Shown: in pieces, positions 1-64,000 of the stretch
How positions within the stretch are numbered: position 1 is the first letter of the stretch
Layout of the letters: the number at the start of each line of letters is the position of its first letter
Source: Eledone cirrhosa
Lineage: Eukaryota
NCBI GenBank assembly: GCA_964016885.1
Contig: OZ024761.1
Coordinates: 17,422,001 to 17,486,000 of the forward strand
Reading direction: 5' to 3'
Length of the DNA: 64,000 nt
The notes under the pieces: generated by a model
Database searches by the model: none
Seen by the model: only the letters and a program-made list of their open reading frames with translations
Told to the model about the DNA's origin: nothing
Made by a program: the position numbers and the translations under genes

Positions 1-50
<50 letters not shown>

Positions 51-642
51 CGAAGGAAATGTGGTAAGGAACCAGATGGACCATAACGCACCAAAGTACT
101 CAATACTTAGGGTAGTAGAGTGGGTAATAGGAACAAGTATGACCCCGACGGCAAAGCTCAAGCCGTTTTGACGGCTAATTCAGAATTAGCCATTGAAACA
201 GCTTGTGCTCAGCCGTCGGGGTCCTACTTGTTCCTATATATATACACACACACACACTGTATACACTTGAATATAATCCAAGGTGTATGGGACAAAAAAA
301 TCGATGGAAAAATGGGAGGTTGGTTTATATACACCAGTTGATTAGCTGCTTTGGTTTATAAACAAGGTTTGGTTTTTCGCCTATTTCTCAGACATAGAAT
401 AAGGAGGTTGGCTTATATTCAAGTATATTTGGTGTTATATATATATATAACTTTGAGTATGTGTATATATACATATTTATATATATATATATATGTAGAT
501 AAATCTACCAAAATATACAGTAGTGTCCAATCCGTATGAATACACACACACACACATATATATATGTGTGTGTGTGTGTGTATATATATATCTATTAAAG
601 GTAGAACTATACAAACAATTCTCAAAAAAAAGTAGAGAATTA

Positions 643-682
<40 letters not shown>

Positions 683-1044
683 ATAAAATGGTGTGTGCCC
701 AACAATGTGCAAGTATTAAAATTTGCAAACCAGTCAAACCCATGACAGTGGTCGGGTGTGGTTAAAAGAAATTTACTCACTTTGAAAACTATATAGAATA
801 ACTGCATTTGTTTCGTAGGCATTTTTTCTTCTTCATCTTTTTTTTTTTCTTTGTTGGATCCAAGGATATTATAAGTGGACCCAAGTAATTTAAAACAATG
901 GCATTTACTATATAGCTCTCTAATTAATCCTTTAATTAATTTTAACTGTGTAATTAATTCTATTCCAAATTGTGGCTTACAACAACACTAGCTGCTTAGA
1001 TGTTGTTGGATCTTTGTTAGATCTGATGGCGACTGTTCCCCCTT

Positions 1045-1440
1045 CTTCAAATAATGGAATGGTCTGAAGAGTTTTACCCCTTGTTGTTTAAATAATGGAA
1101 TGGTTGAAAGAGACCCCCCCCCCTGTTTAAATAATGGAACAACCTGAAAAGTTTTCCCTGTTATTTAAATAATGGAACGGCCTGAAGGGTTTTTCCCCCT
1201 CGTTGTTTAAATAATGGAACAGCCTGTTCATAAAATTTAACAGTGTTCCCACTTGTTCAAATAATGGAACAGCCTGAAAAATTCCCCCTCCCCCATTGTT
1301 TAAATAATGGAACGGCCTAAAGAGATTTCCCTGTTCTTCAAATAATGGAACGGTCTAAAGAGTTTTCCCTCGTTATTTAAATAATGGCACGGCCTGAAGA
1401 ATTTTCCCTGTTTAAATAATGGAACAGCCTGCTCATAAAA
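1045..1440. repeat. Degenerate minisatellite, about 40 bp
   Basis: TTTAAATAATGGAAC(A/G)GCCTGAA recurring about 10 times. Confidence 0.85.
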
Positions 1441-1861
1441 TTTACGTGCAAGTGGCTGAGCATTCCACAGACATGTGTACTCTTTAACGTAATCCTCGGG
1501 GTCGGAGAGTTGATGGTTGTAGTGGGGGTTGGGGGGAGAGATTCAGCAAGAAACAGTGTTGGTGGGGACAAAGTTGCCTCCCACCACTTGCTCCATCTCA
1601 CCTGCCACCACCCCCTCTTTTGATTTACAGGTACAACAACTCAGCTGAGTGAACTGAAGCAATGTGAAATAAAAGTGTCTTCTTGCTCAACGCGCTGCCA
1701 GGGTATCGAACTCGCAGCCTTACAACTGTGAACCAAACACCCTAACCACTAAGCCATACCACCTTTACCCCGTTGTTTAGTTGTTGGGTCATCGAAGAAT
1801 CTGGAAGAAAAGTTTCTGATTTAATGTTTTTTTTAAACCCCCACTTTCCTCCAAAAACAAA

Positions 1862-2215
1862 ACTCTCGGGTCCCAAATAATAGGGGGTAGGGTGGGGGTG
1901 GAATAAGCGGGGTGTCTGGACATTTGTTTAAATTCTTATAAGCAGAGGGGTTGGGAAATTGGTAATTGTATAGTGTACGTTTGTGAATATGGGATTTCTT
2001 ATGTTCTTTTTTTGTCATATATAATGTTTTCTAATGTAAAATGAAATAATTATTAGATCCTCCAGTTGCTGGATCAATATGAATCACTTACAATAACATT
2101 TTGCTGGAGATAGATTAGCAAAATAAAATTGAATAAGCAGGGATTGGGGGTAGGGGGAATTGGAAAAGTTAATAAGCGGGGCGCGGGAGGGGGGTGTTAT
2201 ACAAGACCTGAGAGT
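1862..2215. mobile_element. Probable DNA-transposon MITE
   Basis: Imperfect TIR ACTCTCGGGTC / GACCTGAGAGT with internal AATAAGCGGG repeats. Confidence 0.45.
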
Positions 2216-2475
2216 ACCCATCATTTGGTGGCAATGGGTTTGTTATTTCTTTACTTATTTTTGTCAAGCTTTGTAGAACTGTGTGGCCTCTAACGAACTG
2301 AGTTTAATTTATTGTCTTATCACCACCACCATCACCATTATCGTCATTGCCATTATCATCATCATCATCATCTTCAATGTGAATCTCTGAAAAAGACAGA
2401 ATGCTCACCGAAAAACAAAAACATAAAAAAAAGGAAGAAAGAAGAAAGAAAAAGATTTTGTGTATGACAGCAGCA

Positions 2476-5027
2476 GCAGTCGAATCTCCCTTAAGTTAAA
2501 GTCTCTACTGTGTTAAATGGAAGGACAGGACAGGACACAAACCTGAAATAGCAGTCGAATCTCCCTTAAGTTAAAGTCTCTACTGTGTTAAATGGAAGGA
2601 CAGGACAGGACACAAACCTGAAATAGCAGTCGAATCTCCCTTAAGTTAAAGTCTCTACTGTGTTAAATGGAAGGACAGGACAGGACACAAACCTGAAATA
2701 GCAGTCGAATCTCCCTCAAGTTAAAGTCTCTACTGTGTTAAATGGAAGGACAGGACAGGACAGGACACAAACCTGAAATAGCAGTCGAATCTCCCTCAAG
2801 TTAAAGTCTCTACTGTGTTAAATGGAAGGACAGGACAGGACAGGACAGGACTCAAACCTGAAATAGCAGTCGAATCTCCCTCAAGTTAAAGTCTCTACTG
2901 TGTTAAATGGAAGGACAGGACAGGACAGGACACAAACCTGAAATAGCAGTCGAATCTCCCTCAAGTTAAAGTCTCTACTGTGTTAAATGGAAGGACAGGA
3001 CAGGACAGGACTCAAACCTGAAATAGCAGTCGAATCTCCCTCAAGTTAAAGTCTCTACTGTGTTAAATGGAAGGACAGGACAGGACAGGACACAAACCTG
3101 AAATAGCAGTCGAATCTCCCTCAAGTTAAAGTCTCTACTGTGTTAAATGGAAGGACAGGACAGGACAGGACACAAACCTGAAATAGCAGTCGAATCTCCC
3201 TCAAGTTAAAGTCTCTACTGTGTTAAATGGAAGGACAGGACAGGACACAAACCTGAAATAGCAGTCGAATCTCCCTCAAGTTAAAGTCTCTACTGTGTTA
3301 AATGGAAGGACAGGACAGGACACAAACCTGAAATAGCAGTCGAATCTCCCTCAAGTTAAAGTCTCTACTGTGTTAAATGGAAGGACAGGACAGGACAGGA
3401 CACAAACCTGAAATAGCAGTCGAATCTCCCTCAAGTTAAAATCTCTACTGTGTTAAATGGAAGGACAGGACAGGACAGGACTCAAACCTGAAATAGCAGT
3501 CGAATCTCCCTCAAGTTAAAGTCTCTACTGTGTTAAATGGAAGGACAGGACAGGACTCAAACCTGAAATAGCAGTCGAATCTCCCTCAAGTTAAAATCTC
3601 TACTGTGTTAAATGGAAGGACAGGACAGGACAGGACACAAACCTGAAATAGCAGTCGAATCTCCCTCAAGTTAAAGTCTCTACTGTGTTAAATGGAAGGA
3701 CAGGACAGGACAGGACTCAAACCTGAAATAGCAGTCGAATCTCCCTCAAGTTAAAATCTCTACTGTGTTAAATGGAAGGACAGGACAGGACAGGACACAA
3801 ACCTGAAATAGCAGTCGAATCTCCCTCAAGTTAAAATCTCTACTGTGTTAAATGGAAGGACAGGACAGGACAGGACTCAAACCTGAAATAGCAGTCGAAT
3901 CTCCCTCAAGTTAAAGTCTCTACTGTGTTAAATGGAAGGACAGGACAGGACTCAAACCTGAAATAGCAGTCGAATCTCCCTCAAGTTAAAGTCTCTACTG
4001 TGTTAAATGGAAGGACAGGACAGGACTCAAACCTGAAATAGCAGTCGAATCTCCCTCAAGTTAAAATCTCTACTGTGTTAAATGGAAGGACAGGACAGGA
4101 CAGGACTCAAACCTGAAATAGCAGTCGAATCTCCCTCAAGTTAAAGTCTCTACTGTGTTAAATGGGAGGACAGGACAGGACTCAAACCTGAAATAGCAGT
4201 CGAATCTCCCTCAAGTTAAAGTCTCTACTGTGTTAAATGGAAGGACAGGACAGGACTCAAACCTGAAATAGCAGTCGAATCTCCCTCAAGTTAAAATCTC
4301 TACTGTGTTAAATGGAAGGACAGGACAGGACAGGACTCAAACCTGAAATAGCAGTCGAATCTCCCTCAAGTTAAAGTCTCTACTGTGTTAAATGGAAGGA
4401 CAGGACAGGACTCAAACCTGAAATAGCAGTCGAATCTCCCTCAAGTTAAAATCTCTACTGTGTTAAATGGAAGGACAGGACAGGACAGGACACAAACCTG
4501 AAATAGCAGTCGAATCTCCCTCAAGTTAAAGTCTCTACTGTGTTAAATGGAAGGACAGGACAGGACTCAAACCTGAAATAGCAGTCGAATCTCCCTCAAG
4601 TTAAAATCTCTACTGTGTTAAATGGAAGGACAGGACAGGACAGGACACAAACCTGAAATAGCAGTCGAATCTCCCTCAAGTTAAAGTCTCTACTGTGTTA
4701 AATGGAAGGACAGGACAGGTCACAAACCTGAAATAGCAGTCGAATCTCCCTCAAGTTAAAGTCTCTACTGTGTTAAATGGAAGGACAGGACAGGACAGGA
4801 CACAAACCTGAAATAGCAGTCGAATCTCCCTCAAGTTAAAGTCTCTACTGTGTTAAATGGAAGGACAGGACAGGACAGGACTCAAACCTGAAATAGCAGT
4901 CGAATCTCCCTCAAGTTAAAATCTCTACTGTGTTAAATGGAAGGACAGGACAGGACACAAACCTGAAATAGCAGTCGAATCTCCCTTAAGTTAAAGTCTC
5001 TACTGTGTTAAATGAAAGGACATGACA
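2476..5027. repeat. Satellite, about 33 units of 75/80/85 bp with variable (GGACA)n
   Basis: Unit GCAGTCGAATCTCCCTCAAGTTAAAGTCTCTACTGTGTTAAATGGAA(GGACA)nCAAACCTGAAATA. Confidence 0.97.
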
Positions 5028-5681
5028 GTTGATATTGTAGAGTCTTTGATATCCACTAAGAAGTTACGGTGGTGGTCAAGGCTGGAATATATATATATAT
5101 ATATAATTAAAATACCTTTTAATTGTAAAGTCTCCTTGATCAGGGTTGACCTAGGACTAAACAACAACTAAAGCAACTAATACAACAACTAATACAACCC
5201 CCCTTACACATGTGCCATCATATGACTTGCTTTGTTATTATGGTGCAATGGTGGATTAGCATTAATCGGCAGAGCAGAGGATCGGACAACATACTTTGTG
5301 GCATATAGTTATAGCCATTTACTCTCCAAGTTCAAATCCCGCCAATGTTAGCTTTACCTTTCATCCTTACGGGGGTCCATAAAATAAAGTACCAGTAACA
5401 CACTGGGGCTGATTTAATTGACTTACTGGCCTTCTGCCTAAAGTAAAAACCATTATTATTATTGTTGTTGTTGTTGTTGTTGTTATTAATGCTGTAACTG
5501 TTATACAAGAAAAATGTGCTACCTCGTTAGGATCTGATGTTGTTGCTGTTATCTCTAGCATCTTCTCCTCATCTTAGAGGGTGGGGTGTGGGGTTAACAG
5601 CACCTCTGAGCCGTTCAAACCATAACTACTTGTAAGGGGCCCAAAACAGGTCCGTTTGTGGTCGCTGCCACCTCACTTCCC

Positions 5682-5726
<45 letters not shown>

Positions 5727-5951
5727 TCATTTTACGTCCTAACACCAACCACATTTAGTGTGTACTGGGTGTTTTTTATCGTAGCATCAAAGTGACCACT
5801 TTACTGTCGGGACTTGGCATTTTATGTCATGTCACCAACACAACCACTTTACAGTATGGACTGGGCACTTTTTATTGTGGCACCAAAGTGACCACATCTA
5901 CAGCATGGCCTGCATGTTCTTTTATTGTTACCAGCATGACCACCTTACAGG

Positions 5952-6111
5952 CAGGGCCGTCTTAACGCATAGGCACGCTGGGCAGTTGCCCGTGGGCCCC
6001 CACGAGGATAGGGGGCCCATTTGTATTTTTATTCCTGTGAGTGGTTGTGTAGATAAGGGCCCCAGTGCTCTGCTTTGCCCGGGGGCCTATAATGCTTTTA
6101 AGACGGCCCTG
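5952..6111. mobile_element. hAT-like MITE, 160 bp
   Basis: TIR CAGGGCCGTCTTAA / TTAAGACGGCCCTG; 8-bp TSD not preserved. Confidence 0.65.
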
Positions 6112-6525
6112 CTGGGTGGGTCAGTATATAAGTATACATACAATACACTCCTTATCGCTGTCAGAAATCCTTGTGATCCTCACTTCTGCTATCGTTATTA
6201 ATTAAGAGATTATGATCCCTAATTAAGGACTTATGATCCTTCACCCCCCCCCCCCCCCCCCCTGCATCGATGTTAGTGTTAGGGGCCCTTATATTGGCTC
6301 TCTTCCTATTGCTGTCAGATTGGTTAGTGGCAGGGGAAGCGGCTTATACCCCCCCTCACTCCTATCACTGTTATTTAGGGGCTGACTCCCACCAACCAGT
6401 CAATTAGGGACTCGTGACCCCACCCACTCCTACCCTATCACTGTCAATGTTAGGGGCCTCATATTGATAGAAGAAGCAGTCTTCAAAAAATAAAACTGTA
6501 TTTAACATTTTAATATTTCAGTTAC

Positions 6526-6562
<37 letters not shown>

Positions 6563-6599
6563 CATATATACATACATATATATATATATATATACATAT

Positions 6600-6672
<73 letters not shown>

Positions 6673-6685
6673 TACATACATATAC

Positions 6686-6718
<33 letters not shown>

Positions 6719-6725
6719 TACATAT

Positions 6726-6774
<49 letters not shown>

Positions 6775-7080
6775 CACACACACAAACACACACACATATG
6801 AGTAGATACAGTAATTCACTTTCCTTCAAATTACACTCAAGAAGACATTGTGTGACGACTGAAACGTTTGCATTCTTTTTTCTGTGAAAAGTTGTTTTCC
6901 TGGGGTTTATTTATTTTAACAAAAAAAAAAGCTGATGTAATTAATATGAATTGTAATAATTGATTAAATTAAATTTTTTGTTTTGTTTTAACAAACGGTT
7001 TTGTTTCATGTCTTGATTGTTGTCTATATATATCTTTACATGGCTATTTCATCAAGAGAAGTTGTGTAAGTACCTCTTTA

Positions 7081-7135
<55 letters not shown>

Positions 7136-7138
<3 letters not shown>

Positions 7139-7945
7139 AAAGTTCTATTTAAAATTGTTGGGGTACAACAAGCAAATATTTTTATAACTGATATAAAGCA
7201 CTCGACAAGTATTTGGAGTAGATATACGATATTAATAAATGGAAACTATATTTATAAAACCATATTTATTTCATTATACATATTTCAGGGATACCAAATT
7301 AAAACATGGTATGCCTTCATCAGACAAAATACAATATATAACAGTTTTACAAATAAGCTTTGACGTACCCTATTAAAATACAACCATTATTTTTGGAAGC
7401 CATCTGGAAGCCACCTGGAAGCCATCTGGCTTCCAAAAATAATGGTTGCATTTTAAAAGGGTACGTCAAAGCTTATTTGTAAAACTGTTATATATTGTAT
7501 TTTGTCTGATGAAGGCATACCATGTTTTAATTTGGTATCCCTGAAATATGTATAATGAAATAAATATGGTTTTATAAATATAGTTTCCATTTATTAATAT
7601 CGTATATATATATATATATATACGATATATTAACAAATGGAAACTATATTTATAAAACCATATTTATTTCATTATACATATTTCAAATGGTCGCATTCTT
7701 TAAGGGTATGTCAATATTTATTTATAAAACTGATCTATATTATATTTTATCTGATGAAAGCACACCATAATTTAACTTGGTGTCCTTGAAATATGTATCA
7801 TGAAATAAATATGGTTTTATAAATATAGTTTCCATTTGTTAATATTTCGTATTTTTACTCCAATAATTTGTTGGGTGCTTTATATCAGTTATAAAAATAT
7901 TTTTGCTTGTTGTATCCCAACAATTTAAATAGAACTTCTACATTT
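7136..7945. mobile_element. Penelope-like terminal-repeat fragments in inverted arrangement with 3 hammerhead motifs
   Basis: Palindrome about 7225-7610; CTGATGA at 7317-7323(-), 7506(+), 7751(+), each followed by stem II, GAAA-TATGTA-TH and stem I; same family again at 53490-53740. Confidence 0.7.
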
Positions 7946-8005
7946 ATATATATATATATTTATTATAAAAAAATAAACCAAAGAAGCCTTCAATACATCA
8001 AAAGT

Positions 8006-8059
8006 CTTTATTAGCCAACAATGTTTCGTCCTATTAAGGACTCATCAGGGCAAGTAAAG
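8006..8059 (-). ncRNA. Minimal hammerhead ribozyme motif
   Basis: GCC-CTGATGA-GTCCT(TAAT)AGGAC-GAAA-CATTG-TT-GGC; canonical G10.1-C11.1 pair. Confidence 0.75.
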
Positions 8060-9041
8060 CTACAAGAAGCACTATCGGCCAATACATATATTTATAAATG
8101 TATATGTATATCGATCGACCTTACACACATGCACCTCTCTAAGACAATGCCACTGGACCGAGATCTTTGGCGCCACGGAGTAATACAGAAGACCTGCCCT
8201 CCCTATTTACAAAGCGGAACCTACAGTCAGTAGGCCCTTCTTAACCAAATATACACCCCAATCCACTACCCCTACCCTATCGTCCCACTCCCACCAACAC
8301 CACCCTCTCTCTATAAAGTTGGTACCACAACATCCAGTCCAAATTAATGAGATAATGAGATCGAGATCGAGATCATGTAGGTGTCACGAAAAAACACACA
8401 CAGTCCACGCTGTCATGTGGCCGTGTAGGTAACACGGTAAAAGGTTCCCAGTCCACACTGTAAATCTGGTTGGTGTTAGGAAGAGCATCCAGCCGTAGAA
8501 AACCTGCCAGATAGTCCTATACGAGCGAGACACGGTCACCCGACCAACCTTGCCTCAAGTGGGACAACTGCCATCTAACTCCTGTCCAACCCATGCTAGC
8601 GTGGAAGATAGACATTAAACGATGATGATGATGATGATATATATATATATATAAATATATATAAATATAAATTCATATTTATATATATCTCTCTCATAGG
8701 GTGTGGTAAAAACCAGGTAGACCCTAACCCACCAGAGTTCTCGGATCTGAAACGGCTGGAGCTCAGCCATCGGGGTCCTGAATCTTTTCATCATCATCAT
8801 CATTTATAATAAATGAATATATATATATATATGTATATATATATTTATATTAATAGTAATGTACTGGGTATTTGCTGGCCTTGTGCCAAATGTAGAAACA
8901 ATTAAGATTATATATATATATTTATATTAATATATATATATATAAATATATATTTATAAATATATATATATATATATATTTATAAATATATATTTATATA
9001 TATATATATATTAATATAAATATATATATATTTATATTAAT

Positions 9042-9078
<37 letters not shown>

Positions 9079-9097
9079 TATAAAATTATATTAATAA

Positions 9098-9140
<43 letters not shown>

Positions 9141-9240
9141 AATATAGACATAGAATATTCGAAAATATTCAGTATGTTTATAATAAACATTTTGAAGACC
9201 TAATCGCTATAGAATAGAATACGTCACGTATTACAATTAG

Positions 9241-9329
9241 ATTCTCGATAAAAGCAAGGGAAGTAATCTACGCGTTTCATTCTTGTTAGAAATCATCAGG
9301 ACTACATATCCAGTGCTTTTATCGAGAAT
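9241..9329 (-). ncRNA. Hammerhead ribozyme in the inverted copy (9130-9416) of the 310-bp unit
   Basis: Reverse complement of 9506-9594. Confidence 0.8.
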
Positions 9330-9414
9330 GACACAGCTAGAGACTTATAGAATACTTAGCTGTGTACAGGAACTGGTTTGAAAGAGCGGTTGCCGGTCCG
9401 GCAGAAATTAGAAA

Positions 9415-10976
9415 TTCCAATTTCTAATTTCTGCCGGACCGGCAACCGCTCTTTCAAACCAGTTCCTGTACACAGCTAAGTATTCTATAAGTCTCTAGCT
9501 GTGTCATTCTCGATAAAAGCACTGGATATGTAGTCCTGATGATTTCTAACAAGAATGAAACGCGTAGATTACTTCCCTTGCTTTTATCGAGAATCTAATT
9601 GTAATACGTGACGTATTCTATTCTATAGCGATTAGGTCTTCAAAATGTTTATTATAAACATACTGAATATTTTCGAATATTCTATGTCTATATTCACATA
9701 TATATCGCTATTTCAGAGCATTTATTCCAATTTCTAATTTCTGCCGGACCGGCAACCGCTCTTTCAAACCAGTTCCTGTACACAGCTAAGTATTCTATAA
9801 GTCTCTAGCTGTGTCATTCTCGATAAAAGCACTGGATATGTAGTCCTGATGATTTCTAACAAGAATGAAACGCGTAGATTACTTCCCTTGCTTTTATCGA
9901 GAATCTAATTGTAATACGTGACGTATTCTATTCTATAGCGATTAGGTCTTCAAAATGTTTATTATAAACATACTGAATATTTTCGAATATTCTATGTCTA
10001 TATTCACATATATATCGCTATTTCAGAGCATTTATTCCAATTTCTAATTTCTGCCGGACCGGCAACCGCTCTTTCAAACCAGTTCCTGTACACAGCTAAG
10101 TATTCTATAAGTCTCTAGCTGTGTCATTCTCGATAAAAGCACTGGATATGTAGTCCTGATGATTTCTAACAAGAATGAAACGCGTAGATTACTTCCCTTG
10201 CTTTTATCGAGAATCTAATTGTAATACGTGACGTATTCTATTCTATAGCGATTAGGTCTTCAAAATGTTTATTATAAACATACTGAATATTTTCGAATAT
10301 TCTATGTCTATATTCACATATATATCGCTATTTCAGAGCATTTATTCCAATTTCTAATTTCTGCCGGACCGGCAACCGCTCTTTCAAACCAGTTCCTGTA
10401 CACAGCTAAGTATTCTATAAGTCTCTAGCTGTGTCATTCTCGATAAAAGCACTGGATATGTAGTCCTGATGATTTCTAACAAGAATGAAACGCGTAGATT
10501 ACTTCCCTTGCTTTTATCGAGAATCTAATTGTAATACGTGACGTATTCTATTCTATAGCGATTAGGTCTTCAAAATGTTTATTATAAACATACTGAATAT
10601 TTTCGAATATTCTATGTCTATATTCACATATATATCGCTATTTCAGAGCATTTATTCCAATTTCTAATTTCTGCCGGACCGGCAACCGCTCTTTCAAACC
10701 AGTTCCTGTACACAGCTAAGTATTCTATAAGTCTCTAGCTGTGTCATTCTCGATAAAAGCACTGGATATGTAGTCCTGATGATTTCTAACAAGAATGAAA
10801 CGCGTAGATTACTTCCCTTGCTTTTATCGAGAATCTAATTGTAATACGTGACGTATTCTATTCTATAGCGATTAGGTCTTCAAAATGTTTATTATAAACA
10901 TACTGAATATTTTCGAATATTCTATGTCTATATTCACATATATATCGCTATTTCAGAGCATTTATTCCAATTTCTA
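9415..10976 (+). mobile_element. Tandem array of 5 x 310-bp units, each with a hammerhead ribozyme (non-LTR retrozyme / Penelope pLTR-like)
   Basis: Period 310 (TTTATTCCAATTTCTA at 9721, 10031, 10341, 10651, 10961); no differences seen between units; flanked by (TA)n. Confidence 0.85.
9506..9594 (+). ncRNA. Type I hammerhead ribozyme (repeated at +310, +620, +930, +1240)
   Basis: Stem I GTAGTC/GATTAC extended by a 16-bp helix ATTCTCGATAAAAGCA/TGCTTTTATCGAGAAT; CTGATGA at 9536; stem II TTCT/AGAA; GAAA at 9557; palindromic stem III ACGCGT; GUA triplet, predicted cleavage after 9566. Confidence 0.85.
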
Positions 10977-11429
10977 TATATATATATTTATTGATATATG
11001 TTTGTATGTATATATATATATATTTATTGATATATATGTTTGTATGTATATATATATGTCAATTTCATAACCTTTCACTCTCTCTCACTATATGTGTATA
11101 TATATATATATATACACATATAGTGAGAGAGAGTGAAAGGTTATGAAATTGACATTCACATAATAAGGTAATCAATTTCATCTAATTGATATCAAAGCGA
11201 CATCAATTCCTCGTCGTTTTTCAAACCACGTTTGCGTCTAAATTTTGCTCTAAGTAAAACACGATTTGTCTCCCTTTGGAAAAACATGATACGCCTGAAC
11301 AGTGAGCGAGTCTTGTTTGTTACTCAGGAGTTTCGCCTGTTTATCATAGAGTTATCCACATAAAAAAGTACTCTTTTCTCTCAGCCACATACATATGGCT
11401 GCAAACTCACGCTATAATAAATAGGGTTG

Positions 11430-11905
11430 TAACCGCTTGTCAGATCAGATGTGTGACGCTGATATGGCTTTTCAAACCTGATAGAGGCTTGCACTCTTTC
11501 GCACATTGACGACAACTATGGATCTCCCTTGCCTCAGTTGCCTGTGAACCTTCACATGCCGTTGAGATTATATATAGTTCACTGGTTCTCTCTGAATATG
11601 GCTACGACTATGGTTCCTGAGACCAGAAGCAAATCTTTCCACACTCAGGGTTCACCAATTCAATGGAGATAGCGATCGTTTCAAGAGATACACCAGGTCA
11701 TTGCTTACGTACATCCCGTTTGATCTTCTCGTGCTCTATGCGTCTGTCCACAAAATTATGGACCCCATCATTCACCATTCCAGGTCAAGTTTCTCTTTCA
11801 AGAACGTCTATCTCTCAGTCAGCTACCATCAAACCAGTTTTTTTCAATGACTCCTTTACACAATCTTTGGAATTGCAGCTTTGACCCGTGAGGTAGTCTC
11901 TTACC
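11430..11905 (-). mobile_element. Decayed RTE/BovB-type LINE C-terminal fragment
   Basis: Minus translation KDCVKESLKKTG...EHEKIKRDVRK and terminal zinc finger CRQCAKECKPLSGLKSH, with in-frame stops. Confidence 0.6.
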
Positions 11906-12129
11906 TTTACAAATATATATATAGTAATAATAATTATGACGACTAAAATCCGAAGAGGCCTCGATAAGGATTATAGAAGATCCCGTAAAAAGGTGAAAGC
12001 AGCGATCTTTTGCTTAAACTTTAATCTGTACAAATAATCAATATATATATAAATATGAACTTATAAATAAATATATATTCAAAAATATATTGTAAGATGA
12101 AAAAAAAGACACCTTCGAAATTTACCAAG

Positions 12130-12202
12130 AGGTTCCAGCGAGTTTCGAACTCGCGACCTTCTGCGTGTGAAGCAGACGTGATAACCACTACACCATGGAA
12201 CC
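12130..12202 (-). tRNA. tRNA-Val (anticodon CAC)
   Basis: Acceptor GGTTCCA/TGGAACC; anticodon arm TCTGC-TTCACAC-GCAGA; T arm GCGAG-TTCGAAA-CTCGC; A/B boxes present; poly-T Pol III terminator at about 12107-12100. Confidence 0.95.
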
Positions 12203-13776
12203 AGCTGATGAACCCAGCGTATTTATAATAAATAATATTGTATTTTGGCAATAAAAATAAATAAATAAAGTTGAATTAAATAATGAAAGAAAAGGTGAGG
12301 GAGGAGGGAGAGGCAATCTACATCCATTGGCTAGGCAGTATATATTAAAGCTGCTCCTTACAAACAAAACAACAAACAGTCCGTGACACCTGCTGCGACA
12401 AACACCTTGGTGGTGCCTCTCTGAATGGCAACCGGTAAAACGAATAGGAAACGGTGTGTGAAATCCTGGTACGTATTTGTAAACAACCCTATTATTCGTT
12501 GTTGCTGTTATTAGCCAGCGTCTTTCAATTGTAACCTTCCGGACTTTTTTTTTTAAAAGTCTTCTAACCGTACCATCTATTAGCAATCTGTGATGCTTGT
12601 TCAATAATCCAGTACATTATTGTACCTTCTGGGCAACGCCTTTAAGTACCATTATTTGTCAGTATCAGTAAATCGTCGGACATCATGCTTCGCCACATAG
12701 TTACATCCTGAGTTCAAATCACAGACGTTATAGCTTTGCTTTTCATCTTTTACGAGGTCGATAAAATAAAGTACCAGTAACATCGGACGCCATGCTTTCC
12801 AGCATAGTTACGTCCCTTTGCGGTCTGAGTTCAAATCCCGCCGAGGTTGACTTTGCCTTTCATCCTTACGGGGTCGATAAAATAAAGTACCAGTAATGTA
12901 CTGGGTATTTGCTGACCTTGTGCCAAAAGTAGAAACAATTATTATATTAATAATTCTATCGTTCGTTCTTTCATAACTTTTATTCGTCTTTCCATTTCTA
13001 TATATTCTTTCTCTCCCTCTGTTATCTCTTTCGTCTGTTTATACCTTTCACTTTTATTCTTCATAAACTCTCTTCCATATCAACGTCTATTCCTTTTACT
13101 ATCTGTATATATCTTTCTTCACCCTCAGTTTCTCCCTCTTACTATGTCTTTTTCCTATTCCCAGCCCTCACAAAATTATTTCCTTTTCTCTCTCAACCCT
13201 CATTCTCACCCCCCCCCCCTCAACCCTCATATTCTCTAATATTAACAATAGACTCACACTGGTCAGAGCCTCTGTGCAGTCAATTGACTTACTAAATACA
13301 ACAACCTAATCTCCCTCTAATCATGCCATCAAAGCCTCCATGCAGTCGCTCCACCTGGTAGAAATAGCAGTCACATCATCTGTGTTATTTATTTATATAT
13401 ATATATATATGAAGTGTTTCTGTAGGAAAGATAAAGGAAAAGAGAGTGCTCTATGTAGGCTACAGAGCTTTTTAGTTATGTCAGACGTCTGTCTTCGTGA
13501 AACCTTTGGTAAATGAAATAATTATCTTATGTTGTTTATTACATAACTGATACATATATATATATATATATCATCTTCGTTTAACGTCCATCTTCCACGC
13601 TAGCATGGGTTAGACGGGAGTTGTCCCACTTGAGGCAAGGTAGATCGGGTGACCGTGTCTCGTTCATATAGGACTATCTGGCAGGTTTTCTACGGTTGGA
13701 TGCCCTTCCTAACACTGGGAACTTTTTACCGTGTTACCTACATGGCCACATTACAGCGTGGACTGTGTTTTTTTTG

Positions 13777-13821
<45 letters not shown>

Positions 13822-14480
13822 TTTAAATATATATATATATATATTTGTTTTTTAAATATATATATATATATATATATATTTGTTTTTTTGGCTGCTTAAT
13901 CAAGATTGTAAGGGCCCTGCTTACAGCTCTTTTCAGTGTCTCTGAAATTGGTGGGGAAAAGAGACAGTACTGCCACTAAAGACACCCCAAAACCTGATAG
14001 TGAGTGTATTAAACCAGGTAAATAAAAAAAAAAAAGAACAAGAAAAAGAAAAATGCTGCAAATATTTTATACGTTTAATTTATATATGGTTGGTGTTAGG
14101 AAGGGCATCCAGCTGTAAAATACCCAGCCAAATTTACAGTCCTTGCCGGTGCAAGGTGCAACACATGGCCACTCCTGGCATGGATGACCTGTCTAACCCA
14201 TGCAAGCATGGAAAAATGGACATTAGACAGTGATGATGATGATGATGATGATAAAGAGAGAGAGAGAGAGTTAGTTCCACAACAAATTAGCAAGCCATGT
14301 TGGAGGATACGTGTTTCACCAGACGGATTTTCAACCCGTGTATGGCTGTGGTGAGAATGGAAGTAACTCTATACCGAACTCGTCCTTTGGACTGAGTGCT
14401 CTACCAACTACAGATATAACCTCCTGGTTTTTTACCACTATATATATATATATATATAGTGGTAAATAGGTCCTCAGTAA

Positions 14481-14599
14481 TATTATTCTGATGAAATGAC
14501 AGTAAATAATAACATTGAAATATTGAATGTCTGCATAACTAAAAGTTTGTAGATAGCTGTTTTAGGTTATGTAACTGTTATAGAAACACGTGTCAATAA
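14481..14599 (+). ncRNA. Hammerhead motif with a long branched stem II
   Basis: TTATT-CTGATGA(14488)-aATGACAGT...ACTGTTATa-GAAA(14583)-CACGTG-TC-AATAA; GUC triplet. Confidence 0.6.
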
Positions 14600-14829
14600 A
14601 TTCCTTTCAACTAAACTGTATCCATTCAAATCTTTCTATTTCTATATATATATATATAGATGTGTTTATGTGTTATATCATACATATGTCATCATCATTG
14701 TTGTTTTTAACATCCACTTTCCCTGCTAGCAAGGGTTGGACGGGTCTAGATAGAGCATGTCAGTAATGAAGTGGAGCCACTGATCTCTCAAGCAGGCCAG
14801 GGACCTGTGTCTCGCTTATGTAAGGTCTC

Positions 14830-15305
14830 ATGTATTATATCATATAGATGGGTGCGTGTGGTATACGATATCATACAGATGTTTGTGTGTGAATGTTATA
14901 TCATACAGATGTATGTGTGTGTGTGTTTTATCATACAAATATGTGTGTGTTATCATACAGATGTGTGTGTGCATTACACCATACAGATATGTGTGTGTGT
15001 TATATCATACAGATGTGTGTATGTATTGTATCATACAGGTGTGTGTGTTATACCATATAGATGTGTGTATGTGTGTTATAACATACAGGTGTGTGTGTTA
15101 TACCATACAGATATGTTATATCATACAGGTGTGTGTGTGTTATATCATACAGATGTGTGTATGTGTGTTATATCATACAGATGTGTGTGTGTGTGTTATA
15201 TCATACAGATGTGTGTATGTGTGTTATACCATACAGATGTGTGTATGTGTGTTATACCATACAGGTGTGTATGTGTGATATATCATACAGATGAGTGCTA
15301 TATCA
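14830..15305. repeat. Degenerate minisatellite downstream of POLE2
   Basis: (TG)n-TTATATCATACAGA units. Confidence 0.85.
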
Positions 15306-15518
15306 TGCATGTAGTTGTGTGTATGTGTTGTTCCCAACACTCAACTTCCTCCATGGTTTTTCATGTAGCTGTGTATTCTGATTCCAACACCAACTTCTTC
15401 CCAGCCTTTCCTGAAGTGTGTGTGATGTTCCCAACACCCAACTTCTCTGATTCTGACACCAAGTTCTTCCTGTAATTCCTGTGTGTCTATCTGTAGACAT
15501 AGCAGTAAATTCTTCCAT

Positions 15519-15599
15519 TCATTCTATCTTGCTATTCTCAATCTGTTTCGTGCTAGGAATGTAGACTTTGAAGGAGAAGTTTGAACGTGAAAAGGAACC
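15519..15599 (-). CDS. POLE2: POLE2 exon 15, terminal ([26 protein letters not shown])
   Basis: CAG acceptor, TGA at 15521-15519; matches GSF.RS.FSFKV..PS...E.SK. Confidence 0.93.
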   Translation of the reverse strand, partial: GSFSRSNFSFKVYIPSTKQIENSKIE

Positions 15600-18500
15600 C
15601 TGAAAATAATGAATTTTAAAAAAAGATTTTTTAATCATTAACATTTAAAAAAAGATTTTTTAATCATTAACATTTAAAAAAAATTTTTTTATATCATTAA
15701 CATTTAAAACAAAAATTTTTTATATCATTAACATTTAAAAAAAAAAAATTTTTTAAATCATTAATATTTTAAAAAAAACATTTTTAAATCATTAACCCTT
15801 TCGATATCAAACTGCCAAAAACCCCACTCCTGGTTTTGTGATACAAAAAGTTATTTCAAAGTGTTTATATTTATCTAAAAAAAAAACCTCCATCCTTTGT
15901 TAAGTTACGTTACTAACACTAGTGTAACCCTTTAACATTTACATTACTCTATATATACTAATGTATTTTTGTGGTAAAGGCTTTATCTTACATAATTATC
16001 TCACATAAAACTGAATCTACGAGAGTAAGGATAAAAGGCAAAGCTAACCTTGGCAGGATTTGAATTCAGAATGTAACTGTGTGCTGCAAAGCATATTGTC
16101 TGCCGCTCTACCAATTTGGCCAATCCACTGCCATAATGTAATAACAATTGTTTCTATTTTAGGCACAAGGCCAGCAATTATCCAGTACATTACTGGTACT
16201 TTATTTTATCAACCCCGTAAGGATGAAAGGCAAAGTTGGTTTCTGATTTAAGCACAAGGCCAACAGTTTGAGGGAGGAGAAAGTAGATTAAATTGACCCC
16301 AGTGTGTTACTGGTACTTTATTTTATCAACGCTGTAAGGATAAAAAGCAAAGCTAACCTTGGTAGGATTTGAACTCAAAACGTAAGGGAACATAACAATA
16401 TGCTGCAAAACATAGTGTCCGACGCTCCACCGATTCTGCCAATCCACCGCTCTTGTGATGGTAAAGATAAAAAAAAAAAGATATGTCTTTGTTGAAGTTA
16501 CTTACAGGGTTTGTGATGATGCAGTCGAGAGAATTCACTGTGAAGCTGTCATATTTACCGGCACAGACAAGTAAATCTGGTAAGGGGTAGAGTTGCAAGC
16601 CACAGTCGTAAGCCCAATATACAGGACACACATGCAGTGGAAGTGGACAGAGATGACCTTGGGATATTACTGTCTTCGCAAACTGGAAAAGAAAGAAAAA
16701 AAATATATATATACATATATAAATCAGGATGCATTCAGTTTGAAACTGGTTAGACCAGTAGTAGAGTATGGTTATATTATAAAGAGTCGGAACCCGATGG
16801 CTGAGCTCTTGCTCTTCCAACAGCTAGTTCCAGACTGCACAGCACCCCTCCACTCTTTTCGTCATTTGCTCTGTGAATCTCAGTGATTTCAGATCAGTGT
16901 TCACCACCTCTGCCCAGGGCTTCCTTCCACTGTCTTTAAATTATATGGTAAATAAGAAGGTTGACGGGCCCCTGTTTTTAGACAGCTGTGAAATCCTTAC
17001 AAGATGTCAAGAGTTAAAAGAAAGACTTACATGAGAAGGGACATCCCCAGAGGTTGGGAACCGGATACAACTCCGGCACAGCTTGGTGACAATGTCTTCA
17101 CGGAAGACAACAATCTCCTGGGTACAGTACTGGATCCGGCAAGGATTGCTGGTGAATATGGAGTGAGGTATCTTCTTACGGAAATATTCTGTGATACAGT
17201 TAGGAATGGCAGGCCTGCAGAATAAGAAATATCCAAGAAATAATTTTTTTATATTAACAAAAAATAGCAGTGCCCCAGCATGGCCTCAACTTGTTGGCTA
17301 GAACATGTAATATAGTAAAACAAAACGAATGTATAAATAATATGATAAACAAGTATATAATATGGTATATTTCTATTGCTATCTTACTAAACCCCCCAAA
17401 TTCTTAATTATTTTCAAAATCATTTGAAAAAAAATTGTTGTATAGCACCAGGTTAGCTTTAATCATTGTTATGACTAGGGCCAGACTTTCACCACTGAGA
17501 CCTAAGCTATATGAAATTTGAGGCCCTACTCTAAAAATATTTAAAATAACTATACATGATTATTATTTTTTATATTAATGTTAATGATAATGAATGCAAC
17601 TTGCCCACACTGTAAAGTGGTCCTGTAGGTGTCACGACAAAAAGCACCCAGCACACACTGTAAGTGTGGTTGGTGTTAGGAAGGGCATCCAGCTGTAGAA
17701 ACCAAGAAAAAAACCAATCCTGTATGAGTAAGTCATGGTCATCGGACTTGGCTTATCTCACAATGGGGCAACTCGTCTAACCCAAGCTAGTGTGGAAAAA
17801 GAACGTTAAACAATAATGATATATATATATGTGTATATATGTATTTAAAGAATAAAAACTAATGATAAAATAAGAAAATATATTCTAAAAAATGAGGCCC
17901 CTCCTGAGGGTGTGTGACCCAAGGTTATAGCTAAGCCCAGCCAGCACTGGTTACAACTCACATCCATGTAGGATTAGCTGGCCTTCTACAAGCTTTCTTG
18001 ATAGGCCCTGCAAAATGAGGTGTCTTACTCAAGAACACAGCATGTAGACCTGTTCAAGAATCAAACCCATACCCTTGATATCATCAGTTCAACACCCTAA
18101 CAGTTAAGCTACTCAACATAAGATTAAATGTAAGGTTTGGTTATAAAATGATGAAAGTGCAGTGTGTGATACTTACCGTGGGAGAATGTTTGCAGGCCCA
18201 GGATCCAAGGGACCAGGGACAAATATGAACCTGCAACTGTCTATAAGGTTCTGATATTTACAGATAATATCACACAGCTCATTAAATGACTCTGAAACAA
18301 CAAAACAAAACATTATTAGGTTAGCTTTACGGTCTGAGTTCAAATCCTGCCAAGGTTAACTTTGCCTTTCATCCTTACGGGGTCGATAAAATAAAGTACC
18401 AGTAATACACTGGGATAATTGCTGCCCTTTGTGCCTAAAGTAGAAACAATTATTAGGTTAGCTGTACCTTTCATCCTTATGTATTGGCCTTTGCCTTTCC

Positions 18501-18631
18501 CAATATCATATATAGTGTATATATGTCACTGGTGCCAAGCAGTATCAGCCTTTATCATGCCTTGGATAGCATTATATTTAGTGAATAAATCAATTGTGAC
18601 AATACCTGTGCCCTTGACATCGGATATAATG

Positions 18632-18663
<32 letters not shown>

Positions 18664-19190
18664 TAAAAAATAATGAATAAAACAATGAAACAGTTCCTTA
18701 TATTAAACAAAAAAAGTTCATTATTTAACGATCGTTTCTAGGATATATATGTGTTAGAATTGGCATGCATATTCAACAGATCTATGTACAAAATTATACA
18801 AAATTATACAAACTATCAAAATTAAATATACATACCAAACACATATATATGCCGTCTTCAGAAATATATATGTGTTTGGTATGTATATTTAATTTTGATA
18901 GTTTGTATAATTTTGTATAATTTTGTACATAGATCTGTTGAATATGCATGCCAATTCTAACACATATATATCCTAGAAACGATCGTTAAATAATGAACTT
19001 TTTTTGTTTAATATAAGGAACTGTTTCATTGTTTTATTCATTATTTTTTAATATTTTATCTTGACTCTGTATTCCGTTTATCTTTCACCGAAAGTGATTT
19101 TTCATTGCATCTCTTCTTTCCATGATATCCGGACTACATTGAGTTCTTCATACGGATTGGACACTACCGTAAACTCTTGGTAGATTTATC

Positions 19191-19229
<39 letters not shown>

Positions 19230-21710
19230 AACCATGTTCATGAGTGATGAAAGTCGGGAGGCTGAATTAAGTGCAAGAATTGCAGGAACTGGTGCAGTGT
19301 TTCGTCAGCTTCAGCATTTCGTAATAAGAAGGGAAGTAGATGTAAAAGCCAAACTCGCTATCTTTAATCCGCTATTGATGCCAACCCTTAACTCTGGTCA
19401 TGAGTCTTGAGTAATGACCGGAAGAATATCAAAATGGGGTTCCTCCGAAGAGTCTTTACTTTAGAGTAACATTACTTGATAATGTGTGTAGCTTAGAGAT
19501 CAGAGAGCCATTCCATGTAGAGCTGCTACTTCTCCGAATTGAGATATCACAGCTCCAATGCTATGGGCATGTACTTAGAATGTCTCGCTTGGGGAGGGAT
19601 CCAGCTGGTTCAGTTGGAAACGGTTGCTTCTGATAGGGCCCGCTGAAAGGAGTGTTTGAAGACTCGGCCCCAAAGACCCTCTCAGGAATAAGTGGGTGTA
19701 AAAGAAGGCTAATGCTAAGCTGTATCTGTCTAGAAATTTTCACTGAGATGACAGCCCCCTTACCTCGAAGTATTTTGATGTGGTTAGTCTGGTGACAGAG
19801 AGACGTGAAGTTACCACAGAAGATAAAAGCTACAGGCGGGTGTTCAGAGTAGCCACTGAATAAAATTTTCAACTTGTCTATCACCTGCAAAAATAAAATA
19901 ATAGATAAAGTGGTATAGTTAATACGAAGTATTGTGAGATATGTAATAAATGACTAAGTTTTTCAGAAAGCCAGTACAATGTGGTACAAATATATAATAT
20001 TGAATCAATGAAATTTTGATATTATTTATTTTGAGAACAATACCTTAACATAAATATGAGCAGCTGATTTGGCTGGTTTGAACAGAAAGAAGTGAGGGAA
20101 TTCTGGCTGGATATGGCCAGTTTAAATGCTAAAGGACTTAATACAAACCGAATAAACAAATAATTATAAAAAAAAAAAACCCCAACAGCTTTATATGGAA
20201 ACCTTTAGATTAACGGTTACCGAAATAATTAGTCGTAGCACTAAGACAAAAAACCAGTAATTTTGGGTGGAAGGTAAAGACGACTTCATCATACCCATTA
20301 CTTGACTGGTACTTAATTTTTGTTGACCTTGGTGGGATTTGAACTGAGAGAGTAAAGAGCCAGAACAAATACACTGTTAAGGCATTTGTCTGATGCTATA
20401 CCGTCTCTGCCATTAGCTCAAAGGTGTCAGATAGTGGCTAGGGATCAGCTCAGAGATGATAGTGTCCAGAAGAAAGGAGGAGAGGTGATGGTTGAGAGGG
20501 GGATGGGTGAGAAAGAGAGAGGGGTGAAAAAATGAGACAAGGTGGGGTGAGAGACACATAGAGAGACTGAGAGGCAGAAAGAGAAAGAAAGAAGAGGGAG
20601 GGAGTTAAACTTACTTTCGGCTCATCTAACCAAACATCGGAAAGAAGGACAAACATGGACTCCTGGTTCTCAACTTCAAGGTGCCGCAGTTTGTCAGAGG
20701 CCTTAGCACAGGTTTTGAGAGGGCCTCCAAAGAAATTGATGTTGCCAAAATAGGACCTGCAAGACAAAGAAGTCAGAATATGAAGAAATGAATGATGAGA
20801 GGGTGGTGGGGGTTGTTGTTGTGTGTGTGGTGGGGTGTTGAATACATTGCAATACTCCCAGGTTATAATAGTTGTTTAACCCTGGTCAACTCTATGGTCA
20901 AAGACACTCCAGATATCACAGCTTAACCCTGGGTCAACCCTATGGTCAGAGACACTCCAGACATGACAGCTTAACCCTGGGTCAACCCTATGGTCAAAGA
21001 CACTCCAGATATCACAGCTTAACCCTGGGTCAACCCTATGGTCAGACACTCCAGACATGACAGCTTAACCCTGGGTCAACCCTATGGTCAAAGACACTCC
21101 AGACATGACAGCTTAACCTTGGGTCAAATCTAAGGTCAGAGACATTAGGGTTGACCCAGGGTTAAGCTGTCATTTCTGGAGTGTCTTTCGGGTTGATAAC
21201 GGTCTTATTTACATATATACAGGTAGTTAATGACCACAGGTGGGACTGGACAACAGCAGCTATACATATATGGATATAGTTGACCAGAGGCAGACGTGTA
21301 ACAGAGAGCAGCTATATATACATATACAATAGTTGACCACAGGTGGGAGTGTAAGACAGCAGCTATATATATACAGGTAATAGTTGAATACAGGTAATTG
21401 TTGACTAATGATAGAGGTGTAACAGAATGAAGCTATATATATATATATATATACAGGTAGTTAATGATCAGACACAGGTGAAAATGTAGTGTAATCTAGT
21501 GAAGAGGAATGAGATTTACCTGGTGACAGAGGCCGGTTCAGGAGGAGGGAAACCAAATGCTGTCACATGGAAGATGCTGTCCTCATACCAACCCTCGGCC
21601 AGGACAAAACAGTTCTCAGTGAAGAGTCCAGTGTGGAAACTGTAGCACAGCTGGGTCAAGGAATCATATACAGATAGTGGATCGGATTCATAGTTGATTG
21701 TAAAAACTAT

Positions 21711-21741
<31 letters not shown>

Positions 21742-24613
21742 TGTAAAGTGGTCATGTAGGAAACACGGTAAAAAGGCTCCCAGTCCACACTGTAAAAGTG
21801 GTTGGTGTTAGGAAGGGCATCCAGCCAGAGACACTTCCGTACGAGCGAGACATGGTCTCCCAACCAATCCTGCATCAAATGGAACAATACCGTCTAACCC
21901 ATGCTAGCGTGGAAGATGGACGTTAAACGATGATGATGATGTGTGGGTATAAGATAGTTTTTATATCACATACATATATCATCATCATCATCGTTTAACG
22001 TCTATCTTCCACTATATATATATAATAATTGTTTCTACTTTAGGCACAAGGCCAGCAATTACCCAGTGCATTACTGGTACTTTATTTTATCGACCCCGTA
22101 AGGATGAAAGGCAAAGTCAACCTCGGCGGGATTTGAACTCAGATCATAAAGGTACGTAACTATGCTGGAAAGCATGGCGTCCGGCCCTCTACCGATACTG
22201 CCAATCCACCACCCATATATATATAATAATAATAATGATAATAATTGTTTCTGGTGGACTGATTGCTTTTTTTGCCAGTACAACTATTTTACAGCATGGA
22301 GTGGGTGCTTTTTGTCATGGCACCATCAAAGTCTGATCCCATTTTTTGAAATATTAGCTAATCTGTTACTCCATATATATTAACTCTTAACACCTTGAAA
22401 ATAATTTTGTAGAAAATTTCTAAAAACGGGGTCTGTTAATTCAAATGTTTATAGTATCTTTACTAGTAGGCAGATTGTTGTGATAATTTGCAGTATTATA
22501 GTAAAGACTGATATTTAATATGATGTTGTCATAGATCTGTTTTGTACTTTTTAAGAATGTCTTGTTAATGCAGTTTCATATGGTTTATTAATTCAAATGT
22601 TTATAGTATCTATACTGGTGGACAGATCATTGTGAAAATTCAAAGTATTAGAATAGTAAAGATTTTAATTTTCAATGTGATGCAGTGAAATTGCTGTTTT
22701 ATAGTTCCCAAGAATGTTTTGCTAATGTAGTTTCACATGGATAGGGTATTAAAAGTTAATTCATTCAAATACTTTGTTTCTGAATTTGTTTAGCAAGATT
22801 CTTTATCTGAAATCGTGTGTTGAAACCGATATTGTTATACTTTGGGAGGGTCATGTTGCCACTAAGAAACACACGCACCAGTTGCTTTCCCTTCAATTTA
22901 TTATATATTTATAAATTTATAAATTTACAAATTTATAAATTTCTGTTTGGTTGGTTGGTTCCACAACCAGATAGTTGTTTATAATGACCCTCTCATTCAA
23001 ATACATTGTATTTTAGTAGAAGTATGGTTACAGAAGGGTTTAAACAACAGAGATCAAACAACAAAAGGATATTGCTCCAGTGAGATCAATTAGAACAGAA
23101 CCACTTGGATCTTCAAGGTACCACTTTCCCTGAAATATTAAAAAGAAACTTTGTGTTGACTAAATTCTTTCATTAGAAATATGGTAATGAAAGGGTAAAT
23201 GAAAAAGTTATATTACTAAATTCTTTCATTAGAATTCTGGTAACGAAAGGGTTAATGAGAAAATTAGTTCTATAACTAAATTTTTGGTTAGAAATATGGT
23301 AATGAAAGGGTTAGTGAGAAAGGAAGAAAGATAGTTATAATACTAAAATCTTTTGTTAGAAATATGATAACAAAAGGGTTAATGAGAAAGTTAGTTCTAT
23401 AACTAAATTTTTTGGTTAGAAATATGGTAATGAAAGGGTTAATGAGAAAGATAGTTATAATATTAAAATCTTTTGTTAGAAATATGATAACAAAAGAGTT
23501 AATAAATCACAATAACCAATCACTTTCTAAATTTTCTAACTTTAGCTACAGATGTAGTAAATAAAATATATTATATACCTCTTTCAACTGTGTTAACATT
23601 CCAAGGACAATAAGTTCTCCCAGTTTAGTTGTTGTACCCAACAGGTGTTCTATAGGTTTCAGCTGGACAGGAAAGATAATTAAATAATTAATTAGTTAGT
23701 TTATTCACAATTCATTTTTCACAGCTAATATTAGAAAGTAGAGTGGTTTAGAGACGGTATGGCAGAGATATGAAGACAGTTGTGACTGGACAACTACTGG
23801 ACAGAGAAAGGAGACAGCTGCTACTGGACAGAGAGATGGAGATGGCTGTGACTAAACAGAGAGGCAGACATACTGACTAATGGACAGAGAGACAAAGATG
23901 GCGATCGGAGAGAGACAGAGATGGCAGTGAGAGAGACAGAGATGGCGAATGGAGAGAGACAGAGATGGCGATGAGAGAGACAGAGATGGCGAATGGAGAG
24001 AGACAGAGATGGTGAATGGAGAGAGACAGAGATGGCGATGAGAGAGACAGAGATGGCGAATGGAGAGAGACAGAGATGGCGATGAGAGAGACAGAGATGG
24101 CGATGAGAGAGACAGAGATGGTGAATGGAGAGAGACAGAGATGGCGAATGGAGAGAGACAGAGATGGCGAATGGAGAGAGACAGAGATGGCGAATGGAGA
24201 GAGACAGAGATGGCGATGAGAGAGAGACAGACAACACAGAGACAGAGACAGAGATGGCAGTGATGAGAGAGAGAGACAGAGATGGCAGTGATGAGAGAGA
24301 GAGACAGAGATGGCAGTGATGAGAGAGAGAGACAGAGATGGCAGTGATCAGAGAAATACAGAGATGGCAGTGATGGCAATGATCAGAGAAAGACAGAGAT
24401 TAGTGCCGGACAGAGAGATGACAAGATAAAATAGAGACAATAACCATACCTGAAATTTTTGGGAATTTTCCTCCATGTTTCCAATAGCTGGCGGGGTAAA
24501 TAAATGATGGCGCATGGTTCTCTGAGGAATATAGGGAAAATAATGATGTAATTATATATATATAGTGTGGTGGTGGTGATAGTGGTGTAAATATATGGTG
24601 ATGGTGGTAGTAA

Positions 24614-24644
<31 letters not shown>

Positions 24645-26150
24645 AACGTTAGAATATGTGTAATAAGGCCAAGACAATGCAGATATGGACATAGAAAAAA
24701 GAATGCAATAGTGAAAGATATTGATGAGAATTCGTCTTTCACCTTGAATTTATTTAAATGTCCTTAATTTTCGAGATAATATCTCTTCTTCGGAGGGAAG
24801 TAAAAGTCTCAGACGCTGGTCTGAGACTTTTACTTCCCTCCGAAGAAGAGATATTATCTCGAAAATTAAGGACATTTAAATAAATTCAAGGTGAAAGACG
24901 ACTTCTCATCAATATCTTTCACTATTGCATTCTTTTTTCTATGTCCATATCTGCATTGTCTTGGCCTTATTACACATATTCTAACGTTTATACCTCATTA
25001 CACAATGCTTCAAGTGAACTATAACCTCCTCCCATATATATATATATATATATACACACACATATACAATGGACTTCGTGAGTTTCAAGTGTCTGCAACT
25101 TATACAAAAGCCAATATACACACACACAGTGGAGGTGTGTGGCCTAGTGGTTAGTGTGTGGGACTTACAACTATAATGCTGTGGGTTCAATTCTTGGATT
25201 GGGTTGTGTATTGTATTCATGAGCAAAACACTCCATTTCACATTACACCAGAACACTCAGCTGAAAATTAGTACCAGTAATAGCTCAGGGTTTAACCCTG
25301 TGATGAACTGGTGTCTTGCCCATGGAAAAGTCTTGTACTCTGTCCTAGGATAGCACTGTCCTGATGAGCCTCGGGCTCAAGACAGACTTTAGACTTTAGA
25401 TACACACACACATACATGCCTCAGTTCGAAACAGGTAAATGGTGAAATCTAAAATGAAGGACTTACCTGATATAGTAACATATAGCGATCCTTAAACAAC
25501 TTCCAGAGATCATTTGGTTGACCATGAAGTAGAGGGGCAGACAGGTCAAGCTCATTGTTTCTGTTCACAAAATATAAATCATATAAATATATGATGGTGG
25601 TAGTAAATCATCATCATCATCATCATCATCATCGTTTAACGTCTATCTTCCATGCTAGCATGGGTTAGACGGGAGTTGTCCCACATGAGGCAAGATTGGT
25701 CGGGTGACCGTGTCTCGCTCGTATAGGACTGTTGTATCTGGCAGGTTTTCTACGGCTGGATGCCCTTCCTAACACCAACCACGTTTACAGTGTGGACTGG
25801 GAGGTTTTTACCGTGTTACCTACACGACCACATTACAGCGTGGACTGTGTGTTCTTTTTGTCGTGACACCTACATGACCTCATTAGATTGAACTGGATGT
25901 TGTGGTACCAACATAACTTTATAGAGAAAGGGGTGGTGTTGGCGGGAGTGGAAGGATGGAGTAGGGGTAGTGAGTTGGGTTGGAAGGGCCTACTGACTGT
26001 AGGTTTTGCTTTGTAGATAGGGAAGGCAGGTTTTCTGTATTACTGCATGGTGCCAGAGATCTCGATCCAATGACATTGTCTTAGAGAGGTGCAAGTGTGC
26101 AAGGTCTACACAAATACACATTATACACATACATACATACATATGAAAAT

Positions 26151-26181
<31 letters not shown>

Positions 26182-29100
26182 CTTACACACACACACACAT
26201 ATATATTATACTTACACACACATACATACCTATATATATATACACATATATAATATACAAAGATATATATACAATCATTGTTTTTATTATCTGGCTCTTT
26301 ACATTCTATGTTCAAATCCCGTCGAGGTCAACTTTGCCTTTCATCCTTCTGGGGTTGACAAAATAAAATAACAGTCAAGTACTGGGATTGATTTAACTCT
26401 TCAGCATTTCCATTACTCTATATCTACTATTATATTTTCATGGCAAAGGCTTTATCTTCCATAATATCGAATCTATGAGATTTTGATAATAATACCTGAA
26501 CTTCCAATCAGTACGAGCAGCCGGTTATGGCCAGTTTGAACAGAAAGAGGTGAGAAAATTCTGGCTGGATACGACTGATTTAAATGCTAAAGGGTTAATC
26601 AAATTTTCCCTTCCTTCCTCTAAAAAATTTGCTTAGATTAGAAATCAATGTTAGAGGTAAGAATGTTTGGAAACCGCGGAGTGGGGAGACCCAAGATGAC
26701 CTGGGATGAGGTGATAAAAGCCGAGCTTACCCAATTACACCTCTCAAAGACAATGACACACAACCGTGACTTCAGGCGTCACGCAGTAATACAGAGTACC
26801 CGACCTCCCATGGGTACATGCTGAAGCATATAAACAATATGCCCCCACACCCCCCACCGCAAGGTGGTCGTGGAGGTGCCACGGCAAAAAAGCACCCAGC
26901 CCACACTGTAAAGTGGACGTGTAGGCGCCACGGAAAAGCACCCAGCACTCACTGTAAATGAGGTTGGTGTTAGGAAGGGCATCCAGCTGTAGAAATCAAG
27001 CCAGATCAGTTCCTGTATGAGCAAGGCATGGTCAGCCGACCAGACACTGCCCACAACAGGACAACCCGTCTAACCCATGCTAGCGTGGAAGAACGGACGT
27101 AAAACGGTGATGATGATGAATATATATATATATATATATATATAGGAACGAGTAGGACCCTAAGTATTGAGTACTTTGGTGCGTTATGGTCCATCTGATT
27201 CCTTACCACATTTCTTTCGTTATATATATATATTTATTAAAATAACAGATTAAAGTTTAAGCAAAGAATCGCTGCTTTCACCCTTAACGGGATCTTCTGA
27301 AACTAAAAATATTAATAAATGGTATACGATGCTGATGATAGCTAATAAGCTTGAAACTAGTACATCGTTCCTGTGTCAGTGTTGAACAAAAGGGCGACGA
27401 TGGTGTTAGGAAGGGCATCCAGCTGTAGAAATCAAGCCAGAATCAGTTCCTGTATGAGCAAGGCATGGTCAGCCGACCAGACACTGCCCACAACAGGACA
27501 ACCCGTCTAACCCATGCTAGCGTGGAAGAACGGACGTAAAACGGTGATGATGATGATGATGATGAGGTAAGATCTATCCCACACTCTCATCCACCCAACT
27601 ACCTTCATTAGAGAATAGAAACTGGATTAATATTTAATTAAAAGATAATTTACTTACAAAATGAACTTTTTCCGTTCATCGACATAAGTGTACCTCGGCA
27701 CAGAGAAGGTGTCAATCACACTAAAGGCATTCTCTCTGGAAACAAACAAAAAAAAGAGAGACATTAACCATTTTGAGACTAAACTACCATAATACAATCA
27801 TGAATACAAGCGGCCGAAATGAGATTCCCCCGAAGGGTCTTTGAAATAACTGTTTCTACTTTAGGCACAAGGCCAGCAATTGCTCAGTGCATTACTGGTA
27901 CTTTATTTTATCGACCCCGTAAGGATGAAAGGCAAAGTCAACCTCGGCGGGATTTGAACTCAGATCATAAAGGGACGCAACTATGCTGGAAAGCATGGCG
28001 CGCGACCCTCCACCGATACTGCCAATCCACCGCCAGATATAGATTTAATGGCTGCCCCTTAGTTATACCATAATACAATCATGAATACAAGCGGCCGAAA
28101 TGAGATTCCCCCGAAGGGTCTTTGAAATAACTGTTTCTACTTTAGGCACAAGGCCAGCAATTGCTCAGTGCATTACTGGTACTTTATTTTATCGACCCCG
28201 TAAGGATGAAAGGCAAAGTTAACCTCGGCGGGATTTGAACTCAGATCGTAAAGGGACGTAACTATGCTGGAAAGCATGGTGTCTGACCCTTTACCGATAC
28301 TGCCAATCCATTTGAAATAACATTACATGATAAAGTGCGTAACTCGTAGATCAGAGAGTCACTCCAGGTAGAGCCGCTACTTCTCCGAATTGAGAGATCA
28401 CAGCTCTGATACTATGGATATGTGGTTAGATTGTCTCAAGAAATAATTGCTGAACAGATTTTACAGGCAAAACCAACAAGGTAGGAGACCCCAGAGGTAG
28501 ACCCACCCCAAGCAGGGTGGTTGGATAACATCCATGAGCTTGGCTGGTCACATTTGGGGATCCAGCTGGATCAGTTGGAGATAGTTGCTTCTGACATGAC
28601 CTGTTGGCGGGAGTGTTTTGGGACTCTGCCACCATGACCCTCTCAGAAATAAGTGGGCGAAGAAGAAGAACCATTTTGATACTTAACTACTAGAAACCAT
28701 CCCTGGTTCTATGCTGCAAAATTTTTATTCATCTAAAAGTCTTACATTTTATGCAACAATCTATTTTTAGGTTATTTCCAAACACCAACTTGATAATGAG
28801 AAAGTTAGTGTTTATATATAAATTTGAGCAACTTCCGTCCGTCACAAAATAATTGTTTCTACTTTAGGCACAAGGCCAGCAATTACCCAGTGCATTACTG
28901 GTACTTTATTTTATCGACCCCGTAAGGATGAAAGGCAAAGTCAACCTTACGGGGTCGATAAAATAAAGTACCAGTAATGCACTGGGTAATTGCTGGGTAA
29001 CGTCCGTCACAAAATAATATACTCATACAAGCATCAGCATGTTGAAAAAAACTTCTAGTATTATTAAATTCCTCCTCTAGCAGCGACAAAGTCTGGGGTC

Positions 29101-31956
29101 GTTAATTTTAACGAGGAGTTAGACCAACTGAATACACATCATAGAAATCAACAGAAGAAAAAGAGGAGGGTGGTGATGATGAGGAGGCAGAAGTGAATCC
29201 ATAAAATTAACACTGAACTACTTACCCATCATTCTCATCACCAGCAACACATTCTTGTACTGCAGTCAGACAGATTGTTTTGTCTATCAAAGATGACGAC
29301 ACTAGAAACAAGAAACAAAGACAAAAAAGTACTGAAGTGGAGCTACTGATCTCCCAGGCAGGTCAGTAATCTGTGTCTCACTTTAGGTATGGTCTTACAT
29401 TCCACCAAGTGCTCAGGAAAAGTGTCATGCCTTTGACACAACTGAGGTCCTCCCAACCCTTTGTTTGACAAGATTTCTAAACAAATATATATATGTTCGT
29501 ACAAACACATGTGCTGTATTATTATCCTTGATTCATGGAACAGAGGAGAGTGCTTTCCTTGCAGGAAGTGTTGTCCATTTGCCTTCCTCTCTCTCTCTAT
29601 ATATATATCTACCTGGAGTTGCAACAGGTAGATACTATCAGCAATGGAAAAACCAATGGAACCATTCTTACCTTAGTCAGATTCAGATTTAAGAATCAGC
29701 TCCTTCCTTCCGCCAGGAGTTGTGACTGACAGATACTATCAGCAATAGAAAGACCAATGGAAACATTGTTTCCTTGGTCCAATCTGACAAGTTCTACCCC
29801 CACTTGGCAAGCAAACAAAGTCTGGGATCTTGTTGATCAAACTCTATATCCATATATCTGGGTCTAGATTTAACTGTGTATCCCTTAAAGTCTTTTAATT
29901 TTCAGAATGATTACACAAAAAGGGGGTTTAATTTCGTTATCACCAGCAGCATTTCCTCACAGAAATTACATAAGAATTTCCTGGTGTCCTTCCTATTTAA
30001 AGATTTCACTGCTATTTCTAACAAGTCGAATGACAGTTGTCTTTTATTTATATGCCTGAGGGGATAGTAGTTAATGACCACCCCCCATTAAACCCCAGGG
30101 AGGGGGGAAAAACAACAAGCAATCAAATAAACTTACAGGGTTGTTTCATTATATTTTCCAAGATCTTGTCAATCAATTGCATTCTTTTACTGGCCCTTGT
30201 GGCCTCCAATTGTCCCAAGAGAAACTTGCTGGCTTCACTGAAAGATAAGACAAAAACAGGATAACAATATTGAAATGCTGCAAAACTCTCTTTTATTGAT
30301 GGATCCGTCGTTGTTGTCAACGACGAGCATTCAATCAATCTCAGGCATGTCAACTCTCCCCGTCTGACAAGGAGATCTCCCATCCATTTTGGGGTGGGTG
30401 AAGGATGTCTTCTCTTGTGAAAATAGGTATAGATTTCATTATGTTTCTATTTTGCCTAATTTCTCAACATTTTGGGGCATTTTTTTTCATGGTACTACTC
30501 GTTTGGGTTTTTAAAGGTTGGCAGGTCAACATTCCATCTACTGAACACCTTACATTTCATTAGAGCAATCTCATTCTTTCTTTAAAAATTGAGAGATCAG
30601 AGATTCGCTACATCTCCGATACTACAGACATGTAGTTAAAATGTCTCAGGAAAGGATCACTGGACAGATTTTAAGGGCAAAACCTACTGGCAAGAGACCC
30701 TGGGGAAGACCCACCTGGAGTATGATAGTTGGATAACCACATCAATGAGGTTGGCTGGTTTAGCTTGGGAATCCAGCCGGATCAGTTGACGACGGTTGCT
30801 TGACAGGACCTGCTGGAAGGAGTGTTTGAGGACTCTGCTCCCACGAACCTCCCTGGAAAAAGTGGGCGGCGAAGAAGGCTCCCGATTGTCATTGTTTGGG
30901 GCCTTTCCAGAGATCCTAGTCACCAAGTACGCACGAAGCAACGAGAGAACATCTTTATTGAAGGCTTTTAACATCGTCCCTAGATGCCTTGCCACATTTG
31001 AACGCTCTGGTGACCTCAACTTCCGAGAGATTAGTCTTCGTCCCCAAATGCAGCACATGTACATCACAAGATGTCTTTGTGACTGGATTTAGGGGATCAG
31101 CAAAGTATTCTCTACGAGGACTCGCGAGGAAGCACCTCTCTTCAGAGATATGAACAAGAAAAATATATTGCACTCTCCATATAACGTCATAAACGAGCAA
31201 TGGGCCTGAGACATATCCTTGCAAACGGATGCACAAAGTTTGCGTATTACGAGACCCTAAAGAGGGTTCAGAAAGGAGCAAGCATTAACAATTGGCAACA
31301 AACCCCTCTCCTTTTTTTTTATTTCTAAAAATGTATTGTTGTCCTGCATCAAAATTATGGCGTAAAAGTTCGGTAAATTCGTGTTTAAGGTTCGTTAAAA
31401 AAAAAAATTAAGAGAGTTACTTCCCCTTTACCCTTGTTTTAGTTAAGGAACAATTGAATCAACCGCGGTAATGTTTTTCTCTGTCGTCTGTAGTCCCCTT
31501 TTCGAAAATTAGTCGAAATTTGTTCTCAAATGCTTCTTTATTAATGTAATATGTTTATAGTACAGCTTTAAATATTCTACGATTAAGGTAAGTGATAAAA
31601 AAAAAATTAATTAAAATAAATTTTTTATTTTTTTATTTTTATATTTCATCGTCATAATCGTAATCTACATCAAAAAAATATATCTCTGTAAAATTCGTTA
31701 AAGAATATCGATTATTAAGAAAGTTATAAAAGAAAAAAAAACAAAGTTATGTCTATGTTTGATCGTTAAGGACTTGTTTAGAAACTAAAAAAAAAACATG
31801 AACAACGCCAGAATGGAAGGAATTAGATAATTACAAAAGAGAATACGACATAATACAATATAGATCTTAAAATATGAAACGATAAAATTACCTGCGAAGT
31901 GTCAAGCCATGTAACTTGAAAGTACTCGTTAGATCAGACTTTAGTTTCGATGCCAT
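15519..31956 (-). CDS. POLE2: DNA polymerase epsilon subunit 2 (DPB2/POLE2), complete 15-exon gene, 1569 nt CDS = 522 aa + stop
   Basis: Exons 31892-31956, 30137-30237, 29226-29301, 27658-27735, 25467-25560, 24450-24521, 23579-23662, 23073-23129, 21520-21641, 20615-20756, 19764-19884, 18177-18291, 17031-17214, 16506-16682, 15519-15599 join in frame. Peptides such as [56 protein letters not shown] and [21 protein letters not shown] are colinear with vertebrate POLE2 as recalled. Confidence 0.97.
16506..16682 (-). CDS. POLE2: POLE2 exon 14 ([15 protein letters not shown]...CIITNP)
   Basis: CAG/GTAAG; contained in supplied ORF 16353-16820. Confidence 0.95.
17031..17214 (-). CDS. POLE2: POLE2 exon 13 (PAIPNCITE...[18 protein letters not shown]...)
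   Basis: CAG/GTAAG, phase 2->0. Confidence 0.95.
18177..18291 (-). CDS. POLE2: POLE2 exon 12 ([11 protein letters not shown]...[17 protein letters not shown])
   Basis: CAG/GTAAG; conserved FVPGP.DPG. Confidence 0.95.
19235..19705 (+). mobile_element. Old RTE-type LINE 3' fragment (related pieces at 28320-28670 and 30590-30880)
   Basis: ELSARIA...AKLAIFN.LLMPTL..GHES and [12 protein letters not shown]-like remnants. Confidence 0.65.
19764..19884 (-). CDS. POLE2: POLE2 exon 11 ([26 protein letters not shown]...)
   Basis: CAG/GTAAG, phase 0->1. Confidence 0.95.
20615..20756 (-). CDS. POLE2: POLE2 exon 10 ([13 protein letters not shown]...[10 protein letters not shown])
   Basis: CAG/GTAAG; conserved motifs. 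Confidence 0.95.
20875..21185. repeat. 48-bp minisatellite ending in an inverted copy
   Basis: GCTTAACCCTGGGTCAACCCTATGGTCAAAGACACTCCAGATATCACA x about 5.5, then GGGTTGACCCAGGGTTAAGCTGTCA. Confidence 0.9.
21520..21641 (-). CDS. POLE2: POLE2 exon 9 ([40 protein letters not shown])
   Basis: AC acceptor, GTAAAT donor; highly conserved peptide. Confidence 0.95.
21642..23072 (-). other. U12-type (minor spliceosome) AT-AC intron, POLE2 intron 8, 1431 nt
   Basis: 5' splice site ATATCCTTT; branch site TTCCTTGAC (21663-21655); terminal AC at 21643-21642; phase 0 join DLTGA|SFHTGL restores the conserved protein. Confidence 0.93.
23073..23129 (-). CDS. POLE2: POLE2 exon 8 ([19 protein letters not shown])
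   Basis: CAG acceptor; followed by the non-canonical donor ATATCCTTTT. Confidence 0.92.
23579..23662 (-). CDS. POLE2: POLE2 exon 7 ([28 protein letters not shown])
   Basis: CAG/GTATA, phase 0->0. Confidence 0.93.
23885..24400. repeat. GA-rich minisatellite in POLE2 intron 6
   Basis: GAGAGACAGAGATGGCGAATG variants. Confidence 0.9.
24450..24521 (-). CDS. POLE2: POLE2 exon 6 ([24 protein letters not shown])
   Basis: CAG/GTATG; conserved RT.RH.LFTPP. Confidence 0.93.
25467..25560 (-). CDS. POLE2: POLE2 exon 5 ([13 protein letters not shown]...[11 protein letters not shown])
   Basis: CAG/GTAAG, phase 2->0. Confidence 0.92.
26668..27120 (+). mobile_element. Short 5'-truncated copy of the 49347-50890 RTE LINE
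   Basis: Near-identical to about 50430-50880. Confidence 0.85.
27326..27368 (+). ncRNA. Minimal hammerhead ribozyme motif in POLE2 intron 4 (antisense)
   Basis: ACGATG-CTGATGA-tAGCT(AATA)AGCTt-GAAA-CTAG-TA-CATCGT. Confidence 0.75.
27658..27735 (-). CDS. POLE2: POLE2 exon 4 ([25 protein letters not shown])
   Basis: CAG/GTAAG, phase 2->2; conserved PR.Y..ERKKF. Confidence 0.93.
29226..29301 (-). CDS. POLE2: POLE2 exon 3 ([25 protein letters not shown])
   Basis: TAG/GTAAG, phase 1->2; matches LSSNMIE..AVQEC. Confidence 0.92.
30137..30237 (-). CDS. POLE2: POLE2 exon 2 ([13 protein letters not shown]...[10 protein letters not shown])
   Basis: CAG/GTAAG boundaries, phase 2->1. Confidence 0.9.
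31892..31956 (-). CDS. POLE2: POLE2 exon 1 ([21 protein letters not shown])
   Basis: ATG at 31956, donor GTAATT; resembles the POLE2 N-terminal FKLRGLLLR motif. Confidence 0.9.
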
Positions 31957-31969
31957 GTTTACGACTGAC

Positions 31970-31981
31970 TTTCCCGCCAAA
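31970..31981. promoter_or_regulatory. Overlapping bidirectional E2F-type site TTTCCCGCCAAA just upstream of the POLE2 ATG
   Basis: Matches TTTSSCGC on + and TTTGGCGG on -; starts 14 nt upstream of the start codon of an S-phase gene. Confidence 0.6.
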
Positions 31982-32089
31982 GATACGAAACGGTGTCGCT
32001 CGTATTTTTCTATATTATTCATCTGTTCCACATTAATAGTATTGTAAGAAACAGTTTGGAAATACTACGTTTAAACAAAAAAATTCAGC

Positions 32090-32150
<61 letters not shown>

Positions 32151-33121
32151 CCAAAAGTTTATATGGTTCGTTGATTATTTAACGAATTCATATATATATA
32201 TATATCTATCCGTATCAGGTTGATGGTCGAGAGAAAAGAGTACTCAATACCGAAGTAGATTTGTAAGTCTTATTACTCTGGGGTAACAAGACTCACTATT
32301 TAGCCTTAATAAAATTAATATCATCATCATTACCGTTTTACGTCCATTCTTTCACGCTATCATGGGTTAGACTGGTTGTCCAGTTGTGGGCAATGCTAGG
32401 TCAGGCGACCATGTCTTGCTCATACAGAACTGATTTTGGCTTCATTTCTCCAGCTGGATGCCCTTCATAACACCAACCACATTTAGAGTTAGTACTGGGT
32501 GCTTTTTTACCGTGGTACCTAGAGAGAAAGATTCATTGTTTGCTCAAAACAAAGTTTAATCACTTCAGTGTACATGATGTTCAGTTCTGGCATGAGATCT
32601 TATTTTTGGACCAGACATATTCTAAAAGTCATCGATATAAATTGCACCTTAGTTTTGGTGCAGCTTGGACTGTGTGTGTATCTTGATGAACCTTGAAATA
32701 TTGCCTTAGACCTACTTGAGACTTGCAGATCTTGTGGCATTGATGAAGGTGAACTGGGTTACTATATTCAGGTATTACCCTATTGTATGCTCTTATGTGA
32801 AATAGAAGCCCAATTATGGTACCAATGTGAGCACTCGATGCAGAGAGAGAAAGAGAGTGTATATATTAAGCCTTTAGCATTTACATTACTCTATATTTAC
32901 TATTGTATTTTCATTATATCACATAATATCGAATCTATGAGATTTTGATATTTATTTTGAGAACAACACCTTAACATCAGTATGAGTTTAAACCAACTGT
33001 AATTATTCTCCCAATCATGTAACCGATGTGTTGAGTTTTTTCTAGTCATATGCTTGGTGATCATCGATCTGTCCAGCTCGTTGGCTACCAGCATATCATG
33101 AAAAATTATACATCTTATATG

Positions 33122-33200
33122 TATTTTGTCTGAAGAGGACATGTTTTGGTTTATGTTATACATAAAACTTTACATCTTCGAAATATATATAATGAAATAA
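33122..33200 (+). ncRNA. Hammerhead motif (CTGAAGA core)
   Basis: TATTTTGT-CTGAAGA-...-GAAA-TATATA-TA-ATGAAATA. Confidence 0.6.
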
Positions 33201-33257
33201 ATAGAGATGATATAAGGTATATATTTTTCGTTTATTACTATTATTATTATATACGTG

Positions 33258-33444
33258 ATGGTGTGGATTGGTAGTATCGGTAGAGGGTCGGACGCCATGC
33301 TTTCTAGCATAGTTACGTCCCTTTATGTTCTGAGTTCAAAACCCGCCGAGGTTAACTTTGCCTTTCATCCTTACGGGGTCGATAAAATAAAGTACCAGTA
33401 ATGTACTGGGTAATTGCTGGCCTTGTGCCTAAAGTAGAAACAAT

Positions 33445-33445
<1 letters not shown>
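33258..33445 (+). mobile_element. tRNA-derived Nin-domain-type SINE (other copies near 12780, 18325, 22030(-), 27850(-), 28130(-), 60930(-))
   Basis: Core GAGGTTAACTTTGCCTTTCATCCTTACGGGGTCGATAAAATAAAGTACCAGT recurs throughout the window. Confidence 0.8.
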
Positions 33446-33480
<35 letters not shown>

Positions 33481-34608
33481 CGCCTGGGTCTGTCCCACCT
33501 TCCTGGAGTGCTTGGAAAAATAAATTTCTTTTTCTTTCTGAAGAGATAAATACTCAGAACGGTTGGTAGGCCTGCGAGCCTTGGGTGGACCAGGAATTTG
33601 TTGTGTCACTCTTTTGTATAATGTAGTTCAGGATTATTTCACACCACTAGGAATACAATATCGATCCATACAAAGAACCCAAAGCTAGATAATGATCTAA
33701 TCTAGTTTAAGTTAGTTTTATTTTATTTTGTTTTTTTACGTCCCAACTTTACACTACTCTAGCTTTAGAATCATTAGCATAACTAGCATTTATAACTGCA
33801 CTGACTCTTCTAGCCATGTGGGGCTGGAGCCTGTGAGTGTTTCCTAGAGAAATTTCCCTATTTCCGATATGAGATTTTACTCGGTGTTCGCGGGTTTATG
33901 AACCCGCAGTGACTGTGAAGCTATTATTTCAGTAGCTAACGAAAGACAAGCCACACTTATTTCTCTACGCCACAAACACAGTGATAGAACGTGACTATCA
34001 AAGATATATTTGATTTTTGCATAATTGCTTCCTTCTCCTAATTCTTTAATTAAATCTTTCAATTTTAAACTTAAATTTTACACTTTTAATCTTTAATCTC
34101 AATTATAAATTATACCTTAAATCTTTCAATTTTAAACCTAAATTTTACATTTTTAATCTTTAATCTTAATTTTAAATTCTACCTTAAAACCTTTTGGGAT
34201 CTAGTTCTGACTGTACATCCGTCCACTATATTTTTTAGTGCTTCAGGCTAACGCCAACTGAAAAGTTTTTCTATGTAACCTGATCTCCTTTACCACTAGC
34301 ATGTGTCCATATGGCAGTGGGTGGCAGCGTGGTAGTAGTAGGCGTACTATGTATACAGGCTCCCTAACACTACCGGCAGGGTAGTATGCACAATAAGCAT
34401 ATATCCTCCTGATCAAACCGACAAGACAAAATTAGGTAGATTCCTCACTTGAAGGCGATCAACCAGACTGGTAACAGCTGGCCCTGACCGCCTCCGGGTC
34501 TTAAACATTTCTCTCTGCTTTTTAGCCTCTTGGATTGTGTTTACCATTGTTCCTTTATTACTCTTTTACCTGTTCCAGCCATCCGGCTGAGGCTATGCTG
34601 GGGCATGC

Positions 34609-34676
34609 AATAAACACCTGATGATGTCACCAGGATCCTATGGAACCTGGTCATTGAAATGTGCATAGTGTTTGTT
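34609..34676 (+). ncRNA. Hammerhead motif
   Basis: AATAAACAC-CTGATGA-...ACCAGG..CCTGGT...-GAAA-TGTGCA-TA-GTGTTTGTT. Confidence 0.7.
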
Positions 34677-35989
34677 CTAATAAATCTTTGAAGGAATTTC
34701 ACCAGTCCGGCCTCCTGTCATTTTACTCAATTATATACATCATCTCAGGGTATGTCATGTATCATTATATTTTATCTGATGAGGACGTACTGTTGTACAT
34801 CCAAAATATGTATAATAAAATGTAATTGATCAAAAGAACATCTATTTTATTAATATTTGTATTTTAATATATATATATATATCATCTATCACTCGATTTG
34901 TTGTCTACTACCATATCCACACACACACACATATTTGTCATTATCATCATTTAATGTCCATTTTTCCCAGCTAGCTAGAAATAAAATATGAATATATCAC
35001 TGAAGCAAGGGCAATAAATCTATACTGAGTAGATATTGTTTGTTTGAATTGATCCCAGTACATGACTGGTACGTTAATTACCAACGTCTTTGATATATTT
35101 TTTTTTCCCCTTTGTCATGCTGGGTAACCCACATTGTAAGAGAAGTAGTTCCATTCAACACTAACCAATCCATTTCCTATGGGTGGTCAGATTTCTTGAC
35201 AAGTTCATTACATCTAGCCTTCAACATGATAAGGGTAAAAAAAAATGTAAACTCCGAAGAAAAAACAAAATTTACAGCCTACACATATGTAGGTTTTAGC
35301 TCAGAACAAGAATTGATTGTATCTCATAGGAGGTTTCTCAGGTGTTTTAAACATTTCTATATTTACCATTATATTTTCTTGGTAAAGGCTTTATCTCACG
35401 TATCAAATCTATGAGATTTTATTATTTATTTTGAGAACAATACCTTAATACCAGTATGAGTGGCTAGTTACAGCCAGTTTGAACTGAAAGAGGTGAGAGA
35501 ATTCTGGGCAGATATGGCCGCTTTAAATGCTAACGGGTTAATGATCGTGGCCTCAATCCTATCATGTTGTTACAGCTCACACTTATGTCAGTTTAGCTGG
35601 GATTCAAATTGGTTGTATCTCATACATTTCTCAGGTGTTTTAATGATAGGGACCCCAGTCCTATCATGTTTGTTACAGCTCACACCTATGTAAGTTTAGC
35701 CAGGAACACAAATTGGTTGTATCTGATAGGAACCTCCTAACATGTTTAGCTGGCCTGTTATGGGGTTGTATCTCATAGGAGGTTTCTCAGATATTTTAAC
35801 GTTAGTGGCCTCAGTCCTATTATGTTGTTATAGCTCACATCTATAACAGATTTAGCTGGTCTGTTACAAGGTTACATATTATAGAAGGGTTTTTTCCTGT
35901 TTTATTGATAGGGGTCTCAGTCCTATCACACACACACACACACGCACATATGTGGTTACAGCTCACACCGATGCAGGTTATTACTGCCC

Positions 35990-37190
35990 CTGCTGTTGTT
36001 GCTGCTGCAGTTGTTGTTGTTACTGATGTAGTTGCTAATGTTGTTATTGTGATGGTTGCTGCTGCTGCTGTTGTTGTTGTTGTTGCTCCTTCTGCTGCTG
36101 CTGTTGTTACTGCTACTGTTGCTGTTTTTGTTGCTGCTGTTGTTGTTGTTGCTCCTTCTGCTGCTGTTGTTACTGCTACTGTTGCTGTTTTTTGTTGCTG
36201 CTGTTGTTGTTGCTCCTTCTGCTGCTGTTGTTACTGCTACTGTTGCTGTTTTTGTTGCTGCTGCTGCTGTTGTTGTTGTTGTTGCTCCTTCTGCTGCTGT
36301 TGTTACTGCTACTGTTGCTGTTTTTGTTGCTGCTGTTGTTGTTGCTCCTTCTGCTGCTGTTGTTACTGCTACTGTTGCTGTTTTTGTTGCTGCTGTTGTT
36401 GTTGTTGTTGCTCCTTCTGCTGCTGTTGTTACTGCTACTGTTGCTGTTTTTGTTGCTGCTGCTGCTGTTGTTGTTGTTGTTGCTCCTTCTGCTGCTGTTG
36501 TTACTGCTACTGTTGCTGCTGCTGCTGCTGTTGTTGTTGTTGCTCCTTCTGCTGCTGTTGTTACTGCTACTGTTGCTGTTTTTGTTGCTGCTGTTGTTGT
36601 TGTTGCTCCTTCTGCTGCTGTTGTTACTGCTACTGTTGCTGTTTTTGTTGCTGCTGCTGCTGCTGTTGTTGTTGTTGCTCCTTCTGCTGCTGTTGTTACT
36701 GCTACTGTTGCTGTTTTTGTTGCTGCTGTTGTTGTTGTTGTTGCTCCTTCTGCTGCTGTTGTTACTGCTACTGTTGCTCCTTCTGCTGCTGTTGTTACTG
36801 CTACTGTTGCTGTTTTTGTTGCTGCTGCTGCTGTTGTTGTTGTTGTTGCTCCTTCTGCTGCTGTTGTTACTGCTACTGTTGCTGCTGCTGCTGCTGTTGT
36901 TGTTGTTGCTCCTTCTGCTGCTGTTGTTACTGCTACTGTTGCTGTTTTTGTTGCTGCTGTTGTTGTTGTTGCTCCTTCTGCTGCTGTTGTTACTGCTACT
37001 GTTGCTGTTTTTGTTGCTGCTGCTGCTGCTGTTGTTGTTGTTGCTCCTTCTGCTGCTGTTGTTACTGCTACTGTTGCTGTTTTTGTTGCTGCTGTTGTTG
37101 TTGTTGTTGCAGTTGCTGATGTCGTAACTGCTGCTGCAGTTGTTGCTGGTGTCGTCATTGGTGCTTCTGCTGTTTCTGTTGTTGTTGTTT
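35990..37190. repeat. GCT/GTT trinucleotide-based minisatellite (about 60-72 bp units) downstream of the LRRC71 stop
   Basis: Minus-strand reading is (TTTAATKTATVAVTTAAEGA)n; open in several frames. Confidence 0.95.
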
Positions 37191-37276
37191 CCATGACTTG
37201 AGAAGAATACCTTTACAATGTCCACAGATCCAGGTGAGTTGTATGGTGTTCGAAATTACCTCTTCTGCCTTCACTA

Positions 37277-37378
37277 CTACCATTCATCGTCTTTGCCATA
37301 TTTTCGAAGTGGGTCCCTGTTAGCCATTAGATCGTTGAGCTCAATGGTATAGAAACAGCTCTCTGGAGCCAGGTTTCT
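37277..37378 (-). CDS. LRRC71: LRRC71 terminal exon ([33 protein letters not shown])
   Basis: CAG acceptor; stop TAG followed by TAG TGA; LM..RDP C-terminal motif. Confidence 0.87.
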   Translation of the reverse strand, partial: RNLAPESCFYTIELNDLMANRDPLRKYGKDDEW

Positions 37379-40300
37379 CTGGGGATTAGAAAAACAGAGA
37401 AAGAGGGAGAACGTATGTGTGTGGTCTAAAATTATGAAAAAAGGCTAGAACTTGTCGTCCTGGTTTCATATGGCATTAAATGACTGAGTACAAGACTCTC
37501 CACCCCACCTGGACAGGACACCAGTCTGTCACCTCCACCCGCCACTCACCTTAATTTTCAGAGAGACAAGACCAGGAAACACACCAATCTGTGGTTCCTG
37601 AATATGATCCTGTTGTTGCTTCATTGAATCCAGGAGAGCTTTAATACCAAGGGAGGTAATCTTGTTGCCTGAATAACAAAGTAACTAACATTAAAACTCA
37701 AGGTAAAGATCCCAAACTGTTAGAATATTGTCTATTTTCCTATAGGTTTGTCATTGAACTTACAGCAGAGGAGGTTTCTGGTATTCTGGGTCCCAAAACC
37801 AGCTCTCTATACCCAAACTATTGAAGTATCATCAGCTTTCCTATAAATTTGTCATTGAAACTATAGCGATGTAGATTTCTGGTGTTCTGGGTCCCCAAAT
37901 CACATTCCTACTTACTACTGTTGTTACTAGTGTAGGAGTTGGCCATTTGCAGAAGTGAACCACACCAGTTGAAATGGTTATTTCAACATGTCTCCCTCAT
38001 TATCCTCCGGAGTAACGCTGTCTCCATTCTGTCCACTGTGACCATAAAGCAACTTACACCTGGGTTTCTGTGAACCAGGGATCATTTTCCCACACTTTCC
38101 AAGCATGTATCACTGAGGTAGTGATGGCATATGTTGCTGATATTTATGCTTCCAAATACATTTTAACTACACACACAGACCTAAGATCAAACATACTCCA
38201 ACCGTGGCCATCCCATCTTTAATTCATTGGGTATTTTATTACTCGGACAACTAGATTTTTTTTTATTTCCCAGCTGTGTAACATGGACATTGACAGACAG
38301 CCAGTTGTATGACATATAGCGAGCTGTGTCACATGGACATCTGTGTGACACACAGTCAATTATGTCACTGGGTCACTATGAAACAGCTGGATACATGTCT
38401 CAGGAGGGACGCAAATAAAAGATTTCATCATGTAGACAATCTGGAGTAGGTAAGCCGTAGTGGTGTGCATGGTTATATAAGGATTTGAATTCAGTACCAC
38501 ACTCCGAGTGGGCAGGGGCTGGGTTCGAAGAGGGAGCAGTGAGCACTGTCTTTAGTAATCACTTTAGCAGGTCACTCTTGAGTGCTACTGGTAGCATGTA
38601 ACTCACTACAACCTGTCGTATGGTTGGGTCATCGGCAACTAAACTGGCCACCTCCACCAAGTTTACTTGGTGAGGAGGGTGATTTTGGACACCCTGGAGG
38701 ACAAAAAACAAAACCTGACAAAGGGCGGAAGAACTCATAAGAGTCAACGGTCAACTAAAAAAAAAATCCTGCCAAATCAATGGGTGGCAGTAGTTTAGTA
38801 GTTCCAGCTGTACGCATTGAAAGACAGGTGTAGTGGTTCTGAGAACAATGTGGCTTTGCAGATGATCAATGCAAATTGACAATGGACAGGTGCTCCCGCT
38901 TGAGTTAGAAGAGAACTATTGTCCTTCAGTAGAAGCAGCGACCCCTGATTGTATTCAGTAACCGAAACAAATATGAAGTACACCAAGTCCAATGCTCCTA
39001 GGGGTGGCCCTGCTTCTTCTTACTTGCGAGTGTAAACTCGGCCAGATTAGATTAGATTTTGATGTAAAAAAAATGTGAAAATATATCAACTCACGAGATA
39101 AATCCAGAGACTTGAGTACCTTGTTCCCCAAAACCCATAGTTGCTTGTCTACCTCGTCGTATTCAACAAAGCCGATACGAGGCTGTTCCTGTAAGGACAA
39201 AGACAGAATAAGTGAGTACAGACATGTACAATATACATAACTTAACAAGATAGTATTTTCAGATATAGTTCTTATATGAAATTATCGTGTTTGCCAGTGT
39301 ACTAGAATTTTACTGTTTTGGCAGTTTTCTTTGCGTTGAGTTTCTCATTATTCTCTCTCTCTCTCTCTTGCCCTCCTTGATCTTCTTCTTGGCTCTCTGA
39401 AGTTCCTCTCTGGTGAAAGGTTGTATCTTAATATCCATTTTCTTGGCATCAGGAAGGGCATCCGGCCGTAGAAATTTGCCATAGACGTTAATATATATAT
39501 ATCATCATTCATCATCATTTCATTTTACGTCTGCTTTTCCCTGCTTGCAAGGGTGGGACGGGAAATGATTCTGGCTTGATTTCTACAGCTGGATGCCCTT
39601 CCTCACACCAACCTCATTTTCAGTGAGTGCTGGGTGCTTTTTTTTTGCCGTGGCACCTCCACGACCACTTTGCAGTGGAATGATAGGGACCCCAGTCCCT
39701 ATCATCTCATTTCTACAGCTGAGTAAACTGGAGCAATGTGAAATAAAGTGTCTTGTTCAAGGAAACAACACATCACCCGGTCTGAGAATTGAACTCACAA
39801 CCTTTCGATTGCAAGGCCAATGCTCTAACCACTAAGCCATATATTATATATTTATATATAATGTACAATGATACAACCCAATATGCTGACACAATACAAT
39901 AAAACAACTCATTCACCTCTTCAGTGCCATAGATGAGATAACTCATCCTAACATGTTTGAACTCCTTTCCAACAGTTCATAACTTCAAAGCTAGATGGGG
40001 TTACTAGTTTATTGATGTCACGTTTGTCAATCAAAATAGTTATTTTACTGAAAAAAAAATGGCACAGCAACTGTAGCTGTGTAAAATATATGTGGCAGTC
40101 AACAGGTCAATGTAAATGCTAAAGGGTTAAGCTAAATCCATTCAGTTGCAAAGATTCAAATAAGATCTTGGCATTACCAATACATTCTTCCCTCTCCAAC
40201 AAAACATATTTCAAATTACCTCTGCCTCTCCAAGAATTTTAAGTTGCCATGATCTATGAGATGTCAGATCTACAAATATAAAAACACATTTTTTTTTTAC

Positions 40301-40385
40301 CTCACTATCATAATTAATTCTTCCATACTGTTCAACCCACTCCACTGCTTAATTGTATACACATGTATATATGAATATACATACA

Positions 40386-40416
<31 letters not shown>

Positions 40417-42286
40417 GTATGCACACATACACACATATATATGTACATATATACTCCTTCAACTGCCCAGATGGTTCCATAGAAATAGTAGACACTTTCC
40501 GTTACCTGGGTGACAAAATCAGCAATGGAGGTGGGTGGTTTGAAAGTACAGTAGCCAGAGTTAGAACGGGCTGGAAAAAGTTCAGAGAGTTAATACCTCT
40601 GTTGGCTACAAAAGCTTTCTCAGATTGCATGATGCTTGTATGCAAACAGCAATGCTACATGGCAGTGAGACATGGGCATTGTGTGCAGAGGACCTGCACA
40701 GATTGGAAAGGAATGAAGCATGCCGGCTCTGTTGAATGTGTAATAGTAATATACACGAACAGCAAAACATAAACGAATTAAGTGAGAAATTAGGAATAAG
40801 AAGGATCAGATGCAGTTTACTTGAGAGGTTATTACGTTGGTATGGTCATGTGATGCACATGAAAGACAACAACTGTATAAAAAAGTGCTGGGCGATCAAA
40901 ATTGATGGAAGCTACGGAGTAGGTAGACCCAGAAAAACCTGGGATGACATGATAAAATCTGACCTTGCACACTTATACCTCTCTAAGATAATGTCACTGG
41001 ACCGAGATCTTTGGTGTTACGCAGTAATACAGAAGACCCCACCTTCCCTTATGTACAAAGTTAAACCTACAGTCAGTAGGCACCTCTTAACCAAATATAT
41101 ACCCAAACCCACTACCCCTACCCTATCCTCCCACTTCCGCCCACACCACCCTTTCTCTGTAAAGTTATGTTGGTACCACAGAATATCCAGTCTACAATAA
41201 AGTGGTCATGTAGGTGTCACAACAAAAAGCACCCAGTCCATGCTGTAAAGTGGTCGTATAGGAGACATGGTAAAAAGGGTCCCAGTCCACACTGTAAATG
41301 TGGTTGGTGTTACGAAGGGCACCCAGCCATAGAAAACCTGCCAGATACAGTCCTATACAAGTAAGACACAGTCACCTGATAAATCTTGCCTCAAGTGGGA
41401 CAATTCCCATCTAACCCATGCTAGCGTGGAAGATAGACATTAAACGATGATGATGATGATGATATACATGCACATACACATACATACATTTATACATACA
41501 TACATACATTCACACACATACATACATACGTACTTACATACATGCACATACACATACATACATTTATACATACATACATACATTCACACACACATACATA
41601 CGTACTTACATACATGCACACATTTTGAGCATGTTTGAACCTGGCAAAGCCCAACACTTTCCAGATTTAAACACAGCTGAGAGAGGGATGGGGGTGGGTG
41701 GATGAGAAAGAGATGGGTGGATGAGAGAGAGAGAGAGATGAAAATAGGGACTTACTTTTTGTCATTTTGGCCATTTCCTTTGATGCTAGAGAAACTGATA
41801 TGAAAACAAACAAAAGAAAAAGTATTAAAAAACAAAGAGTAGCTTTACCCATCATTATCCTCATTGCCATCATCATCATCATCATCTTGTAGGTGTCACG
41901 ACAAAAGGCACCCAGTCCACACTGGAAATATGGTTGGCATTAGGAAGGGCATTCTAACTGTAGAAAGCAAGCCAAAAGCAGTTCTGTGTGAGCAAGACAT
42001 GATCCACTGACCTGGAGAGCTCAATGGGACTACCCATGATGTTGATGTTGATGATAATGTTATGTATGTATGAACCCATAACTCTTGGTGGAGTTGTAGA
42101 GGCGACATAATCTCATATAGTGTTTCTTGGGCGTTTTTAAAGCTGGTAGAAACGACCCCAGTACTTGACTGGTACTTTTTAAAAAATTAATCTCAAAAGG
42201 ATGAAAGACAAAGTTGACGTTGTTGGGACTTGAACTGAGAGTAGAGTCAGAGCAAAGGCATTCTATCCAACGGCATTTCGTCACCC

Positions 42287-42317
<31 letters not shown>

Positions 42318-45300
42318 TGTATGTATGTATGTATGTATGTATGTATGCATGCATGCACAAACAAAAATAAAACAAGTAAGATTGCTTACCAAAGTATTTT
42401 TTCAACATGGTCCTTGTAGGTTACAGTAATAGTTCAATAAGAAGGATCAAATCATAGTATCCAGGTGAAATATAATAGAGTAATATTATTTTTAAATGTA
42501 TAGGAAAAACTAACACTAGTTTTTTTTTGTCTTTATTCTATCTCATTACTTTTTTCATAGCTAATTTTTTTATTTTTTATTTTTTTAATTATTTCCCACT
42601 CTCTCTCTGTCCCTCTAAAATATATCCTTTCTGCCTCTTCTCTTAGTCTGGTTGCCTTTTATTCAGAGCAGATTGTAGTAGAAATATTTTTACTGCAGGA
42701 TGAGTAAACTTATCTTGTACTTTGAAATCTTTGAGAAGAAATGCAATATTTAATGTATTGCTAGTGAATAGGCATAATAATAATATTATTATGCAACTAG
42801 CATTATGTAGACTTATATTGTATTGAAACATATGTTAAAGAATGAACTGTTGATAAAATTCTTCACTTTTTTTCTATACTTTACGCCTAGTGTTTGTTTT
42901 TCCAATACATTTAAATATATATACGTATATATATATGCGTATATATATATATGTGTGTGTATATATATATATGTGTATATATATATGTGTATTTGTATAT
43001 TGTTATACTTTGGGAGGGTCATGCTGCCAATAAAAACACACGCACCAGGTGGATTTCATTTCAATTTATTATAAGTTTCTGGTTGGTTTGATAACCGGAT
43101 GGTTGTTTAAATATTGGCAAAGCCCTTTCGTCACAATATATAAACAACCATCCGGTTATCGAAGCGACCAACCAACTGGAAATTTATAATAAATTGAAGT
43201 GAAAAACCAACAAGTGCATGTGTTTTTATTGGCAGCATAAATACAATACAGAAATACAGAAGTAATAGAAATAAATAAATACATACACGCAAACATAAAT
43301 TGCACAAAACTTTCCTATATTACAGCCCCACGTTATACCCTAACGGATAGTACGATCTATACGTGGATATTTTACGTCTTGATGTGGGAGCTAAGTATAT
43401 GTTTTGTTTATACCATTACTTATTTGCATAGGTAAGTATATATTACCCATATGTTTTGTGAAGGTACGTATACCTTCTCGTACGTATATTTGATTGTTTA
43501 TGTTATGGCGTATAATTTTATATATTCTGGTACATATGGTTTGGTTAAATGTATACGGGAGTTTTGCGTCTGTGTGAGTATGCAGGTTCGTACGTATGTA
43601 GGGTGTGTGTATATGTGTACTTCATGTTTTGGTTGACTTACATCTCCGAACATTTGTGTATTTACATGTAGGTATGTGTGTGCGCTTGTTATATACGTAT
43701 TTATTTATTTATATACGTTTATTTAATTATTTATTTATTTGTATACACGCATAGACACACAGACATAGCTATATGTGCGTGGTTTTGTATACCTATGGTA
43801 AGTGTTTTCGTGTATGCTTGTGTATGTACGTATTTGTTTGCGTGTATGTATTTATTTATTTCTATTACTTCTGTATTGTATTTATTTACTTTGTTCTTAA
43901 CTCTGAAGCGGAGATTCATTCGGTCTCCTAGTTAGAATTTCTGTCTACGACTTCTGCTATACCATTTACGTGGTTTTGTCTTTGCGTGCAATTGTTCTCC
44001 ACGCTTCACATATGACGTATTATCTTCGTTTTTTTTCGTTCATTGCCGGTGAACGTCTCTATGAACCACCTAAGAGAATATTAGTCTACGACCTCTTTTA
44101 TACCATAAACGTGGTTCTGTCTTTGCATGTAATTGTTTTTCACCGCTCCTATTAATGACGTATTTTATTCGTTTTTTCCCATTCTTTGCCAGCGAACGTT
44201 TCCACGAACCAAAGTATCGTCTTCCTGTCTTCCTCCGGTTGCAACGTTTTTTGAAATATCCACTTCTGCGTTTACAGATTGACTTTATATATATATATAT
44301 ATATATGGAGGCACATGGCTTAATGTTAGTGCATTGGCCTTGCAATCGAAAGGTTGTGAGTTCAATTCTCAGACCAGGTGTTGTGTTGTTTCCTTGAGCA
44401 AGACACTTTATTTCACATTGCTCCAGTTTACTCAGCTGTAGAAATGAGATGATAGGGACTGGGGTCCCTATCATTCCACTGTAAAGTGGTCGTGGAGGTG
44501 CCACGGCAAAAAAGCACCCATCACTCACTGTAAATGAGGTTGGTGTTAGGAAGGGCATCCAGCTGTAGAAATCAAGCCAGAATCAGTTCCCGTCCCACCC
44601 TTGCAAGCAGGGAAAAGCGGACGTAAAATGATGATGATGATATAATGTGGTCGTGTAGGTAACACGGTAAAAACCTCCCAGTACACACTGTGAATGTGGT
44701 TGGTGTTAGGAAGGGCATCCAGCCGTAGAAAACCTGCCAGACAGTCAGTCCCATATGAGCGAGACACGGTCTCCCGACCAATCTTGCTTCAAGTGGGACA
44801 ATTCCCGTCTGAACCCATGCTAGCTTGGAAGATAGACGTTAAACGATGATGATGATATATATATACTATATAAATGGCAAATTCTGTCTGTCTGTGTATA
44901 ACCAGTTGGCGCCTACACCAGTGATCCAATCCTGATGGAAGTTTACGCACATGTTAAGCTAATATTCAGAAACAAGTCTGGCTAATTGGATTTCAATAAA
45001 AATATGGAATTTTTCAATGGGGGACATCCTTACAATGGAGGAGAAAGGAGAAGACGTTTCAATTAGAGAGGGAGAAGAGGAGATACTACTACTACATGTT
45101 AAACCCTCCCTCCCACTACTCCCCTTCCTCCTCCCACAACTCAGTCCTCCAAAACGAGGCAACAACTTATTAGAAATATACATGAAGAAATTTCAAACAA
45201 AGCAGACAACAATTTAATTTTGGTTGACGACTGAACAGATGTCTTTGTATATATGTATATATCACATCCACTGATATAGATTCTGAACACATGCACATGC

Positions 45301-47114
45301 TTAGGTCACATTAAGGTCAACTGCAGGAATCGATGATGAGTTACATAAAAGCGTGATGATCAATGACCTGGAAGTTGGCTTGCCATGAGATTAGTCCGAA
45401 GAATAAAACCCAAATCATATGACGACGAATATTCGTACTCCCAGCATGTTAATTGTAACATGCCGTCTTTGAGAGTAGAGTTTATTTTGTTGATATTCCG
45501 AGGTGTCGGATCGTGGGAAGATTAACACAAATTAAGAAGATGTAACTTCTCTCCCATCATTGACACTTTGCAACAGTGAATGTTACAAGGCCCTCTTTAG
45601 GGCCAATACTTCTGATTGTTTATCCGACTTATTATAGTGTGTTTTTTCAGGTTATGTCTAGTATAGGGGGAAAACGGGATGGTTTTATTGAATTGCTTCA
45701 GTCATTCGAAGAGCTTTACAAACGATGATATACAGGGTTATAATTTTTTCAATAATTGCGATGACTTCCTCAATTGTTCTGTGTTTGTTCTTGAGTGCTA
45801 AGACAGTAAGTTTGCTATTCTTATACATAAGTTTGTTGAATAAGTTCAATACTCTTCGAGCTCAAACTCCTCAGCTTATTCACTCTGAATGAAGAAACCT
45901 GGGTGGAAGGACTTATGATTTAAACAGCTATTGATAGTTCAACACAAAAAATTGATCTGCCATAAACACACCTAGCAAAGGTTGGTATTGAAAATCCTGT
46001 ATGTGCACCCAGGGTTGCTAGCATTTTCAGGCGCACTCTGGGAACTGCGAATAACCCTGCCTTTCTCAGGTATTACTGGGTACTGCAGCTAGTATATGTA
46101 TGTGTGTGTGTGTGTATACATATATATGCAGAATCAATAGGGGAGCTAGAGAATAAATTCTGGCTATGGAAACCAGTTGGAATCAAGAGGACTGAGAGTG
46201 AACCTAGCAAAGACAAAAGTGTTGATAAGTAGAAAGGAGGACTAAACTCTGATCTCATCAGGGAAATGGCCATGTTTGATATATGAAAAAGGAACTGGCA
46301 TAAATTCTATAAAATGTACACAATGCAGATCTTGGGTACACAAGAGATATAGTGGAATAGTAGGGAAACTACGTATGCAGTAGATGTACAGGGAAATCTG
46401 ACAGTAGAAGTTGCAGTAATAGACACATTTTTCAAATGCAGGTGTGTTCTATAGAAGTGGTTGATAGCTTCCAGTACCTAGGTGATCAGATTAACATGGG
46501 AGGGGGTTGTTCCGAGGTCATAGTATCTAGAATAAGGAGTGGTTGGAAGAAGTTTAGGGAGCTGCTTCCTCTGTTGACAAAGAAGGGTTTCTCCCTGCGT
46601 ATGCAAGGCCGGTTATATGATGCCTGTGTGAGATGCGCGATGCTGCAGGGGCAGCAACAGCAGAGGATATGCAACGGCTGGAGAGAAATGAAGCAAGCAT
46701 GCTCCATTAGATGTGCAATGACAATGTGTGTGAACGACCAAGCATGGATGTGTTGAGAGAGAAACTGTGTATAAGAGGGATAAGTTGTAGTGTGCGGGAG
46801 AGAAGACTGCGATGGTATGGACATGTGATGCGCATGGAGAATGACCGCTGGGTAAAGAAGTGCCAGGAAATGCCAGTAGAAGGAAGACGCAGTAGAGGAC
46901 GACTGCGAGAAACATGAGCAGAGGTGGTGAGAGCAGACCTCAGATCGCTGAAACTCACCAAGGAGATGATGGAGGACCGTGACAAGTGGAGAGATGCTGT
47001 GCTGAATAGGATCCGTCCAACCCTTGTAAGCAGGGAAAAGCGGACGTAAAATGATGATGTTGATGATATATATGTATGTATATATATGTATGTGTGTGTA
47101 TATTTATGCATGTG

Positions 47115-47153
<39 letters not shown>

Positions 47154-47320
47154 ATATATGTGTGTGTGTGTGTGTATATATGTGTGTGTGTGTATATATA
47201 TATGTGTGTGTGTGTGTATATATGTGTGTGTGTATATATATGTGTGTGCGTGTGTGTGTATATATGTGTGTGTGTGTGTATATATATATATGTGTGTGTG
47301 TGTGTGTATATAAATATATA

Positions 47321-47373
<53 letters not shown>

Positions 47374-50300
47374 ATATATATATATATGTGTGTGTGTGTA
47401 TATATATGTGTGTGTGTGTGTGTGTGTATATTGTATATATATATATATACACACGCACACACACATATACAACAACAAAAAGAAAGAAAAACAAACAAAC
47501 AAAAAATACAGTAAAAATAGAATAAAGGCGGCCAATATTTACACTTTTTGCTGAGTGTGTGTATGTTTGCAGAACTGATACTCAAGCTAACTGCTGTGCA
47601 ACTGCCACCGGCACCAGGTGTGTTTACCAATGAGCTCCCCGCTACACTGGATGTGGCAGCACTGCCACTGCCTTTCTCTTCCTTCTCCTTCCTGCTCTTC
47701 CCACCTTTATCATCATCTTTGCCAGAGGTGTCTTTTCCTGACTTCATTTCCTGCAAGAAGCAATGCGAGACAGAGAAATCTGGGGTAAATTGTAAGACTG
47801 AGGTACATTGTAAGACTGGGGTACATAGTAAGACTGGGGTAAATTGTAAGACTGGGGTAGATAGTAAGACTGGAGTACATTGTAAGACTGGGGTACATAG
47901 TAAGATTGGAGTACATAGTAAGATTGGGGTAAATTGTAAGACTGGAGTACATTGTAAGACGGGGCACATTTTAAGACTGGGGTACATTTTTAAGATTCGG
48001 ATACATTGTAAGACTGGGTACATTGTAAGACTGGGTACATTGTAAGACTGGGTATATTGTAAGACTGGGTATATTGTAAGACTGGGATACATTGTAAAAC
48101 TGGGATACATTATAAGACCGGGGTGCATTGTAAGACAGGGTACATAGTAAGACTGGGTTACATTGTAAGACAGGGTACATAGTAAAACTGGGGTACAATA
48201 CACGACTGAGATACATTATAAGGCAGAAGAAGACATTTCTGCCTAGAATTTTCAAAATATTTTCAAAAAATATTCCAGAATTTGGAGACATTTCATAATA
48301 TAGCTAACTTTTTCCTTATTTAACCCTTTAACATTCACATTACTCTATATATACTATTATATTTTCATGGTCAAGGCTTTATTTCACATAATTATCTTAC
48401 ATAATATCGAATCTATGAGATTTTTTATGTTATTTATTTTGAGAACAATACTTTAACATCTGCATGAGTGGCTGGTTTGAACAGAGAGGGGCCAGTTTAA
48501 ATGTTAAAGGGTTAAGCTGGGTGTTTGAAATATAACATAACAATTGTTCTTACACAATATCATTAGGGGTGCTTTTTAGCTAAATATGAACACTTTAACC
48601 CTTTAGCATTTACATTACTCTATATTTACTATTGTATTTTCATAGTAAAGGCTTTATCTCACATAATAATGAATCTATGAGCCTTTGATATTATTTATTT
48701 TGAGAACAATACCTTAATATCAGTATGAGTGGCCAGTTATGGCCGGTTTGAACCAGAATCTCAGGATTTTCTCACCTTTTTCTGTTCGAATCAGCCATAA
48801 CCAGCTGCTCATACTAACATTAAGTATTGTTCTCAAAATAAATATCAAAATCTTGTACATTCGATATTATGTGAGGTAAAGTGTTTACAGTGAAAATACA
48901 TTAGTAAATATAGAGTAATGTAAATGCTAAAGGTTAAGTCAGTATTTGGTATATAATTTAACAAAGGTTCTTATCGTAAAGTTATGATGAAAGGCCTTTT
49001 GATAAATCTAAACATGTTCTCCCATTTCTCTTCTTTCACTTACTTTTCTTGGTTTCCCTCTGTCTCTTTTGTCTTTTTTGTCAGCCGGGTTAGCTCGCAG
49101 ATTAAGGCTTGAGTTATCCCTCAACTCGGCCTTGCGACCTGGTACTAGCAGCGCCTCTGGAGTTGTCTAGATTTGTTGTGAGGAAAAAAAAAATGAAAGA
49201 AGATTAACTCCTTTGTGACCCTAGGTTTAATGGAATACAGTGAATGAGGGTCAGCTGAAAGGTTCATAAGTTGACCAAGATTTCCTATGGGAAATCCCAC
49301 TAATAACTGGGACTGCAAATGCCGGGGGTACACTGTATATATATATATTGTCGACCTTGAGAAAGCCTTTGACAGAGTTCCACGTGCTGTAATCTGGTGG
49401 GCTCTTAGAAAACTAGGAGTAGATGAATGGCTTGTGAAAGCGGTACAAGCCATGTATAGGGGAGCAGTCAGCAAAGTTAGGATTAGCAATGAGTATAGCG
49501 AGGAATTTAGCGTACAGGTTGGTGTCCACCAGGACTCTGTTCTTAGCCCTCTCCTGTTCATCATAGTCCTGCAGGCAATAACGGGGGAGTTTAAGACCAG
49601 ATGCCCATGGGAACTCCTGTATGCTGATAACCTCGCACTCATAGCTGAATCTATGGTAGAACTAGAGAATAAATTCCAAACTTGGAAGCAGGGACTAGAA
49701 AGAAAGGGTCTCAAAGTCAACATGACAAAGACTAAGGTCCTTGTAAGTAGACGAGAAAACAGAACCCAGATCCCCTCAGGGAAATGGCTTTGCTCAGTAT
49801 GTAGGAAAGGTGTAGGTAGGAACTCCATTCTCTGCCCCAAATGCAAACAATGGGTACACAAGAGATGTAGCAGGATCTCAGGAAGCTTAATTAAGAATGT
49901 AGGATTCACATGCAGCAGCTGTGCTGAGACAGCAAGCAGCAAACAGCCACAGGAAACAAGTACCACCAATCTCTGGGAGGGCCCTGTAGAAACAGTAGAC
50001 AGCTTCTGCTACCTAGTTGACCGAATTAGCAGCGGAGGTGGGTGTTCAGAAAGTACAATAACTAGGGTAAGAACAGGATGGAAGAAGTTTAGGGAACTAC
50101 TACCACTGCTAGCTGCAAAAGGCTTCTCCCTCAGAATGAAAGGCAGACTGTATGATGCGTGTATCCGAACAGCGATGTTGCATGGTAGTGAGACCTGGGC
50201 GCTCAAGGTGGAAGACTTACGTAGATTAGAGAGAAACGAAGCCTGCATGCTCCGATGGATGTGTAACAGTAATATACGTGAACGACAAAGCATAAATGAA

Positions 50301-50886
50301 TTGAGAGAGAGACTGAGCATAAGAAGAATCAAATGCTGTGTGCAGGAGAGGCGGCTGCGCTGGTATGGACATGTGATACGTATGAAGGATGATAGCTGCA
50401 TAAAAAGGTGCAGAGCACTAGAAGTTGATGGAAACCGCGGAGTGGGGAGACCCAAGATGACCTGGGATGAGGTGATAAAAGCCGACCTTACCCAATTACA
50501 CCTCTCAAAGACAATGACACACGACTGTGACTTCTGGCGTCACGCAGTAATACAGAGTACCTGACCTCCCATGGGTACAAGCTGAAGCATATAGACAATA
50601 TGCCCCCACTTCCCCCACCGCAAGGTGGTCGTGGAGGTGCCACGGCAAAAAAGCACCCAGCCCACACTGTAAAGTGAACGTGTAGGCGCCACGAAAAAGC
50701 ACCCAGCACTCACTATAAATGATGTTGGTGTTAGAAAGGGCATCCAGCTGTAGAAATCAAGCCAAATCAGTTCCTGTATGAGCAAGGCATGGTCAGCCGA
50801 CCAGACACTGCCCACAACAGGACAACCCGTCTAACCCATGCTAGCGTGGAAGAACGGACGTAAAACGGTGATGATGATGATGATGA

Positions 50887-50921
<35 letters not shown>

Positions 50922-51323
50922 ACCCCAGTTACTCTATATATATATATATATATGTGTGTGTGTATATATATGTGTGTGTATATATATATATGTGCGTGTG
51001 TATGTATATGTGTATATATATCATCATCATTTTACGTCCGCTTTTCCCTGCTTGCAAGGGTGGGATGGGAACTGATTCTGGCTTGATTTCTACAGCTGGA
51101 TGCCCTTCCTAACACCAACCTAATTTACAGTGAGTGCTGGGTGCTTTTTTGCTGAGGCACCTCCACGACCACTTTACAGTTGAATGATAGGGACCCCAGT
51201 CCCTATCATCTCATTTCTACAGCTGAGTAAAATGAGTAAACAATACATCACCTGGTCTGAGAATTGAACTCACAACCTTTCAATTGCAAGCCCAATGCTC
51301 TAACCACTAAGTCATGTGCCTCC

Positions 51324-51379
<56 letters not shown>

Positions 51380-51396
51380 GTGTGTGTATATATATA

Positions 51397-51441
<45 letters not shown>

Positions 51442-54100
51442 ATATATATATGTGTGTGTGTATGTATATATGTGTGAGTGTGTATATATATATATATATA
51501 TCTGTGTGTATATATATATCTGTGTGTTTATATATATTTATATGTGTATATATATAAAAAAAAAAATATATATATATGTATGTATATATATGCATGTCTG
51601 TGTATATGTATGTATATGTGCGTGTATGTATGTGTACACTTTGTGTGTGCGTATACATGTGTATGTGTGTATATGTATATATCTGTGTGTGATGATGATG
51701 ATGATATATATACATAATTAAACACATATACAGGGTAAAGACCCACTTTGGTCACAAATGGAGTTTGCACCTAGACACAAGTCCAAGCATGGTTTTTTGT
51801 GAAAGGTCAGCAGTCGCCCATGCATACCATTCTCCCTTCTCCACACCACCAATGTTGTCCAAAGGAAAGACAATGGCTGATACAGCTTGGCCCCAGCAAC
51901 GTCACAACTCATTTCTACAGTTGAGTGAACTGGAGCAACATCAAATAAAGTGTCTTGTTCAAGAACACAATGCAAAGCCCAGTCCAAGAATCGAACTCAC
52001 AACCTCATGATTGTAAGCCTGATGCTCTAACCACTAAGCCATACGCCTTCACAAACACATATATACATACATATATGTAATTATATACAACATTTATAAC
52101 AATCAAATTGTGTTTAAGGCATTTAATGGCCTACGATTGTTTCATCCAGATATAGGTCTGGAATCATCAGAGCATATAAAAGGTTAAAACAAATATAAAC
52201 CTTTTATATGCTCTGATGATTCCAGACGTAAATCTGGATGAAACGATCGTAAGCCATTAAATGCAATAAACACAATTTGATTGTTATTTATGTTGTATTT
52301 CTGCTCTGTATTATATCTGATATTTTACATTGAGCTACTTATCTTACTAGTAATCGGGTAATATACAATATTACCCTTATCTTATTTATATTTTTATATA
52401 TAAATATAACTATTACTATAATTATAAACATACATTTCCAACAGGATTTCGTGCTTCCTCTATTTGTTTCTCCATAATCAACTTCCTCCTTTCAAAAATC
52501 TCATCTTGGCTCAATGCAAATCTGGACAGCACCTATTGTAAACAATAACAACAATAATGATTTCTACTATAGGCACAAGGCCGGCAATTGGAGGAGAGGG
52601 GATAGTCGATTAAATCGACTCCAGTACTTGACTGGTACTTTATTTTATCAGATGAAAGGCAAAGTTGACCCCTGTGGGATGGGATGGTACTTTATTTTAT
52701 CAGATGAAAGGCAAAGTTGACCCCTGTGGGATGGGATGGTACTTTATTTTATCAGATGAAAGGCAAAGTTGACCCCTGTGGGATGGGATGGTACTTTATT
52801 TTATCAGATGAAAGGCAAAGTTGACCCCTGTGGGATGGGATGGTACTTTATTTTATCAGATGAAAGGCAAAGTTGACCCCTGTGGGATGGGATGGTACTT
52901 TATTTTATCAGATGAAAGGCAAAGTTGACCCCTGTGGGATGGGATGGTACTTTATTTTATCAGATGAAAGGCAAAGTTGACCCCTGTGGGATGGGATGGT
53001 ACTTTATTTTATCAGATGAAAGGCAAAGTTGACCCCTGTGGGATGGGATGGTACTTTATTTTATCAGATGAAAGGCAAAGTTGACCCCTGTGGGATGGGA
53101 TGGTACTTTATTTTATCAGATGAAAGGCAAAGTTGACCCCTGTGGGATGGGATATGAATGCAGAACACAGAGAATTAGAGCAAAGCAAATATTCAGGGTT
53201 GGTTTGGTATGGAAAGGTTCAAAACAGGGCAGACATAGAAATATGTTACCATGACAACATAGAAATATTATGCCATGGCAACATATAAGATTGAAAAGAA
53301 GTGCATTACCATGGCAAACAGCTTAGCCCCCTCATCCCCTATTTGGTTGCTCGCTAGTTCCAAGTCCAGCAGAGTTTGGTTCTTCCGCAGTGCCTGAAAA
53401 CAATATAAATATACATATATATATATGTATGTGTATATTATAAGTGTAAATATCTATATATCTATATCTATATATATATATATATGTAGAAGTTATATTT
53501 AATTTGTTGGGATACAACAAGCAAATATTTTTATAACTGATATAAAGCACTCAACAAATTTTTGGAGTAAAAATACAATATATTAATAAATGGAAACTAT
53601 ATTTATAAAACCATATTTATTTCATTATACATATTTCAAGGACACCAAAGCAAATTATGGTGCGCTTTCATCAGATAAAATATAATATAGATCAGTTTCA
53701 TAAACAAATATTGACATACCCTTAAAAGAATGCGACCATGTATGTTGGAAGCTCCCGGATAGTGGGGTTACTAATTGTATTATTGGTCTATTAAGCAAAT
53801 TAGTGTCGGAGAGGTTATATATATATATATCATCATCATCACCGTTTTGCGTCCATTCTTCTACGCTAACATGGGTTAGACAGGTTGTCATGTTGTGGAC
53901 AGTGTCCAGTCAGCTGACCTTGTCTTGGTCTTACGGGAACTGATTCTGGCTTGATTTCTACAGCTGGATGCCCTTCCTAACACCAACCTCATTTACAGTG
54001 AGTGCTGGGTGCTTTTTCGTGGCGCCTACACGTCCACTTTACAGTGGGAAGGGGGTGGGGGCATATAGTCTATATGCTTCAGCTTCGGCTTGTACCCGTG

Positions 54101-54134
<34 letters not shown>

Positions 54135-54384
54135 GGCAACACGGTAAAAACCTCCCAGCCCCACACTGTAAATGTGGTTGGTGTTAGGAAGGGCATCCAA
54201 CTGTAGAAAACCCGCCAGACAGTCCTATGCGAGCAAGTCAACCACTCTTGCCTCAAGTGGGAAAACCCCCGTCCAAACCCATGCAAGCATGGAACACGGA
54301 CGCTAAACCTGATGATGATGATGATGATGATGATATCATCATCATCATCATCATCGTTTAACGTCCATTTTCCACGCTAGCATG

Positions 54385-54442
<58 letters not shown>

Positions 54443-56714
54443 TTATAGATTTTCAATCTCATTTCATATTTTCATATATTCATAACCCCTCTTTCTGATG
54501 AGCAACCTAGACATATATTAATATTGTCTAGGGTCCTGAAACCTTTGGTAATGGAGTAGTTATATATTGTGTTGTTCACTTTCTAATTAAATAGCTCTGT
54601 TTTATACATAGAGCACTCCTTTTTCCTTTGCTTTTTCTTCGGAAATACTTAACACACACACACACACATATATATATATAAAGATATTCAAGGGGTATCA
54701 TCATATCTTTGACAAAGATGAAGAATACAGAGCATATTGGTGGATGTATGTATGTGGGAATCAAACTGCTGAAACAAGGTACTTACATGTGCAAGGTATT
54801 TAGCACCGACATCTGTGATGAAGTTTCCTGTGAGGTTGAGAGAGATGAGTTTTGCTTCAGTGTCATTGATGGCATGGGTGATACTTTCGAGGGAGTAGTC
54901 TGTGATTTGACAATGTCTCAGAGAAAGGAACTGGATGCTGCCAAAATAAGAATGTGTCAGAATCTCTGTAGATTGTCTTTATCATAGAAGTATTTACTTT
55001 AACCCTCTTTTCTTACCATATTTGGAACATACATTAACCCCTTTCATTATCATATTTGGAACATACCTTAACCCCTCTCATTACCATATTTGGAACATAC
55101 CTTAATCCCTCTCATTACCATATTTGGAACATACCTTAATCCCTCTCATTACCATATTTGGAACATACCTTAATCCCTCTCATTACCATATTTGGAACAT
55201 ACCTTAATCCCTCTCATTACCATATTTGGAACATACCTTAACCCCTCTCATTACCATATTTGGAACATACCTTAATCCCTCTCATTACCATATTTGGAAC
55301 ATACCTTAATCCCTCTCATTACCATATTTGGAACATACCTTAATCCCTCTCATTACCATATTTGGAACATACCTTAATCCCTCTCATTACCATATTTGGA
55401 ACATACCTTAATCCCTCTCATTACCATATTTGGTACATATTTTAACCCTTTTCATTGCTTGTTTGGAACATACTTTAATAATCCCGTCATTACCATATTT
55501 AGAACATACTTTAGCCCCATTCATGATCATATTTCTAAGGAGACACTATCCCCGCCCTCCTTATTTCAACCTCCTCTATTATTTGGGACCCAAGTGTATA
55601 TATTTATATATATACATATCATCATCATCATCATCATCATCATCGTTTAACGTCCGTGTTCCACGCTTGCATGGGTTTGGACGGGGGTTTTCCCACTTGA
55701 GGCAAGAGTGATTGTCTTGCTCGCATAGGACTGTCTGGCGGGTTTTCTACAGCTGGATGCCCTTCCTAACACCAACCACATTTACAGTGTGGGGCTGGGA
55801 GGTTTTTACCGTGTTGCCTACATGGCCACATTACAGCGTGGACTGTCTGGTGGGTTTTCTACAGCTGGATGCCCTTCCTAACACCAACCACATATATATA
55901 TATATACTTTATATATATATATATATATATAGCAGATAATTGATATTCTTTGTATGGTAGTTTGATGAAAAGAATAATGCCATGATTGAGTTGTTTACAA
56001 CGTTTATTTTATAACAACAATATTCACTTTGAACATCGAGTAATAATATTTATGACATGAATTATCCCTAAATTATTTAGTTGACTAACTTCTACGAGTT
56101 AGCGTAAATGCATGTATCACAGAAAACGATATAGTAAAAGTTGTGTTGTATCTTACGGATACAATATGACAGGAAGAATAGAATGAGCGTAGAATGTAAA
56201 CAAATCAAACTTACTATGTGTGTGTGTGAGTGTGTATATATCCTTAGAGACTACTACTTCATGTCCAGCTTTTTGGCTGTGTCTGTGGTCAATAAGATGA
56301 GAGCCAATAAGGGCTAGGGGAGAGATAGAGTAAAAGGTTTGCTACATCGTGATCACTCGCTGACTGTTGCTTCAGGTCTGTCTAGTTGTGTCTGTGGCCA
56401 ATAAGGTGGAAGCCAGGAATTTAGTTATGGCAGTAGACTGCTACATCGTAGACTGTAGACTGCCATGACTAAATTATAACCATCAACATAGTCAAGGTAT
56501 GTCAGGCATCAACTTATTTTATCTGATGAGGATGTACTATTGAAATAGGTCAGTACCTCTGAAATATGTATAATAAAATATATTTGATCACATGAATGTC
56601 TATATTTATTAATATTTTGAAGTAATATTAATAACTCCAGAAAACCTACTGTAGAGTGCTTCTAATCTATTGTGAAACTTTATTCATTGATGAATTCATT
56701 GAACCTTGTTAAAC

Positions 56715-56788
<74 letters not shown>

Positions 56789-59338
56789 GTAGAGCGAGAG
56801 ATGAACATATAGACAGATAGAGATAAGGTATCATGTAAAAAACATTAAAGAAATAAAGAAATTAATGAAAAAGTATAGAAAAATCTCTCACTTGCTGTCT
56901 TTCTGAAGTAGTTCTCCATAATTAGAATATTTGATGTAATTAGCATCAATGTAAAGCTTCCTGCGGTTAACGAACAAACAAACGAAGATGAAGAAGTATT
57001 TTAGTGACTAGTGATAACAAAGGTGTGTGGAGGGAGGAGAAAGAGACAGTGTAACTGTTGTTTAATTTTCATAAAGGAGCACAATGTGTGTGTGTGAGGA
57101 GGGGGGTGTAATAAAAGCAAGGAAAATACGATCGGCAGATTAGACCAAGTAAACAATGTTTCTATGGAACTTTCCATTACTAATACTATCTGTTGGTCTC
57201 AATTCTTGGCAGAATAAAGGAGCTGATTGTCTAAGGAAACTATATTTCTATTGAACTTTCCATTGCTGATTCTGTCTATTTGTCTCAATTCTTCACAGAA
57301 GAAAGGAGCTGACCATCAGATTAGGCCAAGGAAACTATATTTTCACTGTTCTTGTTTTTATTGCTGATATAGTCTCAATTCTTTCCAGAAGTGTCACCAC
57401 TTTTCCTGTGACAGGAGACAGGAATTGAACTCAGCGCACACAGTCAGGACAGATACCACAAACCCTAACAACTCTGCCAATCAGCTGTCACTTCCTGGAC
57501 TGGGATTTTATGTACGAGGGTCGGCTGAAAAGTTCATTGGCTGACTATGAAAGAGTGATGCTAGAGCTGTGAAATCTTGCATGCATTAATTTCAACTCTT
57601 CTTATTAATAACTGCATTGTTTCTTTCCATGGACTATGTTGTAAAAATAAACCACATTTGGCAATTCTATGAGAGTATCTTGGTTAGCCTATGAACTGTT
57701 CACCCGACCCTCGTATCAGTTCTGAAAGAGTGAAAGGCAAAGTTGACTCAGGTGTAATTTGAACTTGGAACACACAGAGCTGGAATAGATATTGCAAAGC
57801 ATCCCATCCAATTCTCTAACGATTCTGCCCATCCAGTGACCCTGGATTGAAAGGCAAAGTTGACCTACGCATAATTTGAACTCAATTCAGCATCCCTTGA
57901 AATGTTAAATAGTGAAAGATGTACGACTTACTTGAGGTTGACACACTTGGGAAGGAACGAGGCCAGAGTTGAGATGGAGCTCTGATCAAGTCCTGCATTC
58001 CAAAAACTGTTGAATTGAGAGATAGATAGATAAATATGTAGATAGATTAATAGAAAGGCAGATAAATAGATAGGTAGATAGATAGATTTCTTTATTAGCC
58101 ACAAGGGCGCAACAAGAAAGGGGACAATACAAAGACATGCCGGGGATTTTACATACAGTCGTGTAAAAAATATAAAAACAAACAATTTCAACAATCGAAA
58201 TCCCCAATAGGGGGGAGGCGCCACAAATGGGTTGTTTAATACCCCGTCGATAGAACAACCCTCAACTCAAGGAGCGTGTTGTGCAAGTGCTCCTTTCTTC
58301 CTTTTGCTCTCTTCCTCAACCTACAGGCTTATAAACAGAGAAGGCCCAATCACTCGGGCCATTTTCGCTTCATTCACCCACCTTTCAGTAAATTTACTGG
58401 GGTGCAGTGCCTCTCTCTCCACCCTGATTCTCCTTCTAAAGTGATACTTGATAGGTAGATAGATAGATAGATAGATAGATATATCTTACAAATATTATCC
58501 ACAACCAGACAATTCCCTTTTTTTAATTCTTAGACAAAACATGAAATGTCTTTACCAATACGATAAACTAGCACTAGGTTGTCCAAGCGTGATACACCCC
58601 ACAAACCTCTGCTTCCTGTTTACACCATAACATGTTTTTGACTGACCAATACACTTTCCAAAACGCACCCATGTGCGCACACACACACATACACACACGA
58701 ATCCTTAATTGCTTGCACGGTCACATAAACACGCACATAAATATCGATGAATACACACCCGCATTGCTGCCCCACCAATTACACCAAAATACACGCACAC
58801 ACACCCATACACAAAAAAATAGGGCCAATGCCTATATATATATATATATATATATACCTTCTCGGCCCACATACCACAACAAAAATATATTTTTTTGTCA
58901 CATCACCAGTCTGAGGAGCAGATCGATACTGGAGTCAGGTCCATAACTCCTATGAGTCACCTTGAGCCACTCCTCTGAAACACGTGTAACAGGTTGATAC
59001 GCAATAAATATTTTTCATATGTAAACAAAACTTCCCTGTTTTTTCTATTATATACACTGTGGCCGTGCATAGAGTACTTGATTTGGTACCAACACCAGTA
59101 TTTCACCATACTACCTATACTATAGAAACGATCGTTAAATAATGAACTTTTTTTGTTTAATATAAGGAACTGTTTCATTGTTTTATTCATTATTTTTTTA
59201 ATATTTTATCTTGACTCTGTTTTCCGTTTATCTTTCACCGAAAGTGATTTTTGAATGCATCTCTTCTTTCCATGATATCCGGATTACATTGAGTTCTTCA
59301 TACGGATTGGACACTACCGTAAACTCTTGGTAGATTTA

Positions 59339-59396
<58 letters not shown>

Positions 59397-61614
59397 TCTT
59401 TATTAGCCACAGGGGCACAAAAGAAGGGGACAAATACAAAGGGATAAGTTTACATACAATAAAAACGTGTAAAATATTATCACAAATGCAATTTAAAAAT
59501 TAATCGATTTTCCCCAATAGGGGGAGACATTACATATGGGTAACACATACCCCCGAAAAAAAAATGTGCAACCCTCATCTCCAGGCGTACAAAGAGTTTG
59601 TACCCCTTTCCTCTCCTCCTCTTTTTCCTGGGTAGATAGGTAGATAGGTAGACAGATAGATAGGCAGGTAGATAGAGAGGGCAACAGATAAATAGATAGA
59701 TAGATGGGTAGATAGATAGATAGGTAGGTAGATAGATATATTTCTTTATTAGCCACAAGGGCGCACAAGAAAAGGGGACAATATAAATAGGTAGATAGAT
59801 AGTCAAGGCAGAGAGACAGACAGGTATATATATATATAAATAAATAGGTTGAGAGAGAGAGAGAGATGGGGTGAAAGAGATAAATAGATAGACAGAGAAA
59901 TAGATGAGTAGATAGAGAAATATATATCATTTCATCATCATTTCATTTTAAGTCCGCTTTTTCCCTGCTTGCAAGGGTGGGATGGGAACTGATTCTGGCT
60001 TGATTTCTACAGCTGGATACCCTTCCTAACACCAACCTCATTTAGAGTGAGTGCTGGGTGCTTTTTTTGCCATGGCACCTACACAACCACTTTGCAGTGG
60101 AATGATAAGGACCCCAGTCCCTATCATCTCATTTCTACAGCTGAGTAAACTGGAGCAATGTGAAATAAAGTGTCTTGCTCAAGGAAACAACACATCACCC
60201 GGTCTGAGAATTGAACTCACAACCTTTCGATTGCAAGCCCAATGTTCTAACCACTAAGCCATGTGCCTCCTATAATATATCATCATTTCATTTTACGTCC
60301 GCTTTTCCCTGCTTGCAAGGGTGGGACGGGAACTGATTCTGGCTTGATTTCTATAGCTGGATGCCCTTCCTAACACCAACCTCATTTACAGTGAGTGCTG
60401 GGTGCTTTTTTGCCATGGCACCTCCACGACCACTTTACAGTGGAATGATAGGGACCTCAGTCCCTATCATCTCATTTCTACAGCTGAGTAAACTGGAGCA
60501 ATGTGAAATATTGCTCCAGTTTATATAAATAAATAGGTTGAGAGATGGGGGTGAAAGAGATAAATAGATAGACAGAGAAATAGATCAGTAGATAGATAGA
60601 GAAATATATATAGATAAATAAATAAGTAGATAGGTAGATAGACTAACAGACATGACAGAGAGAGAGAGGCAGACAGATGGACTGATACAGACAAAGAGGT
60701 CATCACACTCAGCAAGCAATGCTCTCTGTGTGTGTTACTCCAAATATATGAATACACTTCACCTGATAAATGACAGCCTCTCCATGGCAACCCAACATTT
60801 CTGAAAGATTTTCAAATATTTATCGTCCACTTTCCAGCCTGTCAATAGGTGAGAAATAGAGAACAGACTAACAGACAGACAAAGTTGAAAGTTGGGGTCT
60901 TATTTCACATTATATTTACTTGTAATGATAATTGTTTCTACTTTTGGCACAAGGCCAGTAATTATTCCAGTGTATTACTGGTACTTTATTTTATCGACCC
61001 CCGTAAGGATGAAAGGCAAAGTTAACCTCGGCGGGATTTGAACTCAGATCATAAAGGGCCGTAACTCTATGCGTCAAAGCATGGAGTTACGGCCCTTTAT
61101 GATCTGAGTTCAAATCCTGCCGAAGTTAACTAACTTTGCCTTGTAATGATAATAATTATGAATTTACTTATAATGATAATGATTATTAATTGATGGTGGT
61201 GGTAGTGATGGTAGTGGAGGTGGTGATGGTAGTGGTTGGGGTGATGGTGGTAATAGTAGTGGGGTGGGGGTGGGGGATAGTGGAAATGGTAATGGTGGTT
61301 GTGGTGGTGGTGATGGCAATGGTGATTGTAGTAGTGGTGGTGTTGGTGATAATGATAGTAATGGTGGTGATGATGGTTGTGGTAATGATGATGATGACTG
61401 TGATGATGAGGATAATGGTGATGATGATGATGATGATAATGGTCGTGGTGGTCATAATGATGGTGAAGATGTTGGTGATATAATTTACCTCGTATGTATA
61501 TCTCTGACACAGTCTCGGGTCTCTCCTTAACCTCTATCTCGTACTGGATCCGAGGTTTAAAATAGTCGTACCCCTCTCTTAAGATGAACGTCTTTGGTGG
61601 GGCTTCCCCATTGT
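37277..61614 (-). CDS. LRRC71: Leucine-rich repeat-containing protein 71-like, 5'-partial, 14 exons in window (1406 nt)
   Basis: Exons 61489-61614, 60763-60838, 57932-58006, 56892-56960, 54787-54937, 53310-53393, 52434-52532, 49044-49166, 47543-47750, 41756-41785, 40220-40269, 39095-39188, 37550-37668, 37277-37378 are all GT-AG and phase-compatible. Peptides FKPRIQ..EIYIRGWKV, RI-type LRRs, [30 protein letters not shown] and LMANRDP are colinear with vertebrate LRRC71 as recalled. Confidence 0.9.
37550..37668 (-). CDS. LRRC71: LRRC71 exon ([19 protein letters not shown]...PGLVSLKIK)
   Basis: CAG/GTGAGT, phase 1->0. Confidence 0.88.
39095..39188 (-). CDS. LRRC71: LRRC71 exon ([31 protein letters not shown])
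   Basis: CAG/GTGAGT; GNKVL..L.L motif. Confidence 0.88.
40220..40269 (-). CDS. LRRC71: LRRC71 exon ([16 protein letters not shown])
   Basis: TAG/GTAATT, phase 1->0, needed to connect frames. Confidence 0.72.
40460..41463 (+). mobile_element. Degenerate RTE LINE 3' fragment
   Basis: [28 protein letters not shown] and GRPRKTW split by frameshifts; (GAT)n tail. Confidence 0.88.
41756..41785 (-). CDS. LRRC71: LRRC71 30-nt microexon ([10 protein letters not shown])
   Basis: Long pyrimidine tract + TAG, GTAAGT donor, symmetric phase 1->1. Confidence 0.65.
44307..44640 (+). mobile_element. tRNA-derived SINE with RTE-like tail (copies on - at 39510-39840, 51020-51325, 59935-60270, 60280-60510)
   Basis: tRNA-like head with A/B boxes (TGGCTTAATGTTAG / GAGTTCAATTC), central CCTTGAGCAAGACACTT, tail GCAGGGAAAAGCGGACG(ATG)n. 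Confidence 0.8.
44862..46092 (+). mobile_element. Possible non-autonomous Helitron
   Basis: 5' TACTATATAAA...TCTGTCTGTCTGT and 3' ...GGGTACTGCAGCTAG end, in AT-rich context. Confidence 0.45.
46310..47065 (+). mobile_element. Degenerate RTE LINE 3' fragment, second subfamily with short 3' UTR
   Basis: [30 protein letters not shown]; tail CCGTCCAACCCTTG..CAGGGAAAAGCGGACG(ATG)n. Confidence 0.88.
47543..47750 (-). CDS. LRRC71: LRRC71 exon, low-complexity ([26 protein letters not shown]...TLSKK)
   Basis: CAG acceptor, GTAAAT donor, phase 0->1; 3' boundary less certain. Confidence 0.75.
47780..48200. repeat. 17-18 bp minisatellite
   Basis: CTGGGGTACATTGTAAGA variants. Confidence 0.9.
48320..48515. 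mobile_element. piggyBac-like MITE (similar copy at 26394-26597)
   Basis: TTAA|CCCTTTAACATT ... AATGTTAAAGGG|TTAA. Confidence 0.65.
49044..49166 (-). CDS. LRRC71: LRRC71 exon, Lys/Arg-rich ([12 protein letters not shown]...[10 protein letters not shown])
   Basis: TAG/GTAAG, phase 0->0, open frame. Confidence 0.8.
49347..50890 (+). mobile_element. 5'-truncated RTE-clade LINE (partial reverse transcriptase, PHD-like finger, C-terminal domain, (GAT)n tail), antisense in an LRRC71 intron
   Basis: ORF 49287-50564 contains [28 protein letters not shown] and [11 protein letters not shown] motifs; bounded by (TA)n on both sides. Confidence 0.93.
52096..52287. mobile_element. Inverted pair of Penelope-like ends, each with a hammerhead motif
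   Basis: CTGATGA at 52213(+) with TCCAGA/TCTGGA stem II and GAAA-CGATCG-TA; mirror copy at 52164-52170(-). Confidence 0.7.
52434..52532 (-). CDS. LRRC71: LRRC71 exon ([33 protein letters not shown])
   Basis: TAG/GTATGT, phase 0->0. Confidence 0.9.
52634..53153. repeat. 10 x 52-bp tandem repeat derived from the SINE core
   Basis: GGTACTTTATTTTATCAGATGAAAGGCAAAGTTGACCCCTGTGGGATGGGAT. Confidence 0.95.
53310..53393 (-). CDS. LRRC71: LRRC71 exon ([28 protein letters not shown])
   Basis: CAG/GTAATG; 84-nt single-LRR exon. Confidence 0.92.
53617..53683 (-). ncRNA. Hammerhead motif, sense orientation in an LRRC71 intron
   Basis: Same family as the 7751 copy; TATTTTAT-CTGATGA-aagcgcacca...tggtgtcctt-GAAA-TATGTA-TA. 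Confidence 0.65.
54488..54557 (+). ncRNA. Hammerhead motif
   Basis: CTGATGA at 54495; stem II CCTAGACA/TGTCTAGG; GAAA-CCTTTGG-TA. Confidence 0.55.
54787..54937 (-). CDS. LRRC71: LRRC71 exon ([13 protein letters not shown]...[21 protein letters not shown])
   Basis: CAG/GTAAGT; two RI-type LRRs. Confidence 0.92.
55000..55520. repeat. 34-bp minisatellite
   Basis: TTACCATATTTGGAACATACCTTAATCCCTCTCA. Confidence 0.95.
56515..56580 (+). ncRNA. Hammerhead motif
   Basis: TATTTTAT-CTGATGA(56523)-ggatGTACT...AGTACctct-GAAA-TATGTA-TA-ATAAAATA (8-bp stem I). Confidence 0.7.
56892..56960 (-). CDS. LRRC71: LRRC71 exon ([22 protein letters not shown])
   Basis: CAG/GTGAG, phase 2->2. Confidence 0.87.
57515..57713. 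mobile_element. Mariner-type MITE, 199 bp, TA target duplication
   Basis: TA|CGAGGGTCGGCTGAAAAGTTC ... GAACTGTTCACCCGACCCTCG|TA; interrupts a SINE. Confidence 0.8.
57932..58006 (-). CDS. LRRC71: LRRC71 exon ([24 protein letters not shown])
   Basis: CAG/GTAAG, phase 2->2; LRR. Confidence 0.88.
58087..58445 (-). mobile_element. L1/Tx1-like LINE 3' end inserted in (GATA)n; related ends at 59395-59630 and 59740-59790
   Basis: Minus translation [30 protein letters not shown]...*, then a UTR ending GGCTAATAAAGAAA fused to microsatellite. Confidence 0.6.
60763..60838 (-). CDS. LRRC71: LRRC71 exon ([25 protein letters not shown])
   Basis: CAG/GTGAAG, phase 1->2. Confidence 0.88.
61489..61614 (-). 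CDS. LRRC71: LRRC71 exon ([41 protein letters not shown])
   Basis: CAG/GTAAAT, phase 1->1. Confidence 0.88.
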
Positions 61615-61771
61615 CTGAAATAGAGGGGGGTTTCAGATGTAGAGACTGTATGGAGCAGAGTGGAATGGAACAGAGAGGAGTGTTTCCACCCCCCCATTTA
61701 GCCTATAGCAGATAGGACTGACCGACAAATGAACTGAGCCAACATAGGATAGAGAGGACCTCACAGCCTCT

Positions 61772-63815
61772 CTAGTGTTGGTGTCATAATACAATGCATC
61801 CAGTACACACTGTAATGTGGTAGGGTAGGGATGGTACCACAATGAAATATACCCAGTACACTCTGTAAAGTGGTAGTGTTGGTGCTACAATGAAATGCAC
61901 CCAGTACACTCTGTAAAGTGGTAGTGTTGGTGCCACAATACAATGCATCCAGTACACACTGTAATGTGGTAGGGTAGGGATGGTACCACAATGAAATATA
62001 CCCAGTACACTCTGTAAAGTGGTAGTGTTGGTGCTACAATGAAATGCACCCAGTACACTCTGTAAAGTGGTAGTGTTGGTGCCATAATACAATGCATCCA
62101 GTACACACTGTAATGTGGTAGGGTAGGGATTGTACCACAATGAAATATATCCAGTACACTCTGTAAAGTGGTAGTGTTGGTGCTACAATGAAATGCACCC
62201 AGTACACTCTGTAAAGTGGTAGTGTTGGTGCCATAATACAATGCATCCAGTACACACTGTAATGTGGTAGGGTAGGGATGGTACCACAATGAAATATACC
62301 CAGTACACTCTGTAAAGTGGTAGTGTTGGTGCTACAATGAAATGCACCCAGTACACTCTGTAAAGTGGTAGTGTTGGTGCCACAATACAATGCATCCAGT
62401 ACACACTGTAATGTGGTAGGGTAGGGATGGTACCACAATGAAATATACCCAGTACACTCTGTAAAGTGGTAGTGTTGGTGCTACAATGAAATGCACCCAG
62501 TACACTCTGTAAAGTGGTAGTGTTGGTGCCACAATACAATGCATCCAGTACACACTGTAATGTGGTAGGGTAGGGATGGTACCACAATGAAATATACCCA
62601 GTACACTCTGTAAAGTGGTAGTGTTGGTGCCACAATACAATGCATCCAGTACACACTGTAATGTGGTAGGGTAGGGATGGTACCACAATGAAATATACCC
62701 AGTACACTCTGTAAAGTGGTAGTGTTGGTGCTACAATGAAATGCACCCAGTACACTCTGTAAAGTGGTAGTGTTGGTGCCACAATACAATGCATCCAGTA
62801 CACACTGTAATGTGGTAGGGTAGGGATGGTACCACAATGAAATATACCCAGTACACTCTGTAAAGTGGTAGTGTTGGTGCTACAATGAAATGCACCCAGT
62901 ACACTCTGTAAAGTGGTAGTGTTGGTGCCATAATACAATGCATCCAGTACACACTGTAATGTGGTAGGGTAGGGATTGTACCACAATGAAATATATCCAG
63001 TACACTCTGTAAAGTGGTAGTGTTGGTGCTACAATGAAATGCACCCAGTACACTCTGTAAAGTGGTAGTGTTGGTGCCATAATACAATGCATCCAGTACA
63101 CACTGTAATGTGGTAGGGTAGGGATGGTACCACAATGAAATATACCCAGTACACTCTGTAAAGTGGAAGTGTTGGTGCTACAATGAAATGCACCCAGTAC
63201 ACTCTGTAAAGTGGTAGTGTTGGTGCCATAATACAATGCATCCAGTACACACTGTAATGTGGTAGGGTAGGGATGGTACCACAATGAAATATACCCAGTA
63301 CACTCTGTAAAGTGGAAGTGTTGGTGCTACAATGAAATGCACCCAGTACACTCTGTAAAGTGGTAGTGTTGGTGCCATAATACAATGCATCCAGTACACA
63401 CTGTAATGTGGTAGGGTAGGGATGGTACCACAATGAAATATACCCAGTACACTCTGTAAAGTGGTAGTGTTGGTGCTACAATGAAATGCACCCAGTACAC
63501 TCTGTAAAGTGGTAGTGTTGGTGCCATAATACAATGCATCCAGTACACACTGTAATGTGGTAGGGTAGGGATGGTACCACAATGAAATATACCCAGTACA
63601 CTCTGTAAAGTGGTAGTGTTGGTGCTACAATGAAATGCACCCAGTACACTCTGTAAAGTGGTAGTGTTGGTGCCATAATACAATGCATCCAGTACACACT
63701 GTAATGTGGTAGGGTAGGGATGGTACCACAATGAAATATACCCAGTACACTCTGTAAAGTGGTAGTGTTGGAGCTACAATGAAATGCACCCAGTTCACTT
63801 TGTAAAGTGGTAGTT
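61772..63815. repeat. 149-bp satellite (about 14 units) made of three 48-53 bp subunits
   Basis: Period 149 with one 101-bp unit; subunit core CCAGTACAC(T/A)CTGTAA(A/T)GTGGTAG. Confidence 0.97.
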
Positions 63816-64000
63816 TATATATCTAAAGTCTAAAGTCTGTCTCAAGCCAGAAGGCTTGTTAGGCTGGTGCTTATCCTAGTTTCATGTTATAAAGCTACTG
63901 AGAGTAGCAGACCCTACCCTGGACAGGACGCCAGTCCATCGCAGTGTTAAACCCCCAGCTACTGCTGGTAGCCATTTTCAGCTGAGTAAACTGGAATAAC

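Follow-up and report, generated by a model that had tools for sequence, protein, structure and literature searches.

The locus at 9130–10976 of the window (the whole 64,000-nt stretch of Eledone cirrhosa contig OZ024761.1 analyzed here) is built of identical 310-nt units, each with a hammerhead ribozyme motif, and raises the question of how such an array is copied and inserted. On the copying route of animal retrozymes, the main text of Cervera and de la Peña (2020; PMC7229834) goes no further than to name Penelope-like elements (PLEs) a strong candidate for the helper, and the text of a 2026 preprint links retrozymes to PLEs by pLTR homology, leaving the mechanism unresolved (Li, Clavereau and Pollet, bioRxiv 10.64898/2026.07.22.740005). 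The locus is one of more than 1,000 near-identical insertions of a young, high-copy, non-coding 310-base repeat family, and the reaction can be traced in their ends, breakpoints and haplotypes.

Structure of the Array and Its Flanks

Tandem repeat finding in the window (Tandem Repeats Finder) gives a period of 310 nt at 9414–10976 with 5.0 copies and 100% matches, and the five array copies are one identical string. With the unit (GC 34%) defined as 9422–9731, this plus-strand segment comprises 5.04 head-to-tail units and is termed the tail arm. An inverted, minus-strand arm of 287 nt (9130–9416; unit positions 308–310 and 1–284), termed the no-tail arm, is 100% complementary to 9419–9705 around an axis at 9417–9418, and 3 nt (9414–9416) are common to both arms at the inner junction. 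Repeat finding and arm comparison thus confirm the five identical units and the inverted copy between (TA)n tracts described in the earlier note, and the absence of an ORF reported there is true in the sense that none longer than 30 aa lies inside the unit.

The left (TA)n target tract (8909–9137) overlaps the end of the no-tail arm by AT homology. This arm terminates in an internal (AT)4 run, fused to (TA)n; the run occurs once per unit (9698–9705, plus strand, in unit 1) and is the no-tail start site of the second arm. The other end carries the "tail" (10946–10976, plus strand), 26 nt restricted to the tail arm plus 5 nt of a minor end variant, and adjoins a (TA)n-rich target tract at 10975–11057. 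A plus-strand block just downstream of the tail end position (9422–9466) is strongly conserved in alignment with an older sister family (see below) and is a candidate reverse transcriptase (RT)-recognition site, by analogy with the PLE protein PAc, which requires RNA 3′ of its start sites (Frangieh et al., 2024; PMC11167929). The head-to-tail joint is present in contigs of all four sequencing runs examined, which come from four studies, and the no-tail end joined to TA was seen in contigs of one of them.

A gene for a DNA polymerase alpha/epsilon B subunit occupies the minus strand, with exons at 15,520–20,880 and PF04042 on one exon, and its stop codon lies ~4.5 kb from the array; by its motifs, the gene appears to be POLE2-like. 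Beside the array, a perfect inverted repeat of ~45 bp centered on a TA run (11,057–11,154) gives spurious Rfam microRNA matches. Elsewhere in the window, a 52-bp sequence is repeated 10 times with 100% identity (52,633–53,153).

The Predicted Hammerhead Ribozyme

A type I hammerhead, with its core and three stems assigned by hand, is present in consecutive units. In unit 1 (9530–9572, plus strand), the core consists of CTGATGA (9536–9542), GAAA (9557–9560) and CGCG-TA (9561–9566); stem I has 6 bp (9530–9535/9567–9572), and a 16-bp outer helix (9506–9521/9579–9594) together with a distal 3-bp helix delimits a ribozyme domain (9506–9594, plus strand) that recurs every 310 nt. The corresponding plus-strand motifs of units 2 to 5 are located at 9840–9882, 10150–10192, 10460–10502 and 10770–10812. 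Cleavage is predicted after 9566, 9876, 10186, 10496 and 10806, and the earlier note had placed these sites correctly. A sixth, minus-strand hammerhead in the inverted arm (9263–9305) mirrors 9530–9572, with a predicted cut between 9269 and 9268.

Two features of this motif had escaped the earlier description. Stem II has 4 bp with U·U at its base in place of the canonical G10.1–C11.1 closing pair, which is absent (U·U in the window, A–U in 17 of 58 arrays), and stem III has only 2 bp and is palindromic. In folding predictions, the palindromic stem III forms a 6-bp intermolecular duplex (−9.5 kcal/mol) and no hairpin alone. Dimer-active animal hammerheads described in PMC4209133 have such a stem III arrangement, and the axolotl HHR_Amex2, as presented in PMC7229834, has U·U at the stem II base, cleaves poorly as a monomer and cleaves efficiently only in dimeric form. 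By these features, the window hammerhead belongs to the weak type and probably acts as a dimer. The release of four 310-nt monomers proposed in the earlier note is a prediction, for a ribozyme that looks weak as a monomer.

In the Rfam search suggested in that note, Hammerhead_1 gave no match up to E 1, and all six copies, including the one in the inverted arm (9249–9314), matched HH9 only weakly, with 19.2 bits (E 0.25) where the gathering score is 52. Folding exceeds that of shuffled sequences both for the monomer (z −5.4; 0 of 100 shuffles as good) and for the ribozyme domain (z −5.8; 0 of 200). RNAalifold applied to 11 sequences of the young and sister families recovers the hammerhead, with both-side changes in 6 of 6 stem I pairs and 3 of 3 stem II pairs. 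Covariation extends to 26 of 66 pairs overall, a level reached by 0 of 500 shuffles and compared with 2–6 in slid controls; the 11 sequences form two related groups, so that the shuffle figure overstates their independence. Within the 43-nt ribozyme, the nine substitutions at the array level are all compatible with the fold or hit free positions (P 5e-6 to 7e-5), and 8 of 16 single-unit substitutions break it. This comparison of sequences indicates selection on the ribozyme fold among spreading haplotypes and not among single-unit variants. No array-level variant falls in the 11 invariant core positions, which is not significant alone (27 variant positions, ~1 expected).

Further hammerheads occur in the window and at other loci of the genome. 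A second hammerhead repeat family in (TA)n (window 27,332, plus strand; locus L034, 11,250–13,000) also has U·U at the stem II base and a palindromic stem III, and its monomers are separated by TA tracts. A hammerhead with a canonical G–C-closed stem II is present at window 8,048 (minus strand) and, as the same motif, at L040 2,352. Two pairs of diverging hammerhead-like motifs (window 52,170–52,213 and 24,793–24,840) are probably short two-armed insertions of other PLE-related families. A short element with a hammerhead stem II nearly identical to that of the 310-nt family (74% over 80 nt) was found at L177 4,650–4,860, L169 6,830–7,030 and L045 8,121–8,190; every copy starts slightly upstream of the core, by a few bases, and the element has its own tail and no-tail ends. 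A third, more distant relative of the 3′ hairpins of the unit, with its own palindromic-stem hammerhead, lies upstream of the match at L184.

A Dispersed, High-Copy Repeat Family

An exact 38-nt ribozyme pattern has 4,200 matches in the genome and its reversed control has none, so that the repeat forms a dispersed multicopy family. The last base of the unit joined to (TA)n (the major tail end) gives 1,034 exact junctions, and the tail end extended by 5 nt gives 75 matches genome-wide, including the window, for 1,109 tail ends in total. The no-tail end, ~26 nt shorter and joined to (TA)n, has 1,230 exact matches. These junction counts indicate at least 1,200 insertions, and at ~nine units per insertion the genome is estimated to contain more than 10,000 units.

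Non-coding tandem units of ~300 nt, a conserved type I hammerhead, dispersed high copy number and clonal arrays (see below) support the retrozyme identity proposed in the earlier note; as judged from the assembly, the repeat has every genomic feature by which a non-LTR retrozyme is recognized. Closed 340-nt contigs in X1, X4 and X6, runs of unspecified kind, were not counted as RNA circles, as tandem DNA yields such contigs as well. No RNA record containing the unit was listed, a result without bearing on its expression.

Insertion Anatomy

Insertions were followed from both kinds of end on contig C1, where all sampled loci (74 tail and 35 no-tail) are located. Among the first 75 tail ends, 74 were followed, and the one skipped (L031) is two-armed. 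Two diverging arms were found at 68 of the 74, one arm at three, an insertion longer than the sequence fetched at two and an N run at one. One arm reaches the tail of the unit, the other stops ~26 nt before it, and the inner breakpoints are random; all 66 inverted arms traced to their end stop at the AT-rich run of the unit, without the tail. No-tail ends that have no exact tail partner (n = 35) comprise 22 two-armed and 12 single-armed loci and one unresolved locus, and in the 22 two-armed loci the tail ends, where reached, lie a few bases off the major site. Targets at the insertions sampled are (TA)n or AT-rich. The anchoring patterns demand TA; the opposite ends, and a separate set of loci not selected for TA, are likewise (TA)n or AT-rich. 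Median arm lengths are 1,150 and 971 nt and fit an exponential distribution, both arms are multi-unit in most loci, and arrays of more than 20 units exist.

Inner junctions were scored at 67 loci (excluding L205, which is complex) by exact-match walks against the window unit, so that some inserts, and long overlaps at internal hairpins, are imprecise. Linear monomers would be expected to pile up breakpoints at the ribozyme cut; this pile-up is absent, since the breakpoints are spread over the unit and 4 of 134 lie no more than 5 nt from the cut, where 4.8 would be expected. Both breakpoints lie within 10 nt of each other in only 6 of the 67 junctions (~4.5 expected), so that snap-back of a single cDNA is rejected for the family. 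Because two arms with random breakpoints are found family-wide, the near-hairpin junction of the window is one such insertion in which the breakpoints nearly coincide by chance. Of 39 junctions that lack an insert, 28 have an overlap of ≥2 nt, against 18% at random.

At L048, a 273-nt sense piece of another retroelement is captured between the arms, which, as a sequence, supports RNA templates and template switching. This insert (L048 3,099–3,371) corresponds to the 5′ part of a non-LTR retrotransposon, and its 39 best other copies all lie within a few Mb of contig C25 (19–24 Mb).

Craig et al. (2021; PMC8557442) give as hallmarks of PLEs an inverted 5′-truncated copy and a tail that is confined to one end. 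In vitro, the PAc protein cleaves AT-rich DNA and extends from both strands, and its reverse transcription starts at two internal RNA sites, which delimit the tail; ribozyme cleavage is dispensable for insertion in vitro, where unprocessed RNA is used (Frangieh et al., 2024). An autonomous Hydra-type PLE family with a CxCX5C linker in the same genome produces this two-arm shape too, with an 88-nt tail. The two-arm tail/no-tail structure is thus the signature of PLEs, and since most insertions are two-armed and tailed as PLEs leave them, the repeat is likely a parasite copied by a PLE enzyme. The earlier note recorded the inverted copy and missed that it is the second arm of a standard Penelope-type insertion; it also overlooked that the ends of the window array are fixed reverse-transcription start points rather than ribozyme cut points.

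The Template: Circle or Multimer

The haplotype record of the arrays bears on the form of the RNA that was copied. Across 58 arrays (537 units), 26 haplotypes were distinguished; deviation within an array is 0.19 changes per unit, against 3.4 differences between arrays, and the same haplotype fills both arms in 43 of 47 arrays. In 10 arrays, a variant absent from the other 57 is present throughout the full units of both arms (as many as 21 of 21); such variants are private among these 58, of more than 1,000 arrays in the genome. The base at 9664, common to all six copies in the window, is the majority base in none of the 58, though L031 has it. This clonality favors repeated copying of one unit. 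The earlier note had drawn rolling-circle reverse transcription from the identity of the five units, which is weak evidence alone; the family-wide haplotypes are the real evidence, and they favor rolling-circle copying, though not as the exclusive route.

Mixed arrays number 11 of 101. At L223, L241 and L341, the two arms carry the same variant in the unit of equal rank, counted from the outer end, a pattern that a monomer circle cannot explain and that needs an ordered multimer; such templates are indicated in 3 of 76 arrays. The arms differ from each other at L219 and L250. Four long arrays (L071, L210, L227 and L361) contain periodic variants, which suggest later local duplication. Minor variants at matched positions number 140 in the 76 arrays, and only 6 of them are common to both arms; 3 of ~75 distinct minor variants recur in another array; unit-level differences are therefore rarely inherited.

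The principal alternative retains the two-arm insertion by a PLE and takes the template to be a multimeric RNA transcribed from an existing array, linear and for the most part uncut, so that clonality would stem from long homogeneous masters grown by local duplication, with a hammerhead that cuts rarely or serves another step. The same-order variants of the three arrays above, the periodic variants and the arrays of more than 20 units fit such a template, as do the use of unprocessed RNA by PAc in vitro and, in the text of Li, Clavereau and Pollet (10.64898/2026.07.22.740005), the proposal of local amplification and the lack of cleavage in 8 of 9 Xenopus dimers. It is nevertheless less probable, though not negligible: matched minor variants are seldom common to both arms or found again in another array, at least 26 homogeneous masters would be needed, and the ribozyme fold is conserved among spreading haplotypes and not among single-unit variants. 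We read the templates as mostly monomer circles, with some multimers.

Search for the Helper Element

The genome is rich in TA-targeting PLEs, with 10,595 and 54,455 first-look endonuclease candidates, for ~110 of which the flanks were inspected. No autonomous PLE with the 310-nt unit was found among 50 GIY-YIG loci, nor was the unit found at 30 loci of a young PLE or at 30 loci of Hydra-type PLEs. The linkage to a Penelope RT/GIY-YIG ORF considered in the earlier note is likewise absent: a PLE chimera, or an RT/GIY-YIG ORF joined to the young-family repeat, was found at none of 71 resolved tail loci and none of 35 orphan no-tail loci. An nhmmer comparison detected no homology of the pLTR of the candidate helper to the young or sister unit, and Pfam assigned no family to four of five PLE fragments.

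The sister family is older and collinear with the unit (1,484 matches of one motif), with the same tail and no-tail ends, and at two loci it is fused without a TA spacer to PLEs that have a CxCX5C linker. At L041, the tailed arm of a PLE 3′ end and a no-tail sister arm meet in inverted orientation, with no TA between them. The PLE at L310/L325 is truncated; it extends from RT across its pLTR and passes directly into one sister unit, which ends at its tail in (TA)n, and the remainder of the PLE tail is absent downstream. The PLEs at L325 and L326 have the CxCX5C linker, a C-terminal GIY-YIG domain, and CxxC and CxH motifs flanking E and N; by these motifs, the sister-family partners are assigned to the Hydra clade. 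The two old chimeras are suggestive, and no proof, as to the helper of the young family; most likely that helper, too, is a Hydra-clade PLE.

At L045/L068, a run of exactly 200 N separates an arm from a young PLE; this case was rejected as helper evidence because a second 200-N run at L333 suggests scaffold gaps and because all 20 inspected truncated copies of that PLE lack an inverted arm of their own in the flank. This very young autonomous PLE (L045 5,281–8,075; L265–L294) forms single truncated arms in (TA)n, unlike the two-armed families; it has 1,214 candidates, and at least 26 copies are identical over 216 nt among the matches listed. Within the window, 3′-end fragments of a Hydra-type PLE family lie at 43,923–44,286, 27,232–27,309 and 11,922–12,029.

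The unit could instead be the pLTR of an unsampled autonomous PLE, with the arrays as its truncated termini. Xenopus retrozymes resemble PLE pLTRs in the text of 10.64898/2026.07.22.740005, and the flanks seen represent a small part of the endonuclease candidates, yet this origin is improbable. Throughout 109 insertions traced from one end or the other, units succeed one another with no ORF sequence among them; moreover, the autonomous PLE families seen in the genome have pLTRs unrelated to the unit, and the arrays move without such a parent even if it exists.

Proposed Mechanism

Copying by a PLE enzyme from a circle is the preferred reading. We consider it reasonably probable that the locus is one insertion of a young 310-nt hammerhead repeat, made by a PLE enzyme reverse-transcribing into (TA)n, probably from a monomeric RNA circle read repeatedly. 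Arrays would first be transcribed, and neighboring hammerheads are predicted to pair via the palindromic stem III and to cut out 310-nt monomers that a host ligase would close; excision and circularization by host ligase have been shown for other animal retrozymes. The PLE endonuclease/RT would then nick both strands of (TA)n, one nick priming at the tail end and the other ~26 nt upstream in the (AT)4 run, in keeping with the fixed ends of the insertions. From each start, the RT would copy until random fall-off, at a median of ~1 kb, passing the ribozyme site without stopping, as the breakpoints record. Joining of the cDNA ends by microhomology or short inserts would yield the two diverging arms observed, and a minority of events would use uncut or multimeric templates. 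More tentatively, a hammerhead-made circle with no kinship to its helper may be read round by two RT starts of a Hydra-clade PLE at once, and each insertion would then be a twin-primed rolling-circle fossil.

An assembly or DNA-level artifact (a collapsed satellite, a fold-back read or a Helitron-like tandem repeat) would suit the 100% identity of the window units, the near coincidence of the two breakpoints, which resembles a hairpin read, and a unit count that comes from the assembly alone, but is very improbable given more than 1,000 dispersed insertions that have haplotypes, lengths and breakpoints of their own, the head-to-tail joint and TA-joined no-tail end in independent runs, and a covarying RNA structure.

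Relation to Known Elements and Implications

By its sequence features, the repeat is a non-LTR retrozyme, a class already known, including from a mussel, and not an autonomous PLE. The metazoan non-LTR retrozymes described in PMC7229834 likewise have non-coding tandem units (170–400 nt, GC <45%), one type I hammerhead per unit and thousands of copies, and the axolotl HHR_Amex2/Rtz_353 of that paper is alike in U·U at the stem II base and different in sequence. The words "inverted," "octopus" and "cephalopod" do not appear in its main text, whereas most insertions of the Eledone repeat, known here from the genome alone, show the PLE two-arm and tail signature. The text of Li, Clavereau and Pollet (10.64898/2026.07.22.740005), in which no mollusc is sampled, treats vertebrate retrozymes as PLE derivatives, and the Eledone repeat is similar in its tie to, and co-occurrence with, PLEs. 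However, the link presented there is pLTR homology, with arrays as later local amplification, whereas the present link is insertion anatomy, with no pLTR homology found and both arms mostly multi-unit.

Hydra-clade PLEs (as described in PMC8557442) and PAc/Poseidon (PMC11167929) share partial tandems, an inverted 5′-truncated copy, a tail at one end, (TA)n targets and two internal RT start sites with the present insertions, which differ in the lack of an ORF, in being pure multimers of one unit and in a tail of 26 nt. Chlamys elements such as MRC1 (in the account of PMC8557442) are also non-coding PLE parasites with multicopy head-to-tail insertions; they generally have the 3′ sequence of their helpers and mostly lack hammerheads, whereas the present family has a conserved hammerhead and no helper homology was found. 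No description of a cephalopod retrozyme, or of two-arm tailed retrozyme insertions, was found in the accessible literature, which includes few subscription papers and lies outside Repbase and the supplements of PMC7229834, PMC8557442 and the preprint; the giant squid genome paper counts only 235 hammerhead matches, and a plant retrozyme review repeats PLEs as candidates.

The family provides unusually direct evidence, from the genome, of the way such elements move. It pins down two RT start sites precisely and suggests a clade for the helper, and together with the insertion record these make circle versus multimer templating, and trans-mobilization by PLEs, testable in a PAc-type in vitro assay. 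If true, twin-primed reading of a circle would identify the missing mobilizer of animal retrozymes and would explain how the tandem and inverted ends of PLEs form.

Follow-up and report, generated by a model that had tools for sequence, protein, structure and literature searches.

A probable non-LTR retrozyme in a tandem 310-bp repeat, with a hammerhead bearing a U10.1-U11.1 mismatch

A tandem array of 310-bp units within the 64-kb stretch of DNA analyzed here (the window) is very likely a non-autonomous non-LTR retrozyme, an array written by a Penelope-like element (PLE) whose units each carry a hammerhead ribozyme that would cleave as a dimer and in which a U10.1-U11.1 mismatch at the start of stem II is merely tolerated. 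The hammerhead of the first direct unit, at position 9536, is a real motif and is probably functional and dimer-dependent, with a predicted cleavage site 3' of position 9566.

Results

All elements of the invariant core (C3-U4-G5-A6-N7-G8-A9, G12-A13-A14, A15.1, U16.1 and H17) are present at 9536, and stems I and II are both paired with the ends of the motif opening in stem I, which makes it a type I hammerhead (Table 1). In the minimum free energy (MFE) fold, stem I comprises 6 bp (9530-9535 with 9567-9572) and continues past an unpaired U at 9573 through 3 bp (9524-9526 with 9574-9576) to a distal helix of 16 bp (9506-9521 with 9579-9594); stem II has four Watson-Crick pairs beyond U10.1 and U11.1. 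The usual tertiary contact may be supplied by loop 2, which is rich in A, and the unpaired U that follows stem I. The first-pass annotation had claimed a hammerhead here with a palindromic ACGCGT stem III and U-U as the first pair of stem II, and both claims hold: the core and stems I-III could be located, the U-U departs from the usual, though not invariant, G-C, and a hammerhead descriptor matched 15 times in the window, compared with 0.01 times on average and at most once in 200 block shuffles. At the gathering threshold Rfam found no hammerhead and only one tRNA in the whole window, and Rfam HH9 scored the 9536 motif at 19.2 bits (E=0.052), under its gathering score of 52. The register at 9536 is backed by a copy from a sequencing run (X10) that carries at 9543 an A, a Watson-Crick partner for 9556. 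A register with an extra U between positions 9 and 10.1, as in the minimal hammerheads of PLEs, was ruled out at 9536 because it leaves stem II unpaired, as was the extra-nucleotide register at 27332 and 52213; for the motif at 34618 the choice between this register and the canonical one is ambiguous.

Table 1. Positions of the 310-bp array, its hammerhead and the other hammerheads of the window.
Feature	Position	Strand	Details
Core of the first direct-copy type I hammerhead	9536-9566	+	CTGATGA 9536-9542, GAA 9557-9559, A17 9566
Stem II of the 9536 hammerhead	9543-9556	+	U10.1 (9543) against U11.1 (9556)
Stem III of the 9536 hammerhead, ACGCGT	9560-9565	+	palindromic
Extended stem I of the 9536 hammerhead	9506-9594	+	MFE fold
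Five tandem 310-bp units, 34% GC	9414-10976	+	TRF period 310, 5.0 copies, 100% matches
Inverted, truncated 287-bp exact unit copy, 5' end of array	9130-9416	-	carries the sixth hammerhead
(TA)n microsatellite, left of insertion	8909-9137		
TA-rich microsatellite, right of insertion	10975-11057		
Single type I hammerhead, U-U, stem III ACTAGT, geometry as at 9536	27326-27368	+	between POLE2 exons, antisense to POLE2
Single hammerhead, U-U, long interrupted stem II, 8-nt stem III	34609-34668	+	
Hammerhead, U-U, six further stem II pairs, 3-bp stem I	52210-52254	+	stem III ACGATCGT
Inverted copy of the 52213 hammerhead, U-U kept	52132-52170	-	palindrome broken (ACAATCGT)
Comparison family, A10.1-U11.1, stem III ATATGTAT	7140-7943		hammerheads 7323 (-), 7506 (+), 7751 (+)
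Relatives of the 7506 family	53674; 56523; 33130	-; +; +	A-U; G-U; G-C

The direct hammerheads of the array start at 9536, 9846, 10156, 10466 and 10776 in identical units, and a sixth, whose minus-strand start is 9299, lies inside the inverted copy; none of the six has lost any part of its core. A T at unit position 9664 is shared by the five direct copies and the inverted copy, where all three unit-bearing sequencing runs have A, a pattern expected of a single template and a single insertion. With five units of 310 bp, 34% GC and a type I hammerhead in each, the array has the size and composition of non-LTR retrozymes, which are described as tandem repeats with a monomer of ~300 bp and GC under 45% (PMC7229834) and are recognized by tandem units of 150-450 bp, each with a type I hammerhead, and GC below 45-50% (PMC7229834; 10.64898/2026.07.22.740005). 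PLE insertions are marked by a 5'-truncated copy in inverted orientation and by microsatellite targets (PMC8557442), and the array has both. It contains no stop-free frame of 100 aa, and a 59-aa fragment from it, the one fragment scanned, had no Pfam match. Among 209 reading-frame fragments of the window (at least 55 aa, with low-complexity fragments and three tandem arrays excluded) there was neither a GIY-YIG domain nor a PLE reverse transcriptase, and the single RVT_1 match in the window (49275-50561) is 38 kb from the array; with no adjoining reverse transcriptase (RT) or GIY-YIG reading frame, the array is not an autonomous Penelope-like element, and its PLE partner is one that we infer. 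The circular 310-nt monomer is strongly structured in computed folds (MFE -67.6, z=-4.3 against 100 shuffles).

The array lies ~4.5 kb past the stop codon of POLE2. The window is animal DNA rich in microsatellites; it holds the spliced minus-strand exons of POLE2 (DNA polymerase epsilon subunit 2; about 15500-30450), exons of a leucine-rich-repeat gene (53271-54978, minus strand), a tRNA (12130-12202, minus strand), a piece of a LINE reverse transcriptase that contains a PHD-like insert (49275-50561, plus strand) and a 418-aa open frame of Thr/Ala-rich, mucin-like repeats (35956-37212, minus strand) within an array based on trinucleotides. Matches to miRNAs at 9355-9480 were rejected, as they correspond to the inverted-repeat junction. 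A transcript of 9130-9700 that includes the inverted copy would fold into a perfect hairpin of 287 bp, in which the first direct hammerhead is sequestered.

The folds computed for the 9536 motif differ with the length of transcript. The A15.1-U16.1 pair is not predicted to form in cis in the monomer (P=0.00), and the ACGCGT homo-duplex is worth -7.5 kcal/mol. An unconstrained 420-nt two-copy transcript is predicted to fold into a double hammerhead (-109.7 against -105.4 kcal/mol, P=0.66) with swapped stem I strands and a 6-bp stem III, in which stem II with U10.1 reaches P=0.42 only. In the MFE fold of the full five-copy transcript, every one of the five motifs takes up an inactive local structure in which A15.1 pairs with U10.1. 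As the two-copy and five-copy folds differ and the energy margin is small, the double hammerhead hinges on the stretch folded, in a folding model that is without tertiary contacts. Published work describes tandem copies as switching cleavage on, with multimers cleaving and monomers not (Cervera 2014, PMC4209133; Weinberg 2019; PMC6765202, PMC6155905). The proposal that the motif depends on dimers through its stem III palindrome thus gains support from the absent cis pair and from the published model (Cervera 2014; Weinberg 2019). Its corollary, that tandem copies are on and solitary ones quiet, agrees with that model, but quiet is only relative, for the axolotl monomers HHR_Amex1 and HHR_Amex2 were cleaved to 6% and 22%, respectively, in an hour (PMC7229834). 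None of the motifs cited alongside (27332, 34618, 52213) is tandem.

For comparison we scanned metagenomes, which gave at least 133 matches at 119 loci, a set dominated by a few sample series and no census. Among the matches listed, 24 of 133 lack stem II whichever register is used and serve as a control, 9 are in the canonical register and 100 are in the extra-nucleotide register, which is the right one for them; several of these mimic U-U by their end letters only. The search pattern left the two middle letters of stem III free, so that palindromicity stood outside it. Among the matches listed, the hexamer is nonetheless palindromic in 8 of 9 motifs of the canonical register and in 31 of the 39 distinct cores with an extra nucleotide, compared with 8 of the 24 matches that lack stem II, and this excess in hammerhead-like cores indicates, at the level of sequence, selection for stem III self-complementarity. 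The 310-bp unit has no relative among the 119 loci listed. In viral contigs the general pattern matched twice, in neither case with a convincing hammerhead, and the pattern of the 9536 family did not match.

Within the window, U-U occupies 10.1 and 11.1 in 9 of the 15 motifs and in four of seven types, the 9536 family counting as six copies; the remaining six motifs, which the first-pass annotation leaves out, have A-U (four), G-U (one) and G-C (one), and 11.1 is U in 14 of the 15. The X10 unit, 99% identical to that of the window and different at two places, has A10.1-U11.1; run X2 keeps U10.1, and the contig of run X20 has a hole from 9544 to 9591. Because a nearly identical unit has A-U and other motifs of the window have A-U, G-U or G-C, U10.1-U11.1 looks like a tolerated state rather than part of a design. 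Two unrelated metagenome loci, L057 and L087, combine U-U with ACGCGT, and four others (L007, L075, L083 and L100) combine G-C with 6-nt palindromes. The natural U10.1-U11.1 mismatch has been named before, with cleavage above that of any other mispair (Perreault 2011, PMC3088659), and U-U also lies at the base of helix II in axolotl HHR_Amex2, a hammerhead of about 60,000 copies that cleaves much better as a dimer and belongs to a retrozyme expressed as circular RNA (PMC7229834).

We regard as unlikely the alternative that the mismatch is a selected attenuator, weakening stem II of the monomer and joining the 1-bp stem III to deepen a monomer-off, dimer-on switch. The predicted probability of monomer stem II in the 9536 family is indeed 0.13 with U10.1 and 0.92 with the A of X10, but the low value is explained by pairing of UUUC with the catalytic GAAA; since this misfold is set by local sequence, the effect of U10.1 is not general, and at 27332, L057 and L087 it is impossible. 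These same three motifs, with covarying stems, repeat the combination of U-U, 6-nt palindrome and A17, and U-U spans four of the seven window types, a recurrence that shared descent explains equally well. Against attenuation stand also the A10.1 of the near-identical unit, the G-C that accompanies 6-nt palindromes at L007, L075, L083 and L100, and the axolotl monomers, of which the one with U-U was cleaved to 22% and the one without the mismatch to 6%, their stems III differing (PMC7229834).

In an alignment of window positions 9530-9572 and 27326-27368 with L057, L087, L007, L075, L083 and L100, A17 is found in all four U-U motifs and C17 in three of the four G-C motifs, which may reflect lineage or coupling; L073, L112 and L117, with stem I of 0-1 bp, were excluded, and stem I and II counts from this alignment are circular, as the motifs were selected on them. 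The U-U hammerhead with ACGCGT at L057:701-820 has (CCCTAA)n no more than about 70 nt downstream, where the contig ends; telomere-associated PLEs show a similar arrangement.

The U-U reported at 27332, 34618 and 52213 is present at all three. That these motifs are unrelated in sequence is true of their flanks, the 9536 and 27332 motifs aligning over only 34 nt of core (E=0.004). The two nevertheless have their geometry and loop letters in common, and the 34618 motif has the stem II geometry of the 7506 (A-U) family; given these family likenesses, separate origins of U-U cannot be claimed. Each motif was also said to have its own palindromic stem III, and the four stems III do differ, but that of 34618, ATGTGCAT, needs two central G-U pairs and is no Watson-Crick palindrome. 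Likewise, the 6-nt stems III of 9536 and 27332 are too short to fold in cis as proposed, but the 8-nt ones of 34618 and 52213 can close in cis with 2 bp and a 4-nt loop. The motifs at 27332 and 34618 are single and that at 52213 has an opposite-strand copy only, with no same-strand twin near any of the three.

A second group of hammerheads (7140-7943, 33130, 53484-53752, 56523 and 34776) has a long stem II with a pyrimidine-C mismatch at the fourth pair, 8-nt stems III that are self-complementary via tandem G-U pairs, and A-U, G-U or G-C at 10.1/11.1; its copy at 34776 has lost G12 and is on the strand of the 34618 motif, which it follows by 158 nt. Two decayed hammerhead-like stretches, 11975-12029 (plus strand) and 27245-27298 (minus strand), are 91% identical and contain AGAAGA, a short stem II between U and U, and GAAA, with no clear stem III; the second is close upstream of the 27332 motif, on the other strand.

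Unit sequence also occurs in sequencing runs under many organism codes: 20 runs (17 organism codes, 16 studies) hold 64-89% of 28 sampled unit words (9414-9723). Four runs out of 24 were aligned, and three of them (X10, X2 and X20) contain the unit at 99% identity or more, with 1-2 differences, across the tandem or circular junction; the fourth, X21, consists of raw reads and gave none. Closed 340-nt contigs of X10 and X2, and one of X20 that crosses the junction, fit tandem DNA as well as circular RNA, and no RNA runs are among the listed runs bearing unit words.

Discussion

We propose that in a multimeric transcript of the array neighbouring copies would exchange their stem I strands, with the two ACGCGT hexamers joining to make a stem III of 6 bp, that cleavage after A17 would free 310-nt monomers, and that a host ligase would circularise them; the monomer, unable to form stem III, would be mostly inactive. 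A Penelope-like element elsewhere in the genome would then reverse-transcribe one circular or multimeric RNA, so that the array was written in one event. Under this proposal U10.1-U11.1 would be a tolerated, probably slower first pair of stem II with no separate mechanism, and the palindrome would be kept for the self-pairing it allows, family specificity coming mainly from stem I.

It is improbable, by our estimate, that the array is instead catalytically dead or crippled by U-U together with the 1-bp stem III, the repeat having grown by duplication at the DNA level. The inactive folds of the five-copy MFE structure would suit such an origin, as would reports that PLE-type dimers cleave poorly in vitro (Cervera 2014, PMC4209133) and that eight of nine Xenopus retrozyme dimers showed no cleavage in vitro (10.64898/2026.07.22.740005). 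Against decay stand a core kept intact in all six copies, the unit with U10.1 that is also found in run X2, and U-U motifs with covarying stems elsewhere, and the inverted 5' copy points to a PLE-type insertion; the axolotl retrozyme with U-U, moreover, is expressed (PMC7229834).

We give very little credence to the first-pass annotation's idea that stem III palindromes are family-specific pairing codes, stopping cross-talk among co-resident retrozyme or PLE families. The four U-U motifs do have four different palindromes, whose mutual incompatibility is borne out by computation (homo-duplexes of -4.8 to -10.0 kcal/mol, hetero-duplexes of -3.2 to +1.0 kcal/mol), but those pairs are excluded by stem I already. 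In our tabulation of 10.1/11.1 and stem III, which covers the 64-kb window and one metagenome scan, the form AC-NN-GT admits four Watson-Crick hexamers only, and all recur across families: ACGCGT is common to 9536, L057, L087, L083 and the L012 group, ACTAGT to 27332, L075, L100 and L018, and both occur with U-U, G-C or extra-nucleotide stems II, while ACATGT is found in 25 of the 39 distinct extra-nucleotide cores among the matches listed. One family bears both ACATGT (at least six loci) and ACTAGT (at least three loci). The metagenome families come from different hosts, and palindrome sharing among them says nothing on co-resident families in one genome. Since the double hammerhead also swaps stem I strands, specificity would reside there: stem I of 9536 cross-pairs over 0-1 bp with the other eight motifs tested, and the predicted 9536 homodimer (-6.1 kcal/mol) is a full double hammerhead, whereas with L057, L087 and L083, which share the palindrome but differ in stem I, it gains about -1.8 kcal/mol with no stem I exchange and no double hammerhead. 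Pairing in cis within a tandem transcript would in any case make a code needless. Among the papers listed by literature searches on palindrome-coded specificity or heterodimers, U10.1/U11.1, cephalopod retrozymes and horizontal transfer, none concerned a pairing code, although Lunse 2017 may cover the subject.

The near-identity of the unit across organism codes would be unusual for distant species; retrozyme sequences are described as species-specific (PMC7229834). The 17 codes may represent close species, mixed samples, a shared contaminant or a food source; we hold it to be rather unlikely that the 310-nt retrozyme passes between animal species with hardly any change, as a circular RNA that is infectious or spreads horizontally and is written back into genomes. 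If it did, an animal retrozyme would behave like a transmissible RNA, and the U/A toggle at 10.1 among carriers would offer a natural pair for testing monomer-off, dimer-on tuning.

In one window of one animal genome U10.1-U11.1 is thus common, which matters for descriptors that reject a 10.1/11.1 mismatch and for Rfam, since none of the 15 motifs is caught by its models. As a reagent, the natural alternation of U and A at 10.1 between units otherwise 99% identical is convenient. We found no statement of the combination of U-U with a 6-nt palindrome in Cervera 2020, though the figures of that paper (4A and S4) and of Perreault 2011 (5, S6 and S8) may already show it; the legend of Fig. S8 in the latter lists palindromic stems III of several ribozymes (PMC3088659). 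The main text of an octopus repeat paper mentions neither hammerheads nor retrozymes (PMC13282606).

Dimer cleavage and U-U have both already been described for animal retrozymes, and the 310-bp repeat is a further example. A 2026 preprint derives such retrozymes from the pLTRs of PLEs (10.64898/2026.07.22.740005). As in newt satellite 2 and ASBVd, where two tandem motifs form an elongated helix III and cleave far better than the monomer (Forster 1988, cited in PMC6155905, PMC4209133 and PMC6765202), the tandem motifs of the 9536 array form an elongated helix III in the computed fold of two copies; the array differs from both in having U-U for the usual G-C and an inverted 5' copy. It resembles the minimal hammerheads of PLEs (PMC4209133; Lunse 2017 via PMC6765202) in its short palindromic stem III, its presumed dimer mechanism and its tandem and inverted insertion at (TA)n, but its 6-bp stem I, its 4-bp stem II without an extra nucleotide between 9 and 10.1, its want of G10.1-C11.1 and of an adjoining RT or GIY-YIG reading frame set it apart; the 52213, 34618 and 7506 motifs, with their long stem II, come closer to that type. 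With the variants of Perreault 2011 (PMC3088659) it has the same mismatch at the same positions in common. Another close likeness is to axolotl Rtz_353/HHR_Amex2 and Rtz_331/HHR_Amex1 (PMC7229834), tandem low-GC units of ~300 bp with one type I hammerhead each: the U-U at the base of helix II is that of HHR_Amex2, whose dimer-enhanced cleavage is an axolotl result, the 9536 motif being known from its sequence, and stem III, a lone pair closing a palindromic tetraloop, is that of HHR_Amex1. Unlike either axolotl retrozyme, the 9536 motif unites an Amex1-type stem III with an Amex2-type stem II, in another sequence and another host.
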